Assembly (NCBI GenBank): GCA_903944345.1
Contig: CAJARJ010000011.1
Coordinates: 3,460 to 67,459 of the forward strand
Source: Candidatus Omnitrophota bacterium
GTDB taxonomy: Bacteria; Omnitrophota; Gorgyraeia; Zapsychrales; Fredricksoniimonadaceae
DNA length: 64,000 bases
Direction: 5' to 3'
Shown here: positions 1 to 64,000 of the stretch, in pieces
Position numbering within the stretch: position 1 is the stretch's first letter
How the letters are laid out: every line of letters starts with the position of its first letter
Notes under the pieces: model-generated
Seen by the model: only the letters and a program-made list of their open reading frames with translations
Database searches by the model: none
What the model was told of the DNA's origin: nothing
Position numbers and translations under genes: made by a program

Positions 1-726
1 GTCCGGGTTCAAATCAATTCCCTTAACCAGGGAACGATCAGCATAAGCCGCAGACAACAAGGCACCTCGCAGAGCACGTTTGTACCAGGCCGCCAGAACC
101 ATTCCGCTGTATATCTGTCTCAGCCCGGCAAAATGCTCTGAACGATTCACTTCTTCGGTTATAACCGGAACCAGCACACTGCCCGCAGGCGATGCGGCCG
201 CGCTCATCGCTTTCAGACGCTGTTCCAGCAGATAAACGGTATTATCTTTTTCATAAAGTACGGCGCGTTCGGGCAGTATCCAGATTTTGCTAAGCATTTC
301 TGCCGACGTAGCCGTTTGCCAGAATGTCTGTCCGGTTACGGTGTCTGGATCCGTCAGGACAGACGCGGACTGTTTGAGAACCATGTCTTGCGCCAGAAGA
401 TCTCTGCCCATAAGGGTATGGCCGAAATTGGGGGCCGTTAACCGACCAGGTTCATCAGGAGAAAGGTTAACCCACTGGTCTTCATCGGGCACGGCCAAAG
501 CGGCCAGGAAATATTTGACCAGGCGCAAATATTCTTGCTGACGTTCACCCGGAGCAAGATTCTCGTTACCACGATCAATCAGGAACTCCAGGCTGAAAGG
601 ATTGCGTGGGTCAACCGTAAGCCCAGCCAGAACCGGTGACTGGGCATGCCCGTTTACCGGTATAACGACAATAAAAAGAAAAAATAAGTAGAATAAGTAG
701 TGACACACAGAATTGTTTCTTAACAT
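1..726 (-). CDS. Paralog A of the secreted multi-domain protein family (5' part only; the gene runs off the left edge). Signal peptide plus the shared N-terminal module.
   Basis: Manual minus-strand translation from the ATG at 726-724: MLRNNSVCHYLFYLFFLFIVVIPVNGHAQSP... It is open to position 1 (242 codons), which is why it is not in the ORF track. It aligns with the N-termini of the 2814-, 936- and 1384-aa proteins (WVNLSP, GRDLLAQD.VLKQ, KIWILPERAVLYEK, EEVNRSEHFAGLRQIYSGMVLAAWYK). Confidence 0.6.
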   Translation of the reverse strand, partial: MLRNNSVCHYLFYLFFLFIVVIPVNGHAQSPVLAGLTVDPRNPFSLEFLIDRGNENLAPGERQQEYLRLVKYFLAALAVPDEDQWVNLSPDEPGRLTAPNFGHTLMGRDLLAQDMVLKQSASVLTDPDTVTGQTFWQTATSAEMLSKIWILPERAVLYEKDNTVYLLEQRLKAMSAAASPAGSVLVPVITEEVNRSEHFAGLRQIYSGMVLAAWYKRALRGALLSAAYADRSLVKGIDLNPD

Positions 727-728
727 AT

Positions 729-745
729 TGTGACATTATATCACA
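729..745. promoter_or_regulatory. TGTGA-N7-TCACA palindrome (tgtgacattatatcaca) immediately upstream of the paralog A start codon. On the minus strand it reads GTGATATAATGTCACA and contains a TATAAT -10-like hexamer.
   Basis: Seen directly in the sequence. A Crp/Fnr-like inverted repeat, but with a 7-bp spacer rather than 6. Confidence 0.3.
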
Positions 746-787
746 TTGTAATAAAATGTTAAAGGACTGCACAAAACAATTCTGTAT

Positions 788-813
788 GTCACGAATTATA
801 GTCACGAATTATA
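788..813. repeat. Tandem direct repeat, 2 x 13 bp (gtcacgaattata), lying between the stop of the giant gene and the 18-bp motif copy at 775-792.
   Basis: Seen directly: gtcacgaattata gtcacgaattata. Confidence 0.7.
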
Positions 814-3800
814 TCAGGGGGAAATAAAAAACGCCCGGATGTCTTTTTCAGGTTTTATGGCCACAATCACCGGAACTAGCCCGCTGATATCCGCATATTT
901 TTGTAAAATAGCCGGCGAAATATCCATGTCCATACCACCATCATGGCTTATGGCAAGATCAAAACGGGAAGTATCCAGATCAATACCACCGGGATTATCT
1001 TCCGGCACAGACGTGTGATCCGGATCAGCAGGTATTCCCCTGTCTTCCTCGATCAAACGAAGTGTTCGATCAACAGAAAAAGGCAAAAAACTCCCCGCAT
1101 TTACCCGGTTTACCTGCCAGGCCGCGTTTAACAAAAACAGCCAGGCCGAAGGATGACGCAAAAGAGATTCCCCTGAAACTCCCGTGAAAAGATCATCAAG
1201 TCTTTGCGCATAACTATTCTCCAGCAGTAATGTTCCATTATCAGTTAACCGCATTCTCCCCTTCATGCCCGGTCCGGCAGGAGCTATATTCAACCGGGAC
1301 AAATCCACCCCCAGAAGCCGCTGACTGTCAGCAAAAAGACGACGGCTCCATTCCTGCGCACCAGGCAGCCAAGCGGGTGCAACGCTGTCGCGAGAGATCT
1401 GCCCGGCTGAAGAGTCCCCAGAAGATTGAAGAAAATTGTTTATATCCGGAAGATTTACCGGTTTGACGGCCTCAGCCTCGCCGGATTTCTGCCGGACTGT
1501 TTGCGTTTCTTCAGGCTTTTGCGCGGATGCCTTACGCGACCGACGGGAAGCAATCGAAGCTCTGGCAAAAATGATCCCGGTTACAATAAGAAAAAAAGCC
1601 GTGATACCTCCCACAACGAAAGCAACCGGGTGCATCAGAATTTTCGCCGCTCTGGCACGGAAGGAGAAATCGTCCGCCACCTTGTACTCGCGGGAAACAT
1701 CCTTGAATGAATCCTGGAACTCTGTCAGCCCGACGCTTGAATCGCCAGAAACAGTCGAAGGCACTCCCGTGTCTGTACCAGGCACCGGAGGATCGTACTC
1801 TCCTTGCACATTCCGGACATTGACAATGTTGTCCGTTCCCCAGGAAAAAGGAATAATCGTACCGTTCTGTCCGACAACATAAGTATCCGCATGATAACTG
1901 TTGGAGAAAACTCTTCCGTAGTTCTTGTAAATATGCACACTGCTGTCCAAAGCACGATAACCCATACGATTTAGAAACAACCCGTAATACCGGCTGATAT
2001 CTCCGCAGGCTCCTCCAGCTTTTTTATCCGGGTCACCTCCACCGGTAATTTTCATCAAAGCGTCTGTTGCGGTGACATCCCCCTGATAAACCTCTCTGGT
2101 ATCATCGTACTCAATAAAGTCTGCGGTCATTTCCAGTGTCTTAAGAACCTTTTCCCTGGCAGAGAGAGAAACGTCTTCGGAAATGGCGCGTATTTTCTTT
2201 TCCAGAACAGGATAAGTCTGCATGGCATGAAACTCCTGGTTGTCCTGATCAACCACCGGAATCTGCCCAGCAGGAAGACGATTGTTTTTATCCCGGCGCG
2301 GAATAATATACGTGATTGTTCCTGAGGAAGTAAAATCCTGCTTCACCGTGACATGCCCCCGGCTGATCGAAGTCTGGTCAAAAAGCGCCAAAGGAATAGT
2401 TGATGTCATAATTCTCTCGGGAACACCGTCTACAATCTGCGGAAAATAAATAGTCTCTCCGGCCTGATGCGGCCCCAACGGCATGGTAACAATAACCGCT
2501 TCTCCTGTCCGCTTGCCCTGCGGCTCCATTTCCCTTAAAGCAACTGTTTTCCCGTTTCCGTCGGAATAATGAAAGGCATGGATCAGATACTCCCCCGGGC
2601 GCATTCCTGTCACCTGATAAAGTGAAACGGCATTCCTGCTTTCAGGAACAGATCGAGGCAATTCAATACCATTCGTCAGATACGGATAACCACCTTGTTC
2701 AGCCAGAAAAATAACCGCTCCAGTCAACGCAACCGCCGCTGCCTTGCGCCACCTGACAGGAAAAACACGCTCAAGGGTTACCGAAAAGGTCTCACTGGTA
2801 CTCAAAGGACGGGCTTTCAGGACTGACGGAATATCTTCGTGCTGGGGAGGAAGAATGAAGGGCGAATCGATTTCCGGTGCATCGAGTGTCTGAACAGAAC
2901 CGCCGCGGTAAATGTCCAGAAGGCTCATCGGGCCATTAACCGTATCAAACTTCACCCGCACCATCAAACGGTACCAGTGTTTTAACATGTCTTCTTCCGG
3001 CACCAGATCAAAGCGGCTCTGCTTGTCGGAGGATGTATAGGCATTATTCAAATAGGCTGAAAATCTCCTGATCTCGGGATACCTGCTCTCATCTTCGCCG
3101 GCTCTCTCCAGAGAGGCCTTGACAGAAGCGACAATGTCAGGATCATTTATCCTGTCTGAACGCACCGCCAGAGCCAGCATGGCCTTAAGCCCTTCACTTG
3201 CGCGGATCAATGGCCAGTACGCCGGATAAGCCGGCTCCGTGCGGGCCTTGGTGGGCAAAATACCGTCCGGTATTTCCGTATCCACCCCCCATGACAAAAG
3301 AGTGCGCTGGACTTCCACCGGAATAACACCGTCCCAATATCTGGAGGCCACCGCGTCCAGAGGTGCCGGCATGGGCAGATTGTCCTGCAAAACCCTGCTA
3401 AGAGAATGCCCTGTGATCAAAAGACGCGAATCGGAAAAATCTCCGAAACGCAAAGACGCAGCAGGCTCTCCCGGGCGATTGAGTTTTTCTCCGTTTAAAA
3501 AAATATCGACATCTTCCACCGCACTTCCATAGTACTCAAACCGTTTCTTTATTTTGCTGGCGTAGCGCCTCAGCTCCGCCATCGATTCAAACACCCTTTC
3601 CTGGCGGATCAAGGTTCCGTGAAGAGGCTCTTGATCCTGCAAAGACACCACTTCCCGTTCCTGGAGCGAATCAACCACCAATGTCCCGTCTTCCTTCCTG
3701 GAAGCTGAAAGCACAAACCCGTAATTTGCAGGGGCCCCGGCGGCCACACGGGAGACCGGCAGGCTTTCAACCACAATCCTGTCGCCAGGAAGGGTTTGGG

Positions 3801-6800
3801 CCCATATGGTATAAAAGCCCTGCCCCATATGACGCGACTTACTGGTGGCATCCAGAGGAAGAAGTTTGTTAATCATGACATAATCATCCATGCCATCGCC
3901 TTTGTCCCGGATCTGGAGAGCCAGCGTATATTTCCCGTCAGTACGCGCAACAGAGTACAGGCGCACAGCAATGTCTTTCTGTTGGCCCTCCTGTCCGGAA
4001 CGAAGTGCGTCCCGGGCATTCTGCAAAAGCTCCCGCGGCAAGGTGGTAGGATCCTGCCCCGAGATGGCCGAAAAAATTTCCTGATCATAACCGGCTTTGA
4101 CATCCCCAGGAAAAGAAGAACCCAGTTCTCTGTCCAGCCCGGAGATATCCAGATCAGAATCTGCCCGGTTACGCGCGGAAAGAATATGGGCCAAAGGGAT
4201 ATCTTCAAGGCTATGAATTATTTTCCCTTCCCCGGGGACAAGAGATTCGAAGGTATCTCTCGCTGGCACAGACATGGCCAAGGGGTATAAAAGAGCATGC
4301 CAGAACTCCCGCATGGCCGGCGGGGCCTGATCCTGGTATTCGGACGCAAGCAAACGAACACCGGGCATTGTTTCCTGTCCGACAACATACCTGCGGTTTA
4401 TTTGATCCAGAAACCCTCTCGCCGAGAAAGGATCATCTCCGGCAAGCGCTTCTACCCAGGCAGACACAACCGTATTGAGCTTTTCCGGAACAAGCGTATC
4501 GAGAACAGGATCCATCCTCTCAAAAAAAAGGAACAACTCATTCTCCGCGGACAAAACGGTTGTCTGCACATACCTGAGAAGCGAAGAACGAACTTCATCA
4601 GAAAGCCGTCCTAATACCCGAGCCGAGGCAAACGGCAAAAGTGGGGCAAGAGAATCTGTTATAAGCTCAGGCGGCAAAGAAGCCAGATTGTCGAAAAGCC
4701 GCCGAAGTCTCAGAACGGAGAGATATTCTTTTCCTGACTCCGACTCCGGCACGGCCTCAATTTCTTCCGAAGAAGGGAAATCGAGCCTCTTCCAAAACTT
4801 CTTCATTGACCCCGTCGCCGGCAACAAAACATGGTCCGCGGCCAACACAGGAGTGGAACTCCATTCTCCCGGGGGAAGAAGTTCCCATAAATTATAAAAA
4901 CGACGGGCTTCCTTATCGAATATATAACCAGAGAACTTTTCTATAGAACCAATGCCGCCACCCAAAACAACAAAATCATATCGACCCGGTCCGCCGATAT
5001 AACGTGTAACATCTCTATCTGCGGGAAGTGGTATTTCCTGCAAGGAGCCATCGGCAAGATCAATACTCACCAATTTCTTTCCGGCCACTCCGTAAAGGCT
5101 GCCCTGCCAACGGGTAAAACTTAAGTCCGACTCTTCCGTATTCAGTTTCCCACGAAGAACAAGACCATCAAAAACCGTATATTGACTGCCTATCGTATAA
5201 ACATAAAGGCAGACTTCTCCGGATTTTTTTTTGCTCCTGGTCAAGGCGTAAACATATTTATCATCAGCTGAAGAATATAACAGTTTTTGATTAGACGGAT
5301 AAATAATAACCGGTATCCGCTTGATCTTTCTTTCCGAAAGAGTAACTCGTGCGATTACACCCATGCCACCCAGAAAAAATTTGTCAGCAATATAAACATC
5401 TCCCTCAGGCCCGGGGACCGGAGCCATCGCCGATGGAGAGGAATATCTGTAAGACCTCTTCTTGTTCAGATCAAAAAGCAAATGAGCCCAGTTTCCGAAT
5501 ACAGGTATACTCAAATCAACGAACCCTGGAACGGACTTTGAAGGAAGAAGTTTTGATAAATGAGCTTCGAAACTGGAAAGATCAAAGTGCTTCCTCAAGA
5601 AATAAAGCCCACCATAATCTGAAATCAAAAGCCACCACAAAGAATAACCTATACCAAGGAAGGTAAATAAATATGATAATGCGTAATAATAAGTAAAATA
5701 GTACTGATACTGAAGGCAAAGAATCAAAAACGCAGCAATTTCTAGTGATTGACGAATCCGCAGACCTTCCCCGGGAACGATATTCTTTCTGACATCCCAG
5801 AACGTTTGCCGCGCAATAATGGATATCAGACCAACAGAAATCAGCCCTATTGTCGATGTAAAACCACCTACTGCATATACACCAAGAGCGATCACTGCCA
5901 GAGACATAACTGAAACCAGTAAATGAACGACATCTCCAGCAGACAACTTGTTTCTTAACGGAATATTCATCACAAAACGCCCCTGGTTCACAGTCAAACC
6001 AAACGGAGTGGCTGTTGAATTTTGCAGCAAATCATGGGATGAATACCTCCCGCTTTTCTTGCCCGTAAGAGAGTTGATCGCCCAACGATAGGATCTATCA
6101 GCTCTTTGCTCCCATCCAATAATTTCGTTGCTATTGAATACTGACTCATTGTTCGTATCGGTCACAACAAATTCAGGAGCGTCATTCCACAGATAATGAC
6201 CGTCACTCAGCGCACCCTGCGGGTGCATCTTGCGGAAAGGTCTCCAGTCGGGGTCATCCGCATCCGGTTTTGACACCGTTGAAATCATTACGCCGTCGCT
6301 GGTAACCTCCTCCACAGTATTAGCACCTAGTGTCCCGGATGACGACTCGACCGACTCCACGGCCTGGGCGAGGCCATTCGCGCTCAGTGCAGCCGATTGC
6401 AGGTTATTACGAAGCCTTTGAGTGTCTCCGGCGGAAAGTCCGGATCCCTCTTCTAATCTCTGCAAAACAATCCCCAAATCTTCCTTCAGATTCCCGGCCT
6501 CTTCTGCCGGTAAAGTAAAGCTGACAATACCGTTCTCCCGCAAAACAGCATTCATAAACTCTGCCGACTTGTGCCTGTCGGGTGCCTGTAACAGTGTTTC
6601 TTCCTGGGAATTCGATATAAACAACGCTTCTCTGCCAAAAGGAATCATCAATGCTTTATCCTCCGACGGCAAGACATAAACTCTCTGCCCGCGAAAAGAC
6701 CGGGAACGGTTCAGCGAAGAATCCAGAAGCTCGCTTGAGCCTGTAAAAAATGCATCATCCAGATAAAAAAGCGCCAGACCTGAAAGATCCTGCCCCTCCA

Positions 6801-9258
6801 AAGCTCCGGATAAAGTCCGTGGCAGAAAAAGTATATTTCCGTAATTCTGCTGTAAATACGGCAAAAAAAGCTCTTTTCTGGCACGGCTGACGAAATCTTC
6901 CACAAAATCATACCCATTACCAGCCACCGCTCTTTTACGCAAGAACATCATGACCCGCAAATACCCGTTGATCATGGCAAGAACCTGGGAGACATTCCCC
7001 CAGAAAAGACGCTCCCGCATCTTGAGCAGAAAATCACCGGTCAGGACATGAATACTGCTTTCAACTGTAGCATCAATAACAATATCGTTCTTGTCATCCG
7101 TCAGGGTTGTTACCGCCGGAAGACGAATGGTCAGTTCTTCCGGAAGAATATTCCCCTCTGCTCCTGTTTCCTGCTCAACCATGGATCTTCCGCCGGCATA
7201 AATCCGCATCTTCATTTGCTTTTGTGTAGTTCCCTGGGATATTTCGGCATCAACAGCTTTCTCGATATCCACTTGAGTGCGCCTGCGGACAAGATCATCC
7301 GGAGTATTTTCTCCTGCCCGGGGACGCGGAAGTTTTGTCAGAAGCACTGAATCGCTCATGCCGTCGGCGTGATCCCGCACAGAGAAACCGTCTTTAAAAA
7401 TATTAACCTCCAAAGACAATCCCTGATCATCAACAAGATATTTGTTCTCCAATCCCTGACCGCCAAAATAAACTGTGTCCCGATGCGGATTAACCAGCTC
7501 GCCGTTCAAAACTATTCTGATCTGATTGTTCCACCCGTATTTGACACGAACAGCCACTTGCATCCGGCTGATAAAATCCGGATCCCGCTCAAAACGGCTC
7601 AAGCGGGCGGTAAATGTTGTGCCCACATCAAACGTCCCCGGGAGTTTGTCGAAATAAATATGTATTTTCCCGCCCCTGCGAAAGAAAAGAACCCTCCTGC
7701 CTTCTCCCTTGTCACCTGGAGTAGACGTAACCCAGCTGATCATATCTCCCTTAAGCTGGCCATCTTCACGGCGCAGTTCTTCCTGTAAATACGAGAGCAC
7801 CTGCAACCCTCCCTCTCCGAACTGCCCCAAAGAAAAATCAAGGCCCAGTTTCCGGAAAACGGCATCTATCGAATTATCCATCAATTCAAAAACCGGACTG
7901 AATTCATCTCCCGACTGCTGGAAAACATGGGTATTCCCCCGCCCCTCGGAAACCCGTCCGGAAATGATCTCCTTGAGTTTTCTGTTACCGTCGGGGGTAT
8001 ACCACCTGCTGAAATCCTCTGCCGACACGTCCCGGATATATGGAAAAAACTTCTGCCACTCGAAAGACATATCCAGGTTAAAAGGCGGAATATCTGCCGC
8101 GCTTTCGGCGGCATCTGTTTCACCTTGCCGCAGCACATCCGGAGCATTGCTCCACTCTTTGGCTGTAACCTCAATAACCATTCCCCGGGCCGGAACATGA
8201 GCCGGATCAAAAGGCAACATCTGCATGGCCAGATCAATCGCCTCGCCCTGAAAACCGCCGGAGAAATATTTCCGGGGAAGATCTTCGCCGGTAAACAAAT
8301 CAGTTTCATTTTTGATATAATTGAAAACGCCTTTCCTAAAAGCCTCCATATACTTCTGCCAGATCTTTTTCGCTTCTTCGGGATCGTCAATATTAACTCC
8401 AGCCGTCTTGTTCCTGTCCACATACACCGCCGAAAGAAGCGACTGCCTGATTTTCTTTTTGTACCACGCCGCCAAAATCAACGACTGGTACACCTGCCGG
8501 AGCCGGGTAAAATGTTCTCCTTCGTTGACCTCTTTCTCCATCTCGGGAATAACAACTTCACGCAGGACAGCACGGGCAATCTCTGAAGCCGAAGATATCA
8601 CTGGTGCCGAAACAGTCTCACTGCCTGAGGCCAGATAATCCTGTTCAAGCATCACCTTCAGCCGCGATTGCGTGATATACACCGCACCGGCTTGCACATT
8701 CTCATACACCACGGCCTTATCGGGAACAATCCAGACCTTGTTGAACGTGTCTATCGGAATATCCGTCGTACCATATTTCTCCTGCGCCAGGGCGTACACC
8801 TTCTGCCAGAACTTCTTTCCTGTCTCACCCTCGGGATAAAGCAAAGATGCGGTCAGCTGTTTGAGAATATAGTCCTGCTCCAGAAGATCCCGGCCCATTT
8901 CAGTCTGGCCAAAAGCTTCGGGGATAATACGGTCTTTTTCGTAGGGACTCAAATTGACCCACAGGTCTTTTCCGGGGATAGTCAGACTGGCCAGAAAATA
9001 CCTGATAAGCCTTTCGGATTCTTTCTTAAGATCGGATCCTTGGGGCAATCGGCTTCCCGGATCAAGGATAAAGTCAAAACGAAACGGCTCTTTAGGGTAC
9101 ACCTTAAGCCCTGTGAGCACAGGAGGAGAAAAAACAGGACTTAAAAACAATCTTTCACTAGGCGGAGGCAGGAAGGACTGGGCATGCCCGGAAGAAACGC
9201 TCTGGAACGAAAAGGCCAGCAAAAGGATACAACAAATAACTTTCCTTATAGTATACAT
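814..9258 (-). CDS. Giant secreted/membrane protein (2814 aa), paralog B. It has a signal peptide, the shared N-terminal module, a long unique middle with an internal block of about four TM helices, a TM helix near the C-terminus, and the shared C-terminal tag.
   Basis: Single uninterrupted ORF. Signal peptide MYTIRKVICCILLLAFSFQSVSSGHAQS. N-terminal ~330 aa are 60-65% identical to the 936- and 1384-aa proteins. TM-like runs include HLLVSVMSLAVIALGVYAVGGFTSTIGLISVGLISIIA and LAFLILCLQYQYYFTYYYALSYLFTFLGIGYSLWWLLI. C-terminal motif PGGIDLD...GLVPVIVAIKP. Confidence 0.8.
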   Translation of the reverse strand: MYTIRKVICCILLLAFSFQSVSSGHAQSFLPPPSERLFLSPVFSPPVLTGLKVYPKEPFRFDFILDPGSRLPQGSDLKKESERLIRYFLASLTIPGKDLWVNLSPYEKDRIIPEAFGQTEMGRDLLEQDYILKQLTASLLYPEGETGKKFWQKVYALAQEKYGTTDIPIDTFNKVWIVPDKAVVYENVQAGAVYITQSRLKVMLEQDYLASGSETVSAPVISSASEIARAVLREVVIPEMEKEVNEGEHFTRLRQVYQSLILAAWYKKKIRQSLLSAVYVDRNKTAGVNIDDPEEAKKIWQKYMEAFRKGVFNYIKNETDLFTGEDLPRKYFSGGFQGEAIDLAMQMLPFDPAHVPARGMVIEVTAKEWSNAPDVLRQGETDAAESAADIPPFNLDMSFEWQKFFPYIRDVSAEDFSRWYTPDGNRKLKEIISGRVSEGRGNTHVFQQSGDEFSPVFELMDNSIDAVFRKLGLDFSLGQFGEGGLQVLSYLQEELRREDGQLKGDMISWVTSTPGDKGEGRRVLFFRRGGKIHIYFDKLPGTFDVGTTFTARLSRFERDPDFISRMQVAVRVKYGWNNQIRIVLNGELVNPHRDTVYFGGQGLENKYLVDDQGLSLEVNIFKDGFSVRDHADGMSDSVLLTKLPRPRAGENTPDDLVRRRTQVDIEKAVDAEISQGTTQKQMKMRIYAGGRSMVEQETGAEGNILPEELTIRLPAVTTLTDDKNDIVIDATVESSIHVLTGDFLLKMRERLFWGNVSQVLAMINGYLRVMMFLRKRAVAGNGYDFVEDFVSRARKELFLPYLQQNYGNILFLPRTLSGALEGQDLSGLALFYLDDAFFTGSSELLDSSLNRSRSFRGQRVYVLPSEDKALMIPFGREALFISNSQEETLLQAPDRHKSAEFMNAVLRENGIVSFTLPAEEAGNLKEDLGIVLQRLEEGSGLSAGDTQRLRNNLQSAALSANGLAQAVESVESSSGTLGANTVEEVTSDGVMISTVSKPDADDPDWRPFRKMHPQGALSDGHYLWNDAPEFVVTDTNNESVFNSNEIIGWEQRADRSYRWAINSLTGKKSGRYSSHDLLQNSTATPFGLTVNQGRFVMNIPLRNKLSAGDVVHLLVSVMSLAVIALGVYAVGGFTSTIGLISVGLISIIARQTFWDVRKNIVPGEGLRIRQSLEIAAFLILCLQYQYYFTYYYALSYLFTFLGIGYSLWWLLISDYGGLYFLRKHFDLSSFEAHLSKLLPSKSVPGFVDLSIPVFGNWAHLLFDLNKKRSYRYSSPSAMAPVPGPEGDVYIADKFFLGGMGVIARVTLSERKIKRIPVIIYPSNQKLLYSSADDKYVYALTRSKKKSGEVCLYVYTIGSQYTVFDGLVLRGKLNTEESDLSFTRWQGSLYGVAGKKLVSIDLADGSLQEIPLPADRDVTRYIGGPGRYDFVVLGGGIGSIEKFSGYIFDKEARRFYNLWELLPPGEWSSTPVLAADHVLLPATGSMKKFWKRLDFPSSEEIEAVPESESGKEYLSVLRLRRLFDNLASLPPELITDSLAPLLPFASARVLGRLSDEVRSSLLRYVQTTVLSAENELFLFFERMDPVLDTLVPEKLNTVVSAWVEALAGDDPFSARGFLDQINRRYVVGQETMPGVRLLASEYQDQAPPAMREFWHALLYPLAMSVPARDTFESLVPGEGKIIHSLEDIPLAHILSARNRADSDLDISGLDRELGSSFPGDVKAGYDQEIFSAISGQDPTTLPRELLQNARDALRSGQEGQQKDIAVRLYSVARTDGKYTLALQIRDKGDGMDDYVMINKLLPLDATSKSRHMGQGFYTIWAQTLPGDRIVVESLPVSRVAAGAPANYGFVLSASRKEDGTLVVDSLQEREVVSLQDQEPLHGTLIRQERVFESMAELRRYASKIKKRFEYYGSAVEDVDIFLNGEKLNRPGEPAASLRFGDFSDSRLLITGHSLSRVLQDNLPMPAPLDAVASRYWDGVIPVEVQRTLLSWGVDTEIPDGILPTKARTEPAYPAYWPLIRASEGLKAMLALAVRSDRINDPDIVASVKASLERAGEDESRYPEIRRFSAYLNNAYTSSDKQSRFDLVPEEDMLKHWYRLMVRVKFDTVNGPMSLLDIYRGGSVQTLDAPEIDSPFILPPQHEDIPSVLKARPLSTSETFSVTLERVFPVRWRKAAAVALTGAVIFLAEQGGYPYLTNGIELPRSVPESRNAVSLYQVTGMRPGEYLIHAFHYSDGNGKTVALREMEPQGKRTGEAVIVTMPLGPHQAGETIYFPQIVDGVPERIMTSTIPLALFDQTSISRGHVTVKQDFTSSGTITYIIPRRDKNNRLPAGQIPVVDQDNQEFHAMQTYPVLEKKIRAISEDVSLSAREKVLKTLEMTADFIEYDDTREVYQGDVTATDALMKITGGGDPDKKAGGACGDISRYYGLFLNRMGYRALDSSVHIYKNYGRVFSNSYHADTYVVGQNGTIIPFSWGTDNIVNVRNVQGEYDPPVPGTDTGVPSTVSGDSSVGLTEFQDSFKDVSREYKVADDFSFRARAAKILMHPVAFVVGGITAFFLIVTGIIFARASIASRRSRKASAQKPEETQTVRQKSGEAEAVKPVNLPDINNFLQSSGDSSAGQISRDSVAPAWLPGAQEWSRRLFADSQRLLGVDLSRLNIAPAGPGMKGRMRLTDNGTLLLENSYAQRLDDLFTGVSGESLLRHPSAWLFLLNAAWQVNRVNAGSFLPFSVDRTLRLIEEDRGIPADPDHTSVPEDNPGGIDLDTSRFDLAISHDGGMDMDISPAILQKYADISGLVPVIVAIKPEKDIRAFFISP

Positions 9259-9282
9259 AAGGAAAGTTTAGACTATATGCGC

Positions 9283-9348
9283 ATAGAATGCCAAAAAGGC
9301 ATTAAACATACTGGGAACACAGAACCATTCCTTAACATATAGCGACAT
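9283..9348 (-). pseudogene. Remnant mini-ORF MLRNGSVFPVCLMPFWHSMRI* upstream of the giant gene, inside a duplicated 5' module. It is homologous to the start region of paralog A (MLRNNSVCHY...).
   Basis: Region 9335-9365 (cttaacatatagcgacattttatagc) is homologous to 719-745 (cttaacatattgtgacattatatcac). The equivalent ATG is followed by a stop after 21 codons. Confidence 0.4.
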
Positions 9349-9386
9349 TTTATAGCAATGCCACTAAACGTTAGAAAATGTCACGA

Positions 9387-9434
9387 AACAATTCTGTGTG
9401 TCACCGATTACCTAATTCTGTGTGTCACCGATTA
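9387..9434. repeat. Two copies of the 18-bp motif AACAATTCTGTGTGTCAC, arranged as a 2 x 21-bp tandem direct repeat (aattctgtgtgtcaccgatta, 3-bp spacer cct) upstream of the giant gene.
   Basis: Seen directly. The same 18-mer is at 775-792 (one G-to-A change) and inverted at 700-717. A partial copy (cagaattgt) is at 14407-14415. Confidence 0.7.
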
Positions 9435-10460
9435 ACGAACTCTCTCTCCAATAAACTCAAAATAAGGAGAAAGCACATCCTCTTCAGGAAAAACCTCGGG
9501 AGCAATCCGAAAAAAAAGTTTTTTGAAATCCTCCAAATGATAATCCAGTATCGTCAAATCCGTATCATAACGACTGGAACGCACCTGATTGTGCATGCAA
9601 AAAAAATAACGAGCGCTTGAGAAAACCCGTGAACGAAAATAATATTCAAACCACTCCCGGGACATCTCCCCCAACGAAGAAATTCCGCTGAAAACATCAA
9701 CTGACCCTGTTTGCAGCCGCTCATAAAGAAACGGCGGCAACAGAATAAAATCATGCGCCAGAATAAAATCACGATCAATTGACTCCAGCGCTGCTATCGT
9801 CTGATAGGAAGCAATCTTCGCCTCCGGAAAATGTGTTTGCAAGTAATAATGCGCCAGCGCCAAAGGCTCGGGAAAGTCCAGCAACACCTGAGAACAACAA
9901 GGATTATCTCTTTTTATCAAGGCAGAGAAATATCCATAATTCCCTCCAACATCCATCAAGGTAAAATTCTCCTCCAGCCCTGGCAAAACATAATGCCGGA
10001 ATAGCAGCAAAAAATAGACCCGAATCAGCCATTTCTTTGTAAATGTATACCCGTTATAGAAAAACAATATCGGGCCTCCCACATCATCACAGGGATAGTC
10101 ACGCAAAAGATCAAGAACACCAACTCCTCCAAGACAGACCTCTTTGCAAGCCTTGTAAAGAAGCAAAAGCTCCTTGCGCTCCTGCGGCAATATTTTATCT
10201 GCATTACGAGATCCCAACGGATTATGCCGGGAAGGGATATCCGCAATAAATATCTCCAGATTGCGAAAATTTCTTACTGCCTCACGATTCAAAGTCCCGT
10301 CAGGAGAAACAAATTTATCTGCCCGGGGATAAACCTGGGCCTCCGATGTCCCACCAAGATAAAGTTCCGGCTGCGAGCAAAGAAATTCTTTTTGCATACG
10401 CAAATCCTGCTCAATAAGGCCAAACAGGAATTGCTCTCTGTTCGACAAAACCATACCCAT
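9432..10460 (-). CDS. Class I SAM-dependent methyltransferase (FkbM / sugar O-methyltransferase-like).
   Basis: Glycine-rich SAM motif LMDVGGNYGYFSALI. 342 aa. Embedded in the paralog array. Confidence 0.55.
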   Translation of the reverse strand: MGMVLSNREQFLFGLIEQDLRMQKEFLCSQPELYLGGTSEAQVYPRADKFVSPDGTLNREAVRNFRNLEIFIADIPSRHNPLGSRNADKILPQERKELLLLYKACKEVCLGGVGVLDLLRDYPCDDVGGPILFFYNGYTFTKKWLIRVYFLLLFRHYVLPGLEENFTLMDVGGNYGYFSALIKRDNPCCSQVLLDFPEPLALAHYYLQTHFPEAKIASYQTIAALESIDRDFILAHDFILLPPFLYERLQTGSVDVFSGISSLGEMSREWFEYYFRSRVFSSARYFFCMHNQVRSSRYDTDLTILDYHLEDFKKLFFRIAPEVFPEEDVLSPYFEFIGERVR

Positions 10461-10495
10461 CCTTTCCAGAAGTTATGACAAATTGGGATCCCAAA

Positions 10496-11437
10496 TCAAC
10501 GCCGCATCAGTCTTATTAACCAGAATAAAAACGGCCCGTAGCACAAAAGACAACCGATAAAAAGAAAAGGGGCAAAAGGAACACGAGACTTGATTTCCTT
10601 CATATGCTCGCTCAGTTCATTGACAATTTGTGAGAAAATGGTCAATGGAATCATGCGCAGCAAAAACCTTCCCGCAGCATCCGCCGAAAATATTGTATAC
10701 GAACTAAAGAACTGGAACAAAAGTCCCCCAAGGGCAAAAGTATAAACAAAACATTTAAAAAGCTTTCCGGAAGGATTCAGGGCAAATACCCCGCGATAAA
10801 TAAAGAAGATAATACAAATAACCAAAGGATTCCCCGAAGGTATCCTGAAGAAACCAAAAAGAGGGAAAATGGCCCATGAGATGACGGTTGTTATTTCAAA
10901 CGAATAAATCAGATTTTGTACTGTTTTTAACGAACACACCGCCCTGAAAATATCACGAAAATGAGAAACAACCCCGTCAAAAATCATCGGGAAAAGGAAA
11001 ACCATGCCCGCCAGGAATGTATTAATAAAATGCGCCAGACAAGGAAGCGGCGCTGACCTCTCATAAATATGGGAAGGCATAAGAAGGGCATACACCATAA
11101 AAAGCTTGGCATCCCCCGGTCTCCAGATATTGTTAACAAAAAGCAGAAAGGCCCCCAGCGCCGCTGCCGCAACATTTACAAGAAGAGGCACAGGCTCAAT
11201 GATATGCGCCATAACAGCCCAGACATGCAGAAAAATCCCGGCCAGGGAAGCAACAATAAGGTGAATATTCCTGATCTTGCGTTCCCGGATATCCGTAAAA
11301 GAAGTCATAGCCCCGGTTACAACAAGCAAAACCCAAAGAAGGGCCAAATAAATCCCGTATGGAGCTATTGTCATGAAAAGACCCTGGAAGATTATTTCAA
11401 ACCTACGTGCAACTGTTGAACTATATTGTCCGGCCAC
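10496..11437 (-). CDS. Polytopic membrane protein with an A24-family aspartic peptidase signature (prepilin peptidase / CpaA-TadV-like) and an extra C-terminal ~4-TM extension.
   Basis: TSFTDIRERKIRN after TM1 matches D-x-R-x-R-x-I-P-N (P replaced by R). WRPGDAKLF matches the GGGDVKL second-aspartate motif. About 8 predicted TM helices. No pilin or flp gene nearby. Confidence 0.45.
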   Translation of the reverse strand: MAGQYSSTVARRFEIIFQGLFMTIAPYGIYLALLWVLLVVTGAMTSFTDIRERKIRNIHLIVASLAGIFLHVWAVMAHIIEPVPLLVNVAAAALGAFLLFVNNIWRPGDAKLFMVYALLMPSHIYERSAPLPCLAHFINTFLAGMVFLFPMIFDGVVSHFRDIFRAVCSLKTVQNLIYSFEITTVISWAIFPLFGFFRIPSGNPLVICIIFFIYRGVFALNPSGKLFKCFVYTFALGGLLFQFFSSYTIFSADAAGRFLLRMIPLTIFSQIVNELSEHMKEIKSRVPFAPFLFIGCLLCYGPFLFWLIRLMRR

Positions 11438-11529
11438 AGGATGATCCGGAGTTCTATAAAAAATGAACGCGCGACAGGTCTATCATAATGCATCCTGTAC
11501 GCGCGTTCAATTATTCACTTGCCTAAAAA

Positions 11530-14274
11530 TCAGCGAAGAATACCGCTCTCCAACGGACGAATAAACTCGATTCGAACCTTCAAACCTTCCAGCCTGATTC
11601 CGGAGAAGTCCTGCTCTGACACCGGAAGAGGAATGCCTTCTCCATCACGCTGGATCTGCATATCAAGATGTTTCTGGGCCAGATCGATACCACCAACCTC
11701 ATCACTTCGGACAGGGATTGCAGATGCATCGGCGGCTGCCGCAGCAAACTCATTACGATAAGCCTCAACCCTGGCAATAACCCCATCAAGTTCATCAGCA
11801 CTCTCAATATCTCCTGCCGGAATATCAAAGTCGATCCACTGGGTGCGAGGAATATGTACCCCCAGATACAAACGCTCAGCATCAAGTCTCATGGTAAGAT
11901 CTGACGCTTGCTTACGGGCCAAGGCGAGAAAATCATCCATTAACTTTATTCGGGCTTCTCTAAGGGTACCGTCCAACAGGCGCGCCACGCCACCCCAACC
12001 CAAATCAGTCAACCGGGACAACGCAGGATTAAACAAAGTAACATCCATCAGCTTGCGATTCCGGTAACCGGACTGTGTCACGGCAATCTTGACAAATGTC
12101 ATCCCGCTATAAACTTCAACATCAAAAGCCGTCGCTTTGTAAGGGACAAGCGCAGGGAAAAATGCTTTTAAAAGCGACATCGTCACCCTTTGATCCGGAA
12201 CTATCCTGCCCTCGATGGAAAGCCGCTCCTGTCTGGTGATCTGGCTTGGCCAAACAAAAGTTTTTTCCTGCACAGCCTTAGAGGCAATCTTCTGACGGAA
12301 AGATTCGTCCGCAAGCAACTGATTAAGGTCTTGAACCAGATCTCCTGATTCGACAGGAGTAACATCCAGCTCTGTTTTCAAAACCTCCAGAAGCTCTGTC
12401 GGAGACATTCCTGCTTGCTGAAAGTCTTCCCACTGAAAAAGCGCCAATTCAGGATATATAACATTCTCCAAATGGAACATCTTGCGCCCCGGCGCAAGCA
12501 TCATCTCCTGATCAGCAGAAATAACCCCCGTCAAAGACTGAAGGATTTCCGGTTTCTCCATGGCAGCAACGCTGATTTCTGTCCTCTGGACAGAAGAATC
12601 CCCCTCGGCCAGCAGCTCTAACCCTCTGGTATGCTGCTCCAGCATTGCGAGCAAAGACTGCGGAGTCACCTCAGCACCCGCAGGAAAACGCACATCAAAG
12701 GCATTCCCGTCCTGCGGAACAACCCGAAGAACAGGAATATTGCTCTGCATTTCGATGGTATAGCGAACAGACCTGTCGTTATCCTTAAGCTGTTGCAACA
12801 ACGCCGCAAGCCTGTCAGTCTGCAGACGCAATACCATGGCACGCAAAAAACTGACCGTATCCGACCAGTTGGCTTTGGCGAGTTCCAGAAACCGGGACTG
12901 ATCAACGCCAAACAGTGTTACTTGCATAAGAGCATCGGAGTCCTTATCGGAGACAACAACCTTCAAATACGGCATCGCTCCTCCGCTACTGATACTTACA
13001 TTATAAATATCCCTGCCTTTGTTTATCTGATATGCAACCATATTTGTGCCGGCATAAGACTTGCGAACCGGATCCTTGCCGGAAAGAACTCCCATAACCC
13101 GGAATAAATCAAGATTATAAATCTGGTTCTCCCGTAACGAAATGCTGAATTGCGCATCATCCACAGCGGAAACCAGTGAAACACGCATATCTTCCAGGCC
13201 AGAAACCTGGGCTTCGTCTGCGGACGAAAGCGCAGAAACGCGCTTGGCCGAATCGATGGCCGCTGTTGCATTGGTCATACCCCCCGAGAAATACTTGCGG
13301 GGAACCGGCTGGGCACCATAACTATCCACATCATCCCGGATCACGTTGTAGGCCCCGGCACGAAACGCCTCCAGATATTTCTGATAAATTTCTTCATTAA
13401 CCCGGGGATCCTGGCGAATTCCGGCCAGTCTTGATTTATCGCCGTAAAGCGACGTCAGTATGCTTTCCCTGAGAGCCTGTTTGTACCATGCCGCCAGGAG
13501 CATCCCGCTGTAAACCTGTCTTAACACCGCAAAATCCTTGCCTTCATTTACTTCCTGTTCAAGCACAGGCAGAATCACTTCCCGCATAACCTCACGGCTT
13601 AACTGTGTCAATTCCGTGTTTGCCGGCTCAAGGACATCCCGGCCCTGTGCGGCAAGGTAATCTGATTCCAGCTGAACCTTCAGCCGGGATTCAAGCACAT
13701 ACACGGCACTGCCCTTCTCATACAACTTTACCGAGTCGGGCGTAATCCACACCCGGTTGAACACATCGGTCGGGATATCCGTTATGGCATACTGGCGGTA
13801 AGCCCGCTCGTAAATTTTTTCCCAGAATTTTTTACCCAGCTCGGTGGAAGGATTACTTAAAGAAGAAGCCGCCTGCTTGAGCAGGTAATCCTGTACCAGC
13901 AAATCACGCCCCATCTCGGTCTGACCAAAGTTGTCGGCAATAATGCGGTCTTTTTCGAAAGGAGAAAGGTTCACCCACTGATCCGTGTCGGGCACTGTGA
14001 CCGAAGCCAGAAAATATCTGATCAAACGGCTGTATTGCTCCTGTTTTTGCGCATCATCCAGGCTAACATCTCCGCTTTGAACAATAAAATCCAGTTTGAA
14101 GGGATCTTTGGCATCAATAACAATCCCTTTAAGAACCGCAGGGCGATCCGTCGGAATGATCATGCCGGGCGAAACAGCAGGCGTTCCTGTCAGCTGAGCA
14201 AAAGCCGCGGAAGGAAGAAAAGTTGTGGAAACAAAACATAACAAAACAAAACAGGCAACAATACGTCGTAACAT
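11530..14274 (-). CDS. Secreted protein (about 915 aa from the MLRRIV start), paralog C: signal peptide, shared N-terminal module, unique middle, shared C-terminal tag.
   Basis: ORF 11530-14340. The likely start at 14274 (MLRRIVACFVLLCFVSTTFLPSAAFAQ) is preceded by AAAAGGAC. N-terminal module is about 65% identical to the giant protein. C-terminal VGGIDLAQKHL...GLKVRIEFIRP. Confidence 0.75.
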   Translation of the reverse strand: MLRRIVACFVLLCFVSTTFLPSAAFAQLTGTPAVSPGMIIPTDRPAVLKGIVIDAKDPFKLDFIVQSGDVSLDDAQKQEQYSRLIRYFLASVTVPDTDQWVNLSPFEKDRIIADNFGQTEMGRDLLVQDYLLKQAASSLSNPSTELGKKFWEKIYERAYRQYAITDIPTDVFNRVWITPDSVKLYEKGSAVYVLESRLKVQLESDYLAAQGRDVLEPANTELTQLSREVMREVILPVLEQEVNEGKDFAVLRQVYSGMLLAAWYKQALRESILTSLYGDKSRLAGIRQDPRVNEEIYQKYLEAFRAGAYNVIRDDVDSYGAQPVPRKYFSGGMTNATAAIDSAKRVSALSSADEAQVSGLEDMRVSLVSAVDDAQFSISLRENQIYNLDLFRVMGVLSGKDPVRKSYAGTNMVAYQINKGRDIYNVSISSGGAMPYLKVVVSDKDSDALMQVTLFGVDQSRFLELAKANWSDTVSFLRAMVLRLQTDRLAALLQQLKDNDRSVRYTIEMQSNIPVLRVVPQDGNAFDVRFPAGAEVTPQSLLAMLEQHTRGLELLAEGDSSVQRTEISVAAMEKPEILQSLTGVISADQEMMLAPGRKMFHLENVIYPELALFQWEDFQQAGMSPTELLEVLKTELDVTPVESGDLVQDLNQLLADESFRQKIASKAVQEKTFVWPSQITRQERLSIEGRIVPDQRVTMSLLKAFFPALVPYKATAFDVEVYSGMTFVKIAVTQSGYRNRKLMDVTLFNPALSRLTDLGWGGVARLLDGTLREARIKLMDDFLALARKQASDLTMRLDAERLYLGVHIPRTQWIDFDIPAGDIESADELDGVIARVEAYRNEFAAAAADASAIPVRSDEVGGIDLAQKHLDMQIQRDGEGIPLPVSEQDFSGIRLEGLKVRIEFIRPLESGILR

Positions 14275-14487
14275 GAACAGTCCTTTTCTTACAGAGTAAA
14301 ATCCGCCCCTCGCGTGTCGGGCCCGGACCGGATTAAACAACCAGGACAGAGAAGCCGATAAAGACTCTCTGCTATTCTATAATTTATTTGATTCGAAAGA
14401 TTCTAGCAGAATTGTCATAAAAAGTCAATTATGGCAATAAATGCAAGTTTTTGCAAAAACACTGGTCAACGATGCTGCAGGTAAGGG

Positions 14488-17400
14488 TTAGTTTGGAGTC
14501 AAGCCCAAAACAACTGAAAGCCGCGCGACCGGAGTCACTTCAAGAATGACGGGAGAAAGCCCATAAAAATCGCCCCGGAAGGCGCTCTGCAAAGCATCAA
14601 AACTGAAGGAAACCCGGCCTGGGTTGCGCTGACCGGACAGGACGATATCCTTGATGTCAATACCGCCAACAGGCTCCTGCGCCTGGTCTACCCCGTCGGG
14701 AATAGCCTGAACAATGCCTCCCGGAAGAATACCGTATTCCATAAGAACACGGAACACTTCCGAAACACTCCAGGCCTGGGAAGGCGTCCCGCCCGCAGAA
14801 CGCTGGCCATTTTCCCTAGGTTCGGCATCATAAACTTCCGCAATCGACCCTGTTGCCAGGAAATCCCGCACCAGCGGATCAAGCACCGCCGAGATTTCTC
14901 TTTTTATATCTTCATCCGGCCTGTTTTGCGCGCGCAAAACCTTGGCCAAAGCATCAACATACCCACCAATAAGCCATGGCCAAACCGTCCCCTGATGATA
15001 CGCATAATCTTTATGCCAATGGAAATCAGGATGTCCGGGAGAAGGCTGAAAAGATGTGTCATAACGCGGCCTGTAATGGGAATCCCTGGGGTCCAGCGTA
15101 CGCAGCCCCTTGTCGGTAAGAAGCCTTCGAGTCACCGCATCCACGACCTGCTTTTGTCTTTCAAAAGAAAGCAAATCCTCACCATGACTGACCGCAAAAA
15201 TCATGTTGGGCCGCACGGCGCCACCATGTGAATCCCCCTCGATCACATCAAAAAGTAAATTCTCAGGCTCATCAACATCTGCAGAAACCGGACGATCATT
15301 CCAGAACTTCTTGTTAAAACTGCTCTTGACCTTGAGCAACAAAGCCTGCAGCCTTGAGGCTTCAACCTCAACATCTTCGATATTCATCGAAACTTTCATT
15401 TGCTCGGTCAATTGCCCGCCCACCTCCGAGAGAAGACGCACCAGATACCTGAGATTCGCATACCACAAAGCATTGATCTCGACAGCTTTTCCATTGCGCG
15501 GCGTGACCGGCCCCTGTGCATTCGGATCGGCATCCATCCAGGTGGCCTGTGATGGGCTAGAAATCAGGGCATCCGAGGGATCCATGTAAATGCGGTTATA
15601 ATTATTTGCAGGAAAAGCGTTAATATGTTTGGAACGGTCATATCCGACGCCTTTTTCGTAGGCCGTCAGAATAGCACGGACAACCGGAAACATTTCCAGG
15701 GCAAAAGCCTGATCCCCGGAGTATTCAACGTACTTTTTGACCGCCTGGATAAACCACATCGGGCCGTCAACAGTATTGTACTCGTTCCACTCCGGATGAC
15801 GGGAATCTGGAATACGGTTGGGGATCAGTCCGTCTTTCATGAATGAAGCAAAACTGCGAATGACCGCGCGCGCTTCTTCAAAACGCCCGGTTGCAAGCAG
15901 AATACCTGGCAAGGAAATGAAGGTATCCCTCCCCCACTGCTCCAGAAACCATTCACTGGGACGCCCCGCAGCCCATATCTCGACAACAGGCTTCCCATTG
16001 CGCTCGACGTGCTGGACAAAGGAGTCGGCGGTCATGGCCAGGACACCCCGAAGCGCCGCACGCACCTCGACTGAAGCCCCTTCCAGGCTGAAATACCCCC
16101 CCCGATGCAAATCAGGCAGAAGTTCATGCAAACGAAACAAATCCGAAGCCTTGAACCTTGTCCGCGAAAAATAATCCTGATCACCGGGCAAAGGAATACG
16201 GTAACGCCAGGTGGAGTGACCATCAGCTTCTTTTTTGAGCGGCTGCTTATCTCCGTGAATATCTCCCATGGCCAGCGCAAGAAAAGACGAACGGCCCGCA
16301 GTCAGGCTGTCCAGTTCACGCTTGGCAGTCTGAACCTTGCGAATAAACGCCACCGAATTTGCATGATAGTTACGCGGATCATCGTGAGTCGATATACGTT
16401 TGTAAAGACCGTCCATTGGCACAATGCCATGACGTTGTATATCATAAAATGTATTGTTGAAGGCCTCGGCAACAACAAAGGCCTGACGGTCATTAAAGAT
16501 CTTTGCAACCGCAGCCACAAGGGCGTCACCGGGTTCAGCCTCAAGATTATCCTGTCCGATATTATAAGCAAAATGCAAAGCATCAATCCTGGCGCCGTCG
16601 AAACCGAAGTCCAGCCAGAATTGCATCGGATCGGTGATCAACCTGAATTTGTCTTCTTTAAGTTTATCCCAATTCCACAACGCCAGATCACCCCATACCA
16701 CCGGAAGGAAAGACAAGCCCGGGCTTAACCCCTCCTCAAGCCCGCGAAAATATTCCGGAGAGGCTGTAATATCAACACTGTCTTTTCCGCGAAAGAACGG
16801 AATATCAAACAACAGCTTGCCGCCCTCGGCATGAACCTGATCAACTGCTTTCCTGAACTGACGAAAGGCAATCCACTGCCGGAAAAGATGCTGCTGGATA
16901 TTCGACTGCCTGTCACCCGACTCTCTTTCAGCTTTCCAGCGGGCAAAGGTTTGCAGCTTCACCGACAGATTCGGATCCGTTTGAGTCTTCTCCAAAAAAT
17001 CTTTGGCAAGCGAAGTATCCTTACCCAGATGCCTGGACGAAAAAAGCCTCCAGACCTGCAAGGACAAAGCGGCATTACGCTCCCGGACAGAAGGAAAATC
17101 GATCTCGGCAGAAGTCCCGGCAGGAGCTTCAAGGAGATCTTTGACGGAAGCAAGAATAGCCTGTGCATCCTGATCATCCTCGGACATTTCCCGTATAAAA
17201 AGTTCCCAGTCAACCAGATCTTCGTTTAGCGCATATAGATATTCGGGAGCATACGGACTTTCGTGACGAATAGAATAAAACGGCATCAGCTGCATTACAG
17301 AAACACCCTGCGGTATGGCGGTCTCACGATAATATAAGGGAATATCCGAGAATTTGCCAATTCCCGGATCGCCCTGTTGGCGACGCAAAGCCGAAACAGC

Positions 17401-18606
17401 CACTTCTTCAACAATATACTGCCTGTTTTCCTGCTTCCACCAGACAGGCGCTTCGGCTTTGGCAGACTGCGCAGGACTCGCCGCCCAGTCCACGGCAAAC
17501 ACCTGACCTTGTTCTGTTTGAGAAATTTGCGCAGCATCCGCACGCGTTACAGGGATCTGTCCAAACTGCATCCCACCGGCGAAATACTTCCTGGGAATAA
17601 CTTCTCCATCAGGCCCCGGTTCTTCCCGGATGAAATCAAAGATACCTTTTTTATACGCCTGGATATAACGCTGATAAATATCTTCCTTGACCCCCGGCTC
17701 CGGTGCAGTAACCCCCGCCACCTTGTTTTGTCCGGCGTATTTCCGGGCAACAAGGGTTTCCCGGATCTGCTCACGGTACCATTTGCCCAGGATAGCCGCA
17801 TGATAAATCTGCCTGGTCACGGCAAAATTTTTTCCTTCATTGACCTCTTTTTCGATAACCGGAAGGATCACAGAACGCATAATATCCCGAACCAGGGCTT
17901 CGTTAACATTCTCCTGCTGCTGATCGACATTCCCGGCAGAAGCGGTGCGGTCACGGTCAAGCATGACCTTGAGCCGGGCGCCGGTCACATAAACAAGATT
18001 ATCTTTTTCGTAAATTTCGGCCCGATCCGGCATGATCCATATCTTGTTAAAAACATCTACCGGGATATCAGTTGTTCCAAAACGGCTATGCGCCACAGAG
18101 TAGATTTCTTTCCAGAAAGACTTGCCCAGCCCCTTGTCGGGATACACCAGCGAAGCCGCCAGCTGTTTGAGCACATAATCCTGCGCCAGCATATCGCGGC
18201 CAAGAACAGTTTCACCCAGCTGTCCTTCGACAATCCGGTCTTTTTCAAACGGCGAGAGGTTAACCCACAACTGGTTTTCAGGAACGGTAACAACCGCCAA
18301 GAAATACCTGGCCATGCGCTGGCTTTGCTCTGCGATTTCCCCGCGGGCGGGAATTCCATTTCCCGAATCAACAATAAAACGAAAATCCAGCGGACGAGCG
18401 GGATCGACTATAAGCCCTCTGACTAAAGGAGGAACATAACTTTCGGAAACCGCCAGCATATCCCCCGGGCCAGGAAGGGCAGCAATAAAGCCCCCCTGCG
18501 TCCAGGCAACGGAAGAGTCAAATATGAAAAAAAGAAGAGTTACAGCAGCAACAGATTTCTTAAAAAACAGGCGCGGAGAGAATGAAAGTAGAAAAGAATC
18601 AAGCAT
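14488..18606 (-). CDS. Secreted 4-alpha-glucanotransferase (GH77-like) plus amylo-alpha-1,6-glucosidase (GDE C-terminal domain) fusion, preceded by the shared N-terminal module and ending in the shared C-terminal tag. Paralog D (about 1372 aa).
   Basis: ORF 14488-18642; probable start at the second ATG (18606, MLDSFLL...). Signal peptide KKSVAAVTLLFFIFDSSVAWTQ. GH77-like motifs ESPYAPEYLYALN, LLFDIPFFRGKDSVD, FDGARIDALHF. GDE motifs HQGTVWPWLIGGYVDA and GDSHGGAVRPNMIFAVSHG. C-terminal VGGIDIKD...GLSPVILEVTP. Confidence 0.75.
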   Translation of the reverse strand: MLDSFLLSFSPRLFFKKSVAAVTLLFFIFDSSVAWTQGGFIAALPGPGDMLAVSESYVPPLVRGLIVDPARPLDFRFIVDSGNGIPARGEIAEQSQRMARYFLAVVTVPENQLWVNLSPFEKDRIVEGQLGETVLGRDMLAQDYVLKQLAASLVYPDKGLGKSFWKEIYSVAHSRFGTTDIPVDVFNKIWIMPDRAEIYEKDNLVYVTGARLKVMLDRDRTASAGNVDQQQENVNEALVRDIMRSVILPVIEKEVNEGKNFAVTRQIYHAAILGKWYREQIRETLVARKYAGQNKVAGVTAPEPGVKEDIYQRYIQAYKKGIFDFIREEPGPDGEVIPRKYFAGGMQFGQIPVTRADAAQISQTEQGQVFAVDWAASPAQSAKAEAPVWWKQENRQYIVEEVAVSALRRQQGDPGIGKFSDIPLYYRETAIPQGVSVMQLMPFYSIRHESPYAPEYLYALNEDLVDWELFIREMSEDDQDAQAILASVKDLLEAPAGTSAEIDFPSVRERNAALSLQVWRLFSSRHLGKDTSLAKDFLEKTQTDPNLSVKLQTFARWKAERESGDRQSNIQQHLFRQWIAFRQFRKAVDQVHAEGGKLLFDIPFFRGKDSVDITASPEYFRGLEEGLSPGLSFLPVVWGDLALWNWDKLKEDKFRLITDPMQFWLDFGFDGARIDALHFAYNIGQDNLEAEPGDALVAAVAKIFNDRQAFVVAEAFNNTFYDIQRHGIVPMDGLYKRISTHDDPRNYHANSVAFIRKVQTAKRELDSLTAGRSSFLALAMGDIHGDKQPLKKEADGHSTWRYRIPLPGDQDYFSRTRFKASDLFRLHELLPDLHRGGYFSLEGASVEVRAALRGVLAMTADSFVQHVERNGKPVVEIWAAGRPSEWFLEQWGRDTFISLPGILLATGRFEEARAVIRSFASFMKDGLIPNRIPDSRHPEWNEYNTVDGPMWFIQAVKKYVEYSGDQAFALEMFPVVRAILTAYEKGVGYDRSKHINAFPANNYNRIYMDPSDALISSPSQATWMDADPNAQGPVTPRNGKAVEINALWYANLRYLVRLLSEVGGQLTEQMKVSMNIEDVEVEASRLQALLLKVKSSFNKKFWNDRPVSADVDEPENLLFDVIEGDSHGGAVRPNMIFAVSHGEDLLSFERQKQVVDAVTRRLLTDKGLRTLDPRDSHYRPRYDTSFQPSPGHPDFHWHKDYAYHQGTVWPWLIGGYVDALAKVLRAQNRPDEDIKREISAVLDPLVRDFLATGSIAEVYDAEPRENGQRSAGGTPSQAWSVSEVFRVLMEYGILPGGIVQAIPDGVDQAQEPVGGIDIKDIVLSGQRNPGRVSFSFDALQSAFRGDFYGLSPVILEVTPVARLSVVLGLTPN

Positions 18607-18731
18607 GTGTTTATTCTTTCGTTCTTTATCATCGTTTGGCATAATTAATTATTATATTGCAGTTAGAGTCATTTACATGCTTGCAATACAATACCTGACA
18701 CAAAAAAAAAGTCAAGCGCCTGCCACCTCAT

Positions 18732-19415
18732 TTATTCATTCGCAGGGACCTCCGTTTCTGCAGGCTCTCCAAAAGTGAAACTTTGATTATAAGAATGTGC
18801 CTCTCCTTCAGGGTTGCTATTGGTGACCTCCCGAGAAACAGTATCGCCCTCTTTGGCAACCTCGGAATGCTGAGTCCAGGTATTTCCGTCCTGTCCGGTC
18901 AGCGTGCGATCGGCAACAATCTCTCCGTTCTGATGACTGACTGTCGAACTGACGGTCGAGCTCTTGCCGCTCTCATCGGTATAAACCGCCTGGACATCCC
19001 GGCTGCCATCTTCATTTTTGCTTACCGTGCGGCTGACATCTGCTGTCTTACCCTTGCTTCCAGTGACAGCCCCCTGCTGGGACAATGAACCATCTTCATT
19101 TCTTGAAAACGTTCCTTCGGAAGAAACCGTCCTGCCGCCGGCACCTGTTGCCCTGGAAGAATACGTTCCTGTTTTTGTTTCCTTGTTCCAGCTCCGGCTG
19201 GATTCACTACTGCCTTCGCCACGCTCATTCTGCCAAGTCGTTGTTTTTGCAGAACTCCCTTTGTTTCTGCTGACATTCTTTTCAACTGTTCCACTGCCAC
19301 GACGACCACTGTAAGTGCCCGAGGCCGAGCGTTCCCGGGCAAAAGTTAGCGGCGCAGGAAAAGTCAAACACAATACCAGCAAAACTGTCGCTCCCCATCT
19401 TACGGAATTCTTCAT
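18732..19415 (-). CDS. Secreted low-complexity Ser/Thr/Gly-rich protein (about 228 aa) with degenerate TVS(K/R)NEDGS repeats.
   Basis: Signal peptide MKNSVRWGATVLLVLCLTFPAPLTFA from the internal start at 19415, with an AAGGGGA RBS. The rest is compositionally biased. Confidence 0.5.
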   Translation of the reverse strand: MKNSVRWGATVLLVLCLTFPAPLTFARERSASGTYSGRRGSGTVEKNVSRNKGSSAKTTTWQNERGEGSSESSRSWNKETKTGTYSSRATGAGGRTVSSEGTFSRNEDGSLSQQGAVTGSKGKTADVSRTVSKNEDGSRDVQAVYTDESGKSSTVSSTVSHQNGEIVADRTLTGQDGNTWTQHSEVAKEGDTVSREVTNSNPEGEAHSYNQSFTFGEPAETEVPANE

Positions 19416-19431
19416 TTTGTCCCCTTGTAAT

Positions 19432-19827
19432 TTATTGTCCAAGCGCTTTACGAAACTGTTCGCAGGTTTTCTGATACTGCCGGCTGTTGGGCTTAAGCTC
19501 TGCGGCAAGACAAATTTCTTTGAGACCTTCACGGTCTGTCTGACGGGTACGCTTGAGCAGCTTGAACTGAGCCAGACCGTAATACATGTGATACGCCGGC
19601 CTGGTTGGTTCGAGGATGATGGCCCGGCGCAAGGCATCAATATCCCCGGTCAGTCGATATTCGTGATAGGCATAACGCGAAGAAAAAGGATTAAGGCGCT
19701 GCGCCTGACGGATCAGCTGAACGTCACCCTTGGCCATGCTTTGACGAAACAAATGCTCGGCTGTACCGAAAAAAATCAGCAACCCCAGAAAAATCAGACT
19801 GACCACAATGGTCACGATTTTTATCAT
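19432..19827 (-). CDS. Small membrane-anchored protein of unknown function (N-terminal TM helix, TPR-like helical remainder).
   Basis: ORF with an N-terminal hydrophobic segment MIKIVTIVVSLIFLGLLIFF. Confidence 0.45.
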   Translation of the reverse strand: MIKIVTIVVSLIFLGLLIFFGTAEHLFRQSMAKGDVQLIRQAQRLNPFSSRYAYHEYRLTGDIDALRRAIILEPTRPAYHMYYGLAQFKLLKRTRQTDREGLKEICLAAELKPNSRQYQKTCEQFRKALGQ

Positions 19828-20525
19828 GCCTTGTCTCCTTTTCTGACCCCACCACCACTGTAAAGCACAGTCACCGGATCCGACTGCCAGACCTGACGAG
19901 TCTCGACATCCATAATCGAAAGCCGTCCTCTCCAGCCAGCGCCGGTATCCATATCCCAGATATTCAGAAAACGCACAGGCACATCCGACCCGAAACGCTG
20001 GGTGGGCGTGTGGCCTACAAAAATTTCGCGATAGCTGCCGATACGCCCCCCTTCGCCGGCAGAACTTGCTGCCGCGGCTTCCAGCAAAAGACTGCGATCC
20101 CAGGCCAGAGTCCGTACACTCTGATTTTTTAAAGGCAGCGCCGGATCAAAGCCGCCATGCACAAAGACCCGCCCTTCCAGTTCCAGCCAGGAATGCGCCC
20201 GGTTAAGAAAATCCGTGTGTGCCACCGGCATAGGGCCCCCGGCATACGATTCCAGAGTGGCCGCACCACCCTGCTCCAGCCATACCGATGTCCCGTGCCC
20301 GCGCAGGGCCCAGTCAAGAGTCATCAAATCATGATTGCCAATCACCATCTCGCAACGAGGTAAAGCAAGCAGTTCGTCGATGCAGGCGCGGGTATCGGGA
20401 TAAACATCACACACATCCCCCAGAACAACCAGGCGGTCAACCGCCCGGTCGAAGCCGGAACGTTCCAGGCACTGCAAAAGCGCCCTGAAGGTTCCGTGAA
20501 TATCTCCGATGACCAGTGTTCTCAT
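19824..20525 (-). CDS. Metallophosphoesterase (calcineurin-like Ser/Thr phosphatase, ApaH/PrpE-like).
   Basis: Motifs GDIHG, LGDVCD, GNHD. Confidence 0.75.
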   Translation of the reverse strand: MRTLVIGDIHGTFRALLQCLERSGFDRAVDRLVVLGDVCDVYPDTRACIDELLALPRCEMVIGNHDLMTLDWALRGHGTSVWLEQGGAATLESYAGGPMPVAHTDFLNRAHSWLELEGRVFVHGGFDPALPLKNQSVRTLAWDRSLLLEAAAASSAGEGGRIGSYREIFVGHTPTQRFGSDVPVRFLNIWDMDTGAGWRGRLSIMDVETRQVWQSDPVTVLYSGGGVRKGDKA

Positions 20526-21517
20526 CGTATCAGGCGTGCATTCTTGACCACATCCACCATACTCTCTGCCGTTCGTTCAGCGATCACGGCAAAAGCCTCC
20601 ATATAAGCTTGCTCCAGAATATTCACAAACCACCGGCCGACAGGCGACTCATAAAAAACCGTATACTGCTCAAGCTCTTCGTCAGGGAGAGAACGGTACA
20701 TATACAACAAGGACACTATTGCAGAACCACCCACAGACTCGACCAGTTGTTCCCGCATCTGGTTCTTGATATTGTCCAGTCCAGCCTGGTCCTGTTTCTT
20801 GTCCGGCGTCACAATGTCAGAGGCATTGATCGCCTTTATAACAGCAAAACCCAGCTCCAGAGCTACAGCGACTGACATATCTGAAACTTTGGCAGCAGCA
20901 GAAAGTCTTTTGACCGCCTCCAGCCGCGCCGAAATCGGCGGATTGTTCTCAAGGCTCCGGGCATAGCTCTGCAATTCCTCAATGTGTTCTGGGCCTCCGG
21001 CCGCAAGCTCCATTGCGACAATCTTTGAAGCCAGCGGAGATTTAAAGAAATCCCGCATGAGCGTAAGGTTATTTTTGTTGTAGCGTTCCCGCACTTTGTT
21101 CAACACTTCCCGATAAATAGTTTCTGCACTGAAGTTCTCCAGAATAACCTTGCTGACCAACCCGTAGACTTCAGGATTCTTGCCCTCCCCGGCTTTCTCC
21201 ACAGACTGCTTGACAATGCCCGGGTACTGCGCAATCTGCTCTTTAAGTCCGGAGACCGACAAGACTTCGGAAATCAGCTCATCCGCAGCGCTTTCCTGGC
21301 TGACACCGGCATCATCCTTAGCGACGTCTCCCTCAATAGAAGCTATTTCATCGGCAAAGTAGGTCACATCTTCGCCTCTGGAATCAATCTTGATATAATC
21401 TGCAGACCTTTCATTGATCTTGCCTTCTATAACCACTCCTGACTTGAGGGTTACAACTTCAGCAGACACAAGAGCAGGAAAAATCATCAAAATAACAAAA
21501 CAATATATTCTTTTCAT
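20522..21517 (-). CDS. Hypothetical periplasmic protein with a signal peptide.
   Basis: Internal start MKRIYCFVILMIFPALVSA. No recognisable catalytic motif. Confidence 0.5.
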   Translation of the reverse strand: MKRIYCFVILMIFPALVSAEVVTLKSGVVIEGKINERSADYIKIDSRGEDVTYFADEIASIEGDVAKDDAGVSQESAADELISEVLSVSGLKEQIAQYPGIVKQSVEKAGEGKNPEVYGLVSKVILENFSAETIYREVLNKVRERYNKNNLTLMRDFFKSPLASKIVAMELAAGGPEHIEELQSYARSLENNPPISARLEAVKRLSAAAKVSDMSVAVALELGFAVIKAINASDIVTPDKKQDQAGLDNIKNQMREQLVESVGGSAIVSLLYMYRSLPDEELEQYTVFYESPVGRWFVNILEQAYMEAFAVIAERTAESMVDVVKNARLIR

Positions 21518-21536
21518 AGACACTCCGTTTTTCTCT

Positions 21537-23813
21537 TTATACCAGAGGCTTGCCGGAATCGCAACCAAAGCGCGTATAAACATAAGAGACTCCCAGAAAC
21601 AAGATCCCCAGAGCCATCAGGGTAATAATTTTGAAAAGCAGATCCAGGCCGGAAAGGTCGACAAAAACAACCCGGCCCAGCGTCAACGCAAGCAAAACCA
21701 TGCCCCCCATTCGCTCGGTCTTGCTACCGGAAAAAAGACCCGCCAGCAAAAGAACAACACTGGCAAAACCAAGTCCCAACGAACCCCACTGCCGGGGCAA
21801 ATACTGATGAATAGCCACAACAAGCAAAACAAGGCCCGACGCCAAAGCCAGCCCTGCCTCATGCCAGAAAAACAGCTCCGCCGTACGCAGCCGGGCAGTC
21901 CAGCGGACAGTATAATAAAAAATAAAAAACGGCAACACATTAACCATCACAACGAGACTGCGCAAAAAAGGATTAACAATATAAATCGAATCAAGAACAA
22001 ACAGCGTTCCCGCAACAGCCAGAAGCGCTGCCGCATACACCCGAAACCGCCTTAGACCCAAACCCAGGCTCAGTGCAAGAAAAACAAGCCCCTGTACGGA
22101 CAAGGACAAAGCAATCCACGGCTGCTTAACCAGCGGCCACAAGGCAAATACAAAATGCCAACACGCTGCGAACGAAAAGAAATGATCAAAAAGACGGTCA
22201 AGCTGCCCGGCCTTGCCCTCTTTCTTCAGATACCGGGTCAAACAAAATGATACCCCTGCCGATATCCCCGCCCATATAGACATAAAACTGTACCAAGGCC
22301 ACCAGAACCCAAGAAAGTTAAACGACATGGGTGTTTCAAAAAAGCATAACCTTAACGCAACAGCCACCGCCAAAACATACCCCATAACACGGTAAAGACG
22401 CTCGTTCTGCGTTCGAGCGACAAAAATAAGAAAAGGAATCTCGATGATCCAGACAATCATTCCGGTCACCGGGGTAAATTTCAATGCTGCCGTGACCGTA
22501 AGGGCAAAAACACCGCAAATCAGATCGGCAAGATAAAGTTTTTCCCGACCCAGCTTCTTCATCATTCCGGCACAGACCAGATAAACGACACCAACAACAC
22601 CCACCAACACATAACGCTGGCTGAAAAACAGCCGCATGATCAAAGGATACGCCAAGACCCCATAAAGACCGGCATTCCACAAATTCGTCGCGGCTAATTT
22701 CTTAACCTGTTGATCATCGACCTCTCTGACCAGATGCGTCCCGACCAAAAAAACAAGCCAGTAACAAGAAAGAAAGACCAGGCTGACAAGATCAGGATAC
22801 AGCGACTGTTCAGCCATTCGCAGAAAACCACTGCCGAACGCGGGGTCCAACCCTGGCATAAGCCATAAGTAATGGGCGGTATAGGTAAGTAAAATGCCCA
22901 AAGACAGTATTTCAACCCAGCGGAACCTGTAAACAAAAAACAACACCAGTCCCGCCAGGAGAAGAAGACTGATAACCGTAAAACCGCTTACCTCACCGAT
23001 ACCAAGGGTCAAATACGCCACACAAAGCACCACCGACACCAGCACCTGCGATTTATGCCGCAGCACATGCAGCATCATACCGCTGACCACCAGCGCCAGC
23101 AGGAGAAGATCAATCCCCTGGCTGGCAATGATCCGGGACGCTTCAAAGTGATGCATCGCGTAAGTGGTAAAATAGACCAACCCCCACGCTCCACCGAGAA
23201 GAACCCGTCCGTAATTTCTGAATTGATCCTTTTGTTCCAGACGAAAGCCGGTAAAGAAAAGAACTCCGGCAACAGCATAACCGGACAAAATCTTCAGAAT
23301 CGGGCCGATATATGCAAACGAATAGGTGATCAGAAAAGCGACTCCAAGAACAAGTGCCGAGATACCGATCTTGTTCAGCCAGTTTCGCGCGAAGTCCATC
23401 TCCATATCCGTTTGCGGTCGAGGTAAAGCGGCTGATGCGAATTGCGGCCCGGGCTCAAGCTCAGGCTCAGGCTCCGGGTCTGGTCTGGACGGCAACTGCA
23501 CCTCACTAATTACTGGCGCAGGCTGGGCCGGCGAAAGCCCCGCAATAAACTCTTCCAGCTTTCCGGTCTTCTTCTCGAGTAAAGACAAGGAAACCTTCAC
23601 CTCCCGAAGCTGACGCCTGGCCTCATCCAAAGAAGATACGCTCTGTTCCGGAAGACAGGAATGACTGCCCGTGGAAGGAAGTAAAAGAAGAAGAATGACC
23701 GTCAGAGGACCTGTCAGCAAAGCCAGAAAAAAGAAGCCGCCAATGGAACGCTTTTTCTGATCAGCCAGATAAATCGACACTAAAAGAGATACAACCCATA
23801 TCCATATCAACAT
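21537..23813 (-). CDS. Large polytopic membrane protein (758 aa, DUF2339-like): N-terminal TM helix, coiled-coil, Pro/Glu-rich linker, then about 14 or more TM helices.
   Basis: Linker PDPEPEPELEPGP followed by many hydrophobic helices. Family assignment is from memory only. Confidence 0.5.
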   Translation of the reverse strand: MLIWIWVVSLLVSIYLADQKKRSIGGFFFLALLTGPLTVILLLLLPSTGSHSCLPEQSVSSLDEARRQLREVKVSLSLLEKKTGKLEEFIAGLSPAQPAPVISEVQLPSRPDPEPEPELEPGPQFASAALPRPQTDMEMDFARNWLNKIGISALVLGVAFLITYSFAYIGPILKILSGYAVAGVLFFTGFRLEQKDQFRNYGRVLLGGAWGLVYFTTYAMHHFEASRIIASQGIDLLLLALVVSGMMLHVLRHKSQVLVSVVLCVAYLTLGIGEVSGFTVISLLLLAGLVLFFVYRFRWVEILSLGILLTYTAHYLWLMPGLDPAFGSGFLRMAEQSLYPDLVSLVFLSCYWLVFLVGTHLVREVDDQQVKKLAATNLWNAGLYGVLAYPLIMRLFFSQRYVLVGVVGVVYLVCAGMMKKLGREKLYLADLICGVFALTVTAALKFTPVTGMIVWIIEIPFLIFVARTQNERLYRVMGYVLAVAVALRLCFFETPMSFNFLGFWWPWYSFMSIWAGISAGVSFCLTRYLKKEGKAGQLDRLFDHFFSFAACWHFVFALWPLVKQPWIALSLSVQGLVFLALSLGLGLRRFRVYAAALLAVAGTLFVLDSIYIVNPFLRSLVVMVNVLPFFIFYYTVRWTARLRTAELFFWHEAGLALASGLVLLVVAIHQYLPRQWGSLGLGFASVVLLLAGLFSGSKTERMGGMVLLALTLGRVVFVDLSGLDLLFKIITLMALGILFLGVSYVYTRFGCDSGKPLV

Positions 23814-26800
23814 ACGCCCTCCTTGGCAAGCTCAATGGCCATGACTTTCACCCGTTTCAGATCGATCTTGCCGGTGCCCAAAAAAGGAATGCCCTCCACC
23901 CGAAAGAAGGCCGATTTTGCGGGAATCCACAGATTAGGCATCCCCCTGGCTCTGAGAGATTCACAAACCGCCTCGGCATCCAGATCAACCGAATGCAAGA
24001 CAATCAGCCGCTCGCCTTTTTTTTCATCAGGCACTGACGTCACGGCAAGAACCGTGTCGACAACACCCAGAATCTCCATAATATTCTCCTCGACCTTGAT
24101 GTGCGGCACCATTTCGCCGCCAATCTTGCTGAAACGGCTCAACCGGTCGGTAATACGAATAAACCCGTCGGCGTCAATGATGGCGATATCTCCGGTCAGA
24201 TACCACCCGTCCCTGACGACTTCCGCGGTTTTGGCAGGATTGTTCAGATAACCTTTCATGACATTGGCGCCCTTGACCAGAAGCAGACCTTCCTCATCGA
24301 CACCCTTGAGTTCAAACGTATCCGGATCGACCACTTTTACAGCCACACCAGGAATCGGATGGCCGACTTTCCCGAATTTATATCCAGTCTGACGCTCCAT
24401 ATCATCCTCGCTGGCATAGTCAGGAAACCCGACTGTAACAATCGGAGACAGTTCGGTGGCGCCGTACCCCTCAAACGGAGTAACCCCGAACTTTTCCCGA
24501 AAAGCATCCGCCAGAGGTTGTTTGAGCTTTTCGGCCCCCACAACCGCCATGCGTACAGAAGAAAACTGTTCCCTGGTGCATTTTTTCAGATAAGCCGAAA
24601 GGAACGTAGGAGTCCCCATAAGGATAGTCCCTTTTAATTTTTCCGTCAGCCGTCCGATAGTCCCCGCATCCAACGGATTGGTATGATAAACAACCCCCAC
24701 CGCTGTACCAAGAGGAAAACACATAGTGGCTGTAAAACCGAAGGAATGAAAAAACGGCAAAGCCGCCACCACGACATCATCCTTGCGAATATTAAAAACC
24801 TGATAAAAACCCTCAATATTGGAAAAGATATTGGCATGGGTCAGAAGAACGCCTTTGGGCTCTCCCGTCGATCCGCTGGAAAATATGACAGTTGCCGTAT
24901 CATCCACATTCAGCTTGTCACCACGCACAAAAAGAGCGCTCAACAACCGCCCCGGGAGAATCAGGGCCGCGAGGAAATACCAGACTGACCTGATCGGGGC
25001 ACACTGTGCCGCCAGGTCTTCCAGATAAACCATTTGCTCCCGGGCGGGAATGCCGGTTTTCTGCAAGAATGCCCGTGAAGTAATAATCGTGCGCATATTG
25101 CACTGCCGGATACAGGAATCAAAGGCTTCACCGGACAGAGTGAAATTCAGATTAACCGGAACCTTTCCGGCAAAAGCTACCGCAATATTGCTCACAGCCG
25201 CCATGCAGGAGGACGGAAGCAGAACTCCCACCATTTCATTGGTTTCCATCGGACGCCGTCCGGCAGGAAACAACGCTTTTGAAACGGCTGCGGCCGCTGC
25301 AAAAGCACCGGGATAGCCCAGTTTCAAACCTGTCGAATCCGTCATGCACATGCGCAGAGGGTGTCGCTTGACCTCATCAATAAACGCCAGGTGCAATTTT
25401 TTGCGCCAGGCTCCACGCAAAATACTGGCTTCTGCACCAAGTTCCTGTACAGCCAGTCGCACCTCGTGCACGCGGGAGGCGGCAGGCAACGGTTTTCCGA
25501 AAACAACCGAAACCGGATACAACGTCAAGCGCGGCCACTTCCAGAAATACCGCCCCTTGGCAAAGGTGTAAATACTCCCCCAGATGTTATCGAGATACAA
25601 AGGAACAACAGGAGCAGAAAGACCCTTCATAATATGTTCAAACCCCTTGCTGAAAGGCAGCATATTTCCTGTCCGCGTCAGCCTGCCTTCCGGAAAAATA
25701 CAAACCAGCTCCCCTGACTCAATCGCCTTTCTGGCTTCACCCAAAGCGCGTATCAGCGATTTGGGCCCCTCGGCACGATCAATGGGAATGACCTTGAGAA
25801 CCCGACAGAAGAAATTAACTAAAGGCAAGTCGTACATCTTGCGGTACATGATAAAGCGAACCGGACGTTTCAACGCCGCAAGAATAAGAATGGCATCTAC
25901 GTAGGAGATATGATTACAAATTAAAAGGGCGCCCCCTTCGTCGGGGACATGACTGCTGTTAAGCACACGCAGTTTATAGACCGAATGCGCCAGGAGCCAG
26001 TTGACCAGCCGGACCAGTGCTACAGGCAGGATGACAACGATGTAGAGTGACGCACACGCGGACAAGGCCCCCACAATCCAGAAAATCCTGTCAGCCCCCA
26101 CCGCCAGTTGACCTGCCACATACCAGAGAAACACACCAGCTACCAGAGACGCTCCTGAAGAAAAAATATTAAGCACCGAAAGATACTGTCCGCGCTCCCG
26201 GGCCGGACTCCAGCGCTGAAAGAAAGCATTCAGCGGAACGGTATAAAATCCGGCGCATAGGCCCAAAATAAAAAGCTTAAGCAATGCAGGATAAAAATTA
26301 CCGCCGAAACCCAATAAAAAGGACATGAGGGTTATGCCTGCGCCCCCTAAGGGCACCAGCCCCAGCTCCACCTTTCCTTCGGAAGCTGCCCCGGCCAGGA
26401 CACTTCCTGCCGCAATCCCGAGAGAAACAGCCACAAGCAGAATACTTATATGCAGCTGGTCAACCGCCAGAACATGCGCCCCATAAACCAGAATATTCAT
26501 CTGGAACGCCGCCCCCAGAAAATTGAAAAATGCCAGCGCCAGCATACTCAAAAAAAGCCCCCGGTCTGCGCGTATACCTTTCCAGGCACTCCAGGTGCCG
26601 GAAAAAAATCCGGGCGAACGCTGATCGGCTGGCTGCTTTTCACAACGAATGGCAAAACTGGCCCAAAGACCGCCCACGGCCAGCAGACTCATCAGCAGTC
26701 CGATAAAATAAAGCCGGTCGTTAAAGAACCTGAAAAGCACACCGCCCAGAGCCGTTCCAAGAATAATCCCCAGAAAGGTGCACAACTGTATGTAACCATT

Positions 26801-27226
26801 TCCCCTGGACAGTTCCTCTTCGGTCAGCATTTCCGGCAAAGCACCGAATTTGGCAGGGCTAAACAACGCACTGTCCACCATAAAAAGAAACAACACTCCG
26901 CAGAGGAACCACAAATGCCCCGTCCACAGCGCCCAGGCAGATAACAATGCCAAAAACACCTTGAGCGTCCCCATAAGAATAATCACCGAGCGTTTAGGAA
27001 ACCGGTCAGCCAGATACCCGGCTAAAGGGGCCAGCAGCATAAAAGGCAGGATATACAAAACACCGACAATACTGACTGCCCGCGCGGCGCCATCGGGCGA
27101 AAGCAAAACCTGGACAGCATATAAAGAAACCACCACTTTCAGCAGACTATCCGTGAGTGCCCCCGCAAACTGGGCCGCCAGCAAACCGCGAAAAGATAAC
27201 GACGTGCAATCCTTTTGCATAAACAT
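23807..27226 (-). CDS. aas: Trifunctional fusion: MFS lysophospholipid transporter (LplT-like), PlsC-type 2-acyl-GPE acyltransferase, and acyl-ACP synthetase (Aas).
   Basis: N-terminal MFS helices. Acyltransferase motifs NHISYVDAIL (HX4D) and FPEGRLT. AMP-binding motif SSGSTGEPKGV at the C-terminus. Confidence 0.8.
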   Translation of the reverse strand: MFMQKDCTSLSFRGLLAAQFAGALTDSLLKVVVSLYAVQVLLSPDGAARAVSIVGVLYILPFMLLAPLAGYLADRFPKRSVIILMGTLKVFLALLSAWALWTGHLWFLCGVLFLFMVDSALFSPAKFGALPEMLTEEELSRGNGYIQLCTFLGIILGTALGGVLFRFFNDRLYFIGLLMSLLAVGGLWASFAIRCEKQPADQRSPGFFSGTWSAWKGIRADRGLFLSMLALAFFNFLGAAFQMNILVYGAHVLAVDQLHISILLVAVSLGIAAGSVLAGAASEGKVELGLVPLGGAGITLMSFLLGFGGNFYPALLKLFILGLCAGFYTVPLNAFFQRWSPARERGQYLSVLNIFSSGASLVAGVFLWYVAGQLAVGADRIFWIVGALSACASLYIVVILPVALVRLVNWLLAHSVYKLRVLNSSHVPDEGGALLICNHISYVDAILILAALKRPVRFIMYRKMYDLPLVNFFCRVLKVIPIDRAEGPKSLIRALGEARKAIESGELVCIFPEGRLTRTGNMLPFSKGFEHIMKGLSAPVVPLYLDNIWGSIYTFAKGRYFWKWPRLTLYPVSVVFGKPLPAASRVHEVRLAVQELGAEASILRGAWRKKLHLAFIDEVKRHPLRMCMTDSTGLKLGYPGAFAAAAAVSKALFPAGRRPMETNEMVGVLLPSSCMAAVSNIAVAFAGKVPVNLNFTLSGEAFDSCIRQCNMRTIITSRAFLQKTGIPAREQMVYLEDLAAQCAPIRSVWYFLAALILPGRLLSALFVRGDKLNVDDTATVIFSSGSTGEPKGVLLTHANIFSNIEGFYQVFNIRKDDVVVAALPFFHSFGFTATMCFPLGTAVGVVYHTNPLDAGTIGRLTEKLKGTILMGTPTFLSAYLKKCTREQFSSVRMAVVGAEKLKQPLADAFREKFGVTPFEGYGATELSPIVTVGFPDYASEDDMERQTGYKFGKVGHPIPGVAVKVVDPDTFELKGVDEEGLLLVKGANVMKGYLNNPAKTAEVVRDGWYLTGDIAIIDADGFIRITDRLSRFSKIGGEMVPHIKVEENIMEILGVVDTVLAVTSVPDEKKGERLIVLHSVDLDAEAVCESLRARGMPNLWIPAKSAFFRVEGIPFLGTGKIDLKRVKVMAIELAKEGVC

Positions 27227-27230
27227 CCTT

Positions 27231-27731
27231 TCAATTCAGGGCTCTGAACCATTTCAGCAAAAGAGCAGATACTGTTTTTTGTTCCGGCAGCGAAAGCGTG
27301 TCGGTCACGCTCTTCATGGTCTGCATATAACCGGGCCAGGCTTGATCCAGAGCCTGGGAGCCTTTGGAAGACACCCGTACGACCTTGACACGTTTATCCC
27401 CAAGTCGTCCGCTGCGTTCAATCAGTTTTTCTCTCTCAAGCTTGTCCAGAAGCCGGGTCATATTGGAAGGAGTCACCATTAAACGCCGGCCGATTTCTCT
27501 CTGACTTAACCCCTGTTCTCCACCCTGATGCTTGATAACCATAAGCACATTCATTTTAGCCGGAGTCAGTCCAAACCTGTCCAGATACCGGGACATCCGG
27601 TCAAAAATAACGGTATATACCAGCAACAACCCGTAAAAAGCTTCCTCGTGATACTTGCCTTTCCCTGCCTCTATTCCAAAAGCCTGCAAATCATCCATAA
27701 ACACCCTCCTTTTCTGCCCAAAGACTAACAC
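27231..27731 (-). CDS. MarR family transcriptional regulator.
   Basis: Winged-helix motif LSQREIGRRLMVTPSNMTRLLDKLEREKLIER. Confidence 0.8.
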   Translation of the reverse strand: MLVFGQKRRVFMDDLQAFGIEAGKGKYHEEAFYGLLLVYTVIFDRMSRYLDRFGLTPAKMNVLMVIKHQGGEQGLSQREIGRRLMVTPSNMTRLLDKLEREKLIERSGRLGDKRVKVVRVSSKGSQALDQAWPGYMQTMKSVTDTLSLPEQKTVSALLLKWFRALN

Positions 27732-27758
27732 TAATTAGTTGACATGTCAACCAATTGG
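27731..27758. promoter_or_regulatory. Near-perfect palindrome AATTAGTTGACATGTCAACCAATT immediately upstream of marR; candidate MarR operator.
   Basis: Seen directly in the CDF-marR intergenic region. Confidence 0.4.
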
Positions 27759-27784
27759 ACAAACAATCTTATTAACGATTCTTC

Positions 27785-28729
27785 TTAACCACGCAGATTA
27801 CACCCATGTTCCACGTCTCCCAGCTCAATCTGCAGGGTAGAATGATGAATAGAAAACCTGTCTTGCAGCTGCTGACTTGCTTTATTAATAAAAGCCTGCC
27901 CTGGATGTCCATCCTTCAGAACCAGATGAACAGTAAGAGCACTTTCCCGGGTGCTCATTCCCCAGATATGCAAATCATGAACATCCACAACACCAGGTAA
28001 AGAGCATAGAAATTCCTGGACAGCAGTAATGTCAATATGCGCAGGAACCGCATGTAACGCAAGATTCAGCGAGTCGCGTAACAACCCCCACGACCCCCAG
28101 AGAATAACCATGACCACCGCCAAACTGACAAAAGGATCGAGCCAGTCCCATCCTGTAAATAATATAACAACCCCGCTGACTACAACCCCCAAAGAAATCA
28201 CCGCGTCAGCCAACATATGCAGAAAAGCTCCCCGGACATTAAGATCCTCCTTACTGCCGGCAAAGAAAAGCCAGGCCGAAAAACTGTTCACCAGAATCCC
28301 AACTCCGGCCACCAAAGAAACCGTAACACCATCAACACTGACCGGAACAACAAGACGACGCAAGGCCTCCCAGGCGATAGCTCCACAAGCCACCAGTAAA
28401 AGCCCGGCATTCACCAGAGCCGCCAGAATACTGGAACCGCGCAGCCCGTATGTGTAACGCTGATCCGGCGGCCTGCGCATCAGGAACGCGGCCCACGAAG
28501 CCAGAACCAGGGCAAAGACATCGGACAGATTATGACCAGCGTCAGCAACCAGAGCCATCGAGTGCGCCATAAACCCGTACATAAATTCCATCACCACAAA
28601 AGCGACATTAAGCACAATGGCAATTCCGAAGGCTCTGCCTCCGTGAAAATGATGATGCTGGTGACTATGTGAAGATCCGGAAGCGTGACTACAGGAAGAA
28701 TTATGAGCGTGGTTTGCCATAAAAGCCAT
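27785..28729 (-). CDS. Cation diffusion facilitator family metal efflux transporter (CzcD/ZitB-like) with a His-rich N-terminus.
   Basis: HSHQHHHFHG N-terminus. Six TM helices, with the HxxxD/HxxxD pairs typical of CDF transporters. Confidence 0.8.
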   Translation of the reverse strand: MAFMANHAHNSSCSHASGSSHSHQHHHFHGGRAFGIAIVLNVAFVVMEFMYGFMAHSMALVADAGHNLSDVFALVLASWAAFLMRRPPDQRYTYGLRGSSILAALVNAGLLLVACGAIAWEALRRLVVPVSVDGVTVSLVAGVGILVNSFSAWLFFAGSKEDLNVRGAFLHMLADAVISLGVVVSGVVILFTGWDWLDPFVSLAVVMVILWGSWGLLRDSLNLALHAVPAHIDITAVQEFLCSLPGVVDVHDLHIWGMSTRESALTVHLVLKDGHPGQAFINKASQQLQDRFSIHHSTLQIELGDVEHGCNLRG

Positions 28730-28893
28730 TATAAAGGATTATCCCTGTCACGACCTGATTTTTATCGAAACTTGATCCAGTCGCCTGGCATCTGCCCAGG
28801 AATAGCCCTGCCGGAGTAACAAATAAAGACGGGAAGCCCCTGTACGCCTTAACCGGCACAGAGACTTCCCGCACACCCCCTGATTCACAAGAC

Positions 28894-29376
28894 CTAAGCC
28901 TGGGCAGGCATGGTCAAATCTTCACCAAGAACCTTCTCGATATTCAAAAGGATCTTGACTGTTTCATTGACCTTGCCGATACCCAGAATGTAGTCCGTGT
29001 GAATACCCGAACCAAGATTCGGAGCCGGTTCGATATTCTCCTGCTTGATATCCAGAACTTCCTTCACCTTATCAATGATAATGCCGATAAGGACCTCATT
29101 GAGGTTAATAACAATAATACAGGTCTCAACGGTGGTATCGATCTCCTTCATCCCGAACTTGAGACGAAGGTCGATGACAGGAATAACTTTCCCGCGCAAA
29201 TTAATAACCCCTTTGACATACCCCGGGACCTGAGGGACGGCTGTAATATTCATCATGCCGATGATCTCCCGGACCTTGAGAATTTCAAGCCCGTAGTCCT
29301 CTTTTCCTAGGGCAAATGTGAGGTATTTGCCTTCCTTGGCAAGACAATTGCCTTGCGTGCTTTGTGTGATCGCCAT
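28894..29376 (-). CDS. cheW: Chemotaxis coupling protein CheW.
   Basis: CheW-like domain motifs IREIIGMMNITAVPQVPGYVKGVINLRGKVIPVIDLR. Confidence 0.85.
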   Translation of the reverse strand: MAITQSTQGNCLAKEGKYLTFALGKEDYGLEILKVREIIGMMNITAVPQVPGYVKGVINLRGKVIPVIDLRLKFGMKEIDTTVETCIIVINLNEVLIGIIIDKVKEVLDIKQENIEPAPNLGSGIHTDYILGIGKVNETVKILLNIEKVLGEDLTMPAQA

Positions 29377-29420
29377 AATCAGCTCCTCCTGAAGTATCCT
29401 CTGCGAGAATTTCTCACAGA

Positions 29421-31436
29421 TCAGAAATCCTTGAACCCCTCTTTGTCATCCAGAGGAATGACTTCCTCAGGCTTGAGAACCTTGCTCCCTTTCGACGATG
29501 CCCGAGCATCTTTGTGTTCTGCTTTGGCAAGTTTCGGCGCCGCTGAAGCAACAGTTCTTTTCTTCTCAACCGCATGAACCGCCTTGAAAGCCGCCGCCGC
29601 TGAAGCACTGGAACCACCTACAATCTGCTGCAATTCCCCAACCATGTCCTTAAGATTCTCCGCCTGGCTGGACAACTCTTCCGCTGCTGCAGCGCTTTCT
29701 TCGGCACTGGCCGCATTCTGCTGGGTCACCTGATCCATCTGGCTGACCGCATGTGTCACCTGGTTAATGCCTTCAGCCTGCTCTTTGCTGGCCACCGCGA
29801 TCTCGTGCACCACATCAGCCACCTTCTTGGCAGCATCCGAAATCTGCACCAGAGCATCGCCGGCTTTCTTGGCAATCTCGGTTCCTTCCTTGGTGCGGGT
29901 TGAGCTGTCTTCAATAAGCTGCTGGGTATCTTTCGCCGCAACTGACGCCCGCTGGGCCAGATTACGAACCTCGTCGGCAACAACCGCAAAGCCCTTGCCG
30001 TGCTCGCCGGCACGCGCCGCTTCGACCGCCGCGTTTAATGCCAGAAGATTAGTCTGAAACGATATTTCCTCAATCGTCTTGATAATCTTGCCGACTTTGT
30101 CCGATGACTCGCTGATGGCAATCATCGCCTTTTGCATCTCCTTCATCGCGACATCACCTTTTTCCGCGTGCTGCTTGGCTTCTGTGGCCATCTGATTGGC
30201 CTTGGCCGCATTATCAGCATTCTGTTTGGTCATGGATGCCATCTCATCAAGTGCGGACGATGTTTCCTCAAGCGAGCTGGCCTGCTCCGTTGCCCCCTGG
30301 GACAGTTGCTGGGCCGAACCGGAAACCTGGCTGGCCGCAGAAGTGGTCTGCTGCGAACCTTCATTTAAAGAAGCGGCCACCCTGGAAATTGCTGTTGTAA
30401 TTCCCAGCGTAATAAAAATAGCCAGAATAATCGCCAGAATAGTGCCGATAATCAGCCCGATAATCATGGTAAGAGACGCGGCCGACAATGACTGAGTCGC
30501 ATTCTCCGCAATTTTGGTCGTACTCTGTATCCCTGCAACAGCAATTTCTTCCGCCCCCTTGAGGACAGACATCCCGATCTCCGTTCGGCGTTTTCCTAAT
30601 TCAGCCAACTTGACCCAGTCAGCCGCCAATGCCTGCATTCCTTCCTCATATTCATGTGCGGAAACCTTGACATTGTTCAGGTTCTCCGTGTCTTCTTTTG
30701 TTCTGGTGATCTTTATCAATTCTTCCCAGACCCCATACATTTTGGGAAAATTATGCAGACCTTCACTAATCATCGCCCCGTCACGAGAAGCTCCCGCCTT
30801 CCATGCCGTGATACGAACTTCATTGCCAAGATCAATAATGTCATTAATCTTTGTCACCTTGAAAAGCCTCTCGTGCAATTCTGCCTTTTTTGCATCCGGA
30901 GCATCACTTTCGGTATCAATAGCCAGTGCGAACTTATTATTCTGGGATTCCAGATAAATATTGCAACTTTTTACAAACTCAGCAGCACTCTTGTTCATCT
31001 CCGCCTTCATATGCTCAACAGCTTCGATACTCTCCCGGGTTTTGTTCATGGCCTCTTCATAGGCCTGAACTTCCTTCTCGACATTCTCAACCGCGCCTTT
31101 AAGGGCTGTAAGGTTTTTGGCCTCCTCGGAAAGCTTCCTGGCCCTGGACAGATCTTCCTTGAGCGCTGCCAACCTCTTGGTGGCCTTATCCAGATAAGAG
31201 CTATCTTCGGTAAAGGCATACCCCCTGACCTCATACATCAAACCGCTGACATTGCGCTCAAACTCGCTGACTATACTGACTTCCGGGGCGTACTCTTTGG
31301 ACAACTTTGTCGAATCCGTCTCGACGGCCTTCATCTTGACCACAGCCAGACTTCCCAGCGCAATGGCGATGATAACCACCAGCCCAAAGCCCAAGCCCAG
31401 CTTTGCCGCTAAACCCATATTCTTCCACATATCCAC
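29421..31436 (-). CDS. Methyl-accepting chemotaxis protein (two TM helices, ligand-binding domain, HAMP, MA signalling domain).
   Basis: Highly conserved MCP signalling-domain core [38 protein letters not shown]. Confidence 0.9.
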
Positions 31437-31576
31437 TCCTCCTTTGATTATCTTTAATAAACGTCAAACAAAGTTAACTTGCTTTTACTGCACCCCCTTT
31501 CAGAGGCGGGACACCGATCATATGCTGTATAATTCCATTTTGCTTTGCGGCGTCCTGCCTTCCTTTGGCTCCTGAA

Positions 31577-32497
31577 CTACTCCCTCTGCATCCGGGTCGT
31601 CGCGGCAGTCTTGAGCGCCGGGATATATTCCCTGCGCACTTCCTGCTGTCCCAGCGGAGAATAAAGCAGTTCCTTGTCAACCACACAAATCGCTCCCAAC
31701 TTTCTGGCTCGCCGGGCTACCGGCGAATCGACCTTGGCGATTGTCGAACAGATAACAACGGGAGTCGGCCTGAATTTCATCAGTTTTTCCAGAAAATCCA
31801 GTCCATCCATTCTGGGCATGATAATGTCAAGACTGACCACATCCGGATCCAGTTCCAGAATCTTGTCGCGTGCCTCAAACGCATCCCCTGCTTCGCCCAC
31901 TACCTCAAAACCAGGCACCGATTCAATAAGTTTGCGCTCGATCTTGCGGGCGATCTGACAATCATCCACCAGAAGCACGCGGATATTGCGATGTGAAATA
32001 TCCTTGTGCTGGGTTCCGATAGGCCGGATCGTTACCTCAAAAGTGCCTGTATTAAAATACACCTTGCGCCCATGCTTCCCGCCGACATCACTCTCCACAA
32101 TCGGAATGCCGAACTTCTTGAGAACCATCCTGGCGGCAACAATATTCGTATCCCCAATCCCGGCCCCGACACCCAAATGCCCGACAACCGCTCCCCCTCC
32201 GAATATCTTGGCCTCATAATGCTCGACTCTCGCGTCCATGGCAAAAAGGCTGCGGATGATATATTCCGTCGATGTGTCTCCGTATTTCCCCCGCGACTCA
32301 TATTCGCCGGGAAACCGGTCCCGCAAGAAATGATTCATGGCAGCCGCTCCGTTGTGACGGTTATAAACGCAAACCGCCACACAAGAGCCTAAAAGAGTCG
32401 CCATAAACATGGGCTCACGCGAGACGCAAAGCTCCCCTGGCAACAGAAAAACACGCTCCAGACCGCTGGGAGTTATGACTTCATCATGCTGACTCAT
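31577..32497 (-). CDS. CheD (chemoreceptor glutamine deamidase) fused to a C-terminal CheB-type receiver domain.
   Basis: N-terminal CheD motifs TLLGSCVAVCVYN and KIFGGGAVV. C-terminal REC IRVLLVDD...DVVSLDIIMPRMDGLDFLEKLMKFRPTPVVICS, highly similar to the CheB N-terminal REC. Confidence 0.7.
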   Translation of the reverse strand: MSQHDEVITPSGLERVFLLPGELCVSREPMFMATLLGSCVAVCVYNRHNGAAAMNHFLRDRFPGEYESRGKYGDTSTEYIIRSLFAMDARVEHYEAKIFGGGAVVGHLGVGAGIGDTNIVAARMVLKKFGIPIVESDVGGKHGRKVYFNTGTFEVTIRPIGTQHKDISHRNIRVLLVDDCQIARKIERKLIESVPGFEVVGEAGDAFEARDKILELDPDVVSLDIIMPRMDGLDFLEKLMKFRPTPVVICSTIAKVDSPVARRARKLGAICVVDKELLYSPLGQQEVRREYIPALKTAATTRMQRE

Positions 32498-32889
32498 TTA
32501 TTCCTTTTGAGTCTCATGCTGACCTTGTGCAGCAATTGACCTGGATCCACCGGTTTGAGAATATAATCATCACAGCCTGCGTTAAACGCCTGCATAAAGG
32601 GTTTGTCAAAAGCGGTTACCATGATAACCGGAACGCCCTCACCAACAGAAATCCCCGCCGCTTTCTCAACTTCACGAACAATTCCGAGAAGAGAAAGACC
32701 ATCCAGTTCCGGCATTGCAATATCCAGCAGAATCATGTCATAAGGCTTATTCTTCTCCAGCGAGATGCGAAAAGCCTCGAATGCTTCCCGCCCGTTTACA
32801 GCCGCATCACAGTGCGCCACATCCCGCAGCACCTCGACTATCAACTGCCGGTTGGTAAAATTGTCATCCACAACAAGAATTTTCCACAT
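32494..32889 (-). CDS. cheY: CheY-like single-domain response regulator.
   Basis: Receiver fold MWKILVVDD...LLDIAMPELDG...KP. ATGA overlap with the downstream gene. Confidence 0.8.
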   Translation of the reverse strand: MWKILVVDDNFTNRQLIVEVLRDVAHCDAAVNGREAFEAFRISLEKNKPYDMILLDIAMPELDGLSLLGIVREVEKAAGISVGEGVPVIMVTAFDKPFMQAFNAGCDDYILKPVDPGQLLHKVSMRLKRNK

Positions 32890-32894
32890 ATGAT

Positions 32895-33290
32895 TTAACT
32901 CCTTCTCTTGAGTTTCAACTCAATCTTCTCCAGCAGCCTGACAGGATCGACTGGCTTAAGCTCATAATCGTCGCAGGTACGATTAAACTCTTTCATAAAA
33001 GGTTTCTCATGGGCGCTTACCATAATGACCGGAAGATTCTGCCCGAATGGAAGCCCGGCCTTCTTTTCCATCTCACGCAGACGAGCAAGAACCTCACACC
33101 CGTCCATCTCCGGCATCACCATGTCCAGAAGCATCAGATCAAAAGGCTTGTTCTGCTGCAGGGCAAACAAGTACCCCTGAACCGCCTCCCGACCATTTAC
33201 AGCCAGATAGGTTTGCGCAACACCCTTGAGCATTTCACGCATAAGCTCCAGATCCGCCAGGCTGTCATCAACAATCAGAATTTTCCACAT
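32895..33290 (-). CDS. cheY: Second CheY-like response regulator (tandem paralog of the previous gene).
   Basis: Internal start MWKILIVDDSLADLELMREML. Receiver motifs LLDMVMPEMDG...KP. Confidence 0.75.
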   Translation of the reverse strand: MWKILIVDDSLADLELMREMLKGVAQTYLAVNGREAVQGYLFALQQNKPFDLMLLDMVMPEMDGCEVLARLREMEKKAGLPFGQNLPVIMVSAHEKPFMKEFNRTCDDYELKPVDPVRLLEKIELKLKRRS

Positions 33291-33306
33291 ATTCCCCTCA
33301 ATCCCG

Positions 33307-34362
33307 CTAATCTTTTGCCAGATGCTGTATAAGCATGTCCGGGATATCCCCCAGAGCAACACTCTGCACCACCGCACCCACCTCGACAGCCGCCCTGGGC
33401 ATGCCATAAACCACGCATGTTGCCTCATCCTGCGCGATGGTATGCGCCCCGGCATCCCTCATATGCCTAAGCCCCATAGCCCCGTCACGACCCATCCCCG
33501 TCAACATAACCCCCACGGCATTGGAACCGGCATATTTGGCCACTGAATCAAAAAGCACCTCGACGGATGGCCGCTGGTAAAAAACCATGGGGCCTTCCTT
33601 GATCTCCACGTAATACCGGGCCCCACTGCGACGTAGAACCATATGATAATTTCCGGGAGCAATCAGAATCAGCCCGGATCGCACCGTATCCCCGTCTTTT
33701 GCTTCCTGAACATCCATGGCACAAACCCGGGCCAGACTGTCAGCAAAACTCTTTGTAAAAATCGCCGGCATATGCTGTGTCAGCACCACACCGGGAAACG
33801 TTGCCGGAAGAGCCGGAAGGAGCAACCGTAACGCCTCGGTGCCTCCGGTAGAGGCCCCGATAGCAACAACCCTGTCGGTGGTTTTAAGCATGGACGCACT
33901 CACAGGAGAACCCCGTCTGACAGTAGCCGAAAGCGGCTTATACCCGCCGACAAACCTTCTCTTGGCCGCATAACCGGCACGAATGGCATTCGCCAACTGT
34001 TCAATCATTTCATTCAGCCTGGTTGCGACATCCAAAGAAGGCTTGTGCATAACCTCTATTGCCCCCAGTTCCAGTGCTCTCATGGCGGTTGAACAGCCGG
34101 CAGGCGTCAACGTGCTCAGGATAATCACAGGCATAGGATGACTCTTCATCAGTTTTTCAAGAAACGTAACGCCATCCATGCGGGGCATTTCTACATCCAA
34201 GGTCAACACATCCGGCGAATGCTGAATAATCCTGTCCCGGGCAATATAGGGATCCGGCGCGGTGTCCACAATCTCGATATCCGGACACTTGCCCAGACCG
34301 TCTTTCAGGATTGAACGAACCACTGCCGAATCATCTACAATGAGCACTTTTATTTTCTGCAT
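33307..34362 (-). CDS. cheB: Protein-glutamate methylesterase CheB (receiver plus methylesterase).
   Basis: REC (KVLIVDDSAVVR...LDVEMPRMDG), then the methylesterase domain with GASTGG and MLTGMGRDG. Confidence 0.9.
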   Translation of the reverse strand: MQKIKVLIVDDSAVVRSILKDGLGKCPDIEIVDTAPDPYIARDRIIQHSPDVLTLDVEMPRMDGVTFLEKLMKSHPMPVIILSTLTPAGCSTAMRALELGAIEVMHKPSLDVATRLNEMIEQLANAIRAGYAAKRRFVGGYKPLSATVRRGSPVSASMLKTTDRVVAIGASTGGTEALRLLLPALPATFPGVVLTQHMPAIFTKSFADSLARVCAMDVQEAKDGDTVRSGLILIAPGNYHMVLRRSGARYYVEIKEGPMVFYQRPSVEVLFDSVAKYAGSNAVGVMLTGMGRDGAMGLRHMRDAGAHTIAQDEATCVVYGMPRAAVEVGAVVQSVALGDIPDMLIQHLAKD

Positions 34363-34364
34363 GC

Positions 34365-35249
34365 CTACCTTATCTTTCTGTAAGTCGCCGGCGCCAGAAC
34401 GTCTACCCTAGTCCGGAAAGTAGCCGGGAGATTCTCGGAGTGACCGATCAAAAGGTATCCTCCGGGTAGCAGCATCCGGAGCAATTTATCAACGACCGCC
34501 GCCTGTGTCGGCGGATCAAAATAAATCATGACATTGCGGCAGGAAATAAAATCAAACGGACCTCTGAATGGAAAAGAAGCCTCCATCAGATTAAGCCGGC
34601 GGAAAGTGATCATAGCCTTGAGTCGCGCAGAGACCTGATACATAGACTCCTTGTCCACCTGGGTCCGGTCAAAATAGCGCTCCAGAAGGGCCGGAGGAAC
34701 AGTCTTGACCTTATCAAATGTATAAACCCCTTCCATGGCCTGCGCCAGAACCTTGGTTGATATGTCGGTCGCCAGCAATTTGACATCAAAGGTCGGCATC
34801 CGGCTAAAAAATTCAGCGAGCGTCAAAGCAAGGGTATACGGCTCTTCTCCGGTAGATGCCGCCGCGCACCAGGCACGAACACGCGTAGATTTCTCGGCAT
34901 TCTTGCGCCGCAGGATTTCCGGCAAGGCCTGTCCGGTCAAAAAATCAAAATGCTGTCTTTCTCTGTAAAACGAGGTGAAATTGGTCGAAATCGCATTGAT
35001 CATGAGCATGAGCTCCCCATCATCCTGCGATTCGGAAACAAAATTGAAATATTCCGCGTAAGTATCGAGACCCAGCGCACGCAAACGCTTGCCCAAACGC
35101 GTTTTCATGAACTCCTGCTTATGATCACCCAAAGATATTCCGCTTTTGTCATAGATCAACCGGGCCAGAGAACGATATTCTCCGGGTTTAAGTTCTATTG
35201 GTTTCTGGAAAACGTGCACCATAGGCTCCTCTATTTTGCCGCTGCACAA
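34365..35249 (-). CDS. cheR: Chemotaxis protein methyltransferase CheR.
   Basis: SAM-dependent MTase with the CheR signature RVWCAAASTGEEPYTLA. Confidence 0.85.
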   Translation of the reverse strand: MCSGKIEEPMVHVFQKPIELKPGEYRSLARLIYDKSGISLGDHKQEFMKTRLGKRLRALGLDTYAEYFNFVSESQDDGELMLMINAISTNFTSFYRERQHFDFLTGQALPEILRRKNAEKSTRVRAWCAAASTGEEPYTLALTLAEFFSRMPTFDVKLLATDISTKVLAQAMEGVYTFDKVKTVPPALLERYFDRTQVDKESMYQVSARLKAMITFRRLNLMEASFPFRGPFDFISCRNVMIYFDPPTQAAVVDKLLRMLLPGGYLLIGHSENLPATFRTRVDVLAPATYRKIR

Positions 35250-37924
35250 ACCAGTCCGTTAACATCCAGAATAAGACCTACCCGCCCGTCACCCAGAATC
35301 GCCGCACCGGAAACCCCCTGCACTTTACGCAGATTGTCCCCCAGACTCTTGATAACTACCTGCTGCTGACCCAGCAATTCGTCGACCAAAACGCAGGCCC
35401 GTCCATACTCGGATTCAATAATACAAACAGTGGCATCCTCGAAACGCTCACGTCCGCCGGGCACACCAAACAGCTTGCCCAGACGAATCAAAGGATAGAC
35501 TTTCCCGTAAACACTGTACATCTCCCCCCGACCATAGATCAGGGTAAGAGACTTCTCGTCAGGCTTCACAAATTCGATTACCGAATTGATGGGCAGAATA
35601 TACTTTTCATTACCCACCTCAACAACAATCCCCTCGATAATCGCCAGTGTGATCGGAAGATAAATAAAGAAAGTGGAACCCTGTCCGACTTGCGACTCAA
35701 TCTCAACCCGGCCACGCAGTTTCTCGATATTCTTTTTAACAACATCCATCCCCACGCCACGGCCGGAAACATCCGTCACTTTCTCGGCCGTCGAAAAACC
35801 TGGTTCGAAGATAAGATTAAAAATTCTTTTATCCGAAAGCTCCTCACCGGGCTTGACCAGCCCCCGCTCGACTGCCTTGGCCAGAATTCTGTCTTTACGC
35901 AGGCCACCGCCATCATCCTTGATCTCAATAACAATGCTTCCCCCACGATGGTAGGCAGACAATTGCACCTTTCCTGCCGGGTTCTTCCCGGCCGCAATAC
36001 GAGCCTCCCTGGACTCTATGCCGTGATCCACCGAATTGCGCACCATATGCATCAAAGGATCCCCGACCAGCTCGACCATATTCTTGTCAATCTCGGTCTC
36101 CTCGCCGCTGAGTGTGATAGCAATCTCCTTGCCCAGCTTTTTGGAAAGATCCCTTACGAGGCGAACCATTTTCTGGAAAGTCGGGCCAACCTGCACCAGG
36201 CGCATGCCCATCGCAATCTGCTGCAGCCGCCGCGTGATCCGGTCGAGCTCGCCGAGATTCTTGTGAAATTTCTGATCCTCAATAGAAAGAATAAACGGAC
36301 TCTGGATAACCTGTGTCTCGGAAATTACCAATTCCCCAACCAGGTCAATGAGACTATCCAGTTTGTCCAGCTGGATCTTGATCGTGTTTTCCACAGAAGT
36401 CCCGGATTTTTGCACCTCAAGAGCACTCTGAATCTGCTTGGTACTGGCCGCATGAGCCTCAACAAGAATTTCCCCGACTTTCTTTTCAGGAGCAATTTCT
36501 TTCTGCACCAAAAGCGCCTCTGCCAGTTCGGTTTGAGTGACAGCCCCCTGCCTGAGAAGAATTTCGCCCACAGGCTCCCGCTTCTTTCCGCTGACAACCT
36601 CTTTGAGCGATCCCAACAGCTCTGCGCAATCGACATAGGCACTTTTCAGCTGACCGCCATTTGTAGCCTGTTCCTGCAACAATTCGAGCATCTTTCTTAA
36701 CAGATCGATCGACGCCAGAGTCAATTCCACAACGCGCCCGCCAAAAACCAGAGTATCCTTGCGAACCATATCCAGCATGGTTTCCGCTTCATGGGCAAAA
36801 ACCCGGATATCCCTCAAGTCCAGAAAAGCCGCAGCACCCTTGATCGTATGAAACGCGCGAAAAATATTATTGATCGCTTCCTTATCATCCGGGGCCGTTT
36901 CCAGAACAAGAACCGACCGTTCGGAATTGGCCAGATGATCAAAGCCTTCATTCGCAAATTCAATAAAAAGGTCTGCGCCACTGGAAAGATCAAGTACGGG
37001 GACTTGCGGAACAAAAGCATCCTCTGGGCAATGCTCTGCCAGAGACTGTAGCGGAGGTTCGACTGAAACAGGCAATTGAGCAGGCTGCCTGTTCAAACGT
37101 AATTTATTTATGCTCTCGATAACAGGAGAAATATCTGCGCCGGGATCAAAGGCAGGATTGTCTTTCAATTGAGCCAGCGCCCGCCTGAGTGCATCTACAG
37201 CCTGAAGAAAAACACTGGTTATCTGTTCGTCGGATTTAAGGGTTCGGTCCCGCAAAAGACCGAGAAAATCTTCCGCGGTATGGGCGAGCAAGGCAACATG
37301 AGCGAACCCTAAAAGATTGGCCTCACCTTTGACCGTATGAAAAACCCGGAAAAGTTCATCGATCCTGGCACTATTCTCCGGCTCTTTCTCGAGAATGAGA
37401 AGACTTTTTTCGGTATCATCCAGCGAAGTTAAAGTGCTGGCGATAAACCCCGGAATTTCCCGGGCCTGGGATTCGGAAATCACCCGAATCTTGGTCGCCG
37501 TGGCTCCTGCAACAATCCGCTTTATATCTTCATTGAATGTCTGGACAAAACCTGCGGCATCCCCACCCTGATCCAGCGCCCCCAACGTCTGCTGCAAGGC
37601 ACTTAACAAACAGGAAAGAATATCCGCACATTTTTTGATATCCGTCTTTTTATACATTCCGACGGCAGCAACGGCAGAAACAATCATGCGGCTGACATCC
37701 GTCAGCGTTTTCATTCGGGGATCAGATCTTAATCCGGATATTTCCTTGAGAATAGCATCAAATTCGGCAGGAAGCGAAAGATCGGCCAGAACAAACCGGG
37801 AAGCAAGCTGTTCGACGTCACTTAAGAGCGGCTTGATGTCAGACATTTGCACCCCGTCAAAGAAAAACCCGAACACACATAATACGTTCAGGTTTTTCAT
37901 GGCCTGCGCTGGAGATTTGCGCAA
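35231..37924 (-). CDS. cheA: Chemotaxis histidine kinase CheA (multiple HPt domains, dimerisation domain, HATPase, CheW-like C-terminal domain).
   Basis: HPt motifs FHTVKGEANLLGF and FHTIKGAAAFLDL. HATPase motif DDGGG...GRGVGMDVV. Confidence 0.9.
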   Translation of the reverse strand: MRKSPAQAMKNLNVLCVFGFFFDGVQMSDIKPLLSDVEQLASRFVLADLSLPAEFDAILKEISGLRSDPRMKTLTDVSRMIVSAVAAVGMYKKTDIKKCADILSCLLSALQQTLGALDQGGDAAGFVQTFNEDIKRIVAGATATKIRVISESQAREIPGFIASTLTSLDDTEKSLLILEKEPENSARIDELFRVFHTVKGEANLLGFAHVALLAHTAEDFLGLLRDRTLKSDEQITSVFLQAVDALRRALAQLKDNPAFDPGADISPVIESINKLRLNRQPAQLPVSVEPPLQSLAEHCPEDAFVPQVPVLDLSSGADLFIEFANEGFDHLANSERSVLVLETAPDDKEAINNIFRAFHTIKGAAAFLDLRDIRVFAHEAETMLDMVRKDTLVFGGRVVELTLASIDLLRKMLELLQEQATNGGQLKSAYVDCAELLGSLKEVVSGKKREPVGEILLRQGAVTQTELAEALLVQKEIAPEKKVGEILVEAHAASTKQIQSALEVQKSGTSVENTIKIQLDKLDSLIDLVGELVISETQVIQSPFILSIEDQKFHKNLGELDRITRRLQQIAMGMRLVQVGPTFQKMVRLVRDLSKKLGKEIAITLSGEETEIDKNMVELVGDPLMHMVRNSVDHGIESREARIAAGKNPAGKVQLSAYHRGGSIVIEIKDDGGGLRKDRILAKAVERGLVKPGEELSDKRIFNLIFEPGFSTAEKVTDVSGRGVGMDVVKKNIEKLRGRVEIESQVGQGSTFFIYLPITLAIIEGIVVEVGNEKYILPINSVIEFVKPDEKSLTLIYGRGEMYSVYGKVYPLIRLGKLFGVPGGRERFEDATVCIIESEYGRACVLVDELLGQQQVVIKSLGDNLRKVQGVSGAAILGDGRVGLILDVNGLVCAAAK

Positions 37925-37982
37925 TTCAAGACTACACTGCCAGCTGGCAGCTTGTCAAGGCGACAGGTGTATTTCTTTAATG

Positions 37983-40900
37983 TTATACGCTCCGTTTATA
38001 ACGTAGAAGAATATCTCTCAGATCGGTGATCCCGACAGGTTTGGTTAAGAAGTCATTCATACCGGCGAGCAGACAACGTTCCTTATCCTGGGGCATCGCC
38101 GCTGCAGTCAATGCTATGACCGGAAGATCCGGACCGTGCTCCCGACGGAAAATCCTGGTGGCCTCCTCCCCGCTCATGACCGGCATCTGCAAATCCATAA
38201 AACAAAGGTCATACCCCCCTTTCTGCAATAAAACAAGAGCTTCCTGCCCATTACAGGCAAAATCCGCGGCGCACCCGAGTACAGATAAATACTCTTGCAA
38301 TAAATGCCGATTAGAAGGCGTATCCTCAACGACAAGAACCCGCATATTCTGGCCTACTGCATCTATGTGCTCCGTCACAAACGCCTCTGCGCAAGAAACA
38401 TCCGGGATTCTCAGTGTCAAAGTGAAAGAAAATTCGCTGCCTTTTCCAAGCTCCGAGGAAACCCGAATCTCTCCCCCCATCCTTTCCACCAGCCCCTTGC
38501 AGATAGACAGCCCCAGGCCTGTCCCGCCAAACTCCCTGACAGTCGACATATCCACCTGTTCAAAAGGCTGAAATATCTTTTCGAATTTCTCCTGCGGTAT
38601 TCCGATCCCGGTATCTCTCACACTTATAAAGAACCGGGCCCGCCGACCATCTTTTTCCAACATGACCCGGACAGTCAGCGTCACAGTCCCCTGAAAGGTG
38701 AACTTGACCGCATTGCTCAAAAGATTCACAAGAACCTGTTTGATTCTGGTCGGGTCCCCCATCACCCGCTGAGGAACCCCGTCGGAAATATCCTGCCTGA
38801 ACACCAAATTTCTAACCTGAAACTGGGACTGTACCATCGCCAGGCATTCCGAGAACAAATCCCGGATCCCAAATTCAATTTCTTCAAAAGACATTTTGCC
38901 TGAGGAAACCCTGGCGATATCCAGAATATCATTGATGATCCCTAAAAGAAGACGTCCACTGGAAATGATCGTATCTAGATAAGACAACTGTTTCTCAGTC
39001 AAGGACGTAATTTTCAGCAGTTGGCCAAAACCGATGATCGCATTCATAGGAGTGCGTATCTCATGACTCATATTCGCCAAAAATTCTCCCTTGATCCTGC
39101 TGGCCGCTTCGGCTGCCTCCTTGGCCTCCAGTAATACCCTTTCAACCCTCTTTCTCTCGGAAATATCCCGGGCCGCGGCCACCAGAAGATTGCGTCCCGA
39201 GCTTTCAATCACAACGATATTGACCTCAACGGGAAATACACTCCCATCTTTCCTTCTGTGCCTGCCCTGCAGGGAAAACGTTTGTCCGGGGATCAGCGTC
39301 TGCCAGGCCTGCTGATCTCGTTCAGCAGAATAATCCATATCAAGATTACTGACCGAAAGGTTCAGCATTTCTTCGCGGGTATACCCCAGAGAACTAACAG
39401 CCTGCTGGTTGCAATCCACAATCCTGCCACTTGGAGTATCATGCACAAAAATAGCGTCCGCGGCATGATTGATAAGTCCGCGATAATATGCCTCCCTTTC
39501 GCGGATCACATCTTCAACCCGCTTGCGCTCGGTGATATCCGCAAAAACCGTCGCAAATTTCCCATCCCCCAGACTGTACGCATTAATGTAAAAATATTTC
39601 TGCATTTGCTCAACATACTGTTCGAAAGTAACCGACTCTCCGGTCAACGCGACCCTGCCATATATGCTGATAAATGAAGATCTTTCTATACCAGGAAGAA
39701 CATCAGTTACCCTGCGGCCAACTATATCGCCAGCCCGCAATCCGGTCTGCAGTTCAAAGGCGGGATTAACCGAAAGAAAAACATAATCTACCGGCTGTCC
39801 GGCATCATCCAGAACGATCTGATGCACGGCTATAGCGCCAACAGCATACTCGACCAAAAGTCGATAGCGCTCTTCGCTTTCCCTAAGCCGCTGCTCGGCA
39901 AGCCTGCGCGCGGTTATGTCCGTATCCGAACCTCTGTAACCCAGAAGCTCCCCGTCTTTTCCTATCATGGGAAGAGCACTGGTCATCATCCAACGACAGA
40001 CACCTGCTTTGGTGACGACCGGATTAACGATCTCCTTAAGAACTTCCTTGCGTTCAAAACAGGCGAACGCCTCAGCCTTGAATTCTTCCCTGCTTTCTTG
40101 CGGATGCAAGTCATAAAATGACAGTTTCCCGACAATTTCTTCCGGGGCAAACCCCCAGACAGTCTCGGCCACATGACTGACGTAAGTATAAAGCCCGCGA
40201 GAATCTGTTTCCCATATGACCTCGCTGACTTGCTCGGCAACCATATTAAACCGGTCACGACTCTCACGCAGGGCATCTTCCATACGCTTGCGTTCGGTAA
40301 TGTCGGAGATTACTCCAACAATCGACAAGAACTTTCCGCTCTTGTCAAAAAAAGAAGCCTTATTGAAAACCACAACGCGAGAACTGCCCACTGGAAAACT
40401 GACATTACCTTCGTAAACCTGTTGTCCGGGAGACTCCAAAAGAGCTTGATCCATCGCCGCATAGCGGTCAGCCACCTCGCCAGGAATAATTTCATGCACG
40501 GTTTTGCCAATAATTTCGGCACGAGGCTTGCCGACATACTCCTCAAACATGCGATTACACCCCTGATAACATCCCCGACTGTCCTTATACAAAACCGGAA
40601 CGGGAATGGCATCAATCAACTTTTGGAGAAAATCAATTTGTCCAGCCTTCTCTTCCTCCACAGCCTTGCGCGCCGTAACATCCGAGATAGAAAACAGCAG
40701 GCATTCCCCGCCATTGATCTCCAGCGGGCTGGCATTGACCTCAAGCCAGAGCCTGCGCACTTTTCCGGAAGGATTACGCACAATATGGCTGATTTCAACC
40801 CCCCTGACAGCCTCACCAGTTTCAAAGATACGGTTGCCTGTGTTACGAAAAAGGCAATCCCTACAGGCCTCGGCATGCCCGCAACCCGACGCTGCCTCAG

Positions 40901-42167
40901 TGGCATGCAAGCAACACAATGCGTCCCCAGGCAGCCGATCAAGAATATCCTCCATAGACTTTTCAATCATGCGAGGAATGACATGATTGACACGCTTAAC
41001 CACAAAGTCTCGATCAACAAGAACAAGCCCCACCTGAGCCGAATCAAAAATGGTCTGCAAGTTCCTGCGCTCCTCGTCCAGTTCAACCGAGAGGGTAAAA
41101 TATTTGCGCTCGTTCTCAAGCAAAAGACGACGGGAAGAATACTCGCGGCGGCGGATAACAAAAAAGATAACCAGAAGAGCGATAAAAAGGCCCGTGATTA
41201 TAATCGCATAAAACCGGGCATGGACAATTTCACGCTTCCAGTCCTGAATTTCGACAGGCACCTCGGGCAGTGCACCGGCAAGTGGGTCGGTCAGTCCGTC
41301 AAACTGCTGCGCACGAACAACACTTGCCGCCACAATCCGCGACACCCGCAGAAGATTTGTTTGTTCATGTCGAATTCGCTGTTCACCTGTGAAAAAGGTC
41401 ACCAGAAAACCGATAAAAACAACCAGGATCACTGCGGCAGGAAACCACAAATCCTCGCGCAAGGTATAAAACCTTTTAACATCAGGAGCATCCCCTCTCA
41501 CCTTCAGGATATAGATTCTCCAAGTCAAAAAAGCCCAGACACACACAAGACACATCCTGGCCAAAGGAACCGGGAATCCGGTAAAGTTCAAGAAACTTTC
41601 ATCTGTCAGCCATCCGGAAGGGAGAAAACCGGAAGAGGGAACAAAGATCAAAAGAGCTCCGTAACAGCCTATGGTCACTGCCAGCATTTTCACCAAACCA
41701 GACAAATCCTGATGCCGAAGAGCGAACCTGAAAACAGCGGCCGACGCAAGAAGTGCCCCCAACAGGCCAAAACAATAACGTACCAGAAAATTCACTCCAC
41801 TCCATTCCCCCATAGTCCAACCCATCCCGAACACAAAGATAACCAGCGGACCATAAAGCCAGCGCCGCCAGTCACGCGGATATCTGTTTTCGGCATTCAT
41901 GCAGGCAATTTCGACAAAACATAGAAATGACGCCATCAAAAAACATGTCTGCAAGTTTCCCAGCCAGCGAGTCTGCGGAAAACCAAGACCCGCCATAGAA
42001 AGCCATTCCGCCACCCCGTGCAGCACACCGAACATGGCTAGGCCTTTCCATATCCCTCCGGATTTTTGTATCCTGGCCAGAAAAAAAGCCATCATCGCAA
42101 ACAAAAAAAGACCAAGGCCGTAAACAAAAAGGATGTAATCCATCTGTCCAAGAAAAAAGTCCTGCAT
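37983..42167 (-). CDS. Hybrid sensor histidine kinase (1394 aa): N-terminal ~8-TM sensor module, about five PAS/PAC domains (one Cys-rich), HisKA, HATPase and a C-terminal receiver.
   Basis: H-box SHEIRTPMNAIIGF. HATPase G-boxes DTGIGI and GGTGLGLSI. REC with FMDLQMPVMSG. Cys cluster CCLHATEAASGCGHAEACRDC inside a PAS domain. RBS AAGGTGGAAAG before the ATG at 42167. Confidence 0.85.
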   Translation of the reverse strand: MQDFFLGQMDYILFVYGLGLFLFAMMAFFLARIQKSGGIWKGLAMFGVLHGVAEWLSMAGLGFPQTRWLGNLQTCFLMASFLCFVEIACMNAENRYPRDWRRWLYGPLVIFVFGMGWTMGEWSGVNFLVRYCFGLLGALLASAAVFRFALRHQDLSGLVKMLAVTIGCYGALLIFVPSSGFLPSGWLTDESFLNFTGFPVPLARMCLVCVWAFLTWRIYILKVRGDAPDVKRFYTLREDLWFPAAVILVVFIGFLVTFFTGEQRIRHEQTNLLRVSRIVAASVVRAQQFDGLTDPLAGALPEVPVEIQDWKREIVHARFYAIIITGLFIALLVIFFVIRRREYSSRRLLLENERKYFTLSVELDEERRNLQTIFDSAQVGLVLVDRDFVVKRVNHVIPRMIEKSMEDILDRLPGDALCCLHATEAASGCGHAEACRDCLFRNTGNRIFETGEAVRGVEISHIVRNPSGKVRRLWLEVNASPLEINGGECLLFSISDVTARKAVEEEKAGQIDFLQKLIDAIPVPVLYKDSRGCYQGCNRMFEEYVGKPRAEIIGKTVHEIIPGEVADRYAAMDQALLESPGQQVYEGNVSFPVGSSRVVVFNKASFFDKSGKFLSIVGVISDITERKRMEDALRESRDRFNMVAEQVSEVIWETDSRGLYTYVSHVAETVWGFAPEEIVGKLSFYDLHPQESREEFKAEAFACFERKEVLKEIVNPVVTKAGVCRWMMTSALPMIGKDGELLGYRGSDTDITARRLAEQRLRESEERYRLLVEYAVGAIAVHQIVLDDAGQPVDYVFLSVNPAFELQTGLRAGDIVGRRVTDVLPGIERSSFISIYGRVALTGESVTFEQYVEQMQKYFYINAYSLGDGKFATVFADITERKRVEDVIREREAYYRGLINHAADAIFVHDTPSGRIVDCNQQAVSSLGYTREEMLNLSVSNLDMDYSAERDQQAWQTLIPGQTFSLQGRHRRKDGSVFPVEVNIVVIESSGRNLLVAAARDISERKRVERVLLEAKEAAEAASRIKGEFLANMSHEIRTPMNAIIGFGQLLKITSLTEKQLSYLDTIISSGRLLLGIINDILDIARVSSGKMSFEEIEFGIRDLFSECLAMVQSQFQVRNLVFRQDISDGVPQRVMGDPTRIKQVLVNLLSNAVKFTFQGTVTLTVRVMLEKDGRRARFFISVRDTGIGIPQEKFEKIFQPFEQVDMSTVREFGGTGLGLSICKGLVERMGGEIRVSSELGKGSEFSFTLTLRIPDVSCAEAFVTEHIDAVGQNMRVLVVEDTPSNRHLLQEYLSVLGCAADFACNGQEALVLLQKGGYDLCFMDLQMPVMSGEEATRIFRREHGPDLPVIALTAAAMPQDKERCLLAGMNDFLTKPVGITDLRDILLRYKRSV

Positions 42168-42243
42168 ATACTTTCCACCTTATTAGGATAGGTTTCCCGA
42201 CAGAAAAAAAACGTTCAGCGCCCTTGTTCTTTGCGGCCTTTGA

Positions 42244-43614
42244 CTAATCCTTGTAATAATCCAATCCGATCGCCTTCATGATCGAGGCCAGGACAAAATT
42301 GAAGGGCTTGTTAAAATGCGGCAAAAAATAAACATCTGTAAAGGCGATATCGACCAGTGAAAGGTTTTGCTGAATAGCCAGCGCCAGGTAATAAATAACC
42401 TCCGTGTGCGACACATCCCCGTAGGATCCCACCTGCGCGCCCAGAAGCCGCAGCGATTTTTTGTCATATACAAGCTTGATACAGGTCTTGTTAAACGTTC
42501 CCATAAATTCCGGACGGTCGTTGTCTTCCACATAGCTGGAGGCCACATCCATCTTGAGCCGCCGGGCTGTTTCCTCGCAGATACCGGTACTGGCCAGCTT
42601 GTTCTCGAACACACAAATAGCATTAGTCCCCACCACGCTGTCGATACGCACCACCTCGTTGCCGTTGACGTGGCTTGCGGCCACAATGCCGGACTTGACC
42701 GCATTGGTCGCCAGGGCCACCTGCTGGTGCGCGCCGAAAGCCGCATGAAACATGGCTGCCGCATCGCCGATGGCGTAAATGTCGGGGATACTGGTCCGCA
42801 TAAACTTGTCGACAATAATAGCCCCGTTAGACGTCTTCTTGACGTCCGGCAAAAGCTCGGTATTCGGCTTAAAACCAACACATTTAACCACCAGATCTGC
42901 GTCATATTCAGACTGATCCGTAACAATCCTGGTTACCTTGCCGCCATCTCCTCTGAAATCCACCACCTTCTGCCCAAGTGCCAGTGTGATGCCCGCGGCA
43001 CGAATATCGGCCTCCAGATGGTCGGTAAATTCCCGGTCAAAATACCGGGCCAGCACCCGGGTCTCAAAATCGACCAGTGTCACCTTTTTACCCTTGCGAT
43101 GATACGCTTCTGCCAGCTCGATCCCGATATAACCCGCACCCACCACCGCCACACTGCGGATCGCCGGATCGTCAGCCTTGCGAATAAGTTCCTGGGCATG
43201 CTGATACAACTTACAGATATCGACATTGGCCAATGCCCCATTCCCGGCAGGAATACCAGGAATATCTACCGGCCAGGATCCGGCGGCATAAATCAATTTG
43301 TCATAACTGTCGGTAAAAACACTGCCGGAAGAAAGATCCCGCACCGTCACCGTTTTCTTGACCGGATCGACAGCGATCACATCGTGGTTCATGCGGACTG
43401 CGGCCCCCTTCTCCGTAAGCTTGACCGGTGTGCAGTAAAAAAGGTCATCAATGTTCTTTACCGTGCCGCCAACAACCAGGGCAATGCCGCAGCCAAGAAA
43501 CGAAATATTGGTATTGCGATCATAAGCCGTAACCTCATGACTCTTGTTCTGGGCAAGCAGAGTGCGCAAAGCCGATGTTCCTGCATGATTGATGCCAACA
43601 ATAATGACTTTCAT
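42244..43614 (-). CDS. FAD-dependent pyridine nucleotide-disulfide oxidoreductase (NADH oxidase / CoA-disulfide reductase family).
   Basis: MKVIIVGINHAGTSALRTL N-terminal FAD-binding fold, a second NAD(P)-binding GAGYIGIELAE motif, and a single redox Cys in the FLGCGIAL context. Confidence 0.75.
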   Translation of the reverse strand: MKVIIVGINHAGTSALRTLLAQNKSHEVTAYDRNTNISFLGCGIALVVGGTVKNIDDLFYCTPVKLTEKGAAVRMNHDVIAVDPVKKTVTVRDLSSGSVFTDSYDKLIYAAGSWPVDIPGIPAGNGALANVDICKLYQHAQELIRKADDPAIRSVAVVGAGYIGIELAEAYHRKGKKVTLVDFETRVLARYFDREFTDHLEADIRAAGITLALGQKVVDFRGDGGKVTRIVTDQSEYDADLVVKCVGFKPNTELLPDVKKTSNGAIIVDKFMRTSIPDIYAIGDAAAMFHAAFGAHQQVALATNAVKSGIVAASHVNGNEVVRIDSVVGTNAICVFENKLASTGICEETARRLKMDVASSYVEDNDRPEFMGTFNKTCIKLVYDKKSLRLLGAQVGSYGDVSHTEVIYYLALAIQQNLSLVDIAFTDVYFLPHFNKPFNFVLASIMKAIGLDYYKD

Positions 43615-43742
43615 AATCTCTCTCCGGTAAAATTTTCGAGGTTTTCTCTAAGAATATGATGATTATTCTAACAGAAAGTTGCAGGAGGACGTGCAGGATT
43701 TTCAGATAAAGACAAAACCGGGAACTGTCAGCAACAAGAGCA

Positions 43743-43860
43743 TTACTGAACCATTTTCGTGACACCAAGAAAATGGTCATCGCAGATCACCATGATGTCG
43801 GCGTTCTTCTGATCAGCAACTTCACTCCACCTGATAAGATTGACCTCTCTCTCCGTTTCT
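43743..43860 (-). pseudogene. Degenerate 3'-end fragment of a DUF4143 AAA+ ATPase gene, a diverged duplicate of the C-terminus of the gene at 45374-46594.
   Basis: Minus-strand translation KETEREVNLIRWSEVADQKNADIMVICDDHFLGVTKMVQ* versus VIKWREVANQKNAASLVISTSTNAG... in the intact ATPase. Nucleotide identity about 75% over about 100 bp. No start codon. Confidence 0.5.
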
Positions 43861-43895
43861 TTCTAAATAAAAAAACCATCCCTTTCGGGATGGTT
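43861..43895 (-). terminator. Rho-independent terminator: 9-bp stem aaccatccc/gggatggtt with loop tttc, followed on the minus strand by TTTTTATTT.
   Basis: Seen directly. It sits downstream (minus-strand sense) of the ATPase-transglycosylase-lipoprotein operon. Confidence 0.6.
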
Positions 43896-44035
43896 TCTAA
43901 CTTTAAATAATACGGACGCGACTGCAACCAATTCGAACCGCGTCCCTGATAACTGCAAAGATCATTATCGAGTCACATCAATCTCAACCTTTATACCAGA
44001 GGTTCATTCAAAAAGCAAACGAACTTAAAGCTTTG

Positions 44036-44116
44036 GGCATGTCACAACGCGAGATCGCCCAAGCCCTTGGCATATCACGCAGGACGGTCCGAAATGCCTG
44101 TAAATCCAGGCAATAA
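44036..44116 (+). other. Short orphan ORF or fragment encoding a helix-turn-helix motif (MSQREIAQALGISRRTVRNACKSRQ), resembling a resolvase- or transposase-type HTH. Probably a remnant.
   Basis: Manual translation. The in-frame upstream sequence lacks a plausible longer ORF. Confidence 0.3.
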
Positions 44117-44124
44117 CTCCACCT

Positions 44125-44634
44125 TCAAGACTTCCGGTTGGCCGCAAAGTCATCCGGACCATTGTATTCATAAACATTACGCTCACGCTTTGAAGGTCCT
44201 GCGTTACAATCCCCCTTCTGATGAACATACATGTCAACGACCACCTTCCCATTCTCTTCCTTGACTGAATTAATGATCGCCCAAACGTCCAACTCCCGTG
44301 AAGCCTGATGTGCCAGCTTCTTCCCATCATTTATCAAAAACGCCAACTGATAAGACTCTGAATTCCCTGCGCCGGAATTAACAACGATGATCACGGCGGC
44401 GTCTTTTAAACCATCCTGATTGAAATCCCCGTAAACATAACGATCATCGTAGCGAACATGCCAGAGATTGCGTTTAAAATATTCTCCATTAACAAGCGTG
44501 ACTTTGTCACCCGAGAATTCATTGCCAACAAGATATGACATGTTTCCAAATAACTTTGCCGCTGTCTTATCGTGGACACAACCAGACAAGAAGGCCGACG
44601 CAAACAAAAATAGAATAACCTGCTTTAACCGCAT
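44125..44634 (-). CDS. Lipoprotein of unknown function.
   Basis: Internal start MRLKQVILFLFASAFLSGC with an LSGC lipobox. AT-rich region. Confidence 0.55.
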   Translation of the reverse strand: MRLKQVILFLFASAFLSGCVHDKTAAKLFGNMSYLVGNEFSGDKVTLVNGEYFKRNLWHVRYDDRYVYGDFNQDGLKDAAVIIVVNSGAGNSESYQLAFLINDGKKLAHQASRELDVWAIINSVKEENGKVVVDMYVHQKGDCNAGPSKRERNVYEYNGPDDFAANRKS

Positions 44635-45332
44635 ATGAAAATATGGTGATGATCTTTGGTGATCCAATGCCCCTTAATACAGGCACCTTTTGTTTTACCG
44701 GGTCTCTTATTCTTGACCTTCTTGTCCGCATTCGACTTCAATGCAAACTCATCCTCATTCTTCAACACATCAATCACATATTTACGCCCGTCTTTAGCTT
44801 GTTTCTTTGTTGCCCCGGCAGCCTCAAGATATACCTGAACTGCATCCCAATTCGTTGCGTCTTTACCTGCCTCTTGAGCCAATTTCTGGGCATACGCCAC
44901 CCGGCCTTCACCAAGATTATAAGCCGCCAGCACGAATTCTTTACGCTCCAGAATGCTTTCAATGGGTATAGTCACCCTTCCCTCAGCCAACTTTGTCGGC
45001 TTACCATACATCGTATTAAGATCTTTTAAATACCGAGCTGCTGCTATAGAGGCGTAATCAATATCAAATCGCTGATCATTCTCTTTTGTGACAATTAGCC
45101 CATACCGCTCAGCTGTATCCTTTTGCAAATGAAAGTCGCCGACCGCCCCAGCAATACCTCGAGACCGACGTAACACACCAAAACTGCTTTCCTGACCGTA
45201 AATGGCTTCCAGTGAATTAACCGTCAGCGCATCGGTACGAGCAAAATAGCGTGAAGCATTCTCAAGTGCTTCCCGTATATGCGATGTTTCACGCCCAACC
45301 CATACGTCAACATCTGTTCTCCTCTTAACCAT
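44625..45332 (-). CDS. Lytic transglycosylase (SLT-domain) protein.
   Basis: SLT motifs IYGQESSFG, AGAVGDFHLQ and AYNLGEGRV. Confidence 0.65.
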   Translation of the reverse strand: MVKRRTDVDVWVGRETSHIREALENASRYFARTDALTVNSLEAIYGQESSFGVLRRSRGIAGAVGDFHLQKDTAERYGLIVTKENDQRFDIDYASIAAARYLKDLNTMYGKPTKLAEGRVTIPIESILERKEFVLAAYNLGEGRVAYAQKLAQEAGKDATNWDAVQVYLEAAGATKKQAKDGRKYVIDVLKNEDEFALKSNADKKVKNKRPGKTKGACIKGHWITKDHHHIFICG

Positions 45333-45373
45333 ACATCTTCCATCCTTTTCAACTTTACCCGATCATGCCTTAA

Positions 45374-46594
45374 TTATAATAAAGAAAAATGAACATTCCT
45401 GATGCCACGGGCAATATCACCGGCATTAGTTGAGGTTGAGATCACCAGACTGGCAGCATTCTTTTGATTCGCAACTTCACGCCACTTGATCACATTGGCC
45501 ACTTTTGAAGAATCTACGGTCGATGAAAGTTTAACCTCAACCGGAAAAATCCTCCCGCCCTGTTCAATCAACATGTCCACTTCCAAACCATCTGAACTAC
45601 GAAAGTAATAAAGTGCCCGCTCGTCTCCCCATACCGAGAGACGTTTATACATTTGGGCAACACATGCTGTCTCAAAGAGCGCACCCGCCATGGGACCCTG
45701 CATGGCATGGTCCGAATCCTGAAGCCCAACCAGGTAGCATAAAAGTCCCGTATCCATAAAATAACATTTCGGCGCCTTAATGAGCCGTTTCCCAAAGTTG
45801 GAGTGATACGGCATTAAAAAGAATATCAACCCGTTGGCCTCCAAAAGTGACAGCCAAGACTTTATCGTCGGAAGTGAAACACCGACCTCTGTGGCCAACG
45901 CAGCGGCATTCAATTGTTGTGCGGTCCTGGCAGCCAATAACCCGATGAAACGCTCAAAATCTCTTAAGTTCCCATCACGCACATTTCCGCGGACATCTCT
46001 GTCAATATACGTCTGCACATAACTTGAAAACCATGTCTTTCGTGCCGTCGCAAGACCAAGAACAGCTTCAGGATATCCGCCTTTAAGTATCCATTCCCCT
46101 ACAGACATTTTATGATGCACAACATGCTGACCGCTCTTTAATCGATCCAAAAATGCTTCAAAGTTTACAGCTTGCCTCCCGGCATTCTTCTGAATTTCAG
46201 TAATAGCAAAAGGATACAAATGCAGTATCGCAATCCGACCTGCTAAGGTCTCACCTATTCCCTTCATAAGCGCCCATTGCTGTGATCCCGTCAAGATCCA
46301 CTGACCTGGAGTCTTGTCCGCATCAATCCTGGCTTTGATATACGATAAAAGCTCAGGCACATTCTGGATCTCATCAATAATGACGGGGGGCGCATATCGA
46401 TCAAGAAAACCGCGTGGATCTTCGGCTGCATACTTTCGAACATCCAACTCGTCCAAAAGAACGTATTGATATTTTGGACCAAGCCGTTTTGAAAGAGTTG
46501 TTTTTCCAGAACGACGCGGGCCGCCAATAAAGACAGCCGGAAACGATTTTACCGCATCAAAAAATGGTTTTTCGAGGAGTCGGGCTCTGTACAT
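45374..46594 (-). CDS. AAA+ superfamily ATPase with a C-terminal DUF4143 domain.
   Basis: Walker A GGPRRSGKTTL. Internal start at MYRARLLEKPFF (46594). Confidence 0.7.
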   Translation of the reverse strand: MYRARLLEKPFFDAVKSFPAVFIGGPRRSGKTTLSKRLGPKYQYVLLDELDVRKYAAEDPRGFLDRYAPPVIIDEIQNVPELLSYIKARIDADKTPGQWILTGSQQWALMKGIGETLAGRIAILHLYPFAITEIQKNAGRQAVNFEAFLDRLKSGQHVVHHKMSVGEWILKGGYPEAVLGLATARKTWFSSYVQTYIDRDVRGNVRDGNLRDFERFIGLLAARTAQQLNAAALATEVGVSLPTIKSWLSLLEANGLIFFLMPYHSNFGKRLIKAPKCYFMDTGLLCYLVGLQDSDHAMQGPMAGALFETACVAQMYKRLSVWGDERALYYFRSSDGLEVDMLIEQGGRIFPVEVKLSSTVDSSKVANVIKWREVANQKNAASLVISTSTNAGDIARGIRNVHFSLL

Positions 46595-46736
46595 GTTTGT
46601 AATTATAAAGTACAACTTTAATTTGTCAAGTGTTAACGTTGCGAAAAAAACCTGAACATAGTTTATGCTCAAGGCTTCTCATTACTTCACATCAATCAAT
46701 GCGGCACACACAATCGAAAAAGGTTCGAATTGAAAA

Positions 46737-46757
46737 AATACGGAGAGGGAGGGATTT
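46737..46757. repeat. 21-bp exact direct repeat of the tRNA-Ser 3' end (aatacggagagggagggattt), with a T-loop-like ggttcgaat just beside it. Candidate att-site remnant.
   Basis: Identical 21-mer at 46892-46912, inside and flanking the tRNA-Ser 3' end. Confidence 0.6.
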
Positions 46758-46895
46758 TCCTACTACGCTCGGGCGGTGCCTCGCTGCGTAGGCTCACCTC
46801 GCTCGCTGTCGGCCGGCCTTCGGCTACGGCCTTTTCCTCGCTTTTCGCTCGGCGCTCTCTCGTTTCAAATCCCTCTTTTATCTTATAAAATAATA

Positions 46896-46984
46896 CGGAG
46901 AGGGAGGGATTTGAACCCTCGGACCCAGTCTCCCAGGTCAACTTCTTAGCAGGAAGCTCCAATCGGCCACTCTGGCACCTCTCC
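46896..46984 (-). tRNA. tRNA-Ser (anticodon GCT), 89 nt with a long variable arm; CCA not encoded.
   Basis: Manual fold. Acceptor stem GGAGAGG/CCTCTCC. Anticodon stem GCTTC/GAAGT with loop CTGCTAA. T-arm GAGGG-TTCAAAT-CCCTC. Confidence 0.8.
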
Positions 46985-47023
46985 AAAATCGGCAGGCATA
47001 TAGAAAGAACTGTACGGTAGAAA

Positions 47024-47500
47024 TCAGGCTTTGCGGCGTTTATTCCTGAAAAAATCACTCATGATCGCGGAACATTCAGCCTCAAGCACCCCCCCGGAGA
47101 CCTTGACCTGATGATTCAACATCTTATGCCCGGGGATATCCAGAACCGATCCGCAGGCTCCGGTTTTTTTAGCGCTCGCACCAAAAAACAATTTATCAAT
47201 CCTGGCCAGAACCAAAGCCCCGGCGCACATCGAACAAGGCTCGATTGTAACATACATTGTGCAACCCTGCAACCACTTGGAGCCAAGATAATTCGCCGCC
47301 TGGGTGATGGCTATAATCTCGGCATGCGCGGTCGGATCCTTGAGCATCTCAACCTGATCATGCGCCCGCGCGATAATGTCGCGTCCGTGCAGAATCACCG
47401 CTCCGACAGGAACCTCATCGGAGACAAAAGCCTTGCGGGCTTCTTTAAGTGCCTCCCCCATCATGATCGTGTTAATATCTGGCGACATAAATCTGTACAA
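47024..47500 (-). CDS. tadA: tRNA-specific adenosine(34) deaminase TadA.
   Basis: CDA-fold zinc motifs HAEIIAI and PCSMCAGAL. Confidence 0.85.
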   Translation of the reverse strand: MYRFMSPDINTIMMGEALKEARKAFVSDEVPVGAVILHGRDIIARAHDQVEMLKDPTAHAEIIAITQAANYLGSKWLQGCTMYVTIEPCSMCAGALVLARIDKLFFGASAKKTGACGSVLDIPGHKMLNHQVKVSGGVLEAECSAIMSDFFRNKRRKA

Positions 47501-47542
47501 ACAAAAAGACCGTCTGGTTCACAGACGGACAGGATATCAAAA

Positions 47543-47616
47543 CGCGCCCGACAGGAGTCGAACCTGTAACCTTCTGATCCGTAGTCAGATGCTCTATCCA
47601 ATTGAGCTACGGGCGC
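47543..47616 (-). tRNA. tRNA-Arg (anticodon ACG), 74 nt.
   Basis: Acceptor stem GCGCCCG/CGGGCGC. Anticodon stem TCTGA/TCAGA with loop CTACGGA. T-loop GGTTCGACTCC. Confidence 0.8.
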
Positions 47617-47692
47617 AATAGCTGCAAAACAGAATCAGATTTATAGCAGACTTATGGCCGGGTGTAAAGAGGGTTTTTTTAAAGAAATTCCT

Positions 47693-49186
47693 TTAACCAA
47701 AAAGTTTCAGCTGCGCTCGCGCTTCAACCCGGCGGTTACGTTCCGGAGGAAGACAACGCACCGTAAACAGCCCGGATGGAATTTCGCAGAGAAATGGCGA
47801 CGGCGCGGAGTTCAGAATCTGCCCCCACAACGGACGGCAGCGGGAATATGTAATTAAGAGCAGCTCCCGAGCACGCGTCATGCCAACATAAAACAGGCGA
47901 CGCTCCTCATTAACATCCCCGCTAAACCCCTGCAAGCTGACCGGTAGCAGAAAGGATTCACACCCGGCCAGAATAACCACCGGGAACTCAAGCCCTTTGG
48001 CCGCATGCATGGACATAAGAGATATTTTCTCGACCCTGGCCTGATAAACATCTGCCCGACCGTTAGGCTCCGATTCAGATCCAAAAATCCGGCAGGGCAA
48101 GCCGCAAGCTTCCAGCTCTTGTGCCAGAAGCACGGCCTGCGCATTAAGACGATACAAAACAGCCATGTCGGCAAAAGTATAGCCGCCTTCGCCTCCGGAA
48201 AGAGAAAAACCGGAATTCCCGGAAAACTCCCTGATCGACCGCGCAATATAACGGGCCTCTGCCCGGGCAGTTGGTGCCTCAAAAACAGAAAGCTCTCCCT
48301 CAACCCGAGAGAATGCCTCGGGAAACGCGGCGTGTTCAAAACGGGGTCCAGATGCAATGACCGCCGAGGAAGCCGAAACAATCCGACGGGCGCAACGATA
48401 GTTGACCTCAAGACGCAAGACCGTGCAAGGAGCAAACAGCTTGTTAAAACGCTCAAAATATTCCGGCCCGGCCCCGCGAAAACCGTAAATGGACTGATCC
48501 GGGTCTCCGATTACGGTCAGTAAAACGCCTTGCGCCGACAGACACAAAAGAAGCGCTTCCTGGACAGAGCTGACATCCTGGTACTCATCAACACACACGT
48601 GGGCAAAAGCCAAGGCCACCTCGCGACAAATCCCCGGATTTTCCCGTAACAAAAAAACCGTCTCCCGAAGAATATCATCAAAATCAAGATGCCCGGCCGT
48701 TCTCAAAAAAACAGCAAAAGCCTTGGCCTGTGGATCGTCAATTGACGAATCCACCCTGGCCTTGAAACGGGACATCCGTAAGACAAGATCGCCCGGAGAC
48801 ACTGACGGATCCCTTGCAGGAAAATCTTTGGCCAGAGTTTCGATTTCTTCCGGAAGCGTCACGGAAAAATCGGCACAAAGGCCTCGCAAATGACCGTAAC
48901 GGCGAAGAATCCCTGCCGCCAATGAATGGAATGTTCCGATCTGAAACCGGTCAACGTGATCGGGCGCGATCAACGCTAGACGAGACTGCAATTCTCCGGC
49001 CGCCCTGTTGGTAAAAGTAACAAGAAGAATTTTACGGGCATCCGTCATCTGCCCTGCCAGTCTGGCCGCGCGCAAGGTCAGAGTATGCGTTTTACCGGTC
49101 CCCGGCCCTGCTGTAACCAGAAGATGCGAGCCTGCATGCTCAACAACCCTGGACTGGGCATCATTCAAGCCTGTTTTATCCTGCAT
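47693..49186 (-). CDS. UvrD/Rep-family ATP-dependent DNA helicase (short form).
   Basis: Walker A VTAGPGTGKTHTLT. UvrD motifs VDEYQD and GDPDQSIY. Confidence 0.75.
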   Translation of the reverse strand: MQDKTGLNDAQSRVVEHAGSHLLVTAGPGTGKTHTLTLRAARLAGQMTDARKILLVTFTNRAAGELQSRLALIAPDHVDRFQIGTFHSLAAGILRRYGHLRGLCADFSVTLPEEIETLAKDFPARDPSVSPGDLVLRMSRFKARVDSSIDDPQAKAFAVFLRTAGHLDFDDILRETVFLLRENPGICREVALAFAHVCVDEYQDVSSVQEALLLCLSAQGVLLTVIGDPDQSIYGFRGAGPEYFERFNKLFAPCTVLRLEVNYRCARRIVSASSAVIASGPRFEHAAFPEAFSRVEGELSVFEAPTARAEARYIARSIREFSGNSGFSLSGGEGGYTFADMAVLYRLNAQAVLLAQELEACGLPCRIFGSESEPNGRADVYQARVEKISLMSMHAAKGLEFPVVILAGCESFLLPVSLQGFSGDVNEERRLFYVGMTRARELLLITYSRCRPLWGQILNSAPSPFLCEIPSGLFTVRCLPPERNRRVEARAQLKLFG

Positions 49187-49205
49187 GCCCCACCTCTTGC
49201 GAGAA

Positions 49206-50492
49206 TCACAAAAAAGAAAGCTGTCCGCGAACCTGTTTGCGCTGCAGCTCATCAAAAATACGAATCACGCCATATTCCCCGTCATACCCGGCCTGAATAG
49301 TGATCCGTCCCTCACGCATCAGACGAATCCCTTCCGCCAGAACATCTCCCCCCGCTGCCGCAATATCAGGCAAAGAATAATCCATAAGAATGGAAAGTTC
49401 CGGCCCCAGCCGGGACACAAGATCAAACCAGGCCTGGCGAACCTGCTTCGACTGGGAGCCAACCCCGCGGGATTCGGCAATGACTTCCTCGAGAGGGACA
49501 AGATTGAAATATGGCCTTGCCCTCATGCCCCGACGACCTTGCGGATGATCAGCCAAAGACTCAATTCTGGACATCACCCCCGTAGTAACGGCCTTGCCGC
49601 AGACAGGACACGCTCCGCCATACCAGGCCGTTTCCCGGGGATGAAGGCGTGTCTTGCAGTCGCGGTGACCGTCGTAATGATACTTGCCTTCTTCAGGAAA
49701 AAATTCGATAGTGCCTGTCATTCCGGGATCATTCCGGTCGGCTAAAGCTCGATATACCCCGGCATAGGAAAAATCCGTATCAAACAGATTCGCCTCACGA
49801 CCGAGTTTGGAAACAGAATGCGCGTCCGAATTTGAAATCAGAATAAACTCATCCAGACCCGAAAGTCGCCAGTTCATTCCTGGATCAGACGAAAGCCCTG
49901 TTTCAAGGGCAAAAATATGAGGTGTCAGATCTTCAAAACATTCCCTCACCGAATCAAAACCGCTAGCCGCCCCCAGAACCGAAAACCACGGGGTCCAGAT
50001 ATGGGCCGGAACAAACAGAACATGGGGATCGCATTCCAGTGCCAGAGCCAGCAGGTCTTTGGCATCCAGACCCAGTATGGGCCGTCCGTCAGACTTGATG
50101 TTCCCCAACGCAGCCAGACGCTGCTGAAAAGAACGACAGGCCTCCAACGAAGAAAAGATCACAACACAATGAACCTTACGTACCCGCCCGTTCTTTTTGT
50201 AGATACACGAAATCTCGGTGGAAAGCACAAACCGCACCTCCCTGCGACAGGAGGCAGGAACCTGTGCCGCCAACCCCGAAGCTATAGACGGAACAAGCCG
50301 AAGAAAACCGTTGTCGTCCGGCTCGGTCTTTTTTTCCAGTTCGTCGAGCCAGAGAGGATGAATGCAGTCACCGGTACCGACAAGTCCGATCCCCTTATAC
50401 TGCCCCCACAACCAGAGGTTTTCGGGTGTCAGATCAGAGGATGTGGCCCGGGAAAATCGGGAATGGATATGCAGATCGGCAACAAACTTCAT
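49206..50492 (-). CDS. PHP-domain phosphoesterase with a Zn-ribbon, EndoQ-like (COG1379).
   Basis: N-terminal ADLHIHSRFS PHP motif. GGACPVCGKAV zinc ribbon. ATGA overlap with the upstream gene. Confidence 0.6.
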   Translation of the reverse strand: MKFVADLHIHSRFSRATSSDLTPENLWLWGQYKGIGLVGTGDCIHPLWLDELEKKTEPDDNGFLRLVPSIASGLAAQVPASCRREVRFVLSTEISCIYKKNGRVRKVHCVVIFSSLEACRSFQQRLAALGNIKSDGRPILGLDAKDLLALALECDPHVLFVPAHIWTPWFSVLGAASGFDSVRECFEDLTPHIFALETGLSSDPGMNWRLSGLDEFILISNSDAHSVSKLGREANLFDTDFSYAGVYRALADRNDPGMTGTIEFFPEEGKYHYDGHRDCKTRLHPRETAWYGGACPVCGKAVTTGVMSRIESLADHPQGRRGMRARPYFNLVPLEEVIAESRGVGSQSKQVRQAWFDLVSRLGPELSILMDYSLPDIAAAGGDVLAEGIRLMREGRITIQAGYDGEYGVIRIFDELQRKQVRGQLSFL

Positions 50493-51862
50493 TTAAACTC
50501 CAGCACCCGCCAGGCGGTTTCGTCCAGAGTCATGGCATGCCTGGAACTCTTTGCACTTACAAGTATCCGGTCCGGATTACCCAGAAACGACAAAGGTATT
50601 CGGAAGTGCAGTTCTTTCTCCTGCGAAACAAAAAACACCTCATCGCCCGAAAGTCGCTGCCGACCGCGGCGGACTGTCAACTCTCCACCGGAAACGTGAA
50701 GAAATATTTTGGGCATCATGGAAAACTCCAGAGCCGGGCTGTACCCCAGCAGCGCCAGCGTCAGTGAAACATCTTTATCAACCTTACGGTGTAAATCCAT
50801 CTTGACCAGAAGCTCGCCGTTCCTGCGGGCAAAAGCCAGGCCGGAAATATCTTCCGAACGGACGGTCCGACCAGGAATTCCTGCCCCGTCCACCTGCCCT
50901 GCATAAGCCCATGATTCGATCTCCTGCGACGATTCAGTTACCCGCAAGACAGGATAATCTCCGAACAACTCGTTTTTTCTGGCAAATGTCGGCAGATAAC
51001 TCGGTGCATATTTGTTTTGAGAAACGTACCGCCTGATCGCTGTATATTTCGTGCGCAGCTCGTCTTCCCCAAGTCCGCAGTAATACCAGAAAACTGCGCT
51101 GCTTTCCAAAGAGACCGGCGCACTCAATGGCAAATCCGGACGATACCCCCTGGGCAAAGGCCAACCGGTAATATGCACCAGATAAGGATACACTTCAGGA
51201 GAAGGAATGTCTTTTGCAACATCCCACAACGCTACGCGCAGAAACAAATAAAGCGCCCGGTGATCCCGATTGGAATCCGCCGGATGTGACACAAAAACCT
51301 TGGTCGGCCTGAACGCATAAAGAACCGATTTGAGATCGCGAAGAATATTGTCCCCAAGATAAGGTGCCCCAGGTGAAAGAGCATTATCATAAGGCACGGC
51401 ACGAACCCTGGAAAGCATTGCTCGTAAAGGCCTGGCCTCTGCCCAATGGTACTTGAAAATATCCATTGTCCCAAAATCAGGATACCCCAGAAGGATTACG
51501 TCCTTATCGGAAAGACCCAAAAAAGCGACCGCAGCAATAGCCTCGGCATAACGCATCTTTCCCATAGAAAGAATCTCGGAAGGGCGAAGAACCGGACGCT
51601 TCTTGTAAACCATAAACGAGAGTTCGTTATTCTCCCCGCTGGTCAGAAGAACAACCCGGACACTGGCCCCTGCCGCAATGGCTTTTTGTATCACTCCACC
51701 GACCGCAATCGCCTCGTCGTCAGGATGCGGAGCCAGAACCAGAACCCTGTCCTTGTCTGTAAAGTCGGAAAGAGGCCCCATGGCCAGCCCCCAGACGTGC
51801 GAGGCCTGAAGACAAAGAATGCCGCAGACAAGAGCAAATGAACGAGAAAAAAATCCCATCAT
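50489..51862 (-). CDS. PIG-L/LmbE family N-acetylglucosaminyl deacetylase with a C-terminal extension.
   Basis: PHPDDE motif. Start taken at the ATGA overlap with the upstream permease stop. Confidence 0.65.
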   Translation of the reverse strand: MMGFFSRSFALVCGILCLQASHVWGLAMGPLSDFTDKDRVLVLAPHPDDEAIAVGGVIQKAIAAGASVRVVLLTSGENNELSFMVYKKRPVLRPSEILSMGKMRYAEAIAAVAFLGLSDKDVILLGYPDFGTMDIFKYHWAEARPLRAMLSRVRAVPYDNALSPGAPYLGDNILRDLKSVLYAFRPTKVFVSHPADSNRDHRALYLFLRVALWDVAKDIPSPEVYPYLVHITGWPLPRGYRPDLPLSAPVSLESSAVFWYYCGLGEDELRTKYTAIRRYVSQNKYAPSYLPTFARKNELFGDYPVLRVTESSQEIESWAYAGQVDGAGIPGRTVRSEDISGLAFARRNGELLVKMDLHRKVDKDVSLTLALLGYSPALEFSMMPKIFLHVSGGELTVRRGRQRLSGDEVFFVSQEKELHFRIPLSFLGNPDRILVSAKSSRHAMTLDETAWRVLEFK

Positions 51863-53151
51863 CTGCTCCAGATGACCCATATAAAAATATAGGCCGCAGC
51901 TACCGCCACCAGTGTAAAAGGAACACCAATCCGTCCAAATTCCTTAAACCCGACCGTATAGCCTTCTTTCTTGAGCAATCCACAGGCCACAATATTTGCA
52001 GAAGCGCCTATAGGGGTAATATTCCCTCCCAAACTGGCTCCAATCAGCAACCCAAAAAGAAAAAGTGACGGATCGATGCCTAACTTTGCCGCCATTGACA
52101 TGGCCACCGGAAGCATCGCCGCCAGAAAAGGCACATTATCTATAAACGCCGATAAAATCATAGAAAGAAAAACCAATACTGTATAACCCAGGAACAAATT
52201 GGTCCCCACCATCCCGGCCAGAAATTCAGCAGCCCGGTCAATCCAGCCGGTTTGGGTCACGGCTCCCACCAAAACAAAGACCCCCATCAGAAAAAACGTG
52301 GTGTCCCAATCGAGGCCCTTGAGCTGAGCCCGAATCTTTCCCTTAAAAACAAACTTCTCCCATATAAGAGAAAGGAAGCCAAAAACCATACACAAAATTC
52401 CGGCCATATAAGAGAATCCGGTATCAAAAAATGATGTGACCGCCAGTAAAACAATCAGACTGACCAGAATAAAAGTTGGCCCCCAGGATTCCACTTTCTC
52501 AACCAGTTCAAACGACTGCTTCTCGGGCATGCCGCGAAACACCGACTTCAGAATAAAAAAGGATGCCAAAGCTCCAAACTGAACAGCAAAAAAGATGCCT
52601 GGCCGACCATGGTAGAAAAAGAAATCAAAGAAGGTCATCTTGGCAAAACCACCCAAGAGCATGCTGGGAGGATCCCCGATCAAGGTGGCCGTTCCCTGCA
52701 AATTACTGGAAACCGCAATAGCAATCATAATTGGTACCGGAGAAATCTTCATCTTCTTGGCCATCGCCAGGGCCAGCGGAGCCACGATAAGAACGGTTGC
52801 GACATTCTCAACAAACGCCGAAATAAACGAAGTCATGGCACAAACCGCCAGCAAGGCTCCCGCCGTTGTCCGGCATCCCGCCACGATCCGTTCCGCCAAA
52901 AAAGCCGGAACCCTGCTTTTCATAAAAATATCGGCAACCGCAAGCGTTCCAACAAAAATCCCCATGACATTCCAGTTCACTGCCAGAAAAGCCTGATGCG
53001 GGGTCAACACCCCGCAAACAACCAGAAACAGACTACCGACCACCGCAATCAGAGTTCGCCGGGTGGAGAAAATAATAAACAACACATACGCCAGAATAAA
53101 AACAGTCAACGCGATCAGGGAATAATCCATAACATCCTTTCTTGCCCGCAA
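51859..53151 (-). CDS. ArsB/NhaD-superfamily anion permease.
   Basis: 430 aa, about 11-12 TM helices. Internal-repeat topology typical of this superfamily. Confidence 0.55.
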   Translation of the reverse strand: MRARKDVMDYSLIALTVFILAYVLFIIFSTRRTLIAVVGSLFLVVCGVLTPHQAFLAVNWNVMGIFVGTLAVADIFMKSRVPAFLAERIVAGCRTTAGALLAVCAMTSFISAFVENVATVLIVAPLALAMAKKMKISPVPIMIAIAVSSNLQGTATLIGDPPSMLLGGFAKMTFFDFFFYHGRPGIFFAVQFGALASFFILKSVFRGMPEKQSFELVEKVESWGPTFILVSLIVLLAVTSFFDTGFSYMAGILCMVFGFLSLIWEKFVFKGKIRAQLKGLDWDTTFFLMGVFVLVGAVTQTGWIDRAAEFLAGMVGTNLFLGYTVLVFLSMILSAFIDNVPFLAAMLPVAMSMAAKLGIDPSLFLFGLLIGASLGGNITPIGASANIVACGLLKKEGYTVGFKEFGRIGVPFTLVAVAAAYIFIWVIWSR

Positions 53152-53243
53152 AGTAAAAGAGGTCTATAATCCTAACAAATCTTAAAGAGTGTATTCTACA
53201 AACAAAATCCAAATAACCCAGCACATTTTTCCGGAAGGTTTTC

Positions 53244-54062
53244 ATGAATACCCCTTGCCCAATCATCAGCGACTATCACATGCACACGCCTTTATGCGGG
53301 CATGCCAGTGGCGAACCCCGCCTTTACGCGGAACGAGCCGTACAAGCCGGAATCAAAGAGATCGGTTTCTCCGATCATGCCCCTCTTTTTTCGCATCAGG
53401 ATCCCACGGTCGCGATGAATATTTCCCAACTGCCAGGATATCTCCAGATGATCGAAACTGTCCGCAACGAATTTAAAGGAAGACTAGACGTCCTGATTGC
53501 CATTGAAGCGGACTTTATCCCCGGTTTTGAGGCCCAGACCCGCGAGCTCCTCAGCGACTATCCGTATGACTACGTCATCGGCTCTGTTCACTTCATCGAG
53601 AAATGGGGATTTGACAATCCGATACAGCTCAAGGAATGGGATGCGCGCGATGTCAATGATGTTTACCGGGAATACTTTCGCCTGGTGAGAGAAAGCGCAC
53701 TTTCAGGTTTGTTTGATATCCTCGGGCATGTCGATCTGGTCAAAAAGTTCGGTTTTATTCCGACGGTCGACTTGAGCGACGAAATCGAAGAAAATGCCCG
53801 AGCCTTCAAGCAAGCGGGTGTTGCCGTTGAAATCAACACCTCCGGCCTGCACAAGCCTGCCCAGGAAATCTATCCATCTCTGGAGCATCTGAAAATATAC
53901 AAAAAAGAAGGCGTACCAATCACCTTCGGGTCGGACGCGCACAAGCCAGAACAGGTGGCCAGGGACTTTGCCAAAGGACAACAATGGGCGCTGGCTGCCG
54001 GCTACAAAGAATACGTCCGTTTTGCAAAACGCGCCGTCATAGCAACCGTTCCTCTGAAATAA
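53244..54062 (+). CDS. PHP-family histidinol-phosphatase-like phosphoesterase (HisJ/HisK type).
   Basis: DYHMHT...GHASG N-terminal PHP motif. 272 aa. Confidence 0.7.
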   Translation: MNTPCPIISDYHMHTPLCGHASGEPRLYAERAVQAGIKEIGFSDHAPLFSHQDPTVAMNISQLPGYLQMIETVRNEFKGRLDVLIAIEADFIPGFEAQTRELLSDYPYDYVIGSVHFIEKWGFDNPIQLKEWDARDVNDVYREYFRLVRESALSGLFDILGHVDLVKKFGFIPTVDLSDEIEENARAFKQAGVAVEINTSGLHKPAQEIYPSLEHLKIYKKEGVPITFGSDAHKPEQVARDFAKGQQWALAAGYKEYVRFAKRAVIATVPLK

Positions 54063-54066
54063 CGGA

Positions 54067-55284
54067 TCAGCCCCCAAAGCGCCGTACCACATAATTTTCC
54101 AGAAGGGCAATAAACTCTTCCTTGATCTGTTCGCCTTTGAGGACTACACTTTTTTCTCCATCAATATAAACAGGAGCCGACGGATCCTCCGCCCGCCCTG
54201 GCAGACTGATCCCGATGTCCGCATGCCGGCTTTCGCCGGGACCGTTAACCACACACCCCATCACCGCGATTTTGAGCTGCTCGACTCCCTTGTATTGCGC
54301 CCTCCAGACGGGCATGCGCAAGGCAACGTATTCACGGATCGATCCCGAAAGCTCCTGAAAGTAAGCGCTTTTTGTCCGACCGCAGCCGGGACAACTGGTG
54401 ACCGAGGCGATAAAATAACGCAGCCCCATAGATTGCAGAAGTTCCTGACAGACAGCAACCTCCCGAGATCGAGCCGTGCCTGGCTCCGGAGTAAGGGAGA
54501 CACGAATCGTATCGCCAATGCCTTTCTGCAAAAGAATAGCCAACGCCGCAGAGCTGGCTGTGATGCCCTTAACCCCGGACCCCGCCTCGGTCAACCCCAG
54601 GTGCAGAACATAATCACACTCACGGGCAAGGCGCTCATAAACCTCTACCATATCCTGCAGCACGGACAACTTGGCACTGAGCACCAATTTTTCTTCCGGC
54701 AGACCGCATTCAATAGCCCGCCGGGCACTCTCGAGGGCACTTTGAACAATGGCGTCCATAATGATCTGCCGGACACTGCTCGGACTGGCCGCAGCAGTGT
54801 TTCGGTCCATCAGTTCCGCCAGCAGGTCACGGTCAAGAGAACCCCAATTAACCCCGATGCGTACTGCCTTGCCGTTATCTACCGCAATCTTTATCATGGC
54901 CGAAAACGGATCATCCTGCTCCCGCATACGTCCGACATTGCCCGGATTAATACGGTATTTGTCCAAGCCAGCAGCCAGATCAGGATGTTTTTGCAAAAGC
55001 AGATGACCGTTAAAATGGAAATCGCCTGCAATCGGAGTTGTGATTCCTGCCGCCCGCAACCGGCCAATAGCCTCCACCGCACCGTTGGCCGCGGCATCAT
55101 CGTTGATCGTCCAGCGGACCAGTTCACAGCCTGACTCGACCAGCTCCAGCGTCTGTTCAACCGTCGCCGTCGCATCCGCGGTCGGCGTATCGGTCATCGA
55201 CTGGATCAGAACCGGAAAATCCGACCCCATTGTCATGGATCCTATGCTAACAGCCGGAGTCTTCCGGCGAATAATATGTGCCAT
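54067..55284 (-). CDS. ispG: 4-hydroxy-3-methylbut-2-en-1-yl diphosphate synthase IspG (GcpE).
   Basis: Start MAHIIRRKT with RBS AAGGAAAA. Conserved VRISLTPEPG...C-terminal CxxC...C 4Fe-4S domain (VTSCPGCGRT). Confidence 0.85.
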   Translation of the reverse strand: MAHIIRRKTPAVSIGSMTMGSDFPVLIQSMTDTPTADATATVEQTLELVESGCELVRWTINDDAAANGAVEAIGRLRAAGITTPIAGDFHFNGHLLLQKHPDLAAGLDKYRINPGNVGRMREQDDPFSAMIKIAVDNGKAVRIGVNWGSLDRDLLAELMDRNTAAASPSSVRQIIMDAIVQSALESARRAIECGLPEEKLVLSAKLSVLQDMVEVYERLARECDYVLHLGLTEAGSGVKGITASSAALAILLQKGIGDTIRVSLTPEPGTARSREVAVCQELLQSMGLRYFIASVTSCPGCGRTKSAYFQELSGSIREYVALRMPVWRAQYKGVEQLKIAVMGCVVNGPGESRHADIGISLPGRAEDPSAPVYIDGEKSVVLKGEQIKEEFIALLENYVVRRFGG

Positions 55285-55412
55285 GCCGTTTTCCTTGTTA
55301 TTGAGTATCAACCATTTTCTGTGCGGCTTTATTTCAAAGCAAGTTTGCCGATAGCCCCAGAAAACATGGTATAATATCACATTTATAGTGTAACCACATC
55401 AGGATGCTTGAG

Positions 55413-56333
55413 ATGAAAATTTTTCTCGCAAGAACACAGGGGTTTTGTGCCGGTGTCGCCCGCGCCATCGAAACGGTCGAACAGGCACTGGCTACCTGCG
55501 GAACTCCGCTTTATATCTTTCACGAAATCGTGCACAATACAGCGGTGGTTGAAAGCTTTCGCTCGCACGGAGTCACTTTCGTCGACGACATCAATCTTGT
55601 CCCGGATGGCAGCCGGGTTATCTTCAGCGCACACGGCGTCCCTCCTGCTGTTGTCGCCCGCGCCGCAGCCAAACAACTGGTCACAATTGACGCCACCTGC
55701 CCGCTGGTCACCCGGGTTCATCAGGAGGCGGTCAAATTCTCCAATAAAGGCATGGACGTTGTGCTGATCGGCCATAAAGGACATGAGGAAGTGACCGGAA
55801 CCGCAGGCCATGTCGATCCGGCACTGCTTCATATCATCCAGAAAAAAGAAGACGTGGAAAAACTGGATATTCCCGCCCATAAAACAATCGGCTTTATAAC
55901 CCAGACGACCCTTTCGGTCGATGACACCCGTGAAATTATTCTCAAACTGCGCGCCCGTTTTCCACGCCTGACGGGGCCAGCCAAGGATAATATCTGCTAC
56001 GCCACACAAAACCGGCAAGATGCCATAAAAGAGCTGGCAGAACAATGCGATCTTATCCTGATCTGCGGATCAGCCAACAGTTCAAACTCAAACCGATTAC
56101 GGGAAAAAGGAGAACAACTGGGAATCGAAAGCCATATCATCGATAACGCCCGGGAACTTGACCTGCAACTTCTGGAAGGCCGGAAAAACATCGGTATCAG
56201 CTCGGGTGCATCGGTTCCGCGCCATATCGTTGAAGACGTCATCGAAAAGATCCGGGAACGGTTTTATCCGCTCGAAATTATGACTTTCGACAACCCGGAA
56301 AAAGATATCCACTTTCCTCTTCCAATCCTATGA
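55413..56333 (+). CDS. ispH: 4-hydroxy-3-methylbut-2-enyl diphosphate reductase IspH (LytB).
   Basis: GFCAGVARAI. Cluster-ligand Cys residues CAGV, DATCPLV and ICYAT are all present. Confidence 0.85.
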   Translation: MKIFLARTQGFCAGVARAIETVEQALATCGTPLYIFHEIVHNTAVVESFRSHGVTFVDDINLVPDGSRVIFSAHGVPPAVVARAAAKQLVTIDATCPLVTRVHQEAVKFSNKGMDVVLIGHKGHEEVTGTAGHVDPALLHIIQKKEDVEKLDIPAHKTIGFITQTTLSVDDTREIILKLRARFPRLTGPAKDNICYATQNRQDAIKELAEQCDLILICGSANSSNSNRLREKGEQLGIESHIIDNARELDLQLLEGRKNIGISSGASVPRHIVEDVIEKIRERFYPLEIMTFDNPEKDIHFPLPIL

Positions 56334-57292
56334 CATTACAATCACTGATACAATCCGGCCTGCCCGTTATTCCAGGGGCTCTGCTGAAAGATTACACCAC
56401 CTTCAGACTGGGCGGCCCCTGCCAGGCCCTGATCGTTTGCTCACAGTCAAGCGAAGTAATCAAAGTCGTTCCCGTCCTGCGCAACCTGAACTGCCCATTT
56501 CTGGTGATGGGTTTTGGCTCGAACATTCTGGCCAGTGATCAGGGGGTTGACCGTATTCTGATCCGCTACTCCAGCGACACTCCCCATATCACCCGTGACG
56601 GAAACCTGCTTACCGTAGATGCCTCTACCCAGCTGGATCAGCTGGTTCTGTTCTCTCTACAGCAGGGACTTCTGGGTCTGGAAAAATTCAGCGGCATTCC
56701 CGGAACTGTCGGCGGTGGAATTGCCGGTAACGCGGGAGCCTATGGTCAACAAATCTCTGACCGGCTGGTATCCCTGCAAATCCTTGCAAACGACACCAGC
56801 GAGCAGAAACTCACCCGCAACGATATTTCTTTCAGTTACAGGGATTCTTCCCTTAAAAGCGATGGCTCAATTATTCTCTCGGCCACTTTCGAACTTTCAC
56901 CCGGTGAGGACGCCGCAAGACTGCTGGCTGACCGGACGGCCCTGCTCATGTCCCGCGAAGAGAAACATGGCCGCTGGAAAGACAATCCTTGTGCCGGTTC
57001 TTTTTTCCGTAATGTCCTGCCCAGTTCCAGTGCCGGCAAACGTGAATCCGCCGGATGGTTTCTGGAGCAGTCCGGGTGCAAAGCCCTTAACATCGGCGGC
57101 GCACATTGCCTGCATACCCACGCAAATATCATAACCCGGGACATCGGCGCTTCGGCCAAAGATGTCTTTGAACTGACACAAATCATGGCAGGAATGGTCA
57201 AAGAAAAGTTCAACATCCAGCTGGAACGGGAAGTTCGTTTGTTAGGAAAGTTTGAAAACGCAACAGACAAGAATCAGGAAGGTTTCTGGTAA
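56330..57292 (+). CDS. murB: UDP-N-acetylenolpyruvoylglucosamine reductase MurB.
   Basis: FAD-binding TFRLGGPCQALI and FGSNIL motifs. 4-bp overlap with ispH. Confidence 0.8.
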   Translation: MTLQSLIQSGLPVIPGALLKDYTTFRLGGPCQALIVCSQSSEVIKVVPVLRNLNCPFLVMGFGSNILASDQGVDRILIRYSSDTPHITRDGNLLTVDASTQLDQLVLFSLQQGLLGLEKFSGIPGTVGGGIAGNAGAYGQQISDRLVSLQILANDTSEQKLTRNDISFSYRDSSLKSDGSIILSATFELSPGEDAARLLADRTALLMSREEKHGRWKDNPCAGSFFRNVLPSSSAGKRESAGWFLEQSGCKALNIGGAHCLHTHANIITRDIGASAKDVFELTQIMAGMVKEKFNIQLEREVRLLGKFENATDKNQEGFW

Positions 57293-57322
57293 ATCCGCAA
57301 CTGCTTGCAGGCCTCAAACAAC

Positions 57323-57772
57323 TTACTCCGTGGAAACCGTCGGCTTGTTATCCAAAGCCCCTTTAAGCGTGTGCCAGGGCAGGATCGCGCATTTGACGCG
57401 GCTGGGATATTTCCATATTCCGGAAAAAACGGTCAGTTTCCCGAGATGATGAGTCTCTTTTCCGGGATCAAGTTCCTTTGTAATCAGACTATGGAACTCC
57501 GCACACAAGGCCCGGGCTTCCTCGACAGTCTTGCCTTGCATGGCCGCGGTCATCATGGAGGCCGAAGCCTTGGAAATCGCACAACCATCCCCCTGAAAAG
57601 CAACCTCCTCGACTATGCCCTCCTGAGACAAACGCACATACACATTCAGATGATCGCCGCATAAAGGGTTGTACCCCTCAGCCTGGCAGGAACACGGAGA
57701 AATTTCACGAAAGTTGCGAGGGTGACGGTTGTGGTCAAGAATGACCTGCTGATACAGTTCGTCATTATCCAT
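57323..57772 (-). CDS. sufU: SufU/IscU-like Fe-S cluster scaffold or sulfurtransferase.
   Basis: Motifs NPLCGD, GDGCAISKASASMM. Confidence 0.75.
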   Translation of the reverse strand: MDNDELYQQVILDHNRHPRNFREISPCSCQAEGYNPLCGDHLNVYVRLSQEGIVEEVAFQGDGCAISKASASMMTAAMQGKTVEEARALCAEFHSLITKELDPGKETHHLGKLTVFSGIWKYPSRVKCAILPWHTLKGALDNKPTVSTE

Positions 57773-57776
57773 GATT

Positions 57777-58997
57777 TTATTTGAATACCTCTATGACTTT
57801 ACGAAGCGCTGTTGCCAGAACATCCAACTCCTCTTTTGTGTTATAAAACGCGAGCGAAGCCCTGGCTGTCGCCGGAATTCCGTAACGCTTCATGACCGGC
57901 TGGGTGCAGTGATGCCCCGTCCGGATGGCCACACCCTCACGATCCAGCAGAGTGCCGATATCATGCGGATGGATCTCCCCCAAAAGAAACGAAAAAACCG
58001 GCGTCTTGTTGTCCGCCGTTCCAATCATGCGTAACCCCGGGACTGCCGTGAGAACTCTTGTCCCATACTCAACCAGAGATTTTTTCCAAGATATAATATC
58101 TTCCCAGCCGAGAGTTCGGACATAGTCGATAGCCGCCCCCATCCCGATAACACCGGCCACGTTGGGTGTTCCCGCCTCAAACTTGTGCGGCAGCCGGTTA
58201 TAAATCACCTGGTCAAAGGTCACGCTCAGGATCATGTCACCTCCGCCCTGATAGGGCGGCATGGCCTCGAGAAGTTTTTCTTTTCCGTAAAGAACGCCTA
58301 CTCCGGTGGGGCCATAAAGCTTATGCCCCGAAAACGCCAGAAAATCAATATCCCAGGCCTGCACATCTATCGGCTCATGCGCTATCCCCTGGGCTGCGTC
58401 CAGCATGAAAAGAGCCCCCACCGCATGAGCATCTTTCGCCATCTCCCTGACCGGATTGACCGTACCCAGAGAATTGGAAACATGCACAACCGACACCAGT
58501 TTTGTTCTGGGTCCAAGCAGGCGACGATACTCATCAAGGCACAACTCGCCTTTGTCCGTCAGAGGAATAACCCTGATCACGCAACCGGTGGCCTCCCGGA
58601 CCATTTGCCATGGCACAATATTGGAGTGGTGCTCCATACCGGAAATGATGATCTCGTCTCCCGGTTTCAGAAAAGTCCGCCCCCACGAATATGCCACCAG
58701 ATTGATAGCTTCAGTCGCCCCCTTGGTAAAAATTATTTCCGACAGGCTTGCGGCATTGAGAAACCGACGCACTTTTTCCCTGGTTGATTCGTACTGGGCC
58801 GTGGCCTCTTCACTCAAATAATGGACGCCCCGATGAATATTGGCCGTGCGGTGGCAATAATGAGAATGTGTCAGGGAAATGACCTGACAAGGCTTGAAGG
58901 TGGTAGCCGCATTATCAAAATAAACAAGGGGTTTATCGTCGCGGGTACGCGTGCGTAAATTGGGAAAGTCCCGGCGAACCTTCTGAATATCCAACAT
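57777..58997 (-). CDS. sufS: Cysteine desulfurase SufS (class V aminotransferase).
   Basis: PLP-lysine region SGHKLYGPTGVGVLYG. Active-site Cys region near the C-terminus HHCTQP. Confidence 0.85.
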   Translation of the reverse strand: MLDIQKVRRDFPNLRTRTRDDKPLVYFDNAATTFKPCQVISLTHSHYCHRTANIHRGVHYLSEEATAQYESTREKVRRFLNAASLSEIIFTKGATEAINLVAYSWGRTFLKPGDEIIISGMEHHSNIVPWQMVREATGCVIRVIPLTDKGELCLDEYRRLLGPRTKLVSVVHVSNSLGTVNPVREMAKDAHAVGALFMLDAAQGIAHEPIDVQAWDIDFLAFSGHKLYGPTGVGVLYGKEKLLEAMPPYQGGGDMILSVTFDQVIYNRLPHKFEAGTPNVAGVIGMGAAIDYVRTLGWEDIISWKKSLVEYGTRVLTAVPGLRMIGTADNKTPVFSFLLGEIHPHDIGTLLDREGVAIRTGHHCTQPVMKRYGIPATARASLAFYNTKEELDVLATALRKVIEVFK

Positions 58998-59018
58998 AGA
59001 ACATCCTTCTATATCCGG

Positions 59019-60281
59019 TCAGGACAAAGCCTGCCGCGAAATCAGATTCAAAAGCATGCCTTGCAACCGGGGGTTCTTCAGTTTCCCGGTCACATCATCA
59101 ACAAACCCGGAAATCAGCATATTCAACGCTTCTTCCCTGACAATCGCCCGGGATAAAAGATAAAACAACTGATCCTCATCCAACTGGCCTATTGTCGCGC
59201 CATGGGTGCAACGAACATCGTCTGCCATAATTTCCAGTTGAGGCTTGGTGTCCACCCGGGCCTCAGAACTCAAAAGGAGGTTTCGGTTAAGCTGATAGGC
59301 GCTGGTTTTCTGAGCTTCCCGACGGACAATTACCTTGCCGTTAAAGATCGAATGTGATTCCTCGCGCAAAATGCTCTTATAAAGCTGGGTACTGGTCGCG
59401 TCGGGAGCGATATGCTCTACGCAGGTATGGCTGTCGGCATGAGCCGTACCGGCAAGGGCATGCAGGCCATTGACCGCCGCCTGAGCTCCCGGCTCTGTAA
59501 GGAGAACCGAAAGGTTGTCACGAACAAGTGCCCCGCCATTGGTATAGAAAAACAGGTCTGACCGGCTGTCACGACTCTGATGAATCCGGGCTGAAGAAAT
59601 CTGGACGGCGGAAGAATGATGGACAAAAGCACGCAGATATTCGAGAGAAGCCCCTTCCTGCAGGAAAACATCTGCCACATTTGTGATAAAAAGCCCGCCA
59701 TCCCCTGCCAGAAAAGTTTCAGAAAGAACCAGAGAAGACCGCGCTTCAGCCAGCACACATATGCGAGGGAAGAAAGCCGCATCAGCCGCTCCGGTGTAAT
59801 AATGAAGAATATGACACTCCGCCGCTGCGTTCTTGTTCAGGCGCAGAAACACCGGAGCAGAAAAATACGCAAGATTCAGGGCAAACAAAGCAGGATGGTC
59901 ATTGGGCAGCGGCGCAAGAACCTTGGCCCGCAATGCTGCGGGCAAAAGGTCAAACCCTGCCGCAGAAGAGAAGAACTCCACTCCTGCCGGCAAACATGAA
60001 AGCCGTGGACAAAAACTGCCGTTAACAAAAACAACTGTATCCGGAGCAGGTGAAACGCCCTCGTCCGGCAAAACAGAAGAAGAGCCGTCCACAGCAGGAA
60101 TACGAAGCGTTCGCCTCCCCAGAAAAGAAGTATCGGTATATTTCCACTCTTCGTCTTTGCTGGCAGGCCATTCAGAGGAAAGAATCATGTCTCCGGCAGT
60201 TTTCCGGGCAGAAAGCAACCATTCAGGCCAGTTCTCAGTTTTGCGTCCGTCTTCCTGTTTTTCAAGAACAAAGTTTTTCAT
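59019..60281 (-). CDS. sufD: Fe-S cluster assembly protein SufD.
   Basis: SufB/D beta-helix C-terminal region. Position between sufC and sufS. Confidence 0.75.
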   Translation of the reverse strand: MKNFVLEKQEDGRKTENWPEWLLSARKTAGDMILSSEWPASKDEEWKYTDTSFLGRRTLRIPAVDGSSSVLPDEGVSPAPDTVVFVNGSFCPRLSCLPAGVEFFSSAAGFDLLPAALRAKVLAPLPNDHPALFALNLAYFSAPVFLRLNKNAAAECHILHYYTGAADAAFFPRICVLAEARSSLVLSETFLAGDGGLFITNVADVFLQEGASLEYLRAFVHHSSAVQISSARIHQSRDSRSDLFFYTNGGALVRDNLSVLLTEPGAQAAVNGLHALAGTAHADSHTCVEHIAPDATSTQLYKSILREESHSIFNGKVIVRREAQKTSAYQLNRNLLLSSEARVDTKPQLEIMADDVRCTHGATIGQLDEDQLFYLLSRAIVREEALNMLISGFVDDVTGKLKNPRLQGMLLNLISRQALS

Positions 60282-60313
60282 AACACCCTGATATTTTCTT
60301 CGCCCGAAACGGC

Positions 60314-61084
60314 TCAGGCCTTGATCAGCCAGTCGTAGCCTCTGTTTTCTACCTCAAGAGCCAGCTCGGGCCCTCCCGATTTGATGATTCTTCCTTTATA
60401 AAGAATATGCACAAAATCGGGCCGAATATAATTCAAAAGACGCTGATAATGCGTAATGACCAGCATGGCATTGCGCTTGCCGCGCAGAACATTGACGCCG
60501 TTAGCCACAATTCTCATGGAATCGACATCCAGTCCGGAATCGGTTTCATCAAGAATAGACAAACGCGGATTAAGCACGGCCATCTGCAGAATCTCGTTGC
60601 GTTTTTTCTCTCCACCAGAAAAATCGACATTAACCGGGCGGTCGATATATTTTGCGTCCATATCAAGGATTTTCATCTTCTCCCGGACAAAAATGTCAAA
60701 ATCAATCGGATCCATCTCGGCCAACCCGTGATGACGCGCAACCGCATTATAGGCCGCCCGCAGAAAAAGTGCCGTGGACACCCCGGGAACTTCCACAGGA
60801 TACTGAAAGGCCAGAAAAATGCCTTCCCGGGCACGTTGGTCAGGCTCAAAGGCGGAAATATCCTTCATGGTTCCGCCAATATCAAACTCGATACTCCCTT
60901 TGTCCACCTTGTACTGCGGGTGTCCGGCCAAAATTTTGGAAAGAGTACTTTTGCCGGAACCGTTGGGTCCCATAATCGCATGTACCTCGCCAGCCTGCAC
61001 GGACAATGACAACCCCTGCAAAATCTGGTTGCCTTCCACGCTCGCATAAAGATCCCTGATATTCAGCATAATTCGCCCCTTCAA
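60314..61084 (-). CDS. sufC: Fe-S cluster assembly ATPase SufC.
   Basis: Walker A GPNGSGKST. ABC signature FSGGEKKRNE. Walker B ILDETDSGLD. Confidence 0.9.
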   Translation of the reverse strand: MKGRIMLNIRDLYASVEGNQILQGLSLSVQAGEVHAIMGPNGSGKSTLSKILAGHPQYKVDKGSIEFDIGGTMKDISAFEPDQRAREGIFLAFQYPVEVPGVSTALFLRAAYNAVARHHGLAEMDPIDFDIFVREKMKILDMDAKYIDRPVNVDFSGGEKKRNEILQMAVLNPRLSILDETDSGLDVDSMRIVANGVNVLRGKRNAMLVITHYQRLLNYIRPDFVHILYKGRIIKSGGPELALEVENRGYDWLIKA

Positions 61085-62542
61085 TTACCCGACACTTCCT
61101 TCTAGCTTCATTTCAAGCAACTTGACCGCCTCCACCGCAAACTCAAGCGGCAGCTGCTTAAAGACTTCCTTACAAAAACCGTTAATAAGCAAAGAAATAG
61201 CTTCTTCTTTACTCATGCCGCGCGACTGGAGATAAAAAACCTGATCCGCACTGATGCGCGAGGTGCTGGCCTCATGTTCCAGTGTCGCCGAATTGTTTTC
61301 AACCTCAACATAAGGAAAAGTATTGGCGCTGCAATTGTTGCCAACCAGCATGGAGTCGCACTGGGAAAAATTACGGGCATTCTGCGCTGTAGGCAAAACC
61401 TTGACCAGCCCCCGGTAGCTGTTGCTGGAAAAATCAGAAGATATTCCCTTGGACACAATCGTGCTTCTGGTATTACGTCCGATATGGATCATTTTTGTTC
61501 CGGTATCAGCGACCATGCGGTTATTAGTCAGGGCAACCGAATAAAATTCACCCACCGAATTGTCTCCCAAAAGAATGCAGCTTGGATACTTCCAGGTAAT
61601 GGCTGAACCGGCCTCGACCTGGGTCCAGGATATCCTGGAATTACGTCCGGAGCATTTGCCGCGCTTGGTGACAAAATTGTAAATACCCCCGCGACCTTCC
61701 TTGTCGCCCGCATACCAGTTCTGAACCGTCGAATACTTGATCTGGGCATCGTCCAGAGCGATCAATTCAACCACGGCGGCATGCAGCTGGTTTTCATCGC
61801 GAACAGGAGCAGTGCACCCTTCCAGATAACTGACATAAGATCCCTTGTCGGCAACAAGAAGCGTTCGCTCAAACTGCCCGGTGTCTTTGGCATTAATCCG
61901 AAAATAAGTGGAAAGTTCCACCGGACAACGAACCCCCGGCGGAATATAACAAAAAGAACCATCTGTAAAAACAGCAGAATTAAGCGCAGCAAAGAAATTG
62001 TCCGTTACAGGAACAACGCTGCCCAGATACTTACGAACAAGGTCCGGGCACTTGGTCATGGCCTCGGAAATAGGACAGAAAATAATCCCCAGCTGCTCCA
62101 GTTCTTTCTGATGAGTGGTCCCGACAGAAACGCTGTCAAAAACCGCATCCACCGCCACTCCGGTCAGACGCTTCTGCTCACTCAAGGGAATGCCAAGTCG
62201 TTCAAATGTCCTGACAACTTCCTGATCAACCTCAGCGAGACTAGAAGGGCCTGAGGAAGACTTTTTGGGAGCGGAATAATAAGAAATCGACTGATAATCA
62301 ATGGGCGGATAACTGAAATGAGCCCAATGCGGCTCTTTCATCGTCAGCCAATGATCATAGGCCTTGAGTCGCCACTCAAGCATGAACTCCGGCTCATTCT
62401 TTTTTGCCGAAATAAACCTGATACGGTCTTTGTCCAGGCCTTTGGGAGCGCTATCGGCCCCCACATCGGTGACAAAACCGTACTGGTATTCGCCTGTCAG
62501 TCCTGATTCCGGCAATTTCCCGGATTCGTTTTTCTCTGGCAT
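61085..62542 (-). CDS. sufB: Fe-S cluster assembly scaffold SufB.
   Basis: 485 aa. Conserved SufB C-terminal region; sits upstream of sufC. Confidence 0.85.
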
Positions 62543-62545
62543 GGC

Positions 62546-62944
62546 TCAGATCATTTCCTTTACAGTGATTTCCCTGAAAACCTTGAGCATACGGGCATTA
62601 AGCCCCAGCATCGCATCTTTAAGTACACAATCTTCGGCCCGCTCACAAACAGGCGGTTGGCGACAGCAATCGGTCACAGCAAAAGGCCCGACTATCATAC
62701 CACTGAGATCATACAAGGAGAGCCCGGAGAAATCCTTCTCCTTACGGTAACCGCCGCAAGCCCCCTGCTCGGCAGACAACAACCCGTTTTGTGCCATAAT
62801 CTGCAAGACACGCGCTGTGGGATCAAAAGGAATCTTGTAACGGAGCGAAATCTGCTTGGCCGTAACAAGCTCTTGTCCCGGTCTTTCGTTGATATACTTA
62901 AGAGCAATCAAGGCGTACTTTATCTTTTTATGAATCTTGAACAT
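62546..62944 (-). CDS. Rrf2 family transcriptional regulator (IscR/SufR-like) with three Cys.
   Basis: Start MFKIHKKIKYALIALKYI (Rrf2 HTH). Cys residues in GACGGY...CC...C. Confidence 0.8.
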   Translation of the reverse strand: MFKIHKKIKYALIALKYINERPGQELVTAKQISLRYKIPFDPTARVLQIMAQNGLLSAEQGACGGYRKEKDFSGLSLYDLSGMIVGPFAVTDCCRQPPVCERAEDCVLKDAMLGLNARMLKVFREITVKEMI

Positions 62945-62960
62945 AGCCGGAACCTTTACC

Positions 62961-63515
62961 TCAGGCGAGCTCCACAACTATGGCAGGATCAAACTGTTCC
63001 CTCAAAATATTCTGGATAGCGTAAAGTGTGCCCATTGCAGCATGCGGACAACAACCGCAAGCGCCCTGATAGCTGATCCTGAGCACCTTATCCTGCAAAT
63101 CAATCACCTGAAGGTCTCCGCCGTCATGCTGCAGGGCCGGACGGATTGTTCCATCGAGAATCTGCTCAATCCTTGCCAGGTCTCCGGTCAGCTTCGGAGC
63201 ACAACTTCCCGGGGCATCCAGCATAAAATCAGGATTATGCGCATCAATACCAGCAGAAATCACGTCCTTCAGCGACTTCTCAAGAACATCCCAATCCGCC
63301 AACCCGTCCTGGGTTACGGTGATAAAGGATCCGCTGAAATAAACATCCGTAACGTGCCCTACAGCGAGCAGAGCAGACGCCAGCGGGACGGACTCCGCGC
63401 GACTTTTATCGGAAGGCTTGAAGACCACGCTGTCCCGACTTTTGACCGGAACATCCAGAACAAATTTGAGAGCATTTGGATTAGGCGTTGGCTGCACTGA
63501 AATACGGATTGACAT
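62961..63515 (-). CDS. Nfu/NifU-like Fe-S cluster carrier protein (Nfu_N plus C-terminal NifU domain).
   Basis: C-terminal CGCCP (CxxC) NifU motif. N-terminal scaffold domain. Confidence 0.7.
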   Translation of the reverse strand: MSIRISVQPTPNPNALKFVLDVPVKSRDSVVFKPSDKSRAESVPLASALLAVGHVTDVYFSGSFITVTQDGLADWDVLEKSLKDVISAGIDAHNPDFMLDAPGSCAPKLTGDLARIEQILDGTIRPALQHDGGDLQVIDLQDKVLRISYQGACGCCPHAAMGTLYAIQNILREQFDPAIVVELA

Positions 63516-63609
63516 AAAATCCCCTTCTTAAACTAGTAAAGATTTGTACGACGCGACTTTGAAAAACAAATTATCGCCGGAAAAGTATTTTTATAGTACA
63601 CCGCTCTTA

Positions 63610-63630
63610 TTAAGTCGTCAAGCGACTTAA
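63610..63630. promoter_or_regulatory. Perfect 8-bp-arm inverted repeat TTAAGTCG-tcaag-CGACTTAA, about 95 bp upstream of the nfu-rrf2-suf operon; candidate Rrf2 operator.
   Basis: Seen directly. No T-tract follows on either strand, so it is less likely to be a terminator. Confidence 0.35.
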
Positions 63631-63659
63631 TTGGAATGGTGTGGTGCGTCATTCTGCAC

Positions 63660-64000
63660 TCAAGGCAAAGATTCCAAACACTTCAAAATCGAGCCAGCCG
63701 CTTTTTTTGCCATTCCCATCGCCTCAATAACAGTCCCCTCGCCACCCACCACATCTCCTCCCGCGTAAACTCCCTGAAGGGAGGTTCGCATGGTATGCGG
63801 ATCAACTGTAATATCCAGATTGCTGTTAACCTCAAGCCCCGGAGTCGCCCGAACAAGCACCTGGTTGGCGGTAAGACCTATCGCCACAATGGCCTGGTCG
63901 AAATCCAGAACAAAAACGCTGCCCGGAATTTCCTGGGGCCGACGACGGCCTCGGGCATCCGGCTCTCCCAAACGGCATCGCAGGCACTCCAAAGACTGCA
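63660..64000 (-). CDS. C-terminal part of an FAD/NAD(P)-binding oxidoreductase (GltD-like); the 5' end lies beyond the right edge.
   Basis: GVYAGGDVVGG motif. The ORF is open to the window end. Confidence 0.55.
   Translation of the reverse strand, partial: QSLECLRCRLGEPDARGRRRPQEIPGSVFVLDFDQAIVAIGLTANQVLVRATPGLEVNSNLDITVDPHTMRTSLQGVYAGGDVVGGEGTVIEAMGMAKKAAGSILKCLESLP

What the first reader, a model, noticed from the sequence alone, without database searches (positions are those of the whole stretch)
10496..11437. Orphan A24-family (prepilin peptidase/TadV-like) membrane protease with no pilin gene, sitting in the paralog array
Its DIRERKIRN and GDAKL motifs match the two catalytic-Asp regions of A24 aspartic peptidases. 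There are no flp, pilin or tad genes in 64 kb. The protein is also about twice the usual TadV length, with four extra C-terminal TM helices. The adjacent paralogs have ordinary SPase I-type signal peptides, so any substrate is unclear. It may process the conserved tags or an unseen small substrate.
Basis: partly seen in the sequence, partly recalled or inferred. Interest (0 to 1): 0.55.

Follow-up and report, generated by a model that had tools for sequence, protein, structure and literature searches.

The report
Unusual ten-helix A24 membrane protease
This gene encodes a real but unusual relative of the membrane proteases that trim pilus subunits; its relatives in Omnitrophota bacteria and tiny archaea sit next to a radical-SAM "His-Xaa-Ser" peptide system rather than pilus genes, so it may be that system's missing leader-cutting enzyme, although this copy has no such partner within 64 kb.

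Summary
The ORF at 10496-11437 (-) is real and belongs to the A24 aspartyl peptidase superfamily. Pfam PF01478 scores 28.1 bits against a cut-off of 26.5 and covers nearly the whole profile. Both catalytic Asp residues (D49, D109) show no substitution in 155 relatives. It is not a TadV/CpaA. It belongs to a distinct subfamily of about 290 aa and about 10 helices from Candidatus Omnitrophota. That subfamily is homologous over its full length to a 330-380 aa archaeal type that also carries an Arc_PepC domain. The extra helices are an insertion before a conserved final "PFAPF" helix, not a C-terminal tail. No pilin, flp or tad gene lies in the window or directly beside any of about 40 related loci. 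Instead, 10 of 17 peptidase-anchored loci, and 18 of 24 informative loci anchored on HxsD, pair it with an HxsD / HxsB radical-SAM module, usually with an HxsA3-like precursor. The window copy falls in a subclade that has left that neighbourhood. It keeps only a sugar O-methyltransferase neighbour and lies among Omnitrophota "N-module" secreted proteins. My best reading is an active cytoplasmic-face leader peptidase for a small exported substrate encoded outside the window. A trans-acting prepilin role cannot be excluded. Processing of the paralogs' C-terminal tags is unlikely.

The parts
10496..11437 (-). A24-like membrane peptidase gene (A24L). The maximal ORF is 313 aa from GTG; the probable true start is the ATG at 11374 (M22).
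10997..11326 (-). Region matching Pfam PF01478 Peptidase_A24 (residues 38-147). It spans the first four helices and both Asp motifs.
   Evidence: AF2 helices
11267..11293 (-). Motif DIRERKIRN (residues 49-57). It holds the first catalytic Asp, D49, in a Lys/Arg-rich loop after TM1.
   Evidence: D49 is D in 153 of 153 aligned relatives; I55 and N57 are near-invariant.
11102..11116 (-). Motif GDAKL (residues 108-112), within W-R-P-G-D-A-K-L. It holds the second catalytic Asp, D109, in a GxGD-like context.
   Evidence: D109 155/155, G108 154/155, K111 155/155.
10598..10996 (-). Subfamily-specific insertion of about four to five helices (residues about 148-280), between the GxGD helix and the last helix.
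   Evidence: AF2 model with pLDDT 85. Shared with the archaeal-type relatives. E. coli GspO has only about 45 residues between its GxGD Asp and the final AFGPW helix.
10553..10585 (-). Conserved last-helix motif RVPFAPFLFIG (residues 285-295), the counterpart of the Pro-containing terminal helix of canonical A24 peptidases.
   Evidence: Local hhalign to GspO TIAFGPWLALG gives E = 0.035.
9432..10460 (-). Downstream neighbour, 35 bp away on the same strand: a putative sugar O-methyltransferase (TIGR04371 / NanM family). It is the only other window gene shared with related A24L loci.
   Evidence: 95.3 bits against a cut-off of 44; 48% identity to an L015 gene, 38% to an L008 gene
11530..14340 (-). 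Upstream neighbour: a 936-aa exported Omnitrophota N-module protein with a C-terminal GGIDL tag. Synteny with A24L is conserved only in close relatives.
814..9258 (-). 2814-aa N-module paralog flanking the A24L / O-methyltransferase pair on the other side.
   Evidence: The start of its ortholog is present in L020.

Best explanation
The gene encodes an active GxGD-type aspartyl membrane peptidase of the A24 superfamily. It belongs to a distinct ten-helix subfamily confined to Candidatus Omnitrophota, with a sister form in DPANN-type archaea. It is not a pilus-locus TadV.

Its two Asp residues sit at the cytoplasmic membrane face. It most likely removes an N-terminal, positively charged leader from small exported proteins that are held in the membrane by a signal-anchor helix. 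The family's recurrent genomic partner is a variant His-Xaa-Ser (HXS) module made of HxsD, an HxsB-like radical-SAM/SPASM enzyme and an HxsA3-like precursor. The precursor leader carries an invariant E-[D/E]-G-x-[V/I]-x-K motif just before its hydrophobic segment.

I infer that the ancestral job is cleaving that leader, probably after the invariant Gly. The window copy belongs to a derived subclade that moved out of the HXS neighbourhood into a cluster rich in radical-SAM and sugar-modification genes. Here it retains only a sugar O-methyltransferase neighbour. It therefore acts in trans on a substrate encoded outside the 64 kb window.

**Shown:** superfamily membership, conservation of the catalytic residues, the architecture, and the genomic association.
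**Inferred:** protease activity, the cleavage site, and the substrate of this particular copy.
For: - **Membership.** PF01478 scores above its gathering cut-off with a near-full-length match. It also hits 19 of 21 family members and 34 of 34 archaeal-type relatives.
- **Catalytic residues.** D49 is D in 153/153 and D109 in 155/155 family sequences. G108, K111, N57 and W105 are essentially invariant.
- **Topology.** Both Asp residues lie beside Lys/Arg-rich loops, that is, on the cytoplasmic side.
- **Structure.** The AF2 model is confident (pLDDT 85.3, pTM 0.73) and all-helical.
- **Family size and relatives.** There are 151 representative clusters at E <= 1e-30. Genome hits are all Omnitrophota or PVC-labelled MAGs. 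The sister group includes a Woesearchaeota protein and carries Arc_PepC. hhalign between the two groups gives probability 100% and E = 1e-52 over the full length.
- **Context when anchored on the peptidase.** HxsD and HxsB-like genes lie within 10 kb in 7 of 14 informative Omnitrophota loci, with an HxsA3-like precursor in all seven. They are directly adjacent in 3 of 3 archaeal-type loci, two of which also show the precursor.
- **Reciprocal test, anchored on HxsD-like.** 18 loci carry the peptidase within 7 kb, 6 with adequate flank lack it, and 56 are too short to tell.
- **Published gap.** In the characterised E. coli HXS antiphage system, HxsA needs a non-canonical N-terminal cleavage. That cleavage depends on HxsB/C/D and no protease has been identified (PMC13128918).
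Against: - **No HXS partner here.** The window has no HxsA3-like, HxsB-like or HxsD-like gene in 64 kb. The window's subclade (L005, L006, L007, L012, L020, L021) has none within 10 kb.
- **The leader is not clearly prepilin-like.** The residue after the invariant Gly is F in Omnitrophota but R or K in the archaeal type. Charged residues lie between the Gly and the hydrophobic core. Three precursors also carry a classical A-x-A SPase I site. The conserved leader motif could simply be a radical-SAM recognition element.
- **No biochemistry.** Protease activity was not tested.
Confidence: 0.5

Rival explanations
1. It is a trans-acting prepilin / pre-Flp peptidase. Under this reading the enzyme serves a Tad, T2SS or type IV pilus locus elsewhere in the genome, and the genomic link to HXS and radical-SAM genes is incidental.
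For: - It is a true A24 homolog with an intact catalytic dyad.
- Omnitrophota commonly encode Tad, T2SS and T4P systems (bioRxiv 10.64898/2026.06.07.730766).
- T2SSE and T2SSF genes lie 6-9 kb from the peptidase in L008 and L015, and a T2SSE-family gene lies at a similar distance in L013.
- I could not check whether these genomes hold a separate canonical PilD or TadV.
Against: - No family member in about 40 loci sits directly beside a pilin, flp or tad gene.
- In L008 a Fic/HTH gene separates the T2SS genes from the HXS block.
- No NCBIfam prepilin-peptidase model hits the window protein.
- The architecture differs from TadV and PilD.
- Direct adjacency to HxsD is conserved across bacteria and archaea.
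Confidence: 0.25
2. It is a non-proteolytic membrane component of a surface-glycan or sugar-modification pathway, acting as a scaffold or transporter. The A24 fold would have been re-used, and the gene's real partners are the neighbouring sugar O-methyltransferase and similar enzymes.
For: - In the window's subclade the neighbours are a sugar O-methyltransferase, DegT aminotransferases, DUF2334/deacetylase, AsnB-like, MBOAT and PMT-type glycosyltransferases, and FemAB/GNAT-like genes.
- PMT, DegT, GT2 and deacetylase genes also flank the archaeal locus L025.
Against: - Both catalytic Asp residues, the GxGD-like glycine and the lysine are strictly conserved in 155 sequences. That is hard to explain without catalysis.
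- I know of no precedent for a non-catalytic A24 protein (my own knowledge, not tested).
Confidence: 0.12
3. It processes the flanking N-module paralogs, either their signal peptides or their conserved C-terminal GGIDL tags.
For: - The gene sits between N-module genes.
- The order 936-aa ortholog, then A24L, then one enzyme gene, then the 2814-aa ortholog is kept in relatives that are about 80% identical.
Against: - N-module proteins number more than 840 clusters across Omnitrophota, but none lies near the peptidase in the 15 more distant genome loci.
- Their N-termini look like SPase I signals.
- The tag is a soluble domain with no membrane helix, on the exported end of the protein. It is out of reach of an active site on the cytoplasmic face.
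Confidence: 0.05

Closest known systems
Archaeal A24 peptidases carrying the Arc_PepC domain (Pfam PF01478 + PF06819), the FlaK/PibD-type preflagellin/prepilin peptidase lineage
   Same: - Homologous over the full length (hhalign probability 100%, E = 1e-52).
- Same two Asp motifs, the same extra helices, and the same final PFAPF helix.
- The 3 of 3 archaeal-type loci I examined also sit beside HxsD and HxsB-like genes.
   Different: - The window protein lacks the soluble Arc_PepC insert of about 75 aa before the last helix.
- It is bacterial (Omnitrophota).
- No solved structure matched by sequence or Foldseek.
TadV / CpaA Flp prepilin peptidases (bacterial A24B-type)
   Same: - The D-x4-[R/K]-I-x-N first motif and the G-D-x-K-L second motif.
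- No N-terminal methyltransferase domain.
- One metagenome pipeline names relatives 'CpaA'.
   Different: - About twice the length, with about 10 rather than about 5 helices.
- Arg replaces Pro in the first motif.
- Never found in a tad/flp locus.
- No NCBIfam model matches.
PilD / GspO type IV prepilin peptidases
   Same: The catalytic dyad sits at the cytoplasmic face, and there is a terminal Pro-containing helix (GspO TIAFGPWLALG against RVPFAPFLFIG).
   Different: - No N-terminal Cys-rich / methyltransferase region.
- About 130 aa are inserted between the GxGD motif and the last helix.
HXS (HxsABCD) antiphage system of Pseudomonadota (PMC13128918)
   Same: Relatives of the window gene are linked to HxsD, an HxsB-like radical-SAM enzyme and His-Xaa-Ser precursors. 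In the published system HxsA needs an unexplained N-terminal cleavage.
   Different: - The published system has four genes, no peptidase, and two radical-SAM enzymes.
- The variant here has one clear HxsB-like enzyme (367 bits against a cut-off of 370) and short HxsA3-like precursors without a recognised peptidoglycan-binding domain.
- The window itself has no HXS gene.
Leader peptidases of ribosomal peptide pathways, such as the C39 domain of PCAT exporters (works-like comparison only)
   Same: The proposed logic is the same: a membrane-associated protease removes a conserved leader ending in Gly, at export, from a peptide modified by a radical-SAM enzyme.
   Different: The fold and catalytic type are unrelated (Cys protease against a GxGD Asp protease), and there is no ABC transporter here.

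Membership tests
Peptidase A24 superfamily (Pfam PF01478; GxGD aspartyl membrane peptidases) | Profile match at or above the curated threshold, over most of the profile | tested here: met
   28.1 bits against 26.5, covering profile positions 3-102 of 104. 19 of 21 and 34 of 34 relatives also match.
Peptidase A24 superfamily (Pfam PF01478; GxGD aspartyl membrane peptidases) | Two catalytic Asp residues: one after TM1, one in a G-x-G-D-like motif | tested here: met
   D49 and D109 are present. They are D in 153/153 and 155/155 family sequences; the motif is W-x-[A/G/P]-G-D-[A/G]-K-L.
Peptidase A24 superfamily (Pfam PF01478; GxGD aspartyl membrane peptidases) | Both Asp residues at the cytoplasmic membrane face | tested here: inconclusive
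   Positive-inside counting on the AF2 helices places both beside Lys/Arg-rich loops.
Peptidase A24 superfamily (Pfam PF01478; GxGD aspartyl membrane peptidases) | Fold similarity to a solved A24 structure (FlaK) | tested here: inconclusive
Peptidase A24 superfamily (Pfam PF01478; GxGD aspartyl membrane peptidases) | Endopeptidase activity on a class III (prepilin-like) signal peptide | not testable with these tools
   Needs biochemistry.
TadV / CpaA Flp prepilin peptidase | Short protein (about 140-180 aa, about 5 helices) encoded in a tad/flp locus | tested here: not met
   313/292 aa with about 10 helices. No flp, tad or pilin gene in the window or directly adjacent in related loci. No NCBIfam hit.
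Archaeal A24 + Arc_PepC architecture | A24 core plus extra helices plus a soluble Arc_PepC domain before the last helix | tested here: not met
   The core, the extra helices and the last helix align. The Arc_PepC segment is absent from the window protein and from the Omnitrophota type.
Accessory gene of an HxsA3-type His-Xaa-Ser module (proposed here; not a curated family) | HxsD, an HxsB-like radical-SAM gene and an HxsA3-like precursor within about 10 kb | tested here: not met
   Absent from the 64 kb window. HxsD and HxsB-like genes are present in 10 of 17 peptidase-anchored loci, 9 of them with a detectable precursor. The peptidase is present in 18 of 24 informative HxsD-anchored loci.

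The most novel reading that the evidence does not exclude
This ten-helix A24 subfamily is the dedicated leader peptidase of a previously undescribed variant of the HXS antiphage system, shared by Omnitrophota and DPANN archaea. It would cleave HxsA3-type precursors after the invariant E-[D/E]-G at the cytoplasmic membrane face, as or before the radical-SAM-modified effector is released outside the cell. That would name the type of enzyme that could perform the so far unexplained N-terminal maturation step of HxsA. It would also extend prepilin-peptidase chemistry to a non-pilin, ribosomal-peptide-like substrate. The window copy would be a detached member that acts in trans.
Probability: 0.35. 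Interest if true: 0.7.

Novelty: new variant of a known kind. Interest (0 to 1): 0.55.

Why it matters
A24 peptidases are known almost only as processors of pilins, archaellins and related class III signal peptides. This is a conserved subfamily with an enlarged membrane core. It is never found directly beside pilus genes. It is repeatedly linked, across the bacteria/archaea divide, to a radical-SAM His-Xaa-Ser module. That points to a new substrate class for this enzyme type.

The 2026 description of HXS as a phage DNA-entry block left the protease for HxsA maturation unidentified. This association gives a concrete and cheap experiment: co-express the peptidase, wild type and Asp mutants, with an HxsA3 precursor. 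It also adds to the picture of shared gene content between two lineages of ultra-small, host-associated microbes, which could reflect gene exchange.

Tried and rejected
- **Structure searches.**
  - Foldseek of the AF2 model against the PDB returned only noise.
  - A profile search of PDB sequences returned only chance hits to chlorophyll-binding proteins.
- **Prepilin-like substrates in the window.**
  - A regex for G|xxxx[E/D] plus a hydrophobic stretch found nothing.
  - An HMM built from nine HxsA3-like precursors found nothing; the best E-value was 3.4.
- **HxsA3 leaders as bona fide class III signals.** I considered reading 'EDG|FVSKE' as G-1 / F+1 / E+5. I downgraded this for three reasons:
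  - The +1 and +5 residues are not conserved in the archaeal type.
  - Charged residues interrupt the would-be pilin helix.
  - Three precursors carry an A-x-A SPase I site.
- **T2SSE/T2SSF genes in L008, L013 and L015 as evidence of a pilus system.** A Fic/HTH gene separates them from the HXS block in L008, and they occur in one clade only.
- **Other candidates.**
  - A 57-aa ORF in L027 looked like a possible precursor but had no leader or repeat features.
  - The 342-aa neighbour is not homologous to the GNAT-like gene that flanks the peptidase in five other loci.
- **Classifying the radical-SAM enzymes.** PDB sequence searches could not tell peptide-modifying from sugar-modifying; the only hits were weak matches to PqqE and SkfB.
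- **His-x-Ser density scan.** It was too strict to be useful.

Full report
**1. The observation**

The ORF at 10496-11437 on the minus strand is present as 313 aa from a GTG start. Alignment with homologs starts near Met22, so the ATG at 11374 is the more likely start and gives about 292 aa.

Pfam PF01478 (Peptidase_A24) matches residues 38-147 across profile positions 3-102 of 104. The E-value is 2.9e-6 and the score is 28.1 bits, just above the curated 26.5. No NCBIfam model matches.

The marginal score is backed by the family. PF01478 hits 19 of 21 close relatives (best E = 3.2e-9) and 34 of 34 members of a sister group.

Pfam scans of 39 of the window's long ORFs, which between them tile almost the whole 64 kb, show a glycogen-debranching-type enzyme, a chemotaxis operon, Suf genes and housekeeping genes. 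They show no pilin, Flp, Tad, T2SSE or T2SSF domain. A six-frame motif scan for prepilin-like N-termini found nothing.

**2. Architecture**

An AlphaFold2 model built on a 21-sequence alignment is confident (pLDDT 85.3, pTM 0.73) and entirely helical, with about ten membrane-length helices.

- D49 lies in a loop with four Lys/Arg residues just after helix 1.
- D109 lies at the start of helix 4, after the short loop NNIWR.
- By the positive-inside rule both are on the cytoplasmic side, as in prepilin peptidases.

After the Pfam-matched core comes an extra region of roughly 130 residues (about 148-280). Then comes a last helix with the strongly conserved motif RVPFAPFLFIG.

In E. coli GspO, fetched as a canonical reference, the equivalent helix TIAFGPWLALG follows the GxGD Asp by only about 45 residues. 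It is the one segment that hhalign pairs with the family profile (local E = 0.035). The extra helices are therefore an insertion before a conserved terminal helix, not a C-terminal extension.

In 155 family sequences the conservation is as follows:

| Residue | Conserved in |
|---|---|
| D49 | 153/153 |
| D109 | 155/155 |
| G108 | 154/155 |
| K111 | 155/155 |
| N57 | 153/153 |
| W105 | 154/155 |

This is the pattern expected of an active enzyme.

**3. Who has it**

A word-indexed search of 5.8 billion proteins found only 7 and then 22 relatives. An exhaustive HMMER search of 1.84 billion cluster representatives found 151 at E <= 1e-30 and 2369 at E <= 1e-3.

The top ~130 are proteins of about 290 aa. 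All 15 genome loci that encode them are Candidatus Omnitrophota MAGs, or MAGs labelled 'uncultured Planctomycetales'.

The next group is 330-380 aa. It includes a Candidatus Woesearchaeota protein and carries PF01478 plus the Arc_PepC domain in 18 of 34 members. The two groups align over the full length (hhalign probability 100%, E = 1e-52). They differ by a soluble insert of about 75 aa before the last helix in the archaeal type.

The window itself is from Omnitrophota. Its N-module domain has more than 840 homolog clusters, and nearly all of those that carry an organism name are from that phylum.

**4. Genomic context of relatives**

I called ORFs in 19 loci and clustered them. The peptidase is embedded in regions very rich in radical-SAM genes: 48 radical-SAM/SPASM genes of one family across 14 loci, plus a second radical-SAM family.

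Other recurrent neighbours:
- DegT aminotransferases
- DUF2334/deacetylase-like genes
- ApbA-like reductases
- AsnB-like and AMP-binding enzymes
- MBOAT and PMT-type transferases
- FemAB/GNAT-like genes

In seven Omnitrophota loci (L001, L008, L009, L010, L013, L014, L015) there is a His-Xaa-Ser module:
- An HxsB-like enzyme, scoring 367.1 bits against TIGR03978, whose cut-off is 370.
- An HxsD-like protein.
- Small precursors that weakly match NF038309 (HxsA3).

All three archaeal-type loci I could fetch (L022, L024, L025) have the peptidase immediately beside HxsD, a 77-92 aa protein and an HxsB-like enzyme. HxsA3-like precursors are visible in L022 and L024.

The precursors share four features:
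- a Lys-rich N-terminus
- an invariant E-[D/E]-G-x-[V/I]-x-K motif
- a hydrophobic segment
- a short core with H-x-S/T/N repeats

**5. Reciprocal test**

I anchored a metagenome scan on HxsD-like proteins and obtained 80 loci. I then searched them with HMMs for the peptidase, the precursor and HxsD, and by BLAST for the HxsB-like enzyme.

- 18 loci contain the peptidase within 7 kb.
- In three archaeal-type loci it lies directly upstream, with spacing from a 3-bp overlap to a 52-bp gap.
- 6 loci with adequate flank lack it.
- 56 loci are too short to say.

The association therefore holds in both directions and across two domains of life.

**6. Where the window copy sits**

Only two window genes have homologs in the related loci. 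One is the peptidase. The other is the adjacent 342-aa gene at 9432-10460, a putative sugar O-methyltransferase (TIGR04371, 95.3 bits against a cut-off of 44).

A neighbour-joining tree places the window protein with L020, L021 and L005. That group falls in a derived subclade with L006, L007, L012 and the short locus L002. None of these loci shows an HXS gene; apart from the short contigs L002, L020 and L021, each was checked over up to 10 kb on either side. The longer ones (L005, L006, L007, L012) lie in the radical-SAM/DegT type of cluster.

In relatives that are about 80% identical, the gene order is: ortholog of the 936-aa N-module protein, peptidase, one radical-SAM/SPASM gene, ortholog of the 2814-aa protein. 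That radical-SAM gene is orthologous (about 40-45% identity) to genes in the L007 and L012 clusters.

The window locus therefore looks like a remnant of the larger cluster lodged in an array of N-module genes. N-module genes are absent from the 15 more distant genome loci.

**7. Mechanism**

*What is shown:*
- The protein is an A24 homolog with an intact and strictly conserved dyad.
- It has a distinct enlarged architecture.
- Its family is linked to HXS modules, and no pilus gene lies directly beside it in any locus examined.

*What I infer:* it is an active cytoplasmic-face endopeptidase that removes an N-terminal leader from small exported, membrane-anchored precursors. For the family as a whole, the HxsA3-type precursor is the best candidate substrate.

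The published HXS system of E. coli and its relatives blocks phage DNA entry. It requires a non-canonical N-terminal cleavage of HxsA, which depends on HxsB, HxsC and HxsD. No protease is identified in that work (PMC13128918). I found no paper that links an A24 peptidase to HXS.

*Weak points:*
- The HxsA3 leader is only loosely prepilin-like.
- Some precursors also have a plain SPase I site.
- The window lacks any HXS gene, so the substrate of this copy is unknown.

**8. Rivals**

- **Trans-acting prepilin peptidase.** This remains possible. Omnitrophota commonly carry Tad, T2SS and T4P loci, and I could not check for a second, canonical peptidase in the same genomes.
- **Non-catalytic glycan-pathway role.** This fits the neighbours but not the invariant dyad.
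- **Processing of the N-module paralogs or their GGIDL tags.** This is unlikely. The tags are soluble C-terminal domains found family-wide, and the synteny is lineage-specific.

**9. Verdict**

This is a new variant of a known kind. Its interest comes mainly from the family-level link to the HXS radical-SAM module rather than from the window locus itself.

Noticed in passing
window 1-726 (-), 814-9258 (-), 11530-14340 (-), 14488-18642 (-): Four tandem paralogs share an N-terminal module of about 350 aa (39-47% identity) behind an SPase-I-like signal. One is fused to a GDE / GH77 glycogen-debranching enzyme. The module has more than 840 homolog clusters, and nearly all that carry an organism name are Omnitrophota. 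It is fused to varied C-terminal enzymes (methyltransferase, HAD, NUDIX, HEAT repeats). Pfam has no model for it.
   Followed up: partly
window about 820-990, 11533-11694, 14491-14667 (-): A conserved soluble C-terminal tag of about 55 aa, 'GGID..(L).QI.RDG.GVPLP....Q......I.G..P.I..I.P', ends the 2814-aa, 936-aa and GDE proteins. It recurs in many Omnitrophota N-module homologs. It has no hydrophobic helix and may be a secretion or anchoring signal.
   Followed up: partly
L005-L007, L011, L012, L015, L017 (whole loci): Omnitrophota loci carry extraordinarily dense runs of radical-SAM/SPASM genes, up to about 10 in 20 kb. They are mixed with DegT aminotransferase, DUF2334, AsnB-like, ApbA-like, AMP-binding, MBOAT and PMT genes. 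The product, whether a modified glycan, lipid or peptide, is unknown.
   Followed up: partly
L001 4693-5082, L008 about 5930-6210, L009 1326-1706, L010 11670-12095, L013 about 6330-6600, L014 5097-5381, L015 13812-14078, L022 5178-5471, L024 10454-10711: HxsA3-like precursors of 86-141 aa have an invariant leader motif E-[D/E]-G-x-[V/I]-x-K followed by a hydrophobic segment and H-x-S/T/N repeats. They are shared between Omnitrophota and DPANN-type archaeal contigs.
   Followed up: yes
L008 129-1783; L015 17336-20847; L013 10722-11882: T2SSE (PilB/GspE-like ATPase) genes lie just beyond the HXS block, 6-9 kb from the peptidase, in these three related loci. T2SSF (platform) genes accompany them in L008 and L015. 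In L008 a Fic/HTH gene lies between.
   Followed up: partly
L001 379-2662 and L010 6513-8886: A ketoacyl-synthase, an acyl-carrier protein and a second KS-like gene sit next to the GNAT-like gene that flanks the peptidase. This hints at acylation chemistry in this cluster variant.
   Followed up: no
window 18732-19640 (-): A 302-aa ORF encodes a Ser/Thr/Gly-rich, low-complexity, apparently exported protein with no Pfam match. The real start is probably internal, at 'MKNSVRWGATVLLVLCL'.
   Followed up: no
window 23807-27226 (-): A 1139-aa fusion protein combines MFS transporter, acyltransferase and AMP-binding domains. This is a lysophospholipid transporter / 2-acyl-GPE acyltransferase-acyl-ACP synthetase type of architecture.
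   Followed up: no

Follow-up and report, generated by a model that had tools for sequence, protein, structure and literature searches.

Eukaryotic glycogen-debranching enzymes (AGL/GDE; C. glabrata 5D06, human 8ZEQ) carry in one chain an N-terminal 4-alpha-glucanotransferase, which belongs to GH13 (PMC4837477), and a C-terminal GH133 (alpha/alpha)6 glucosidase. For archaeal-type GH133 enzymes (TIGR01561; PDB 7VMA; Sulfolobus GH133), indirect debranching is proposed to involve a second, separate enzyme with 4-alpha-glucanotransferase activity (PMC11046441). In Chlamydia trachomatis, GlgA, GlgB, GlgX, GlgP, MalQ and MrsA are secreted, and glycogen metabolism takes place in the inclusion lumen (PMC6717882). 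Chlamydia and Omnitrophota lineages are both reported to be related to the PVC group (PMC10407285). Giant proteins of Omnitrophota are described in a preprint as having N-terminal regions without identifiable domains (10.1101/2023.11.21.568195). The gene described here comes from an uncultured Omnitrophota bacterium.

Gene and domain layout

The window, i.e. the whole 64,000-nucleotide stretch of DNA that was analysed, carries on its minus strand a single uninterrupted open reading frame at 14488..18642, with 1384 aa counted from the first ATG (window ORF scan). Residue numbering runs from this ATG at 18642, but M13 (ATG 18604-18606) is the likely true start; orthologue starts match the M13 equivalent, in agreement with the 18606 of the first-pass annotation. 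The sequence at 14488-18606 reads as one intact five-part gene, consisting of a signal peptide, an N-module, a GH77-like domain, a GH133 domain and a C-module (Table 1). The catalytic cassette (aa 399 to ~1320) would be a cargo, flanked by the N-module of 350 aa and the C-module of 60 aa. The combination of signal peptide, shared N-module, transferase-like domain and glucosidase domain claimed in the first-pass annotation is borne out by HMM and Pfam matches and by the predicted signal peptide, and its three motifs, SPY (aa 462-464), FDGARIDALHF (681-691) and GTVWPWLIGG (1218-1227), are all found in the reading frame. The C-terminal module of ~60 aa is absent from that annotation and is common to all three complete paralogues.

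Table 1. Features of the debranching-enzyme gene and of its N-module paralogues, in window coordinates
Feature	Position	Strand	Basis
Predicted Sec signal peptide, aa 13-48	18499..18606	-	family alignment
N-module, aa 49-398, conserved alpha/beta domain of ~350 aa	17449..18498	-	HMM
GH77-like 4-alpha-glucanotransferase domain, aa 399-872	16027..17448	-	Pfam and PDB profile search
Candidate catalytic residues, GH77-like: D687, E726, D754	codons 16582-16584, 16465-16467, 16381-16383	-	
Further conserved GH77-like residues: R685, H690, H753, Y464		-	
GH133 amylo-alpha-1,6-glucosidase domain (GDE_C), aa 873-1300	14743..16026	-	Pfam GDE_C
GH133 key residues: D906, D1037, E1269	codons 15925-15927, 15532-15534, 14836-14838	-	
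C-module, aa 1322-1384, GGIDIKDIVLSGQRNPGRVSFSFDALQSAFRGDFYGLSPVILEVTPVARLSVVLGLTPN (GGIDIKD...PVILEVTPV...LGL)	14491..14679	-	C-module HMM, E 8e-20
Stop codon of debranching-enzyme gene	14488-14490	-	
N/C-frame paralogue, 936 aa, cargo without assignment	11530..14340	-	N-module E 3.5e-137, C-module E 8e-11
N/C-frame paralogue, 2814 aa, cargo without assignment	814..9258	-	N-module E 2.4e-150, C-module E 4e-14
Fourth N-module gene, only the 5' part within the window	1..735	-	N-module HMM E 1.4e-66 on open frame

Catalytic domains

Profile evidence places the transferase domain as divergent GH77-like, not GH13. Pfam Glyco_hydro_77 matches aa 415-687 (E 1.2e-16, 61 bits vs a cut-off of 25), a partial match that takes in positions 2-279 of 465 only, the first 60% of the profile; orthologue P0234 shows the same coverage. 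Thermus amylomaltases lead the matches of a PDB profile search (E 5e-13); E726 falls on the Glu of their LAEDLG motif, and GH13 chains are far weaker (E at least 2.5e-4). Compared with the RIDH of Thermus amylomaltase, the GH13-like RIDALH found here has an Ala in place of the His after the nucleophile. Because of this replacement, and because only 279 of 465 profile positions are matched, the transferase activity could be altered.

The GH133 domain is matched by Pfam GDE_C over aa 874-1298 (E 6e-94, profile positions 5-367 of 367). Its key residues align to D1078 and D1241 of CgGDE and to D1261 and E1502 of hsGDE, with catalytic roles taken from PMC4837477 and PMC12219210. Are the active sites intact? 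Across 30 orthologues from two phyla there is no variation at R685/D687, E726, H753/D754, D906, D1037 and E1269, nor in the full GH77 set of Asp/Glu/Asp with its flanking Arg/His and the SPY Tyr. None of the six catalytic or substrate-binding residues is missing, and all are invariant in 30/30 orthologues that are 41-55% identical; the loss of GH77 or GH133 catalytic Asp/Glu that the first-pass annotation had allowed for is not seen. The fusion of the GH77-like domain to an intact GH133 is itself conserved among the orthologues.

The N-module and C-module frame

A chance origin of the shared N-module is not plausible, as its HMM matches this reading frame with an E of 1.7e-156. The claim that the module is shared is borne out: in BLASTP it is 42-44% identical to the two complete paralogues, with about 340-375 aa aligned, and the HMM adds a fourth, truncated copy. 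Pfam searches of both paralogues, and an NCBIfam search of the 936-aa one, are empty, and nothing in Pfam, NCBIfam, PHROGs or PADLOC matches the N-module. At E<=1e-3, a search of 1.84 billion representatives gives 8296 N-module clusters, nearly all from Omnitrophota, the module always starting at aa ~25-50; the frame is found in no fewer than 594 genomic stretches, of which almost all belong to Omnitrophota MAGs. Most of the 120 top-ranking N-module homologues also have the C-module, which lacks a TM helix and a basic tail. An AF2 model of the N-module (pTM 0.81, pLDDT 77) has no significant match in PDB and BFVD, and a model of the full frame is of low confidence.

Frame genes in tandem have nothing in common but the N and C modules, and the cargo in other proteins includes hexokinase, adenylate kinase, NDK, aldolase-TIM-GAPDH, starch synthase and UDPGP. 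The two modules thus appear to constitute a generic, Omnitrophota-wide carrier frame for thousands of different, otherwise cytoplasmic enzymes. What is the role of the frame? Most likely it retains or presents the cargo at the cell envelope or surface. A glycan- or envelope-binding unit had been proposed at first. Its occurrence on enzymes as unrelated as hexokinase, adenylate kinase, NDK and aldolase-TIM-GAPDH means that the N-module cannot be specific to the substrate of the debranching enzyme, and the glycan part of the proposal is not supported. The envelope part stays plausible, because distant Streptomyces homologues of the N-module core bear wall- or membrane-anchoring signals; these proteins carry a signal peptide and an LADTG or TM anchor and would therefore be extracytoplasmic. 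Many sister frame proteins, however, bear ATP- or NAD-dependent enzymes, which fit poorly with an extracytoplasmic space free of nucleotides.

Signal peptide and export

The predicted signal peptide has R and KK in its n-region, SVAAVTLLFFIF as h-region and DSSVAW/TQ as c-region. When 209 family members are aligned on the LPxPG motif, they display a basic n-region, a hydrophobic stretch of ~12-15 aa, P/S, and (S/V/A)-Y-A↓Q-S (the arrow marks cleavage). The median length of the uncharged stretch is just 15 aa, a conserved AXA-type site comes after it, and in 202/202 members the N-terminal flank carries more positive charge than the C-terminal one, a bias of the N-in/C-out type. The cleavage site of the debranching enzyme itself (SVA↓W or AWT↓Q) departs further from the canonical pattern than does the family YA↓Q consensus. 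The export claimed in the first-pass annotation is nevertheless well supported by sequence, given the family-wide signature and the independent signal peptides of orthologues in Elusimicrobiota.

Gene context and probable role

The Elusimicrobiota orthologues of the catalytic cassette (41-43% identity across 98% of the cassette) lack the N/C frame and have instead their own signal peptide and a 100-200-aa Ala/Pro-rich linker. In two of the three loci examined (L081 and L083) the cassette gene has two GH13 neighbours, one exported and the other bearing a Glucodextran_C domain; one of these, L081, additionally has a GH3 and a sugar ABC importer (SBP, two permeases, ATPase), and the third locus (L084) has no GH13 or ABC neighbours. 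Judged by gene content, these loci are a catabolic context, which favours scavenging of external or prey alpha-glucan over capsule remodelling. Searches of the window found no alpha-glucan synthesis or export genes, and also no maltodextrin importer or other alpha-glucan genes. The capsule or EPS remodelling first suggested for this enzyme thus finds no backing in either place.

We consider it fairly probable that the gene product is an alpha-glucan debranching enzyme with two activities that is exported by Sec and, as a framed cargo, degrades external or prey glucan for uptake. The signal peptide would take the chain across the inner membrane and be cut near VA↓W or AWT↓Q. To judge from family membership, the GH77-like domain would transfer the maltooligosyl part of a short branch to another chain end, and the GH133 domain would next hydrolyse the leftover alpha-1,6-linked glucose. 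This would be a two-step ‘indirect’ debranching as in eukaryotic GDE, with a different transferase family. The N-module/C-module frame may hold or display the cassette at the envelope or surface. The most likely role would be extracytoplasmic breakdown of external or prey-derived glycogen- or starch-like glucans to linear maltodextrins and glucose for uptake.

Could the frame instead deliver metabolic enzymes to the inside of host or prey cells, or to a space shared by host and parasite, here to mobilise host glycogen? We regard this as unlikely, but several observations are in its favour. The ATP-, UTP- or NAD-dependent cargo (hexokinase, adenylate kinase, NDK, GAPDH, UDPGP) needs a nucleotide-containing compartment, frame genes are cargo-polymorphic and in tandem, like toxin/effector arrays, and the secreted glycogen enzymes of Chlamydia trachomatis are a precedent (PMC6717882). 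Omnitrophota are reported to be ultra-small, with traits of host dependence or predation (PMC10066038). The best Foldseek matches of the N-module are nearly all ClyA-family pore-forming toxin components, but they are non-significant (E at least 0.05, TM about 0.1) and are not evidence. The frame comes without linked translocation machinery, a Sec signal peptide provides for periplasmic export only, and the Elusimicrobiota orthologues are consistent with plain nutrient scavenging.

Remodelling of a self-made extracytoplasmic alpha-glucan (capsule, EPS or periplasmic glucan), with the N-module binding that glycan or the envelope, is a distinctly improbable role. Predicted export is in keeping with it, and other frame proteins bear starch-synthase-like GT5 and GT1/TreT-like domains and UDPGP, so that a synthetic arm could exist in the same compartment; possible action on branched glycopolymers is discussed for giant Omnitrophota proteins with GT5 domains in a preprint (10.1101/2023.11.21.568195). 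Against these stand the window without glucan synthesis or export genes near the debranching gene, the frame-less orthologues, whose loci are catabolic and include amylases and a sugar importer, and the N-module on enzymes unrelated to glycans.

It is very doubtful that the protein stays inside, with its N-terminal hydrophobic segment an uncleaved anchor or functionless and the enzyme debranching the cell's own cytoplasmic glycogen at the inner face of the membrane. The cytoplasm is the classical place of indirect debranching (PMC11046441) and of most enzymes carried as sister cargo, and a preprint on long Omnitrophota proteins names inner-membrane-anchored cytoplasmic enzymes among the architectures it considers (10.64898/2026.06.07.730766). 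The short uncharged stretch with its AXA-type site and the uniform charge bias argue for export, as do the classical signal peptides and secreted-type Ala/Pro linkers of the frame-less orthologues and the sortase or C-terminal anchor signals of the Streptomyces module homologues. A changed job of one or both glycosidase domains, e.g. a GH77-like hydrolase or carbohydrate-binding scaffold in place of a true transferase-plus-glucosidase debrancher, is highly improbable: the partial GH77 match here and in P0234, the RIDALH motif and a searched literature that yields no characterised member of the GH77-like/GH133 subfamily speak for it, but the residue set invariant in two phyla and the conserved fusion to GH133 speak against it.

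Comparison with known systems

The label ‘eukaryote-like’ in the first-pass annotation proves to hold only as an analogy in layout: the transferase domain is GH77-like rather than GH13, and TIGR01531 scores 135 bits vs a cut-off of 1399. Eukaryotic GDE chains are nonetheless the best solved-structure matches to the C-terminal domain (E 1e-39 to 1e-40), and equivalents of CgGDE D1078, D1241 and E1492 are conserved. The eukaryotic enzymes are cytosolic and of about 1500 aa, whereas the Omnitrophota cassette has about 920 aa and sits in a bacterial protein with a signal peptide and flanking N/C modules. For aa 399-872, amylomaltase/MalQ (GH77; Thermus 1CWY, 2OWC) gives the top sequence-profile match, and its SPY Tyr, R-x-D nucleophile motif, AE acid/base and HD transition-state motif are all present. 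Unlike here, with Ala after the nucleophile, a GH13-like His two residues on, a 60% profile match, a GH133 fusion and predicted export, MalQ is free and cytoplasmic. Archaeal-type enzymes share the GH133 catalytic domain, but their target is intracellular glycogen, the debranching enzyme has no GDE_N domain, TIGR01561 gives 184 bits vs a cut-off of 364, and 7VMA matches only with E 9e-6.

The Elusimicrobiota signal peptide-linker-GH77-like-GH133 proteins (P0224-P0249, annotated as 4-alpha-glucanotransferase or glycogen debranching enzyme) are true cassette orthologues with the same invariant residues and predicted export; they have no N-module or C-module, and an Ala/Pro-rich linker follows the signal peptide. 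In Chlamydia trachomatis (GlgX, MalQ, GlgP, GlgA, GlgB, MrsA), as is predicted here, normally cytoplasmic glycogen enzymes, including debranching enzyme and 4-alpha-glucanotransferase, are outside the bacterium (PMC6717882). There, type III secretion signals are on separate ordinary enzymes, whereas in Omnitrophota a GH77-like/GH133 chimera is fused to an N/C frame of its own and to a predicted Sec signal peptide.

For the frame, the passages searched in papers on giant or long proteins of the same phylum (Archaeovorins, dockerin-type giants) describe signal peptides or TM segments together with GT5 starch synthase, PPDK_N, NUDIX, HEAT_2, HAD and radical SAM domains; those passages contain no definition of a 350-aa N-module/60-aa C-module frame and no GH77-GH133 member. 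Streptomyces megaplasmid surface proteins (e.g. WP_121549542.1, WP_251091514.1) contain an N-module core homologue (hhalign 99.9%, E 9e-33) and are likewise modular, with a variable domain joined to a conserved module. In these proteins, however, the module is found in the C-terminal half, with a linker and then an LADTG sortase-type signal or TM anchor behind it, and an Omnitrophota-type C-module is absent. All Streptomyces homologues of the N-module core are annotated as hypothetical. The debranching enzyme is a variation on a known enzyme type, and the uncharacterised N/C frame that carries it is the more remarkable and more interesting object.

The catalytic part of D

Protein D, the exported debranching-enzyme candidate, is encoded by a single open reading frame of 1384 codons on the minus strand (14488..18642), and residue counts start with the earliest ATG (18642). 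Met13 (ATG 18604-18606) corresponds to the position where orthologues begin, in agreement with the start at 18606 chosen in the first-pass annotation. Neither candidate ATG is preceded by a clear Shine-Dalgarno sequence; a sigma-70-like site lies upstream, at 18715-18688. The three motifs cited for D in that annotation are present: SPY (462-464), FDGARIDALHF (681-691) and GTVWPWLIGG (1218-1227). An identical protein, P0001, and the closest relatives come from MAGs labelled Omnitrophota, a phylum formerly named OP3. Antisense to the region encoding the N-module is a 349-codon open stretch on the plus strand (17377-18426), almost certainly a shadow ORF of the strongly conserved minus-strand gene.

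The C-terminal glycosidase is a clear member of GH133. Pfam PF06202 (GDE_C) matches aa 874-1298 with E 6e-94, over profile positions 5-367 of 367. D906 (WGRD) aligns with D1078 of the Candida glabrata enzyme (CgGDE), D1037 (TWMD) with CgGDE D1241 and hsGDE D1261, and E1269 (IAEVYD) with hsGDE E1502, the equivalent of CgGDE E1492. The pairs D1241/E1492 (CgGDE) and D1261/E1502 (hsGDE) have experimental support as catalytic residues, and CgGDE D1078 coordinates the leaving glucose (PMC4837477; PMC12219210).

The transferase domain (aa 399-872) is a divergent GH77 relative. Pfam PF02446 (Glyco_hydro_77) matches aa 415-687 (E 1.2e-16; 61.1 bits, cut-off 25), but coverage is partial (positions 2-279 of 465; 1-279 in the orthologue P0234): the second half of the profile is unaligned, and a match to the whole (beta/alpha)8 domain was not found. 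Scores against the NCBIfam malQ and PRK14508 models fall far under their cut-offs. When a five-sequence profile of the domain was compared with the PDB, Thermus amylomaltases were the best matches (E 5e-13) and GH13 chains appeared only at E>=2.5e-4; this comparison aligns E726 (VVAEAF) with the Glu of LAEDLG in Thermus amylomaltase. Because the HMMER alignment is shifted or ends there, the candidate nucleophile D687 (ARID) and the candidate transition-state Asp motif H753-D754 (THDD) were assigned by motif equivalence. The Thermus catalytic residues are numbered D293/E340/D395.

The candidate nucleophile Asp, acid/base Glu and transition-state Asp (D687, E726 and D754) are invariant in alignment A1 and in 30 orthologues of 41-55% identity, as are Y464, R685, H690, H753, D906, D1037 and E1269 in the latter. 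Thus, with all the catalytic Asp/Glu residues in place against GH77 and GH133 references, the enzymatic reading of the first-pass annotation does not fall for want of them. RIDALH in D replaces the RIDH of Thermus amylomaltase: all 30 orthologues have Ala at 688 and His at 690, a likeness to GH13 conserved region II, where His lies two positions beyond the nucleophile-adjacent site. Both departures from the Thermus reference, the partial profile and the Ala after the nucleophile, are consistent across the subfamily, and on their account the domain is named GH77-like and its transferase activity is treated as predicted.

The N/C frame

D carries its catalytic cassette within the N/C frame, i.e. 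a signal peptide, an N-module of ~350 aa and a C-module of ~60 aa enclosing variable cargo. The N-module (aa 54-398; HMM E 1.7e-156) directly follows the signal peptide, and the C-module (aa 1322-1384; HMM E 8e-20 at aa 1325-1384) is at the extreme C-terminus. A shared N-module had been recognised in the first-pass annotation, but its C-module partner was missed. The C-module ends most of the 120 best N-module homologues, with the pattern GGID-x3-I-x-V...G...I-x-F...GF-x-GF-x-PVIINITP-x-x-S...LLG. It has no TM-length hydrophobic stretch or basic tail, as would be looked for in LPXTG/sortase, PEP-CTERM and similar sorting signals. Neither module has a match in Pfam, NCBIfam, PHROGs or PADLOC; in D itself, the first 400 residues and the C-module region are without Pfam or NCBIfam matches.

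How widespread is the N/C frame? The N-module profile finds 8296 clusters at 50% identity, 6721 of them at E<=1e-30, and the module always starts at residue ~25-50. Species-representative genomes hold at least 594 N-module stretches, several per genome, and nearly all of these either carry the Omnitrophota label or are plainly mislabelled. A C-module profile search returned short contig-end fragments only. The cargo is diverse and consists mostly of cytoplasmic-type enzymes: hexokinase; class I aldolase with TIM and GAPDH; adenylate kinase; NDK with histidine phosphatase; UDPGP; GT5 starch-synthase-like domains; and PPDK-like, glutamate dehydrogenase, LpxC, NUDIX, radical SAM and HEAT-repeat units. 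One frame protein, P0058, bears the JGI name "glucan phosphorylase"; this was rejected, as Pfam gave only weak GT5/GT1 matches. Two Omnitrophota proteins of 2036-2114 aa, P0041 and P0045, combine the N-module with a GH77-like region, extra domains, GDE_N, GDE_C and the C-module, and P0234 has a GH13 domain added behind the GH77-like/GDE_C cassette. Alpha-glucan enzymes have therefore been mounted on the N/C frame more than once in the phylum.

AlphaFold2 predicts, with good overall confidence (pTM 0.81, mean pLDDT 77), that the N-module is an alpha/beta domain in which long helices are combined with a pair of beta-hairpins. Foldseek found no significant match in the PDB or BFVD. The best non-significant PDB matches are components of ClyA-family alpha-pore-forming toxins (MakA/B/E, NheA, SmhA/B); at E 0.05-0.2, probability <0.1 and TM ~0.1 they were rejected as kin and could serve as a lead only. 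For P0154, a complete frame protein of only 585 aa, the model has a pTM of 0.56, with the C-module at low confidence.

Neighbouring genes

Four frame genes lie in a row in the window, all on the minus strand (see table). They have the signal peptide and N-module in common, and the three complete ones end in the C-module. Pfam, NCBIfam, PHROGs and PADLOC show no match to the cargo of the 2814-aa and 936-aa proteins. The orthologous locus (L080) has three adjacent frame genes, and in both places adjacent genes share N- and C-modules and not cargo. A C-module that ends just upstream of the next N-module is seen in 12 of 79 other loci. The idea that D forms a conserved functional pair with the adjacent 936-aa protein was rejected, since the neighbours in the window and in L080 are alike only in their N/C modules.

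Coordinates of frame genes, neighbours and related features (the window unless a locus is named)
Feature	Locus	Position	Strand	Remarks
Frame gene D	window	14488-18606	-	N- and C-module
Frame gene, 936 aa	window	11530-14340	-	N- and C-module
Frame gene, 2814 aa	window	814-9258	-	N- and C-module
Frame gene cut by window edge	window	1-735	-	signal peptide and N-module
Putative sugar O-methyltransferase	window	within 9432-11437	-	TIGR04371 NanM-like, E 4.5e-27
Membrane protein	window	10496-11437	-	marginal Peptidase_A24 (prepilin peptidase), 28.1 bits, cut-off 26.5
Streptomyces hypothetical protein	L085	6855-9176		N-module core homologue
Streptomyces hypothetical protein	L086	6972-9353		N-module core homologue
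Streptomyces hypothetical protein	L087	1705-4155		N-module core homologue
Streptomyces hypothetical protein	L088	1702-3981		N-module core homologue
Peptidase_S8/HEAT_2 protein	L083	2320-7806		Elusimicrobiota
Peptidase_S8/HEAT_2 protein	L084	2803-8004		Elusimicrobiota

Two unrelated minus-strand genes stand between the frame genes at 9432-11437, and neither is in L080. The absence from that locus led us to reject the Peptidase_A24-like protein as a dedicated frame-processing enzyme. Just upstream of D, a minus-strand ORF (18732-19640) has an internal Met, then the signal-peptide-like MKNSVRWGATVLLVLCLTFPAPLTFA and a long Ser/Gly/Thr-rich, repeat-like region; it has no Pfam match and may be a small secreted or surface protein. 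Further along the minus strand, a single 1139-aa ORF (23807-27226) joins MFS transporter, acyltransferase and AMP-binding domains, and after a complete chemotaxis cluster (29421-42167: MCP, CheD-receiver fusion, CheB, CheR, CheA-CheW fusion) comes a 1394-aa hybrid histidine kinase bearing several PAS domains. All 2-kb bins of the window (1-64000) show negative GC skew and long ORFs are almost all on the minus strand, a pattern that fits one replichore whose genes strongly favour one strand.

Export

The N-terminus of D reads R..KK-SVAAVTLLFFIF-DSSVAWTQ, with candidate cleavage between SVA and W or between AWT and Q. Judged heuristically, it has the Sec/signal peptidase I layout: a basic n-region, an h-region of ~10-15 aa and small residues at -3/-1. 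The site is slightly less canonical than the family consensus. When 209 family members were aligned on the invariant LPxPG that opens the N-module, their N-termini showed 1-3 basic residues, a hydrophobic stretch, a Pro/Ser/Gly break and then (S/V/A)-Y-A followed by Q-S, eight residues ahead of LPxPG. The A to Q junction is predicted to be a classical signal peptidase I site. At a median of 15 residues, the longest uncharged stretch is short for stable anchoring in a membrane. All 202 of 202 proteins have an N flank more positive than their C flank, which predicts an N-in/C-out orientation. The signal peptide assigned to D in the first-pass annotation is thus present as a heuristic layout and backed by the consensus of the 209 members.

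Two independent sets of relatives strengthen the case for export of D. First, when the cassette only (aa 399-1325) was used as query, ~35 clusters were found, for the most part from Elusimicrobiota; they are 41-43% identical to it across 98% of its length. These orthologues are without the N-module, and nearly all have a signal peptide of their own (e.g. MKRTLSVLLSAIIALSGGPFAVAASAQVV), then 100-200 Ala/Pro-rich residues and the SWWKD catalytic start. Second, homologues of the N-module core are found on Streptomyces megaplasmids (tblastn E 1e-28; hhalign 99.9%, E 9e-33), in proteins of ~760-816 aa that consist of a signal peptide, a variable N-terminal half, the module core, a linker and a C-terminal anchor. 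Two of the four anchors have LADTG, a hydrophobic stretch and RRRR; the other two have a C-terminal TM segment and a basic tail. LAxTG is the motif for Streptomyces class E sortases. The N-module is therefore extracytoplasmic in an unrelated phylum.

The N-terminal half differs in each of the four Streptomyces proteins, and by eye these halves show HSE...CxxC or D...EIK-like motifs. A deaminase- or nuclease-like nature, also suggested by eye, drew no support from Pfam and PDB searches, and the GGIDF hairpin was rejected as a permuted C-module (hhalign probability only 12.8%).

Role and alternative readings

Where the cassette occurs without the N/C frame, its neighbours are informative. In one Elusimicrobiota locus (L081) it is accompanied by a GH13 amylase with signal peptide and Ala/Pro linker, a second GH13 with Glucodextran_C and no signal peptide, a GH3 with signal peptide, and a sugar ABC importer (SBP_bac_1, two permeases, ATPase). 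The same two GH13 neighbours are present in L083 and absent from L084. L081 and L083 are laid out as loci for the use of external alpha-glucan are, and not as those for making a capsule. In L083 and L084, two of the three Elusimicrobiota loci, a gene for a 1733-1828-aa protein that combines Peptidase_S8 with HEAT_2 comes immediately before the GH77-like/GDE_C gene; West-Roberts et al. (10.1101/2023.11.21.568195) likewise describe S8 peptidase domains close to the N-terminus in giant proteins of Omnitrophota.

D would then be exported, trim branches by transfer through its GH77-like domain, remove the alpha-1,6 glucose stub with its GH133 domain and pass the products to uptake; in Omnitrophota the cassette would be mounted on the general N/C frame and presumably retained or displayed in the envelope. 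That D is such an exported debrancher, with products feeding uptake, we consider reasonably probable overall. Confidence in its substrate and role is lower than in its domain identity and export, which, taken jointly, are highly probable.

The cargo of sister frame proteins includes enzymes that depend on ATP, UTP and NAD, which would hardly be expected in an ordinary periplasm or beyond the cell. The conflict could be resolved in three ways: by delivery to a host or prey cell, by an extracytoplasmic compartment that, unusually, contains nucleotides, or by no export. The first, in which the N/C frame delivers enzymes to a host or prey cell, has a real precedent in Chlamydia trachomatis, which secretes GlgX, MalQ, GlgP, GlgA, GlgB and phosphoglucomutase, its glycogen being made and degraded in the inclusion lumen (PMC6717882). 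For D, next to the utilisation loci of Elusimicrobiota, we regard delivery as improbable.

The first-pass annotation suggested for D the remodelling of alpha-glucan outside the cytoplasm, for example of a capsule or EPS. This self-glucan reading is similarly improbable: the Elusimicrobiota layout points to external alpha-glucan use, and no genes for glucan synthesis, export or import are present within the window. The observation on D as a whole has been confirmed, and of its interpretation the signal peptide and catalytic residues are supported, and the capsule context is not. That D is not exported would dispose of the nucleotide difficulty; set beside the N-terminal consensus and the orthologues with predicted secretion, it is decidedly unlikely. 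Altered enzymology, at which the departures from Thermus amylomaltase might hint, is very unlikely with the catalytic residues invariant.

Comparison with known systems

D would work in the manner of eukaryotic GDE but falls outside its family: with TIGR01531 it reaches 135.5 bits, where the cut-off is 1399.55, and the match is to the C-terminal domain only. D has no Pfam Alpha-amylase (GH13) match, and GDE chains are not among the best 60 PDB matches listed (E<=0.07) for the transferase-domain profile. The description "eukaryote-like" in the first-pass annotation therefore suits the two-step layout; it does not extend to a GH13 transferase or TIGR01531 membership. Nor is D of the archaeal type, as TIGR01561 gives 184.5 bits (cut-off 364.15) over profile positions 281-567 only and Pfam finds no GDE_N domain. 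Databases already label orthologues "4-alpha-glucanotransferase" or "glycogen debranching enzyme", so the kind of enzyme is known. As far as the searchable literature shows, the new elements appear to be a GH77-like/GH133 fusion as a putatively consistently exported subfamily, its placement on the N/C frame, and the N/C frame itself. D would be an exported bacterial version of two-step debranching, whose textbook home is the eukaryotic cytosol, with a chemistry built on a GH77-like rather than a GH13 transferase, and it defines an uncharacterised subfamily in Elusimicrobiota and Omnitrophota.

The main draw of D is, however, the carrier more than the glycosidase. Signal peptide, N-module and C-module recur in more than 8,000 protein clusters, where they enclose such cargo as hexokinase, adenylate kinase and glycolytic enzymes. 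If their export is real, ultra-small, host-dependent Omnitrophota run core metabolism in a very unusual place. The N/C frame also offers a concrete, searchable marker for how uncultured Omnitrophota feed on or exploit other cells. The consulted passages of a 2026 preprint on long Omnitrophota proteins describe signal peptides and TM segments together with starch synthase, phosphoglucomutase and similar domains, and leave the question open (10.64898/2026.06.07.730766); those of West-Roberts et al. report the same domain repertoire in giant proteins, with N-terminal regions without identifiable domains (10.1101/2023.11.21.568195). A description of the N/C frame is found neither in these passages nor, by keyword, in other Omnitrophota papers.

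Could signal peptide, N-module and C-module form a phylum-wide cassette that moves much of sugar, nucleotide and energy metabolism out of the cell's own cytoplasm, into a host or prey cell or a shared extracytoplasmic compartment, with D as the glycogen-mobilising member? This is a speculative and rather unlikely prospect. Chlamydia would be its parallel, and the difference in Omnitrophota would be a dedicated, previously undescribed carrier domain.
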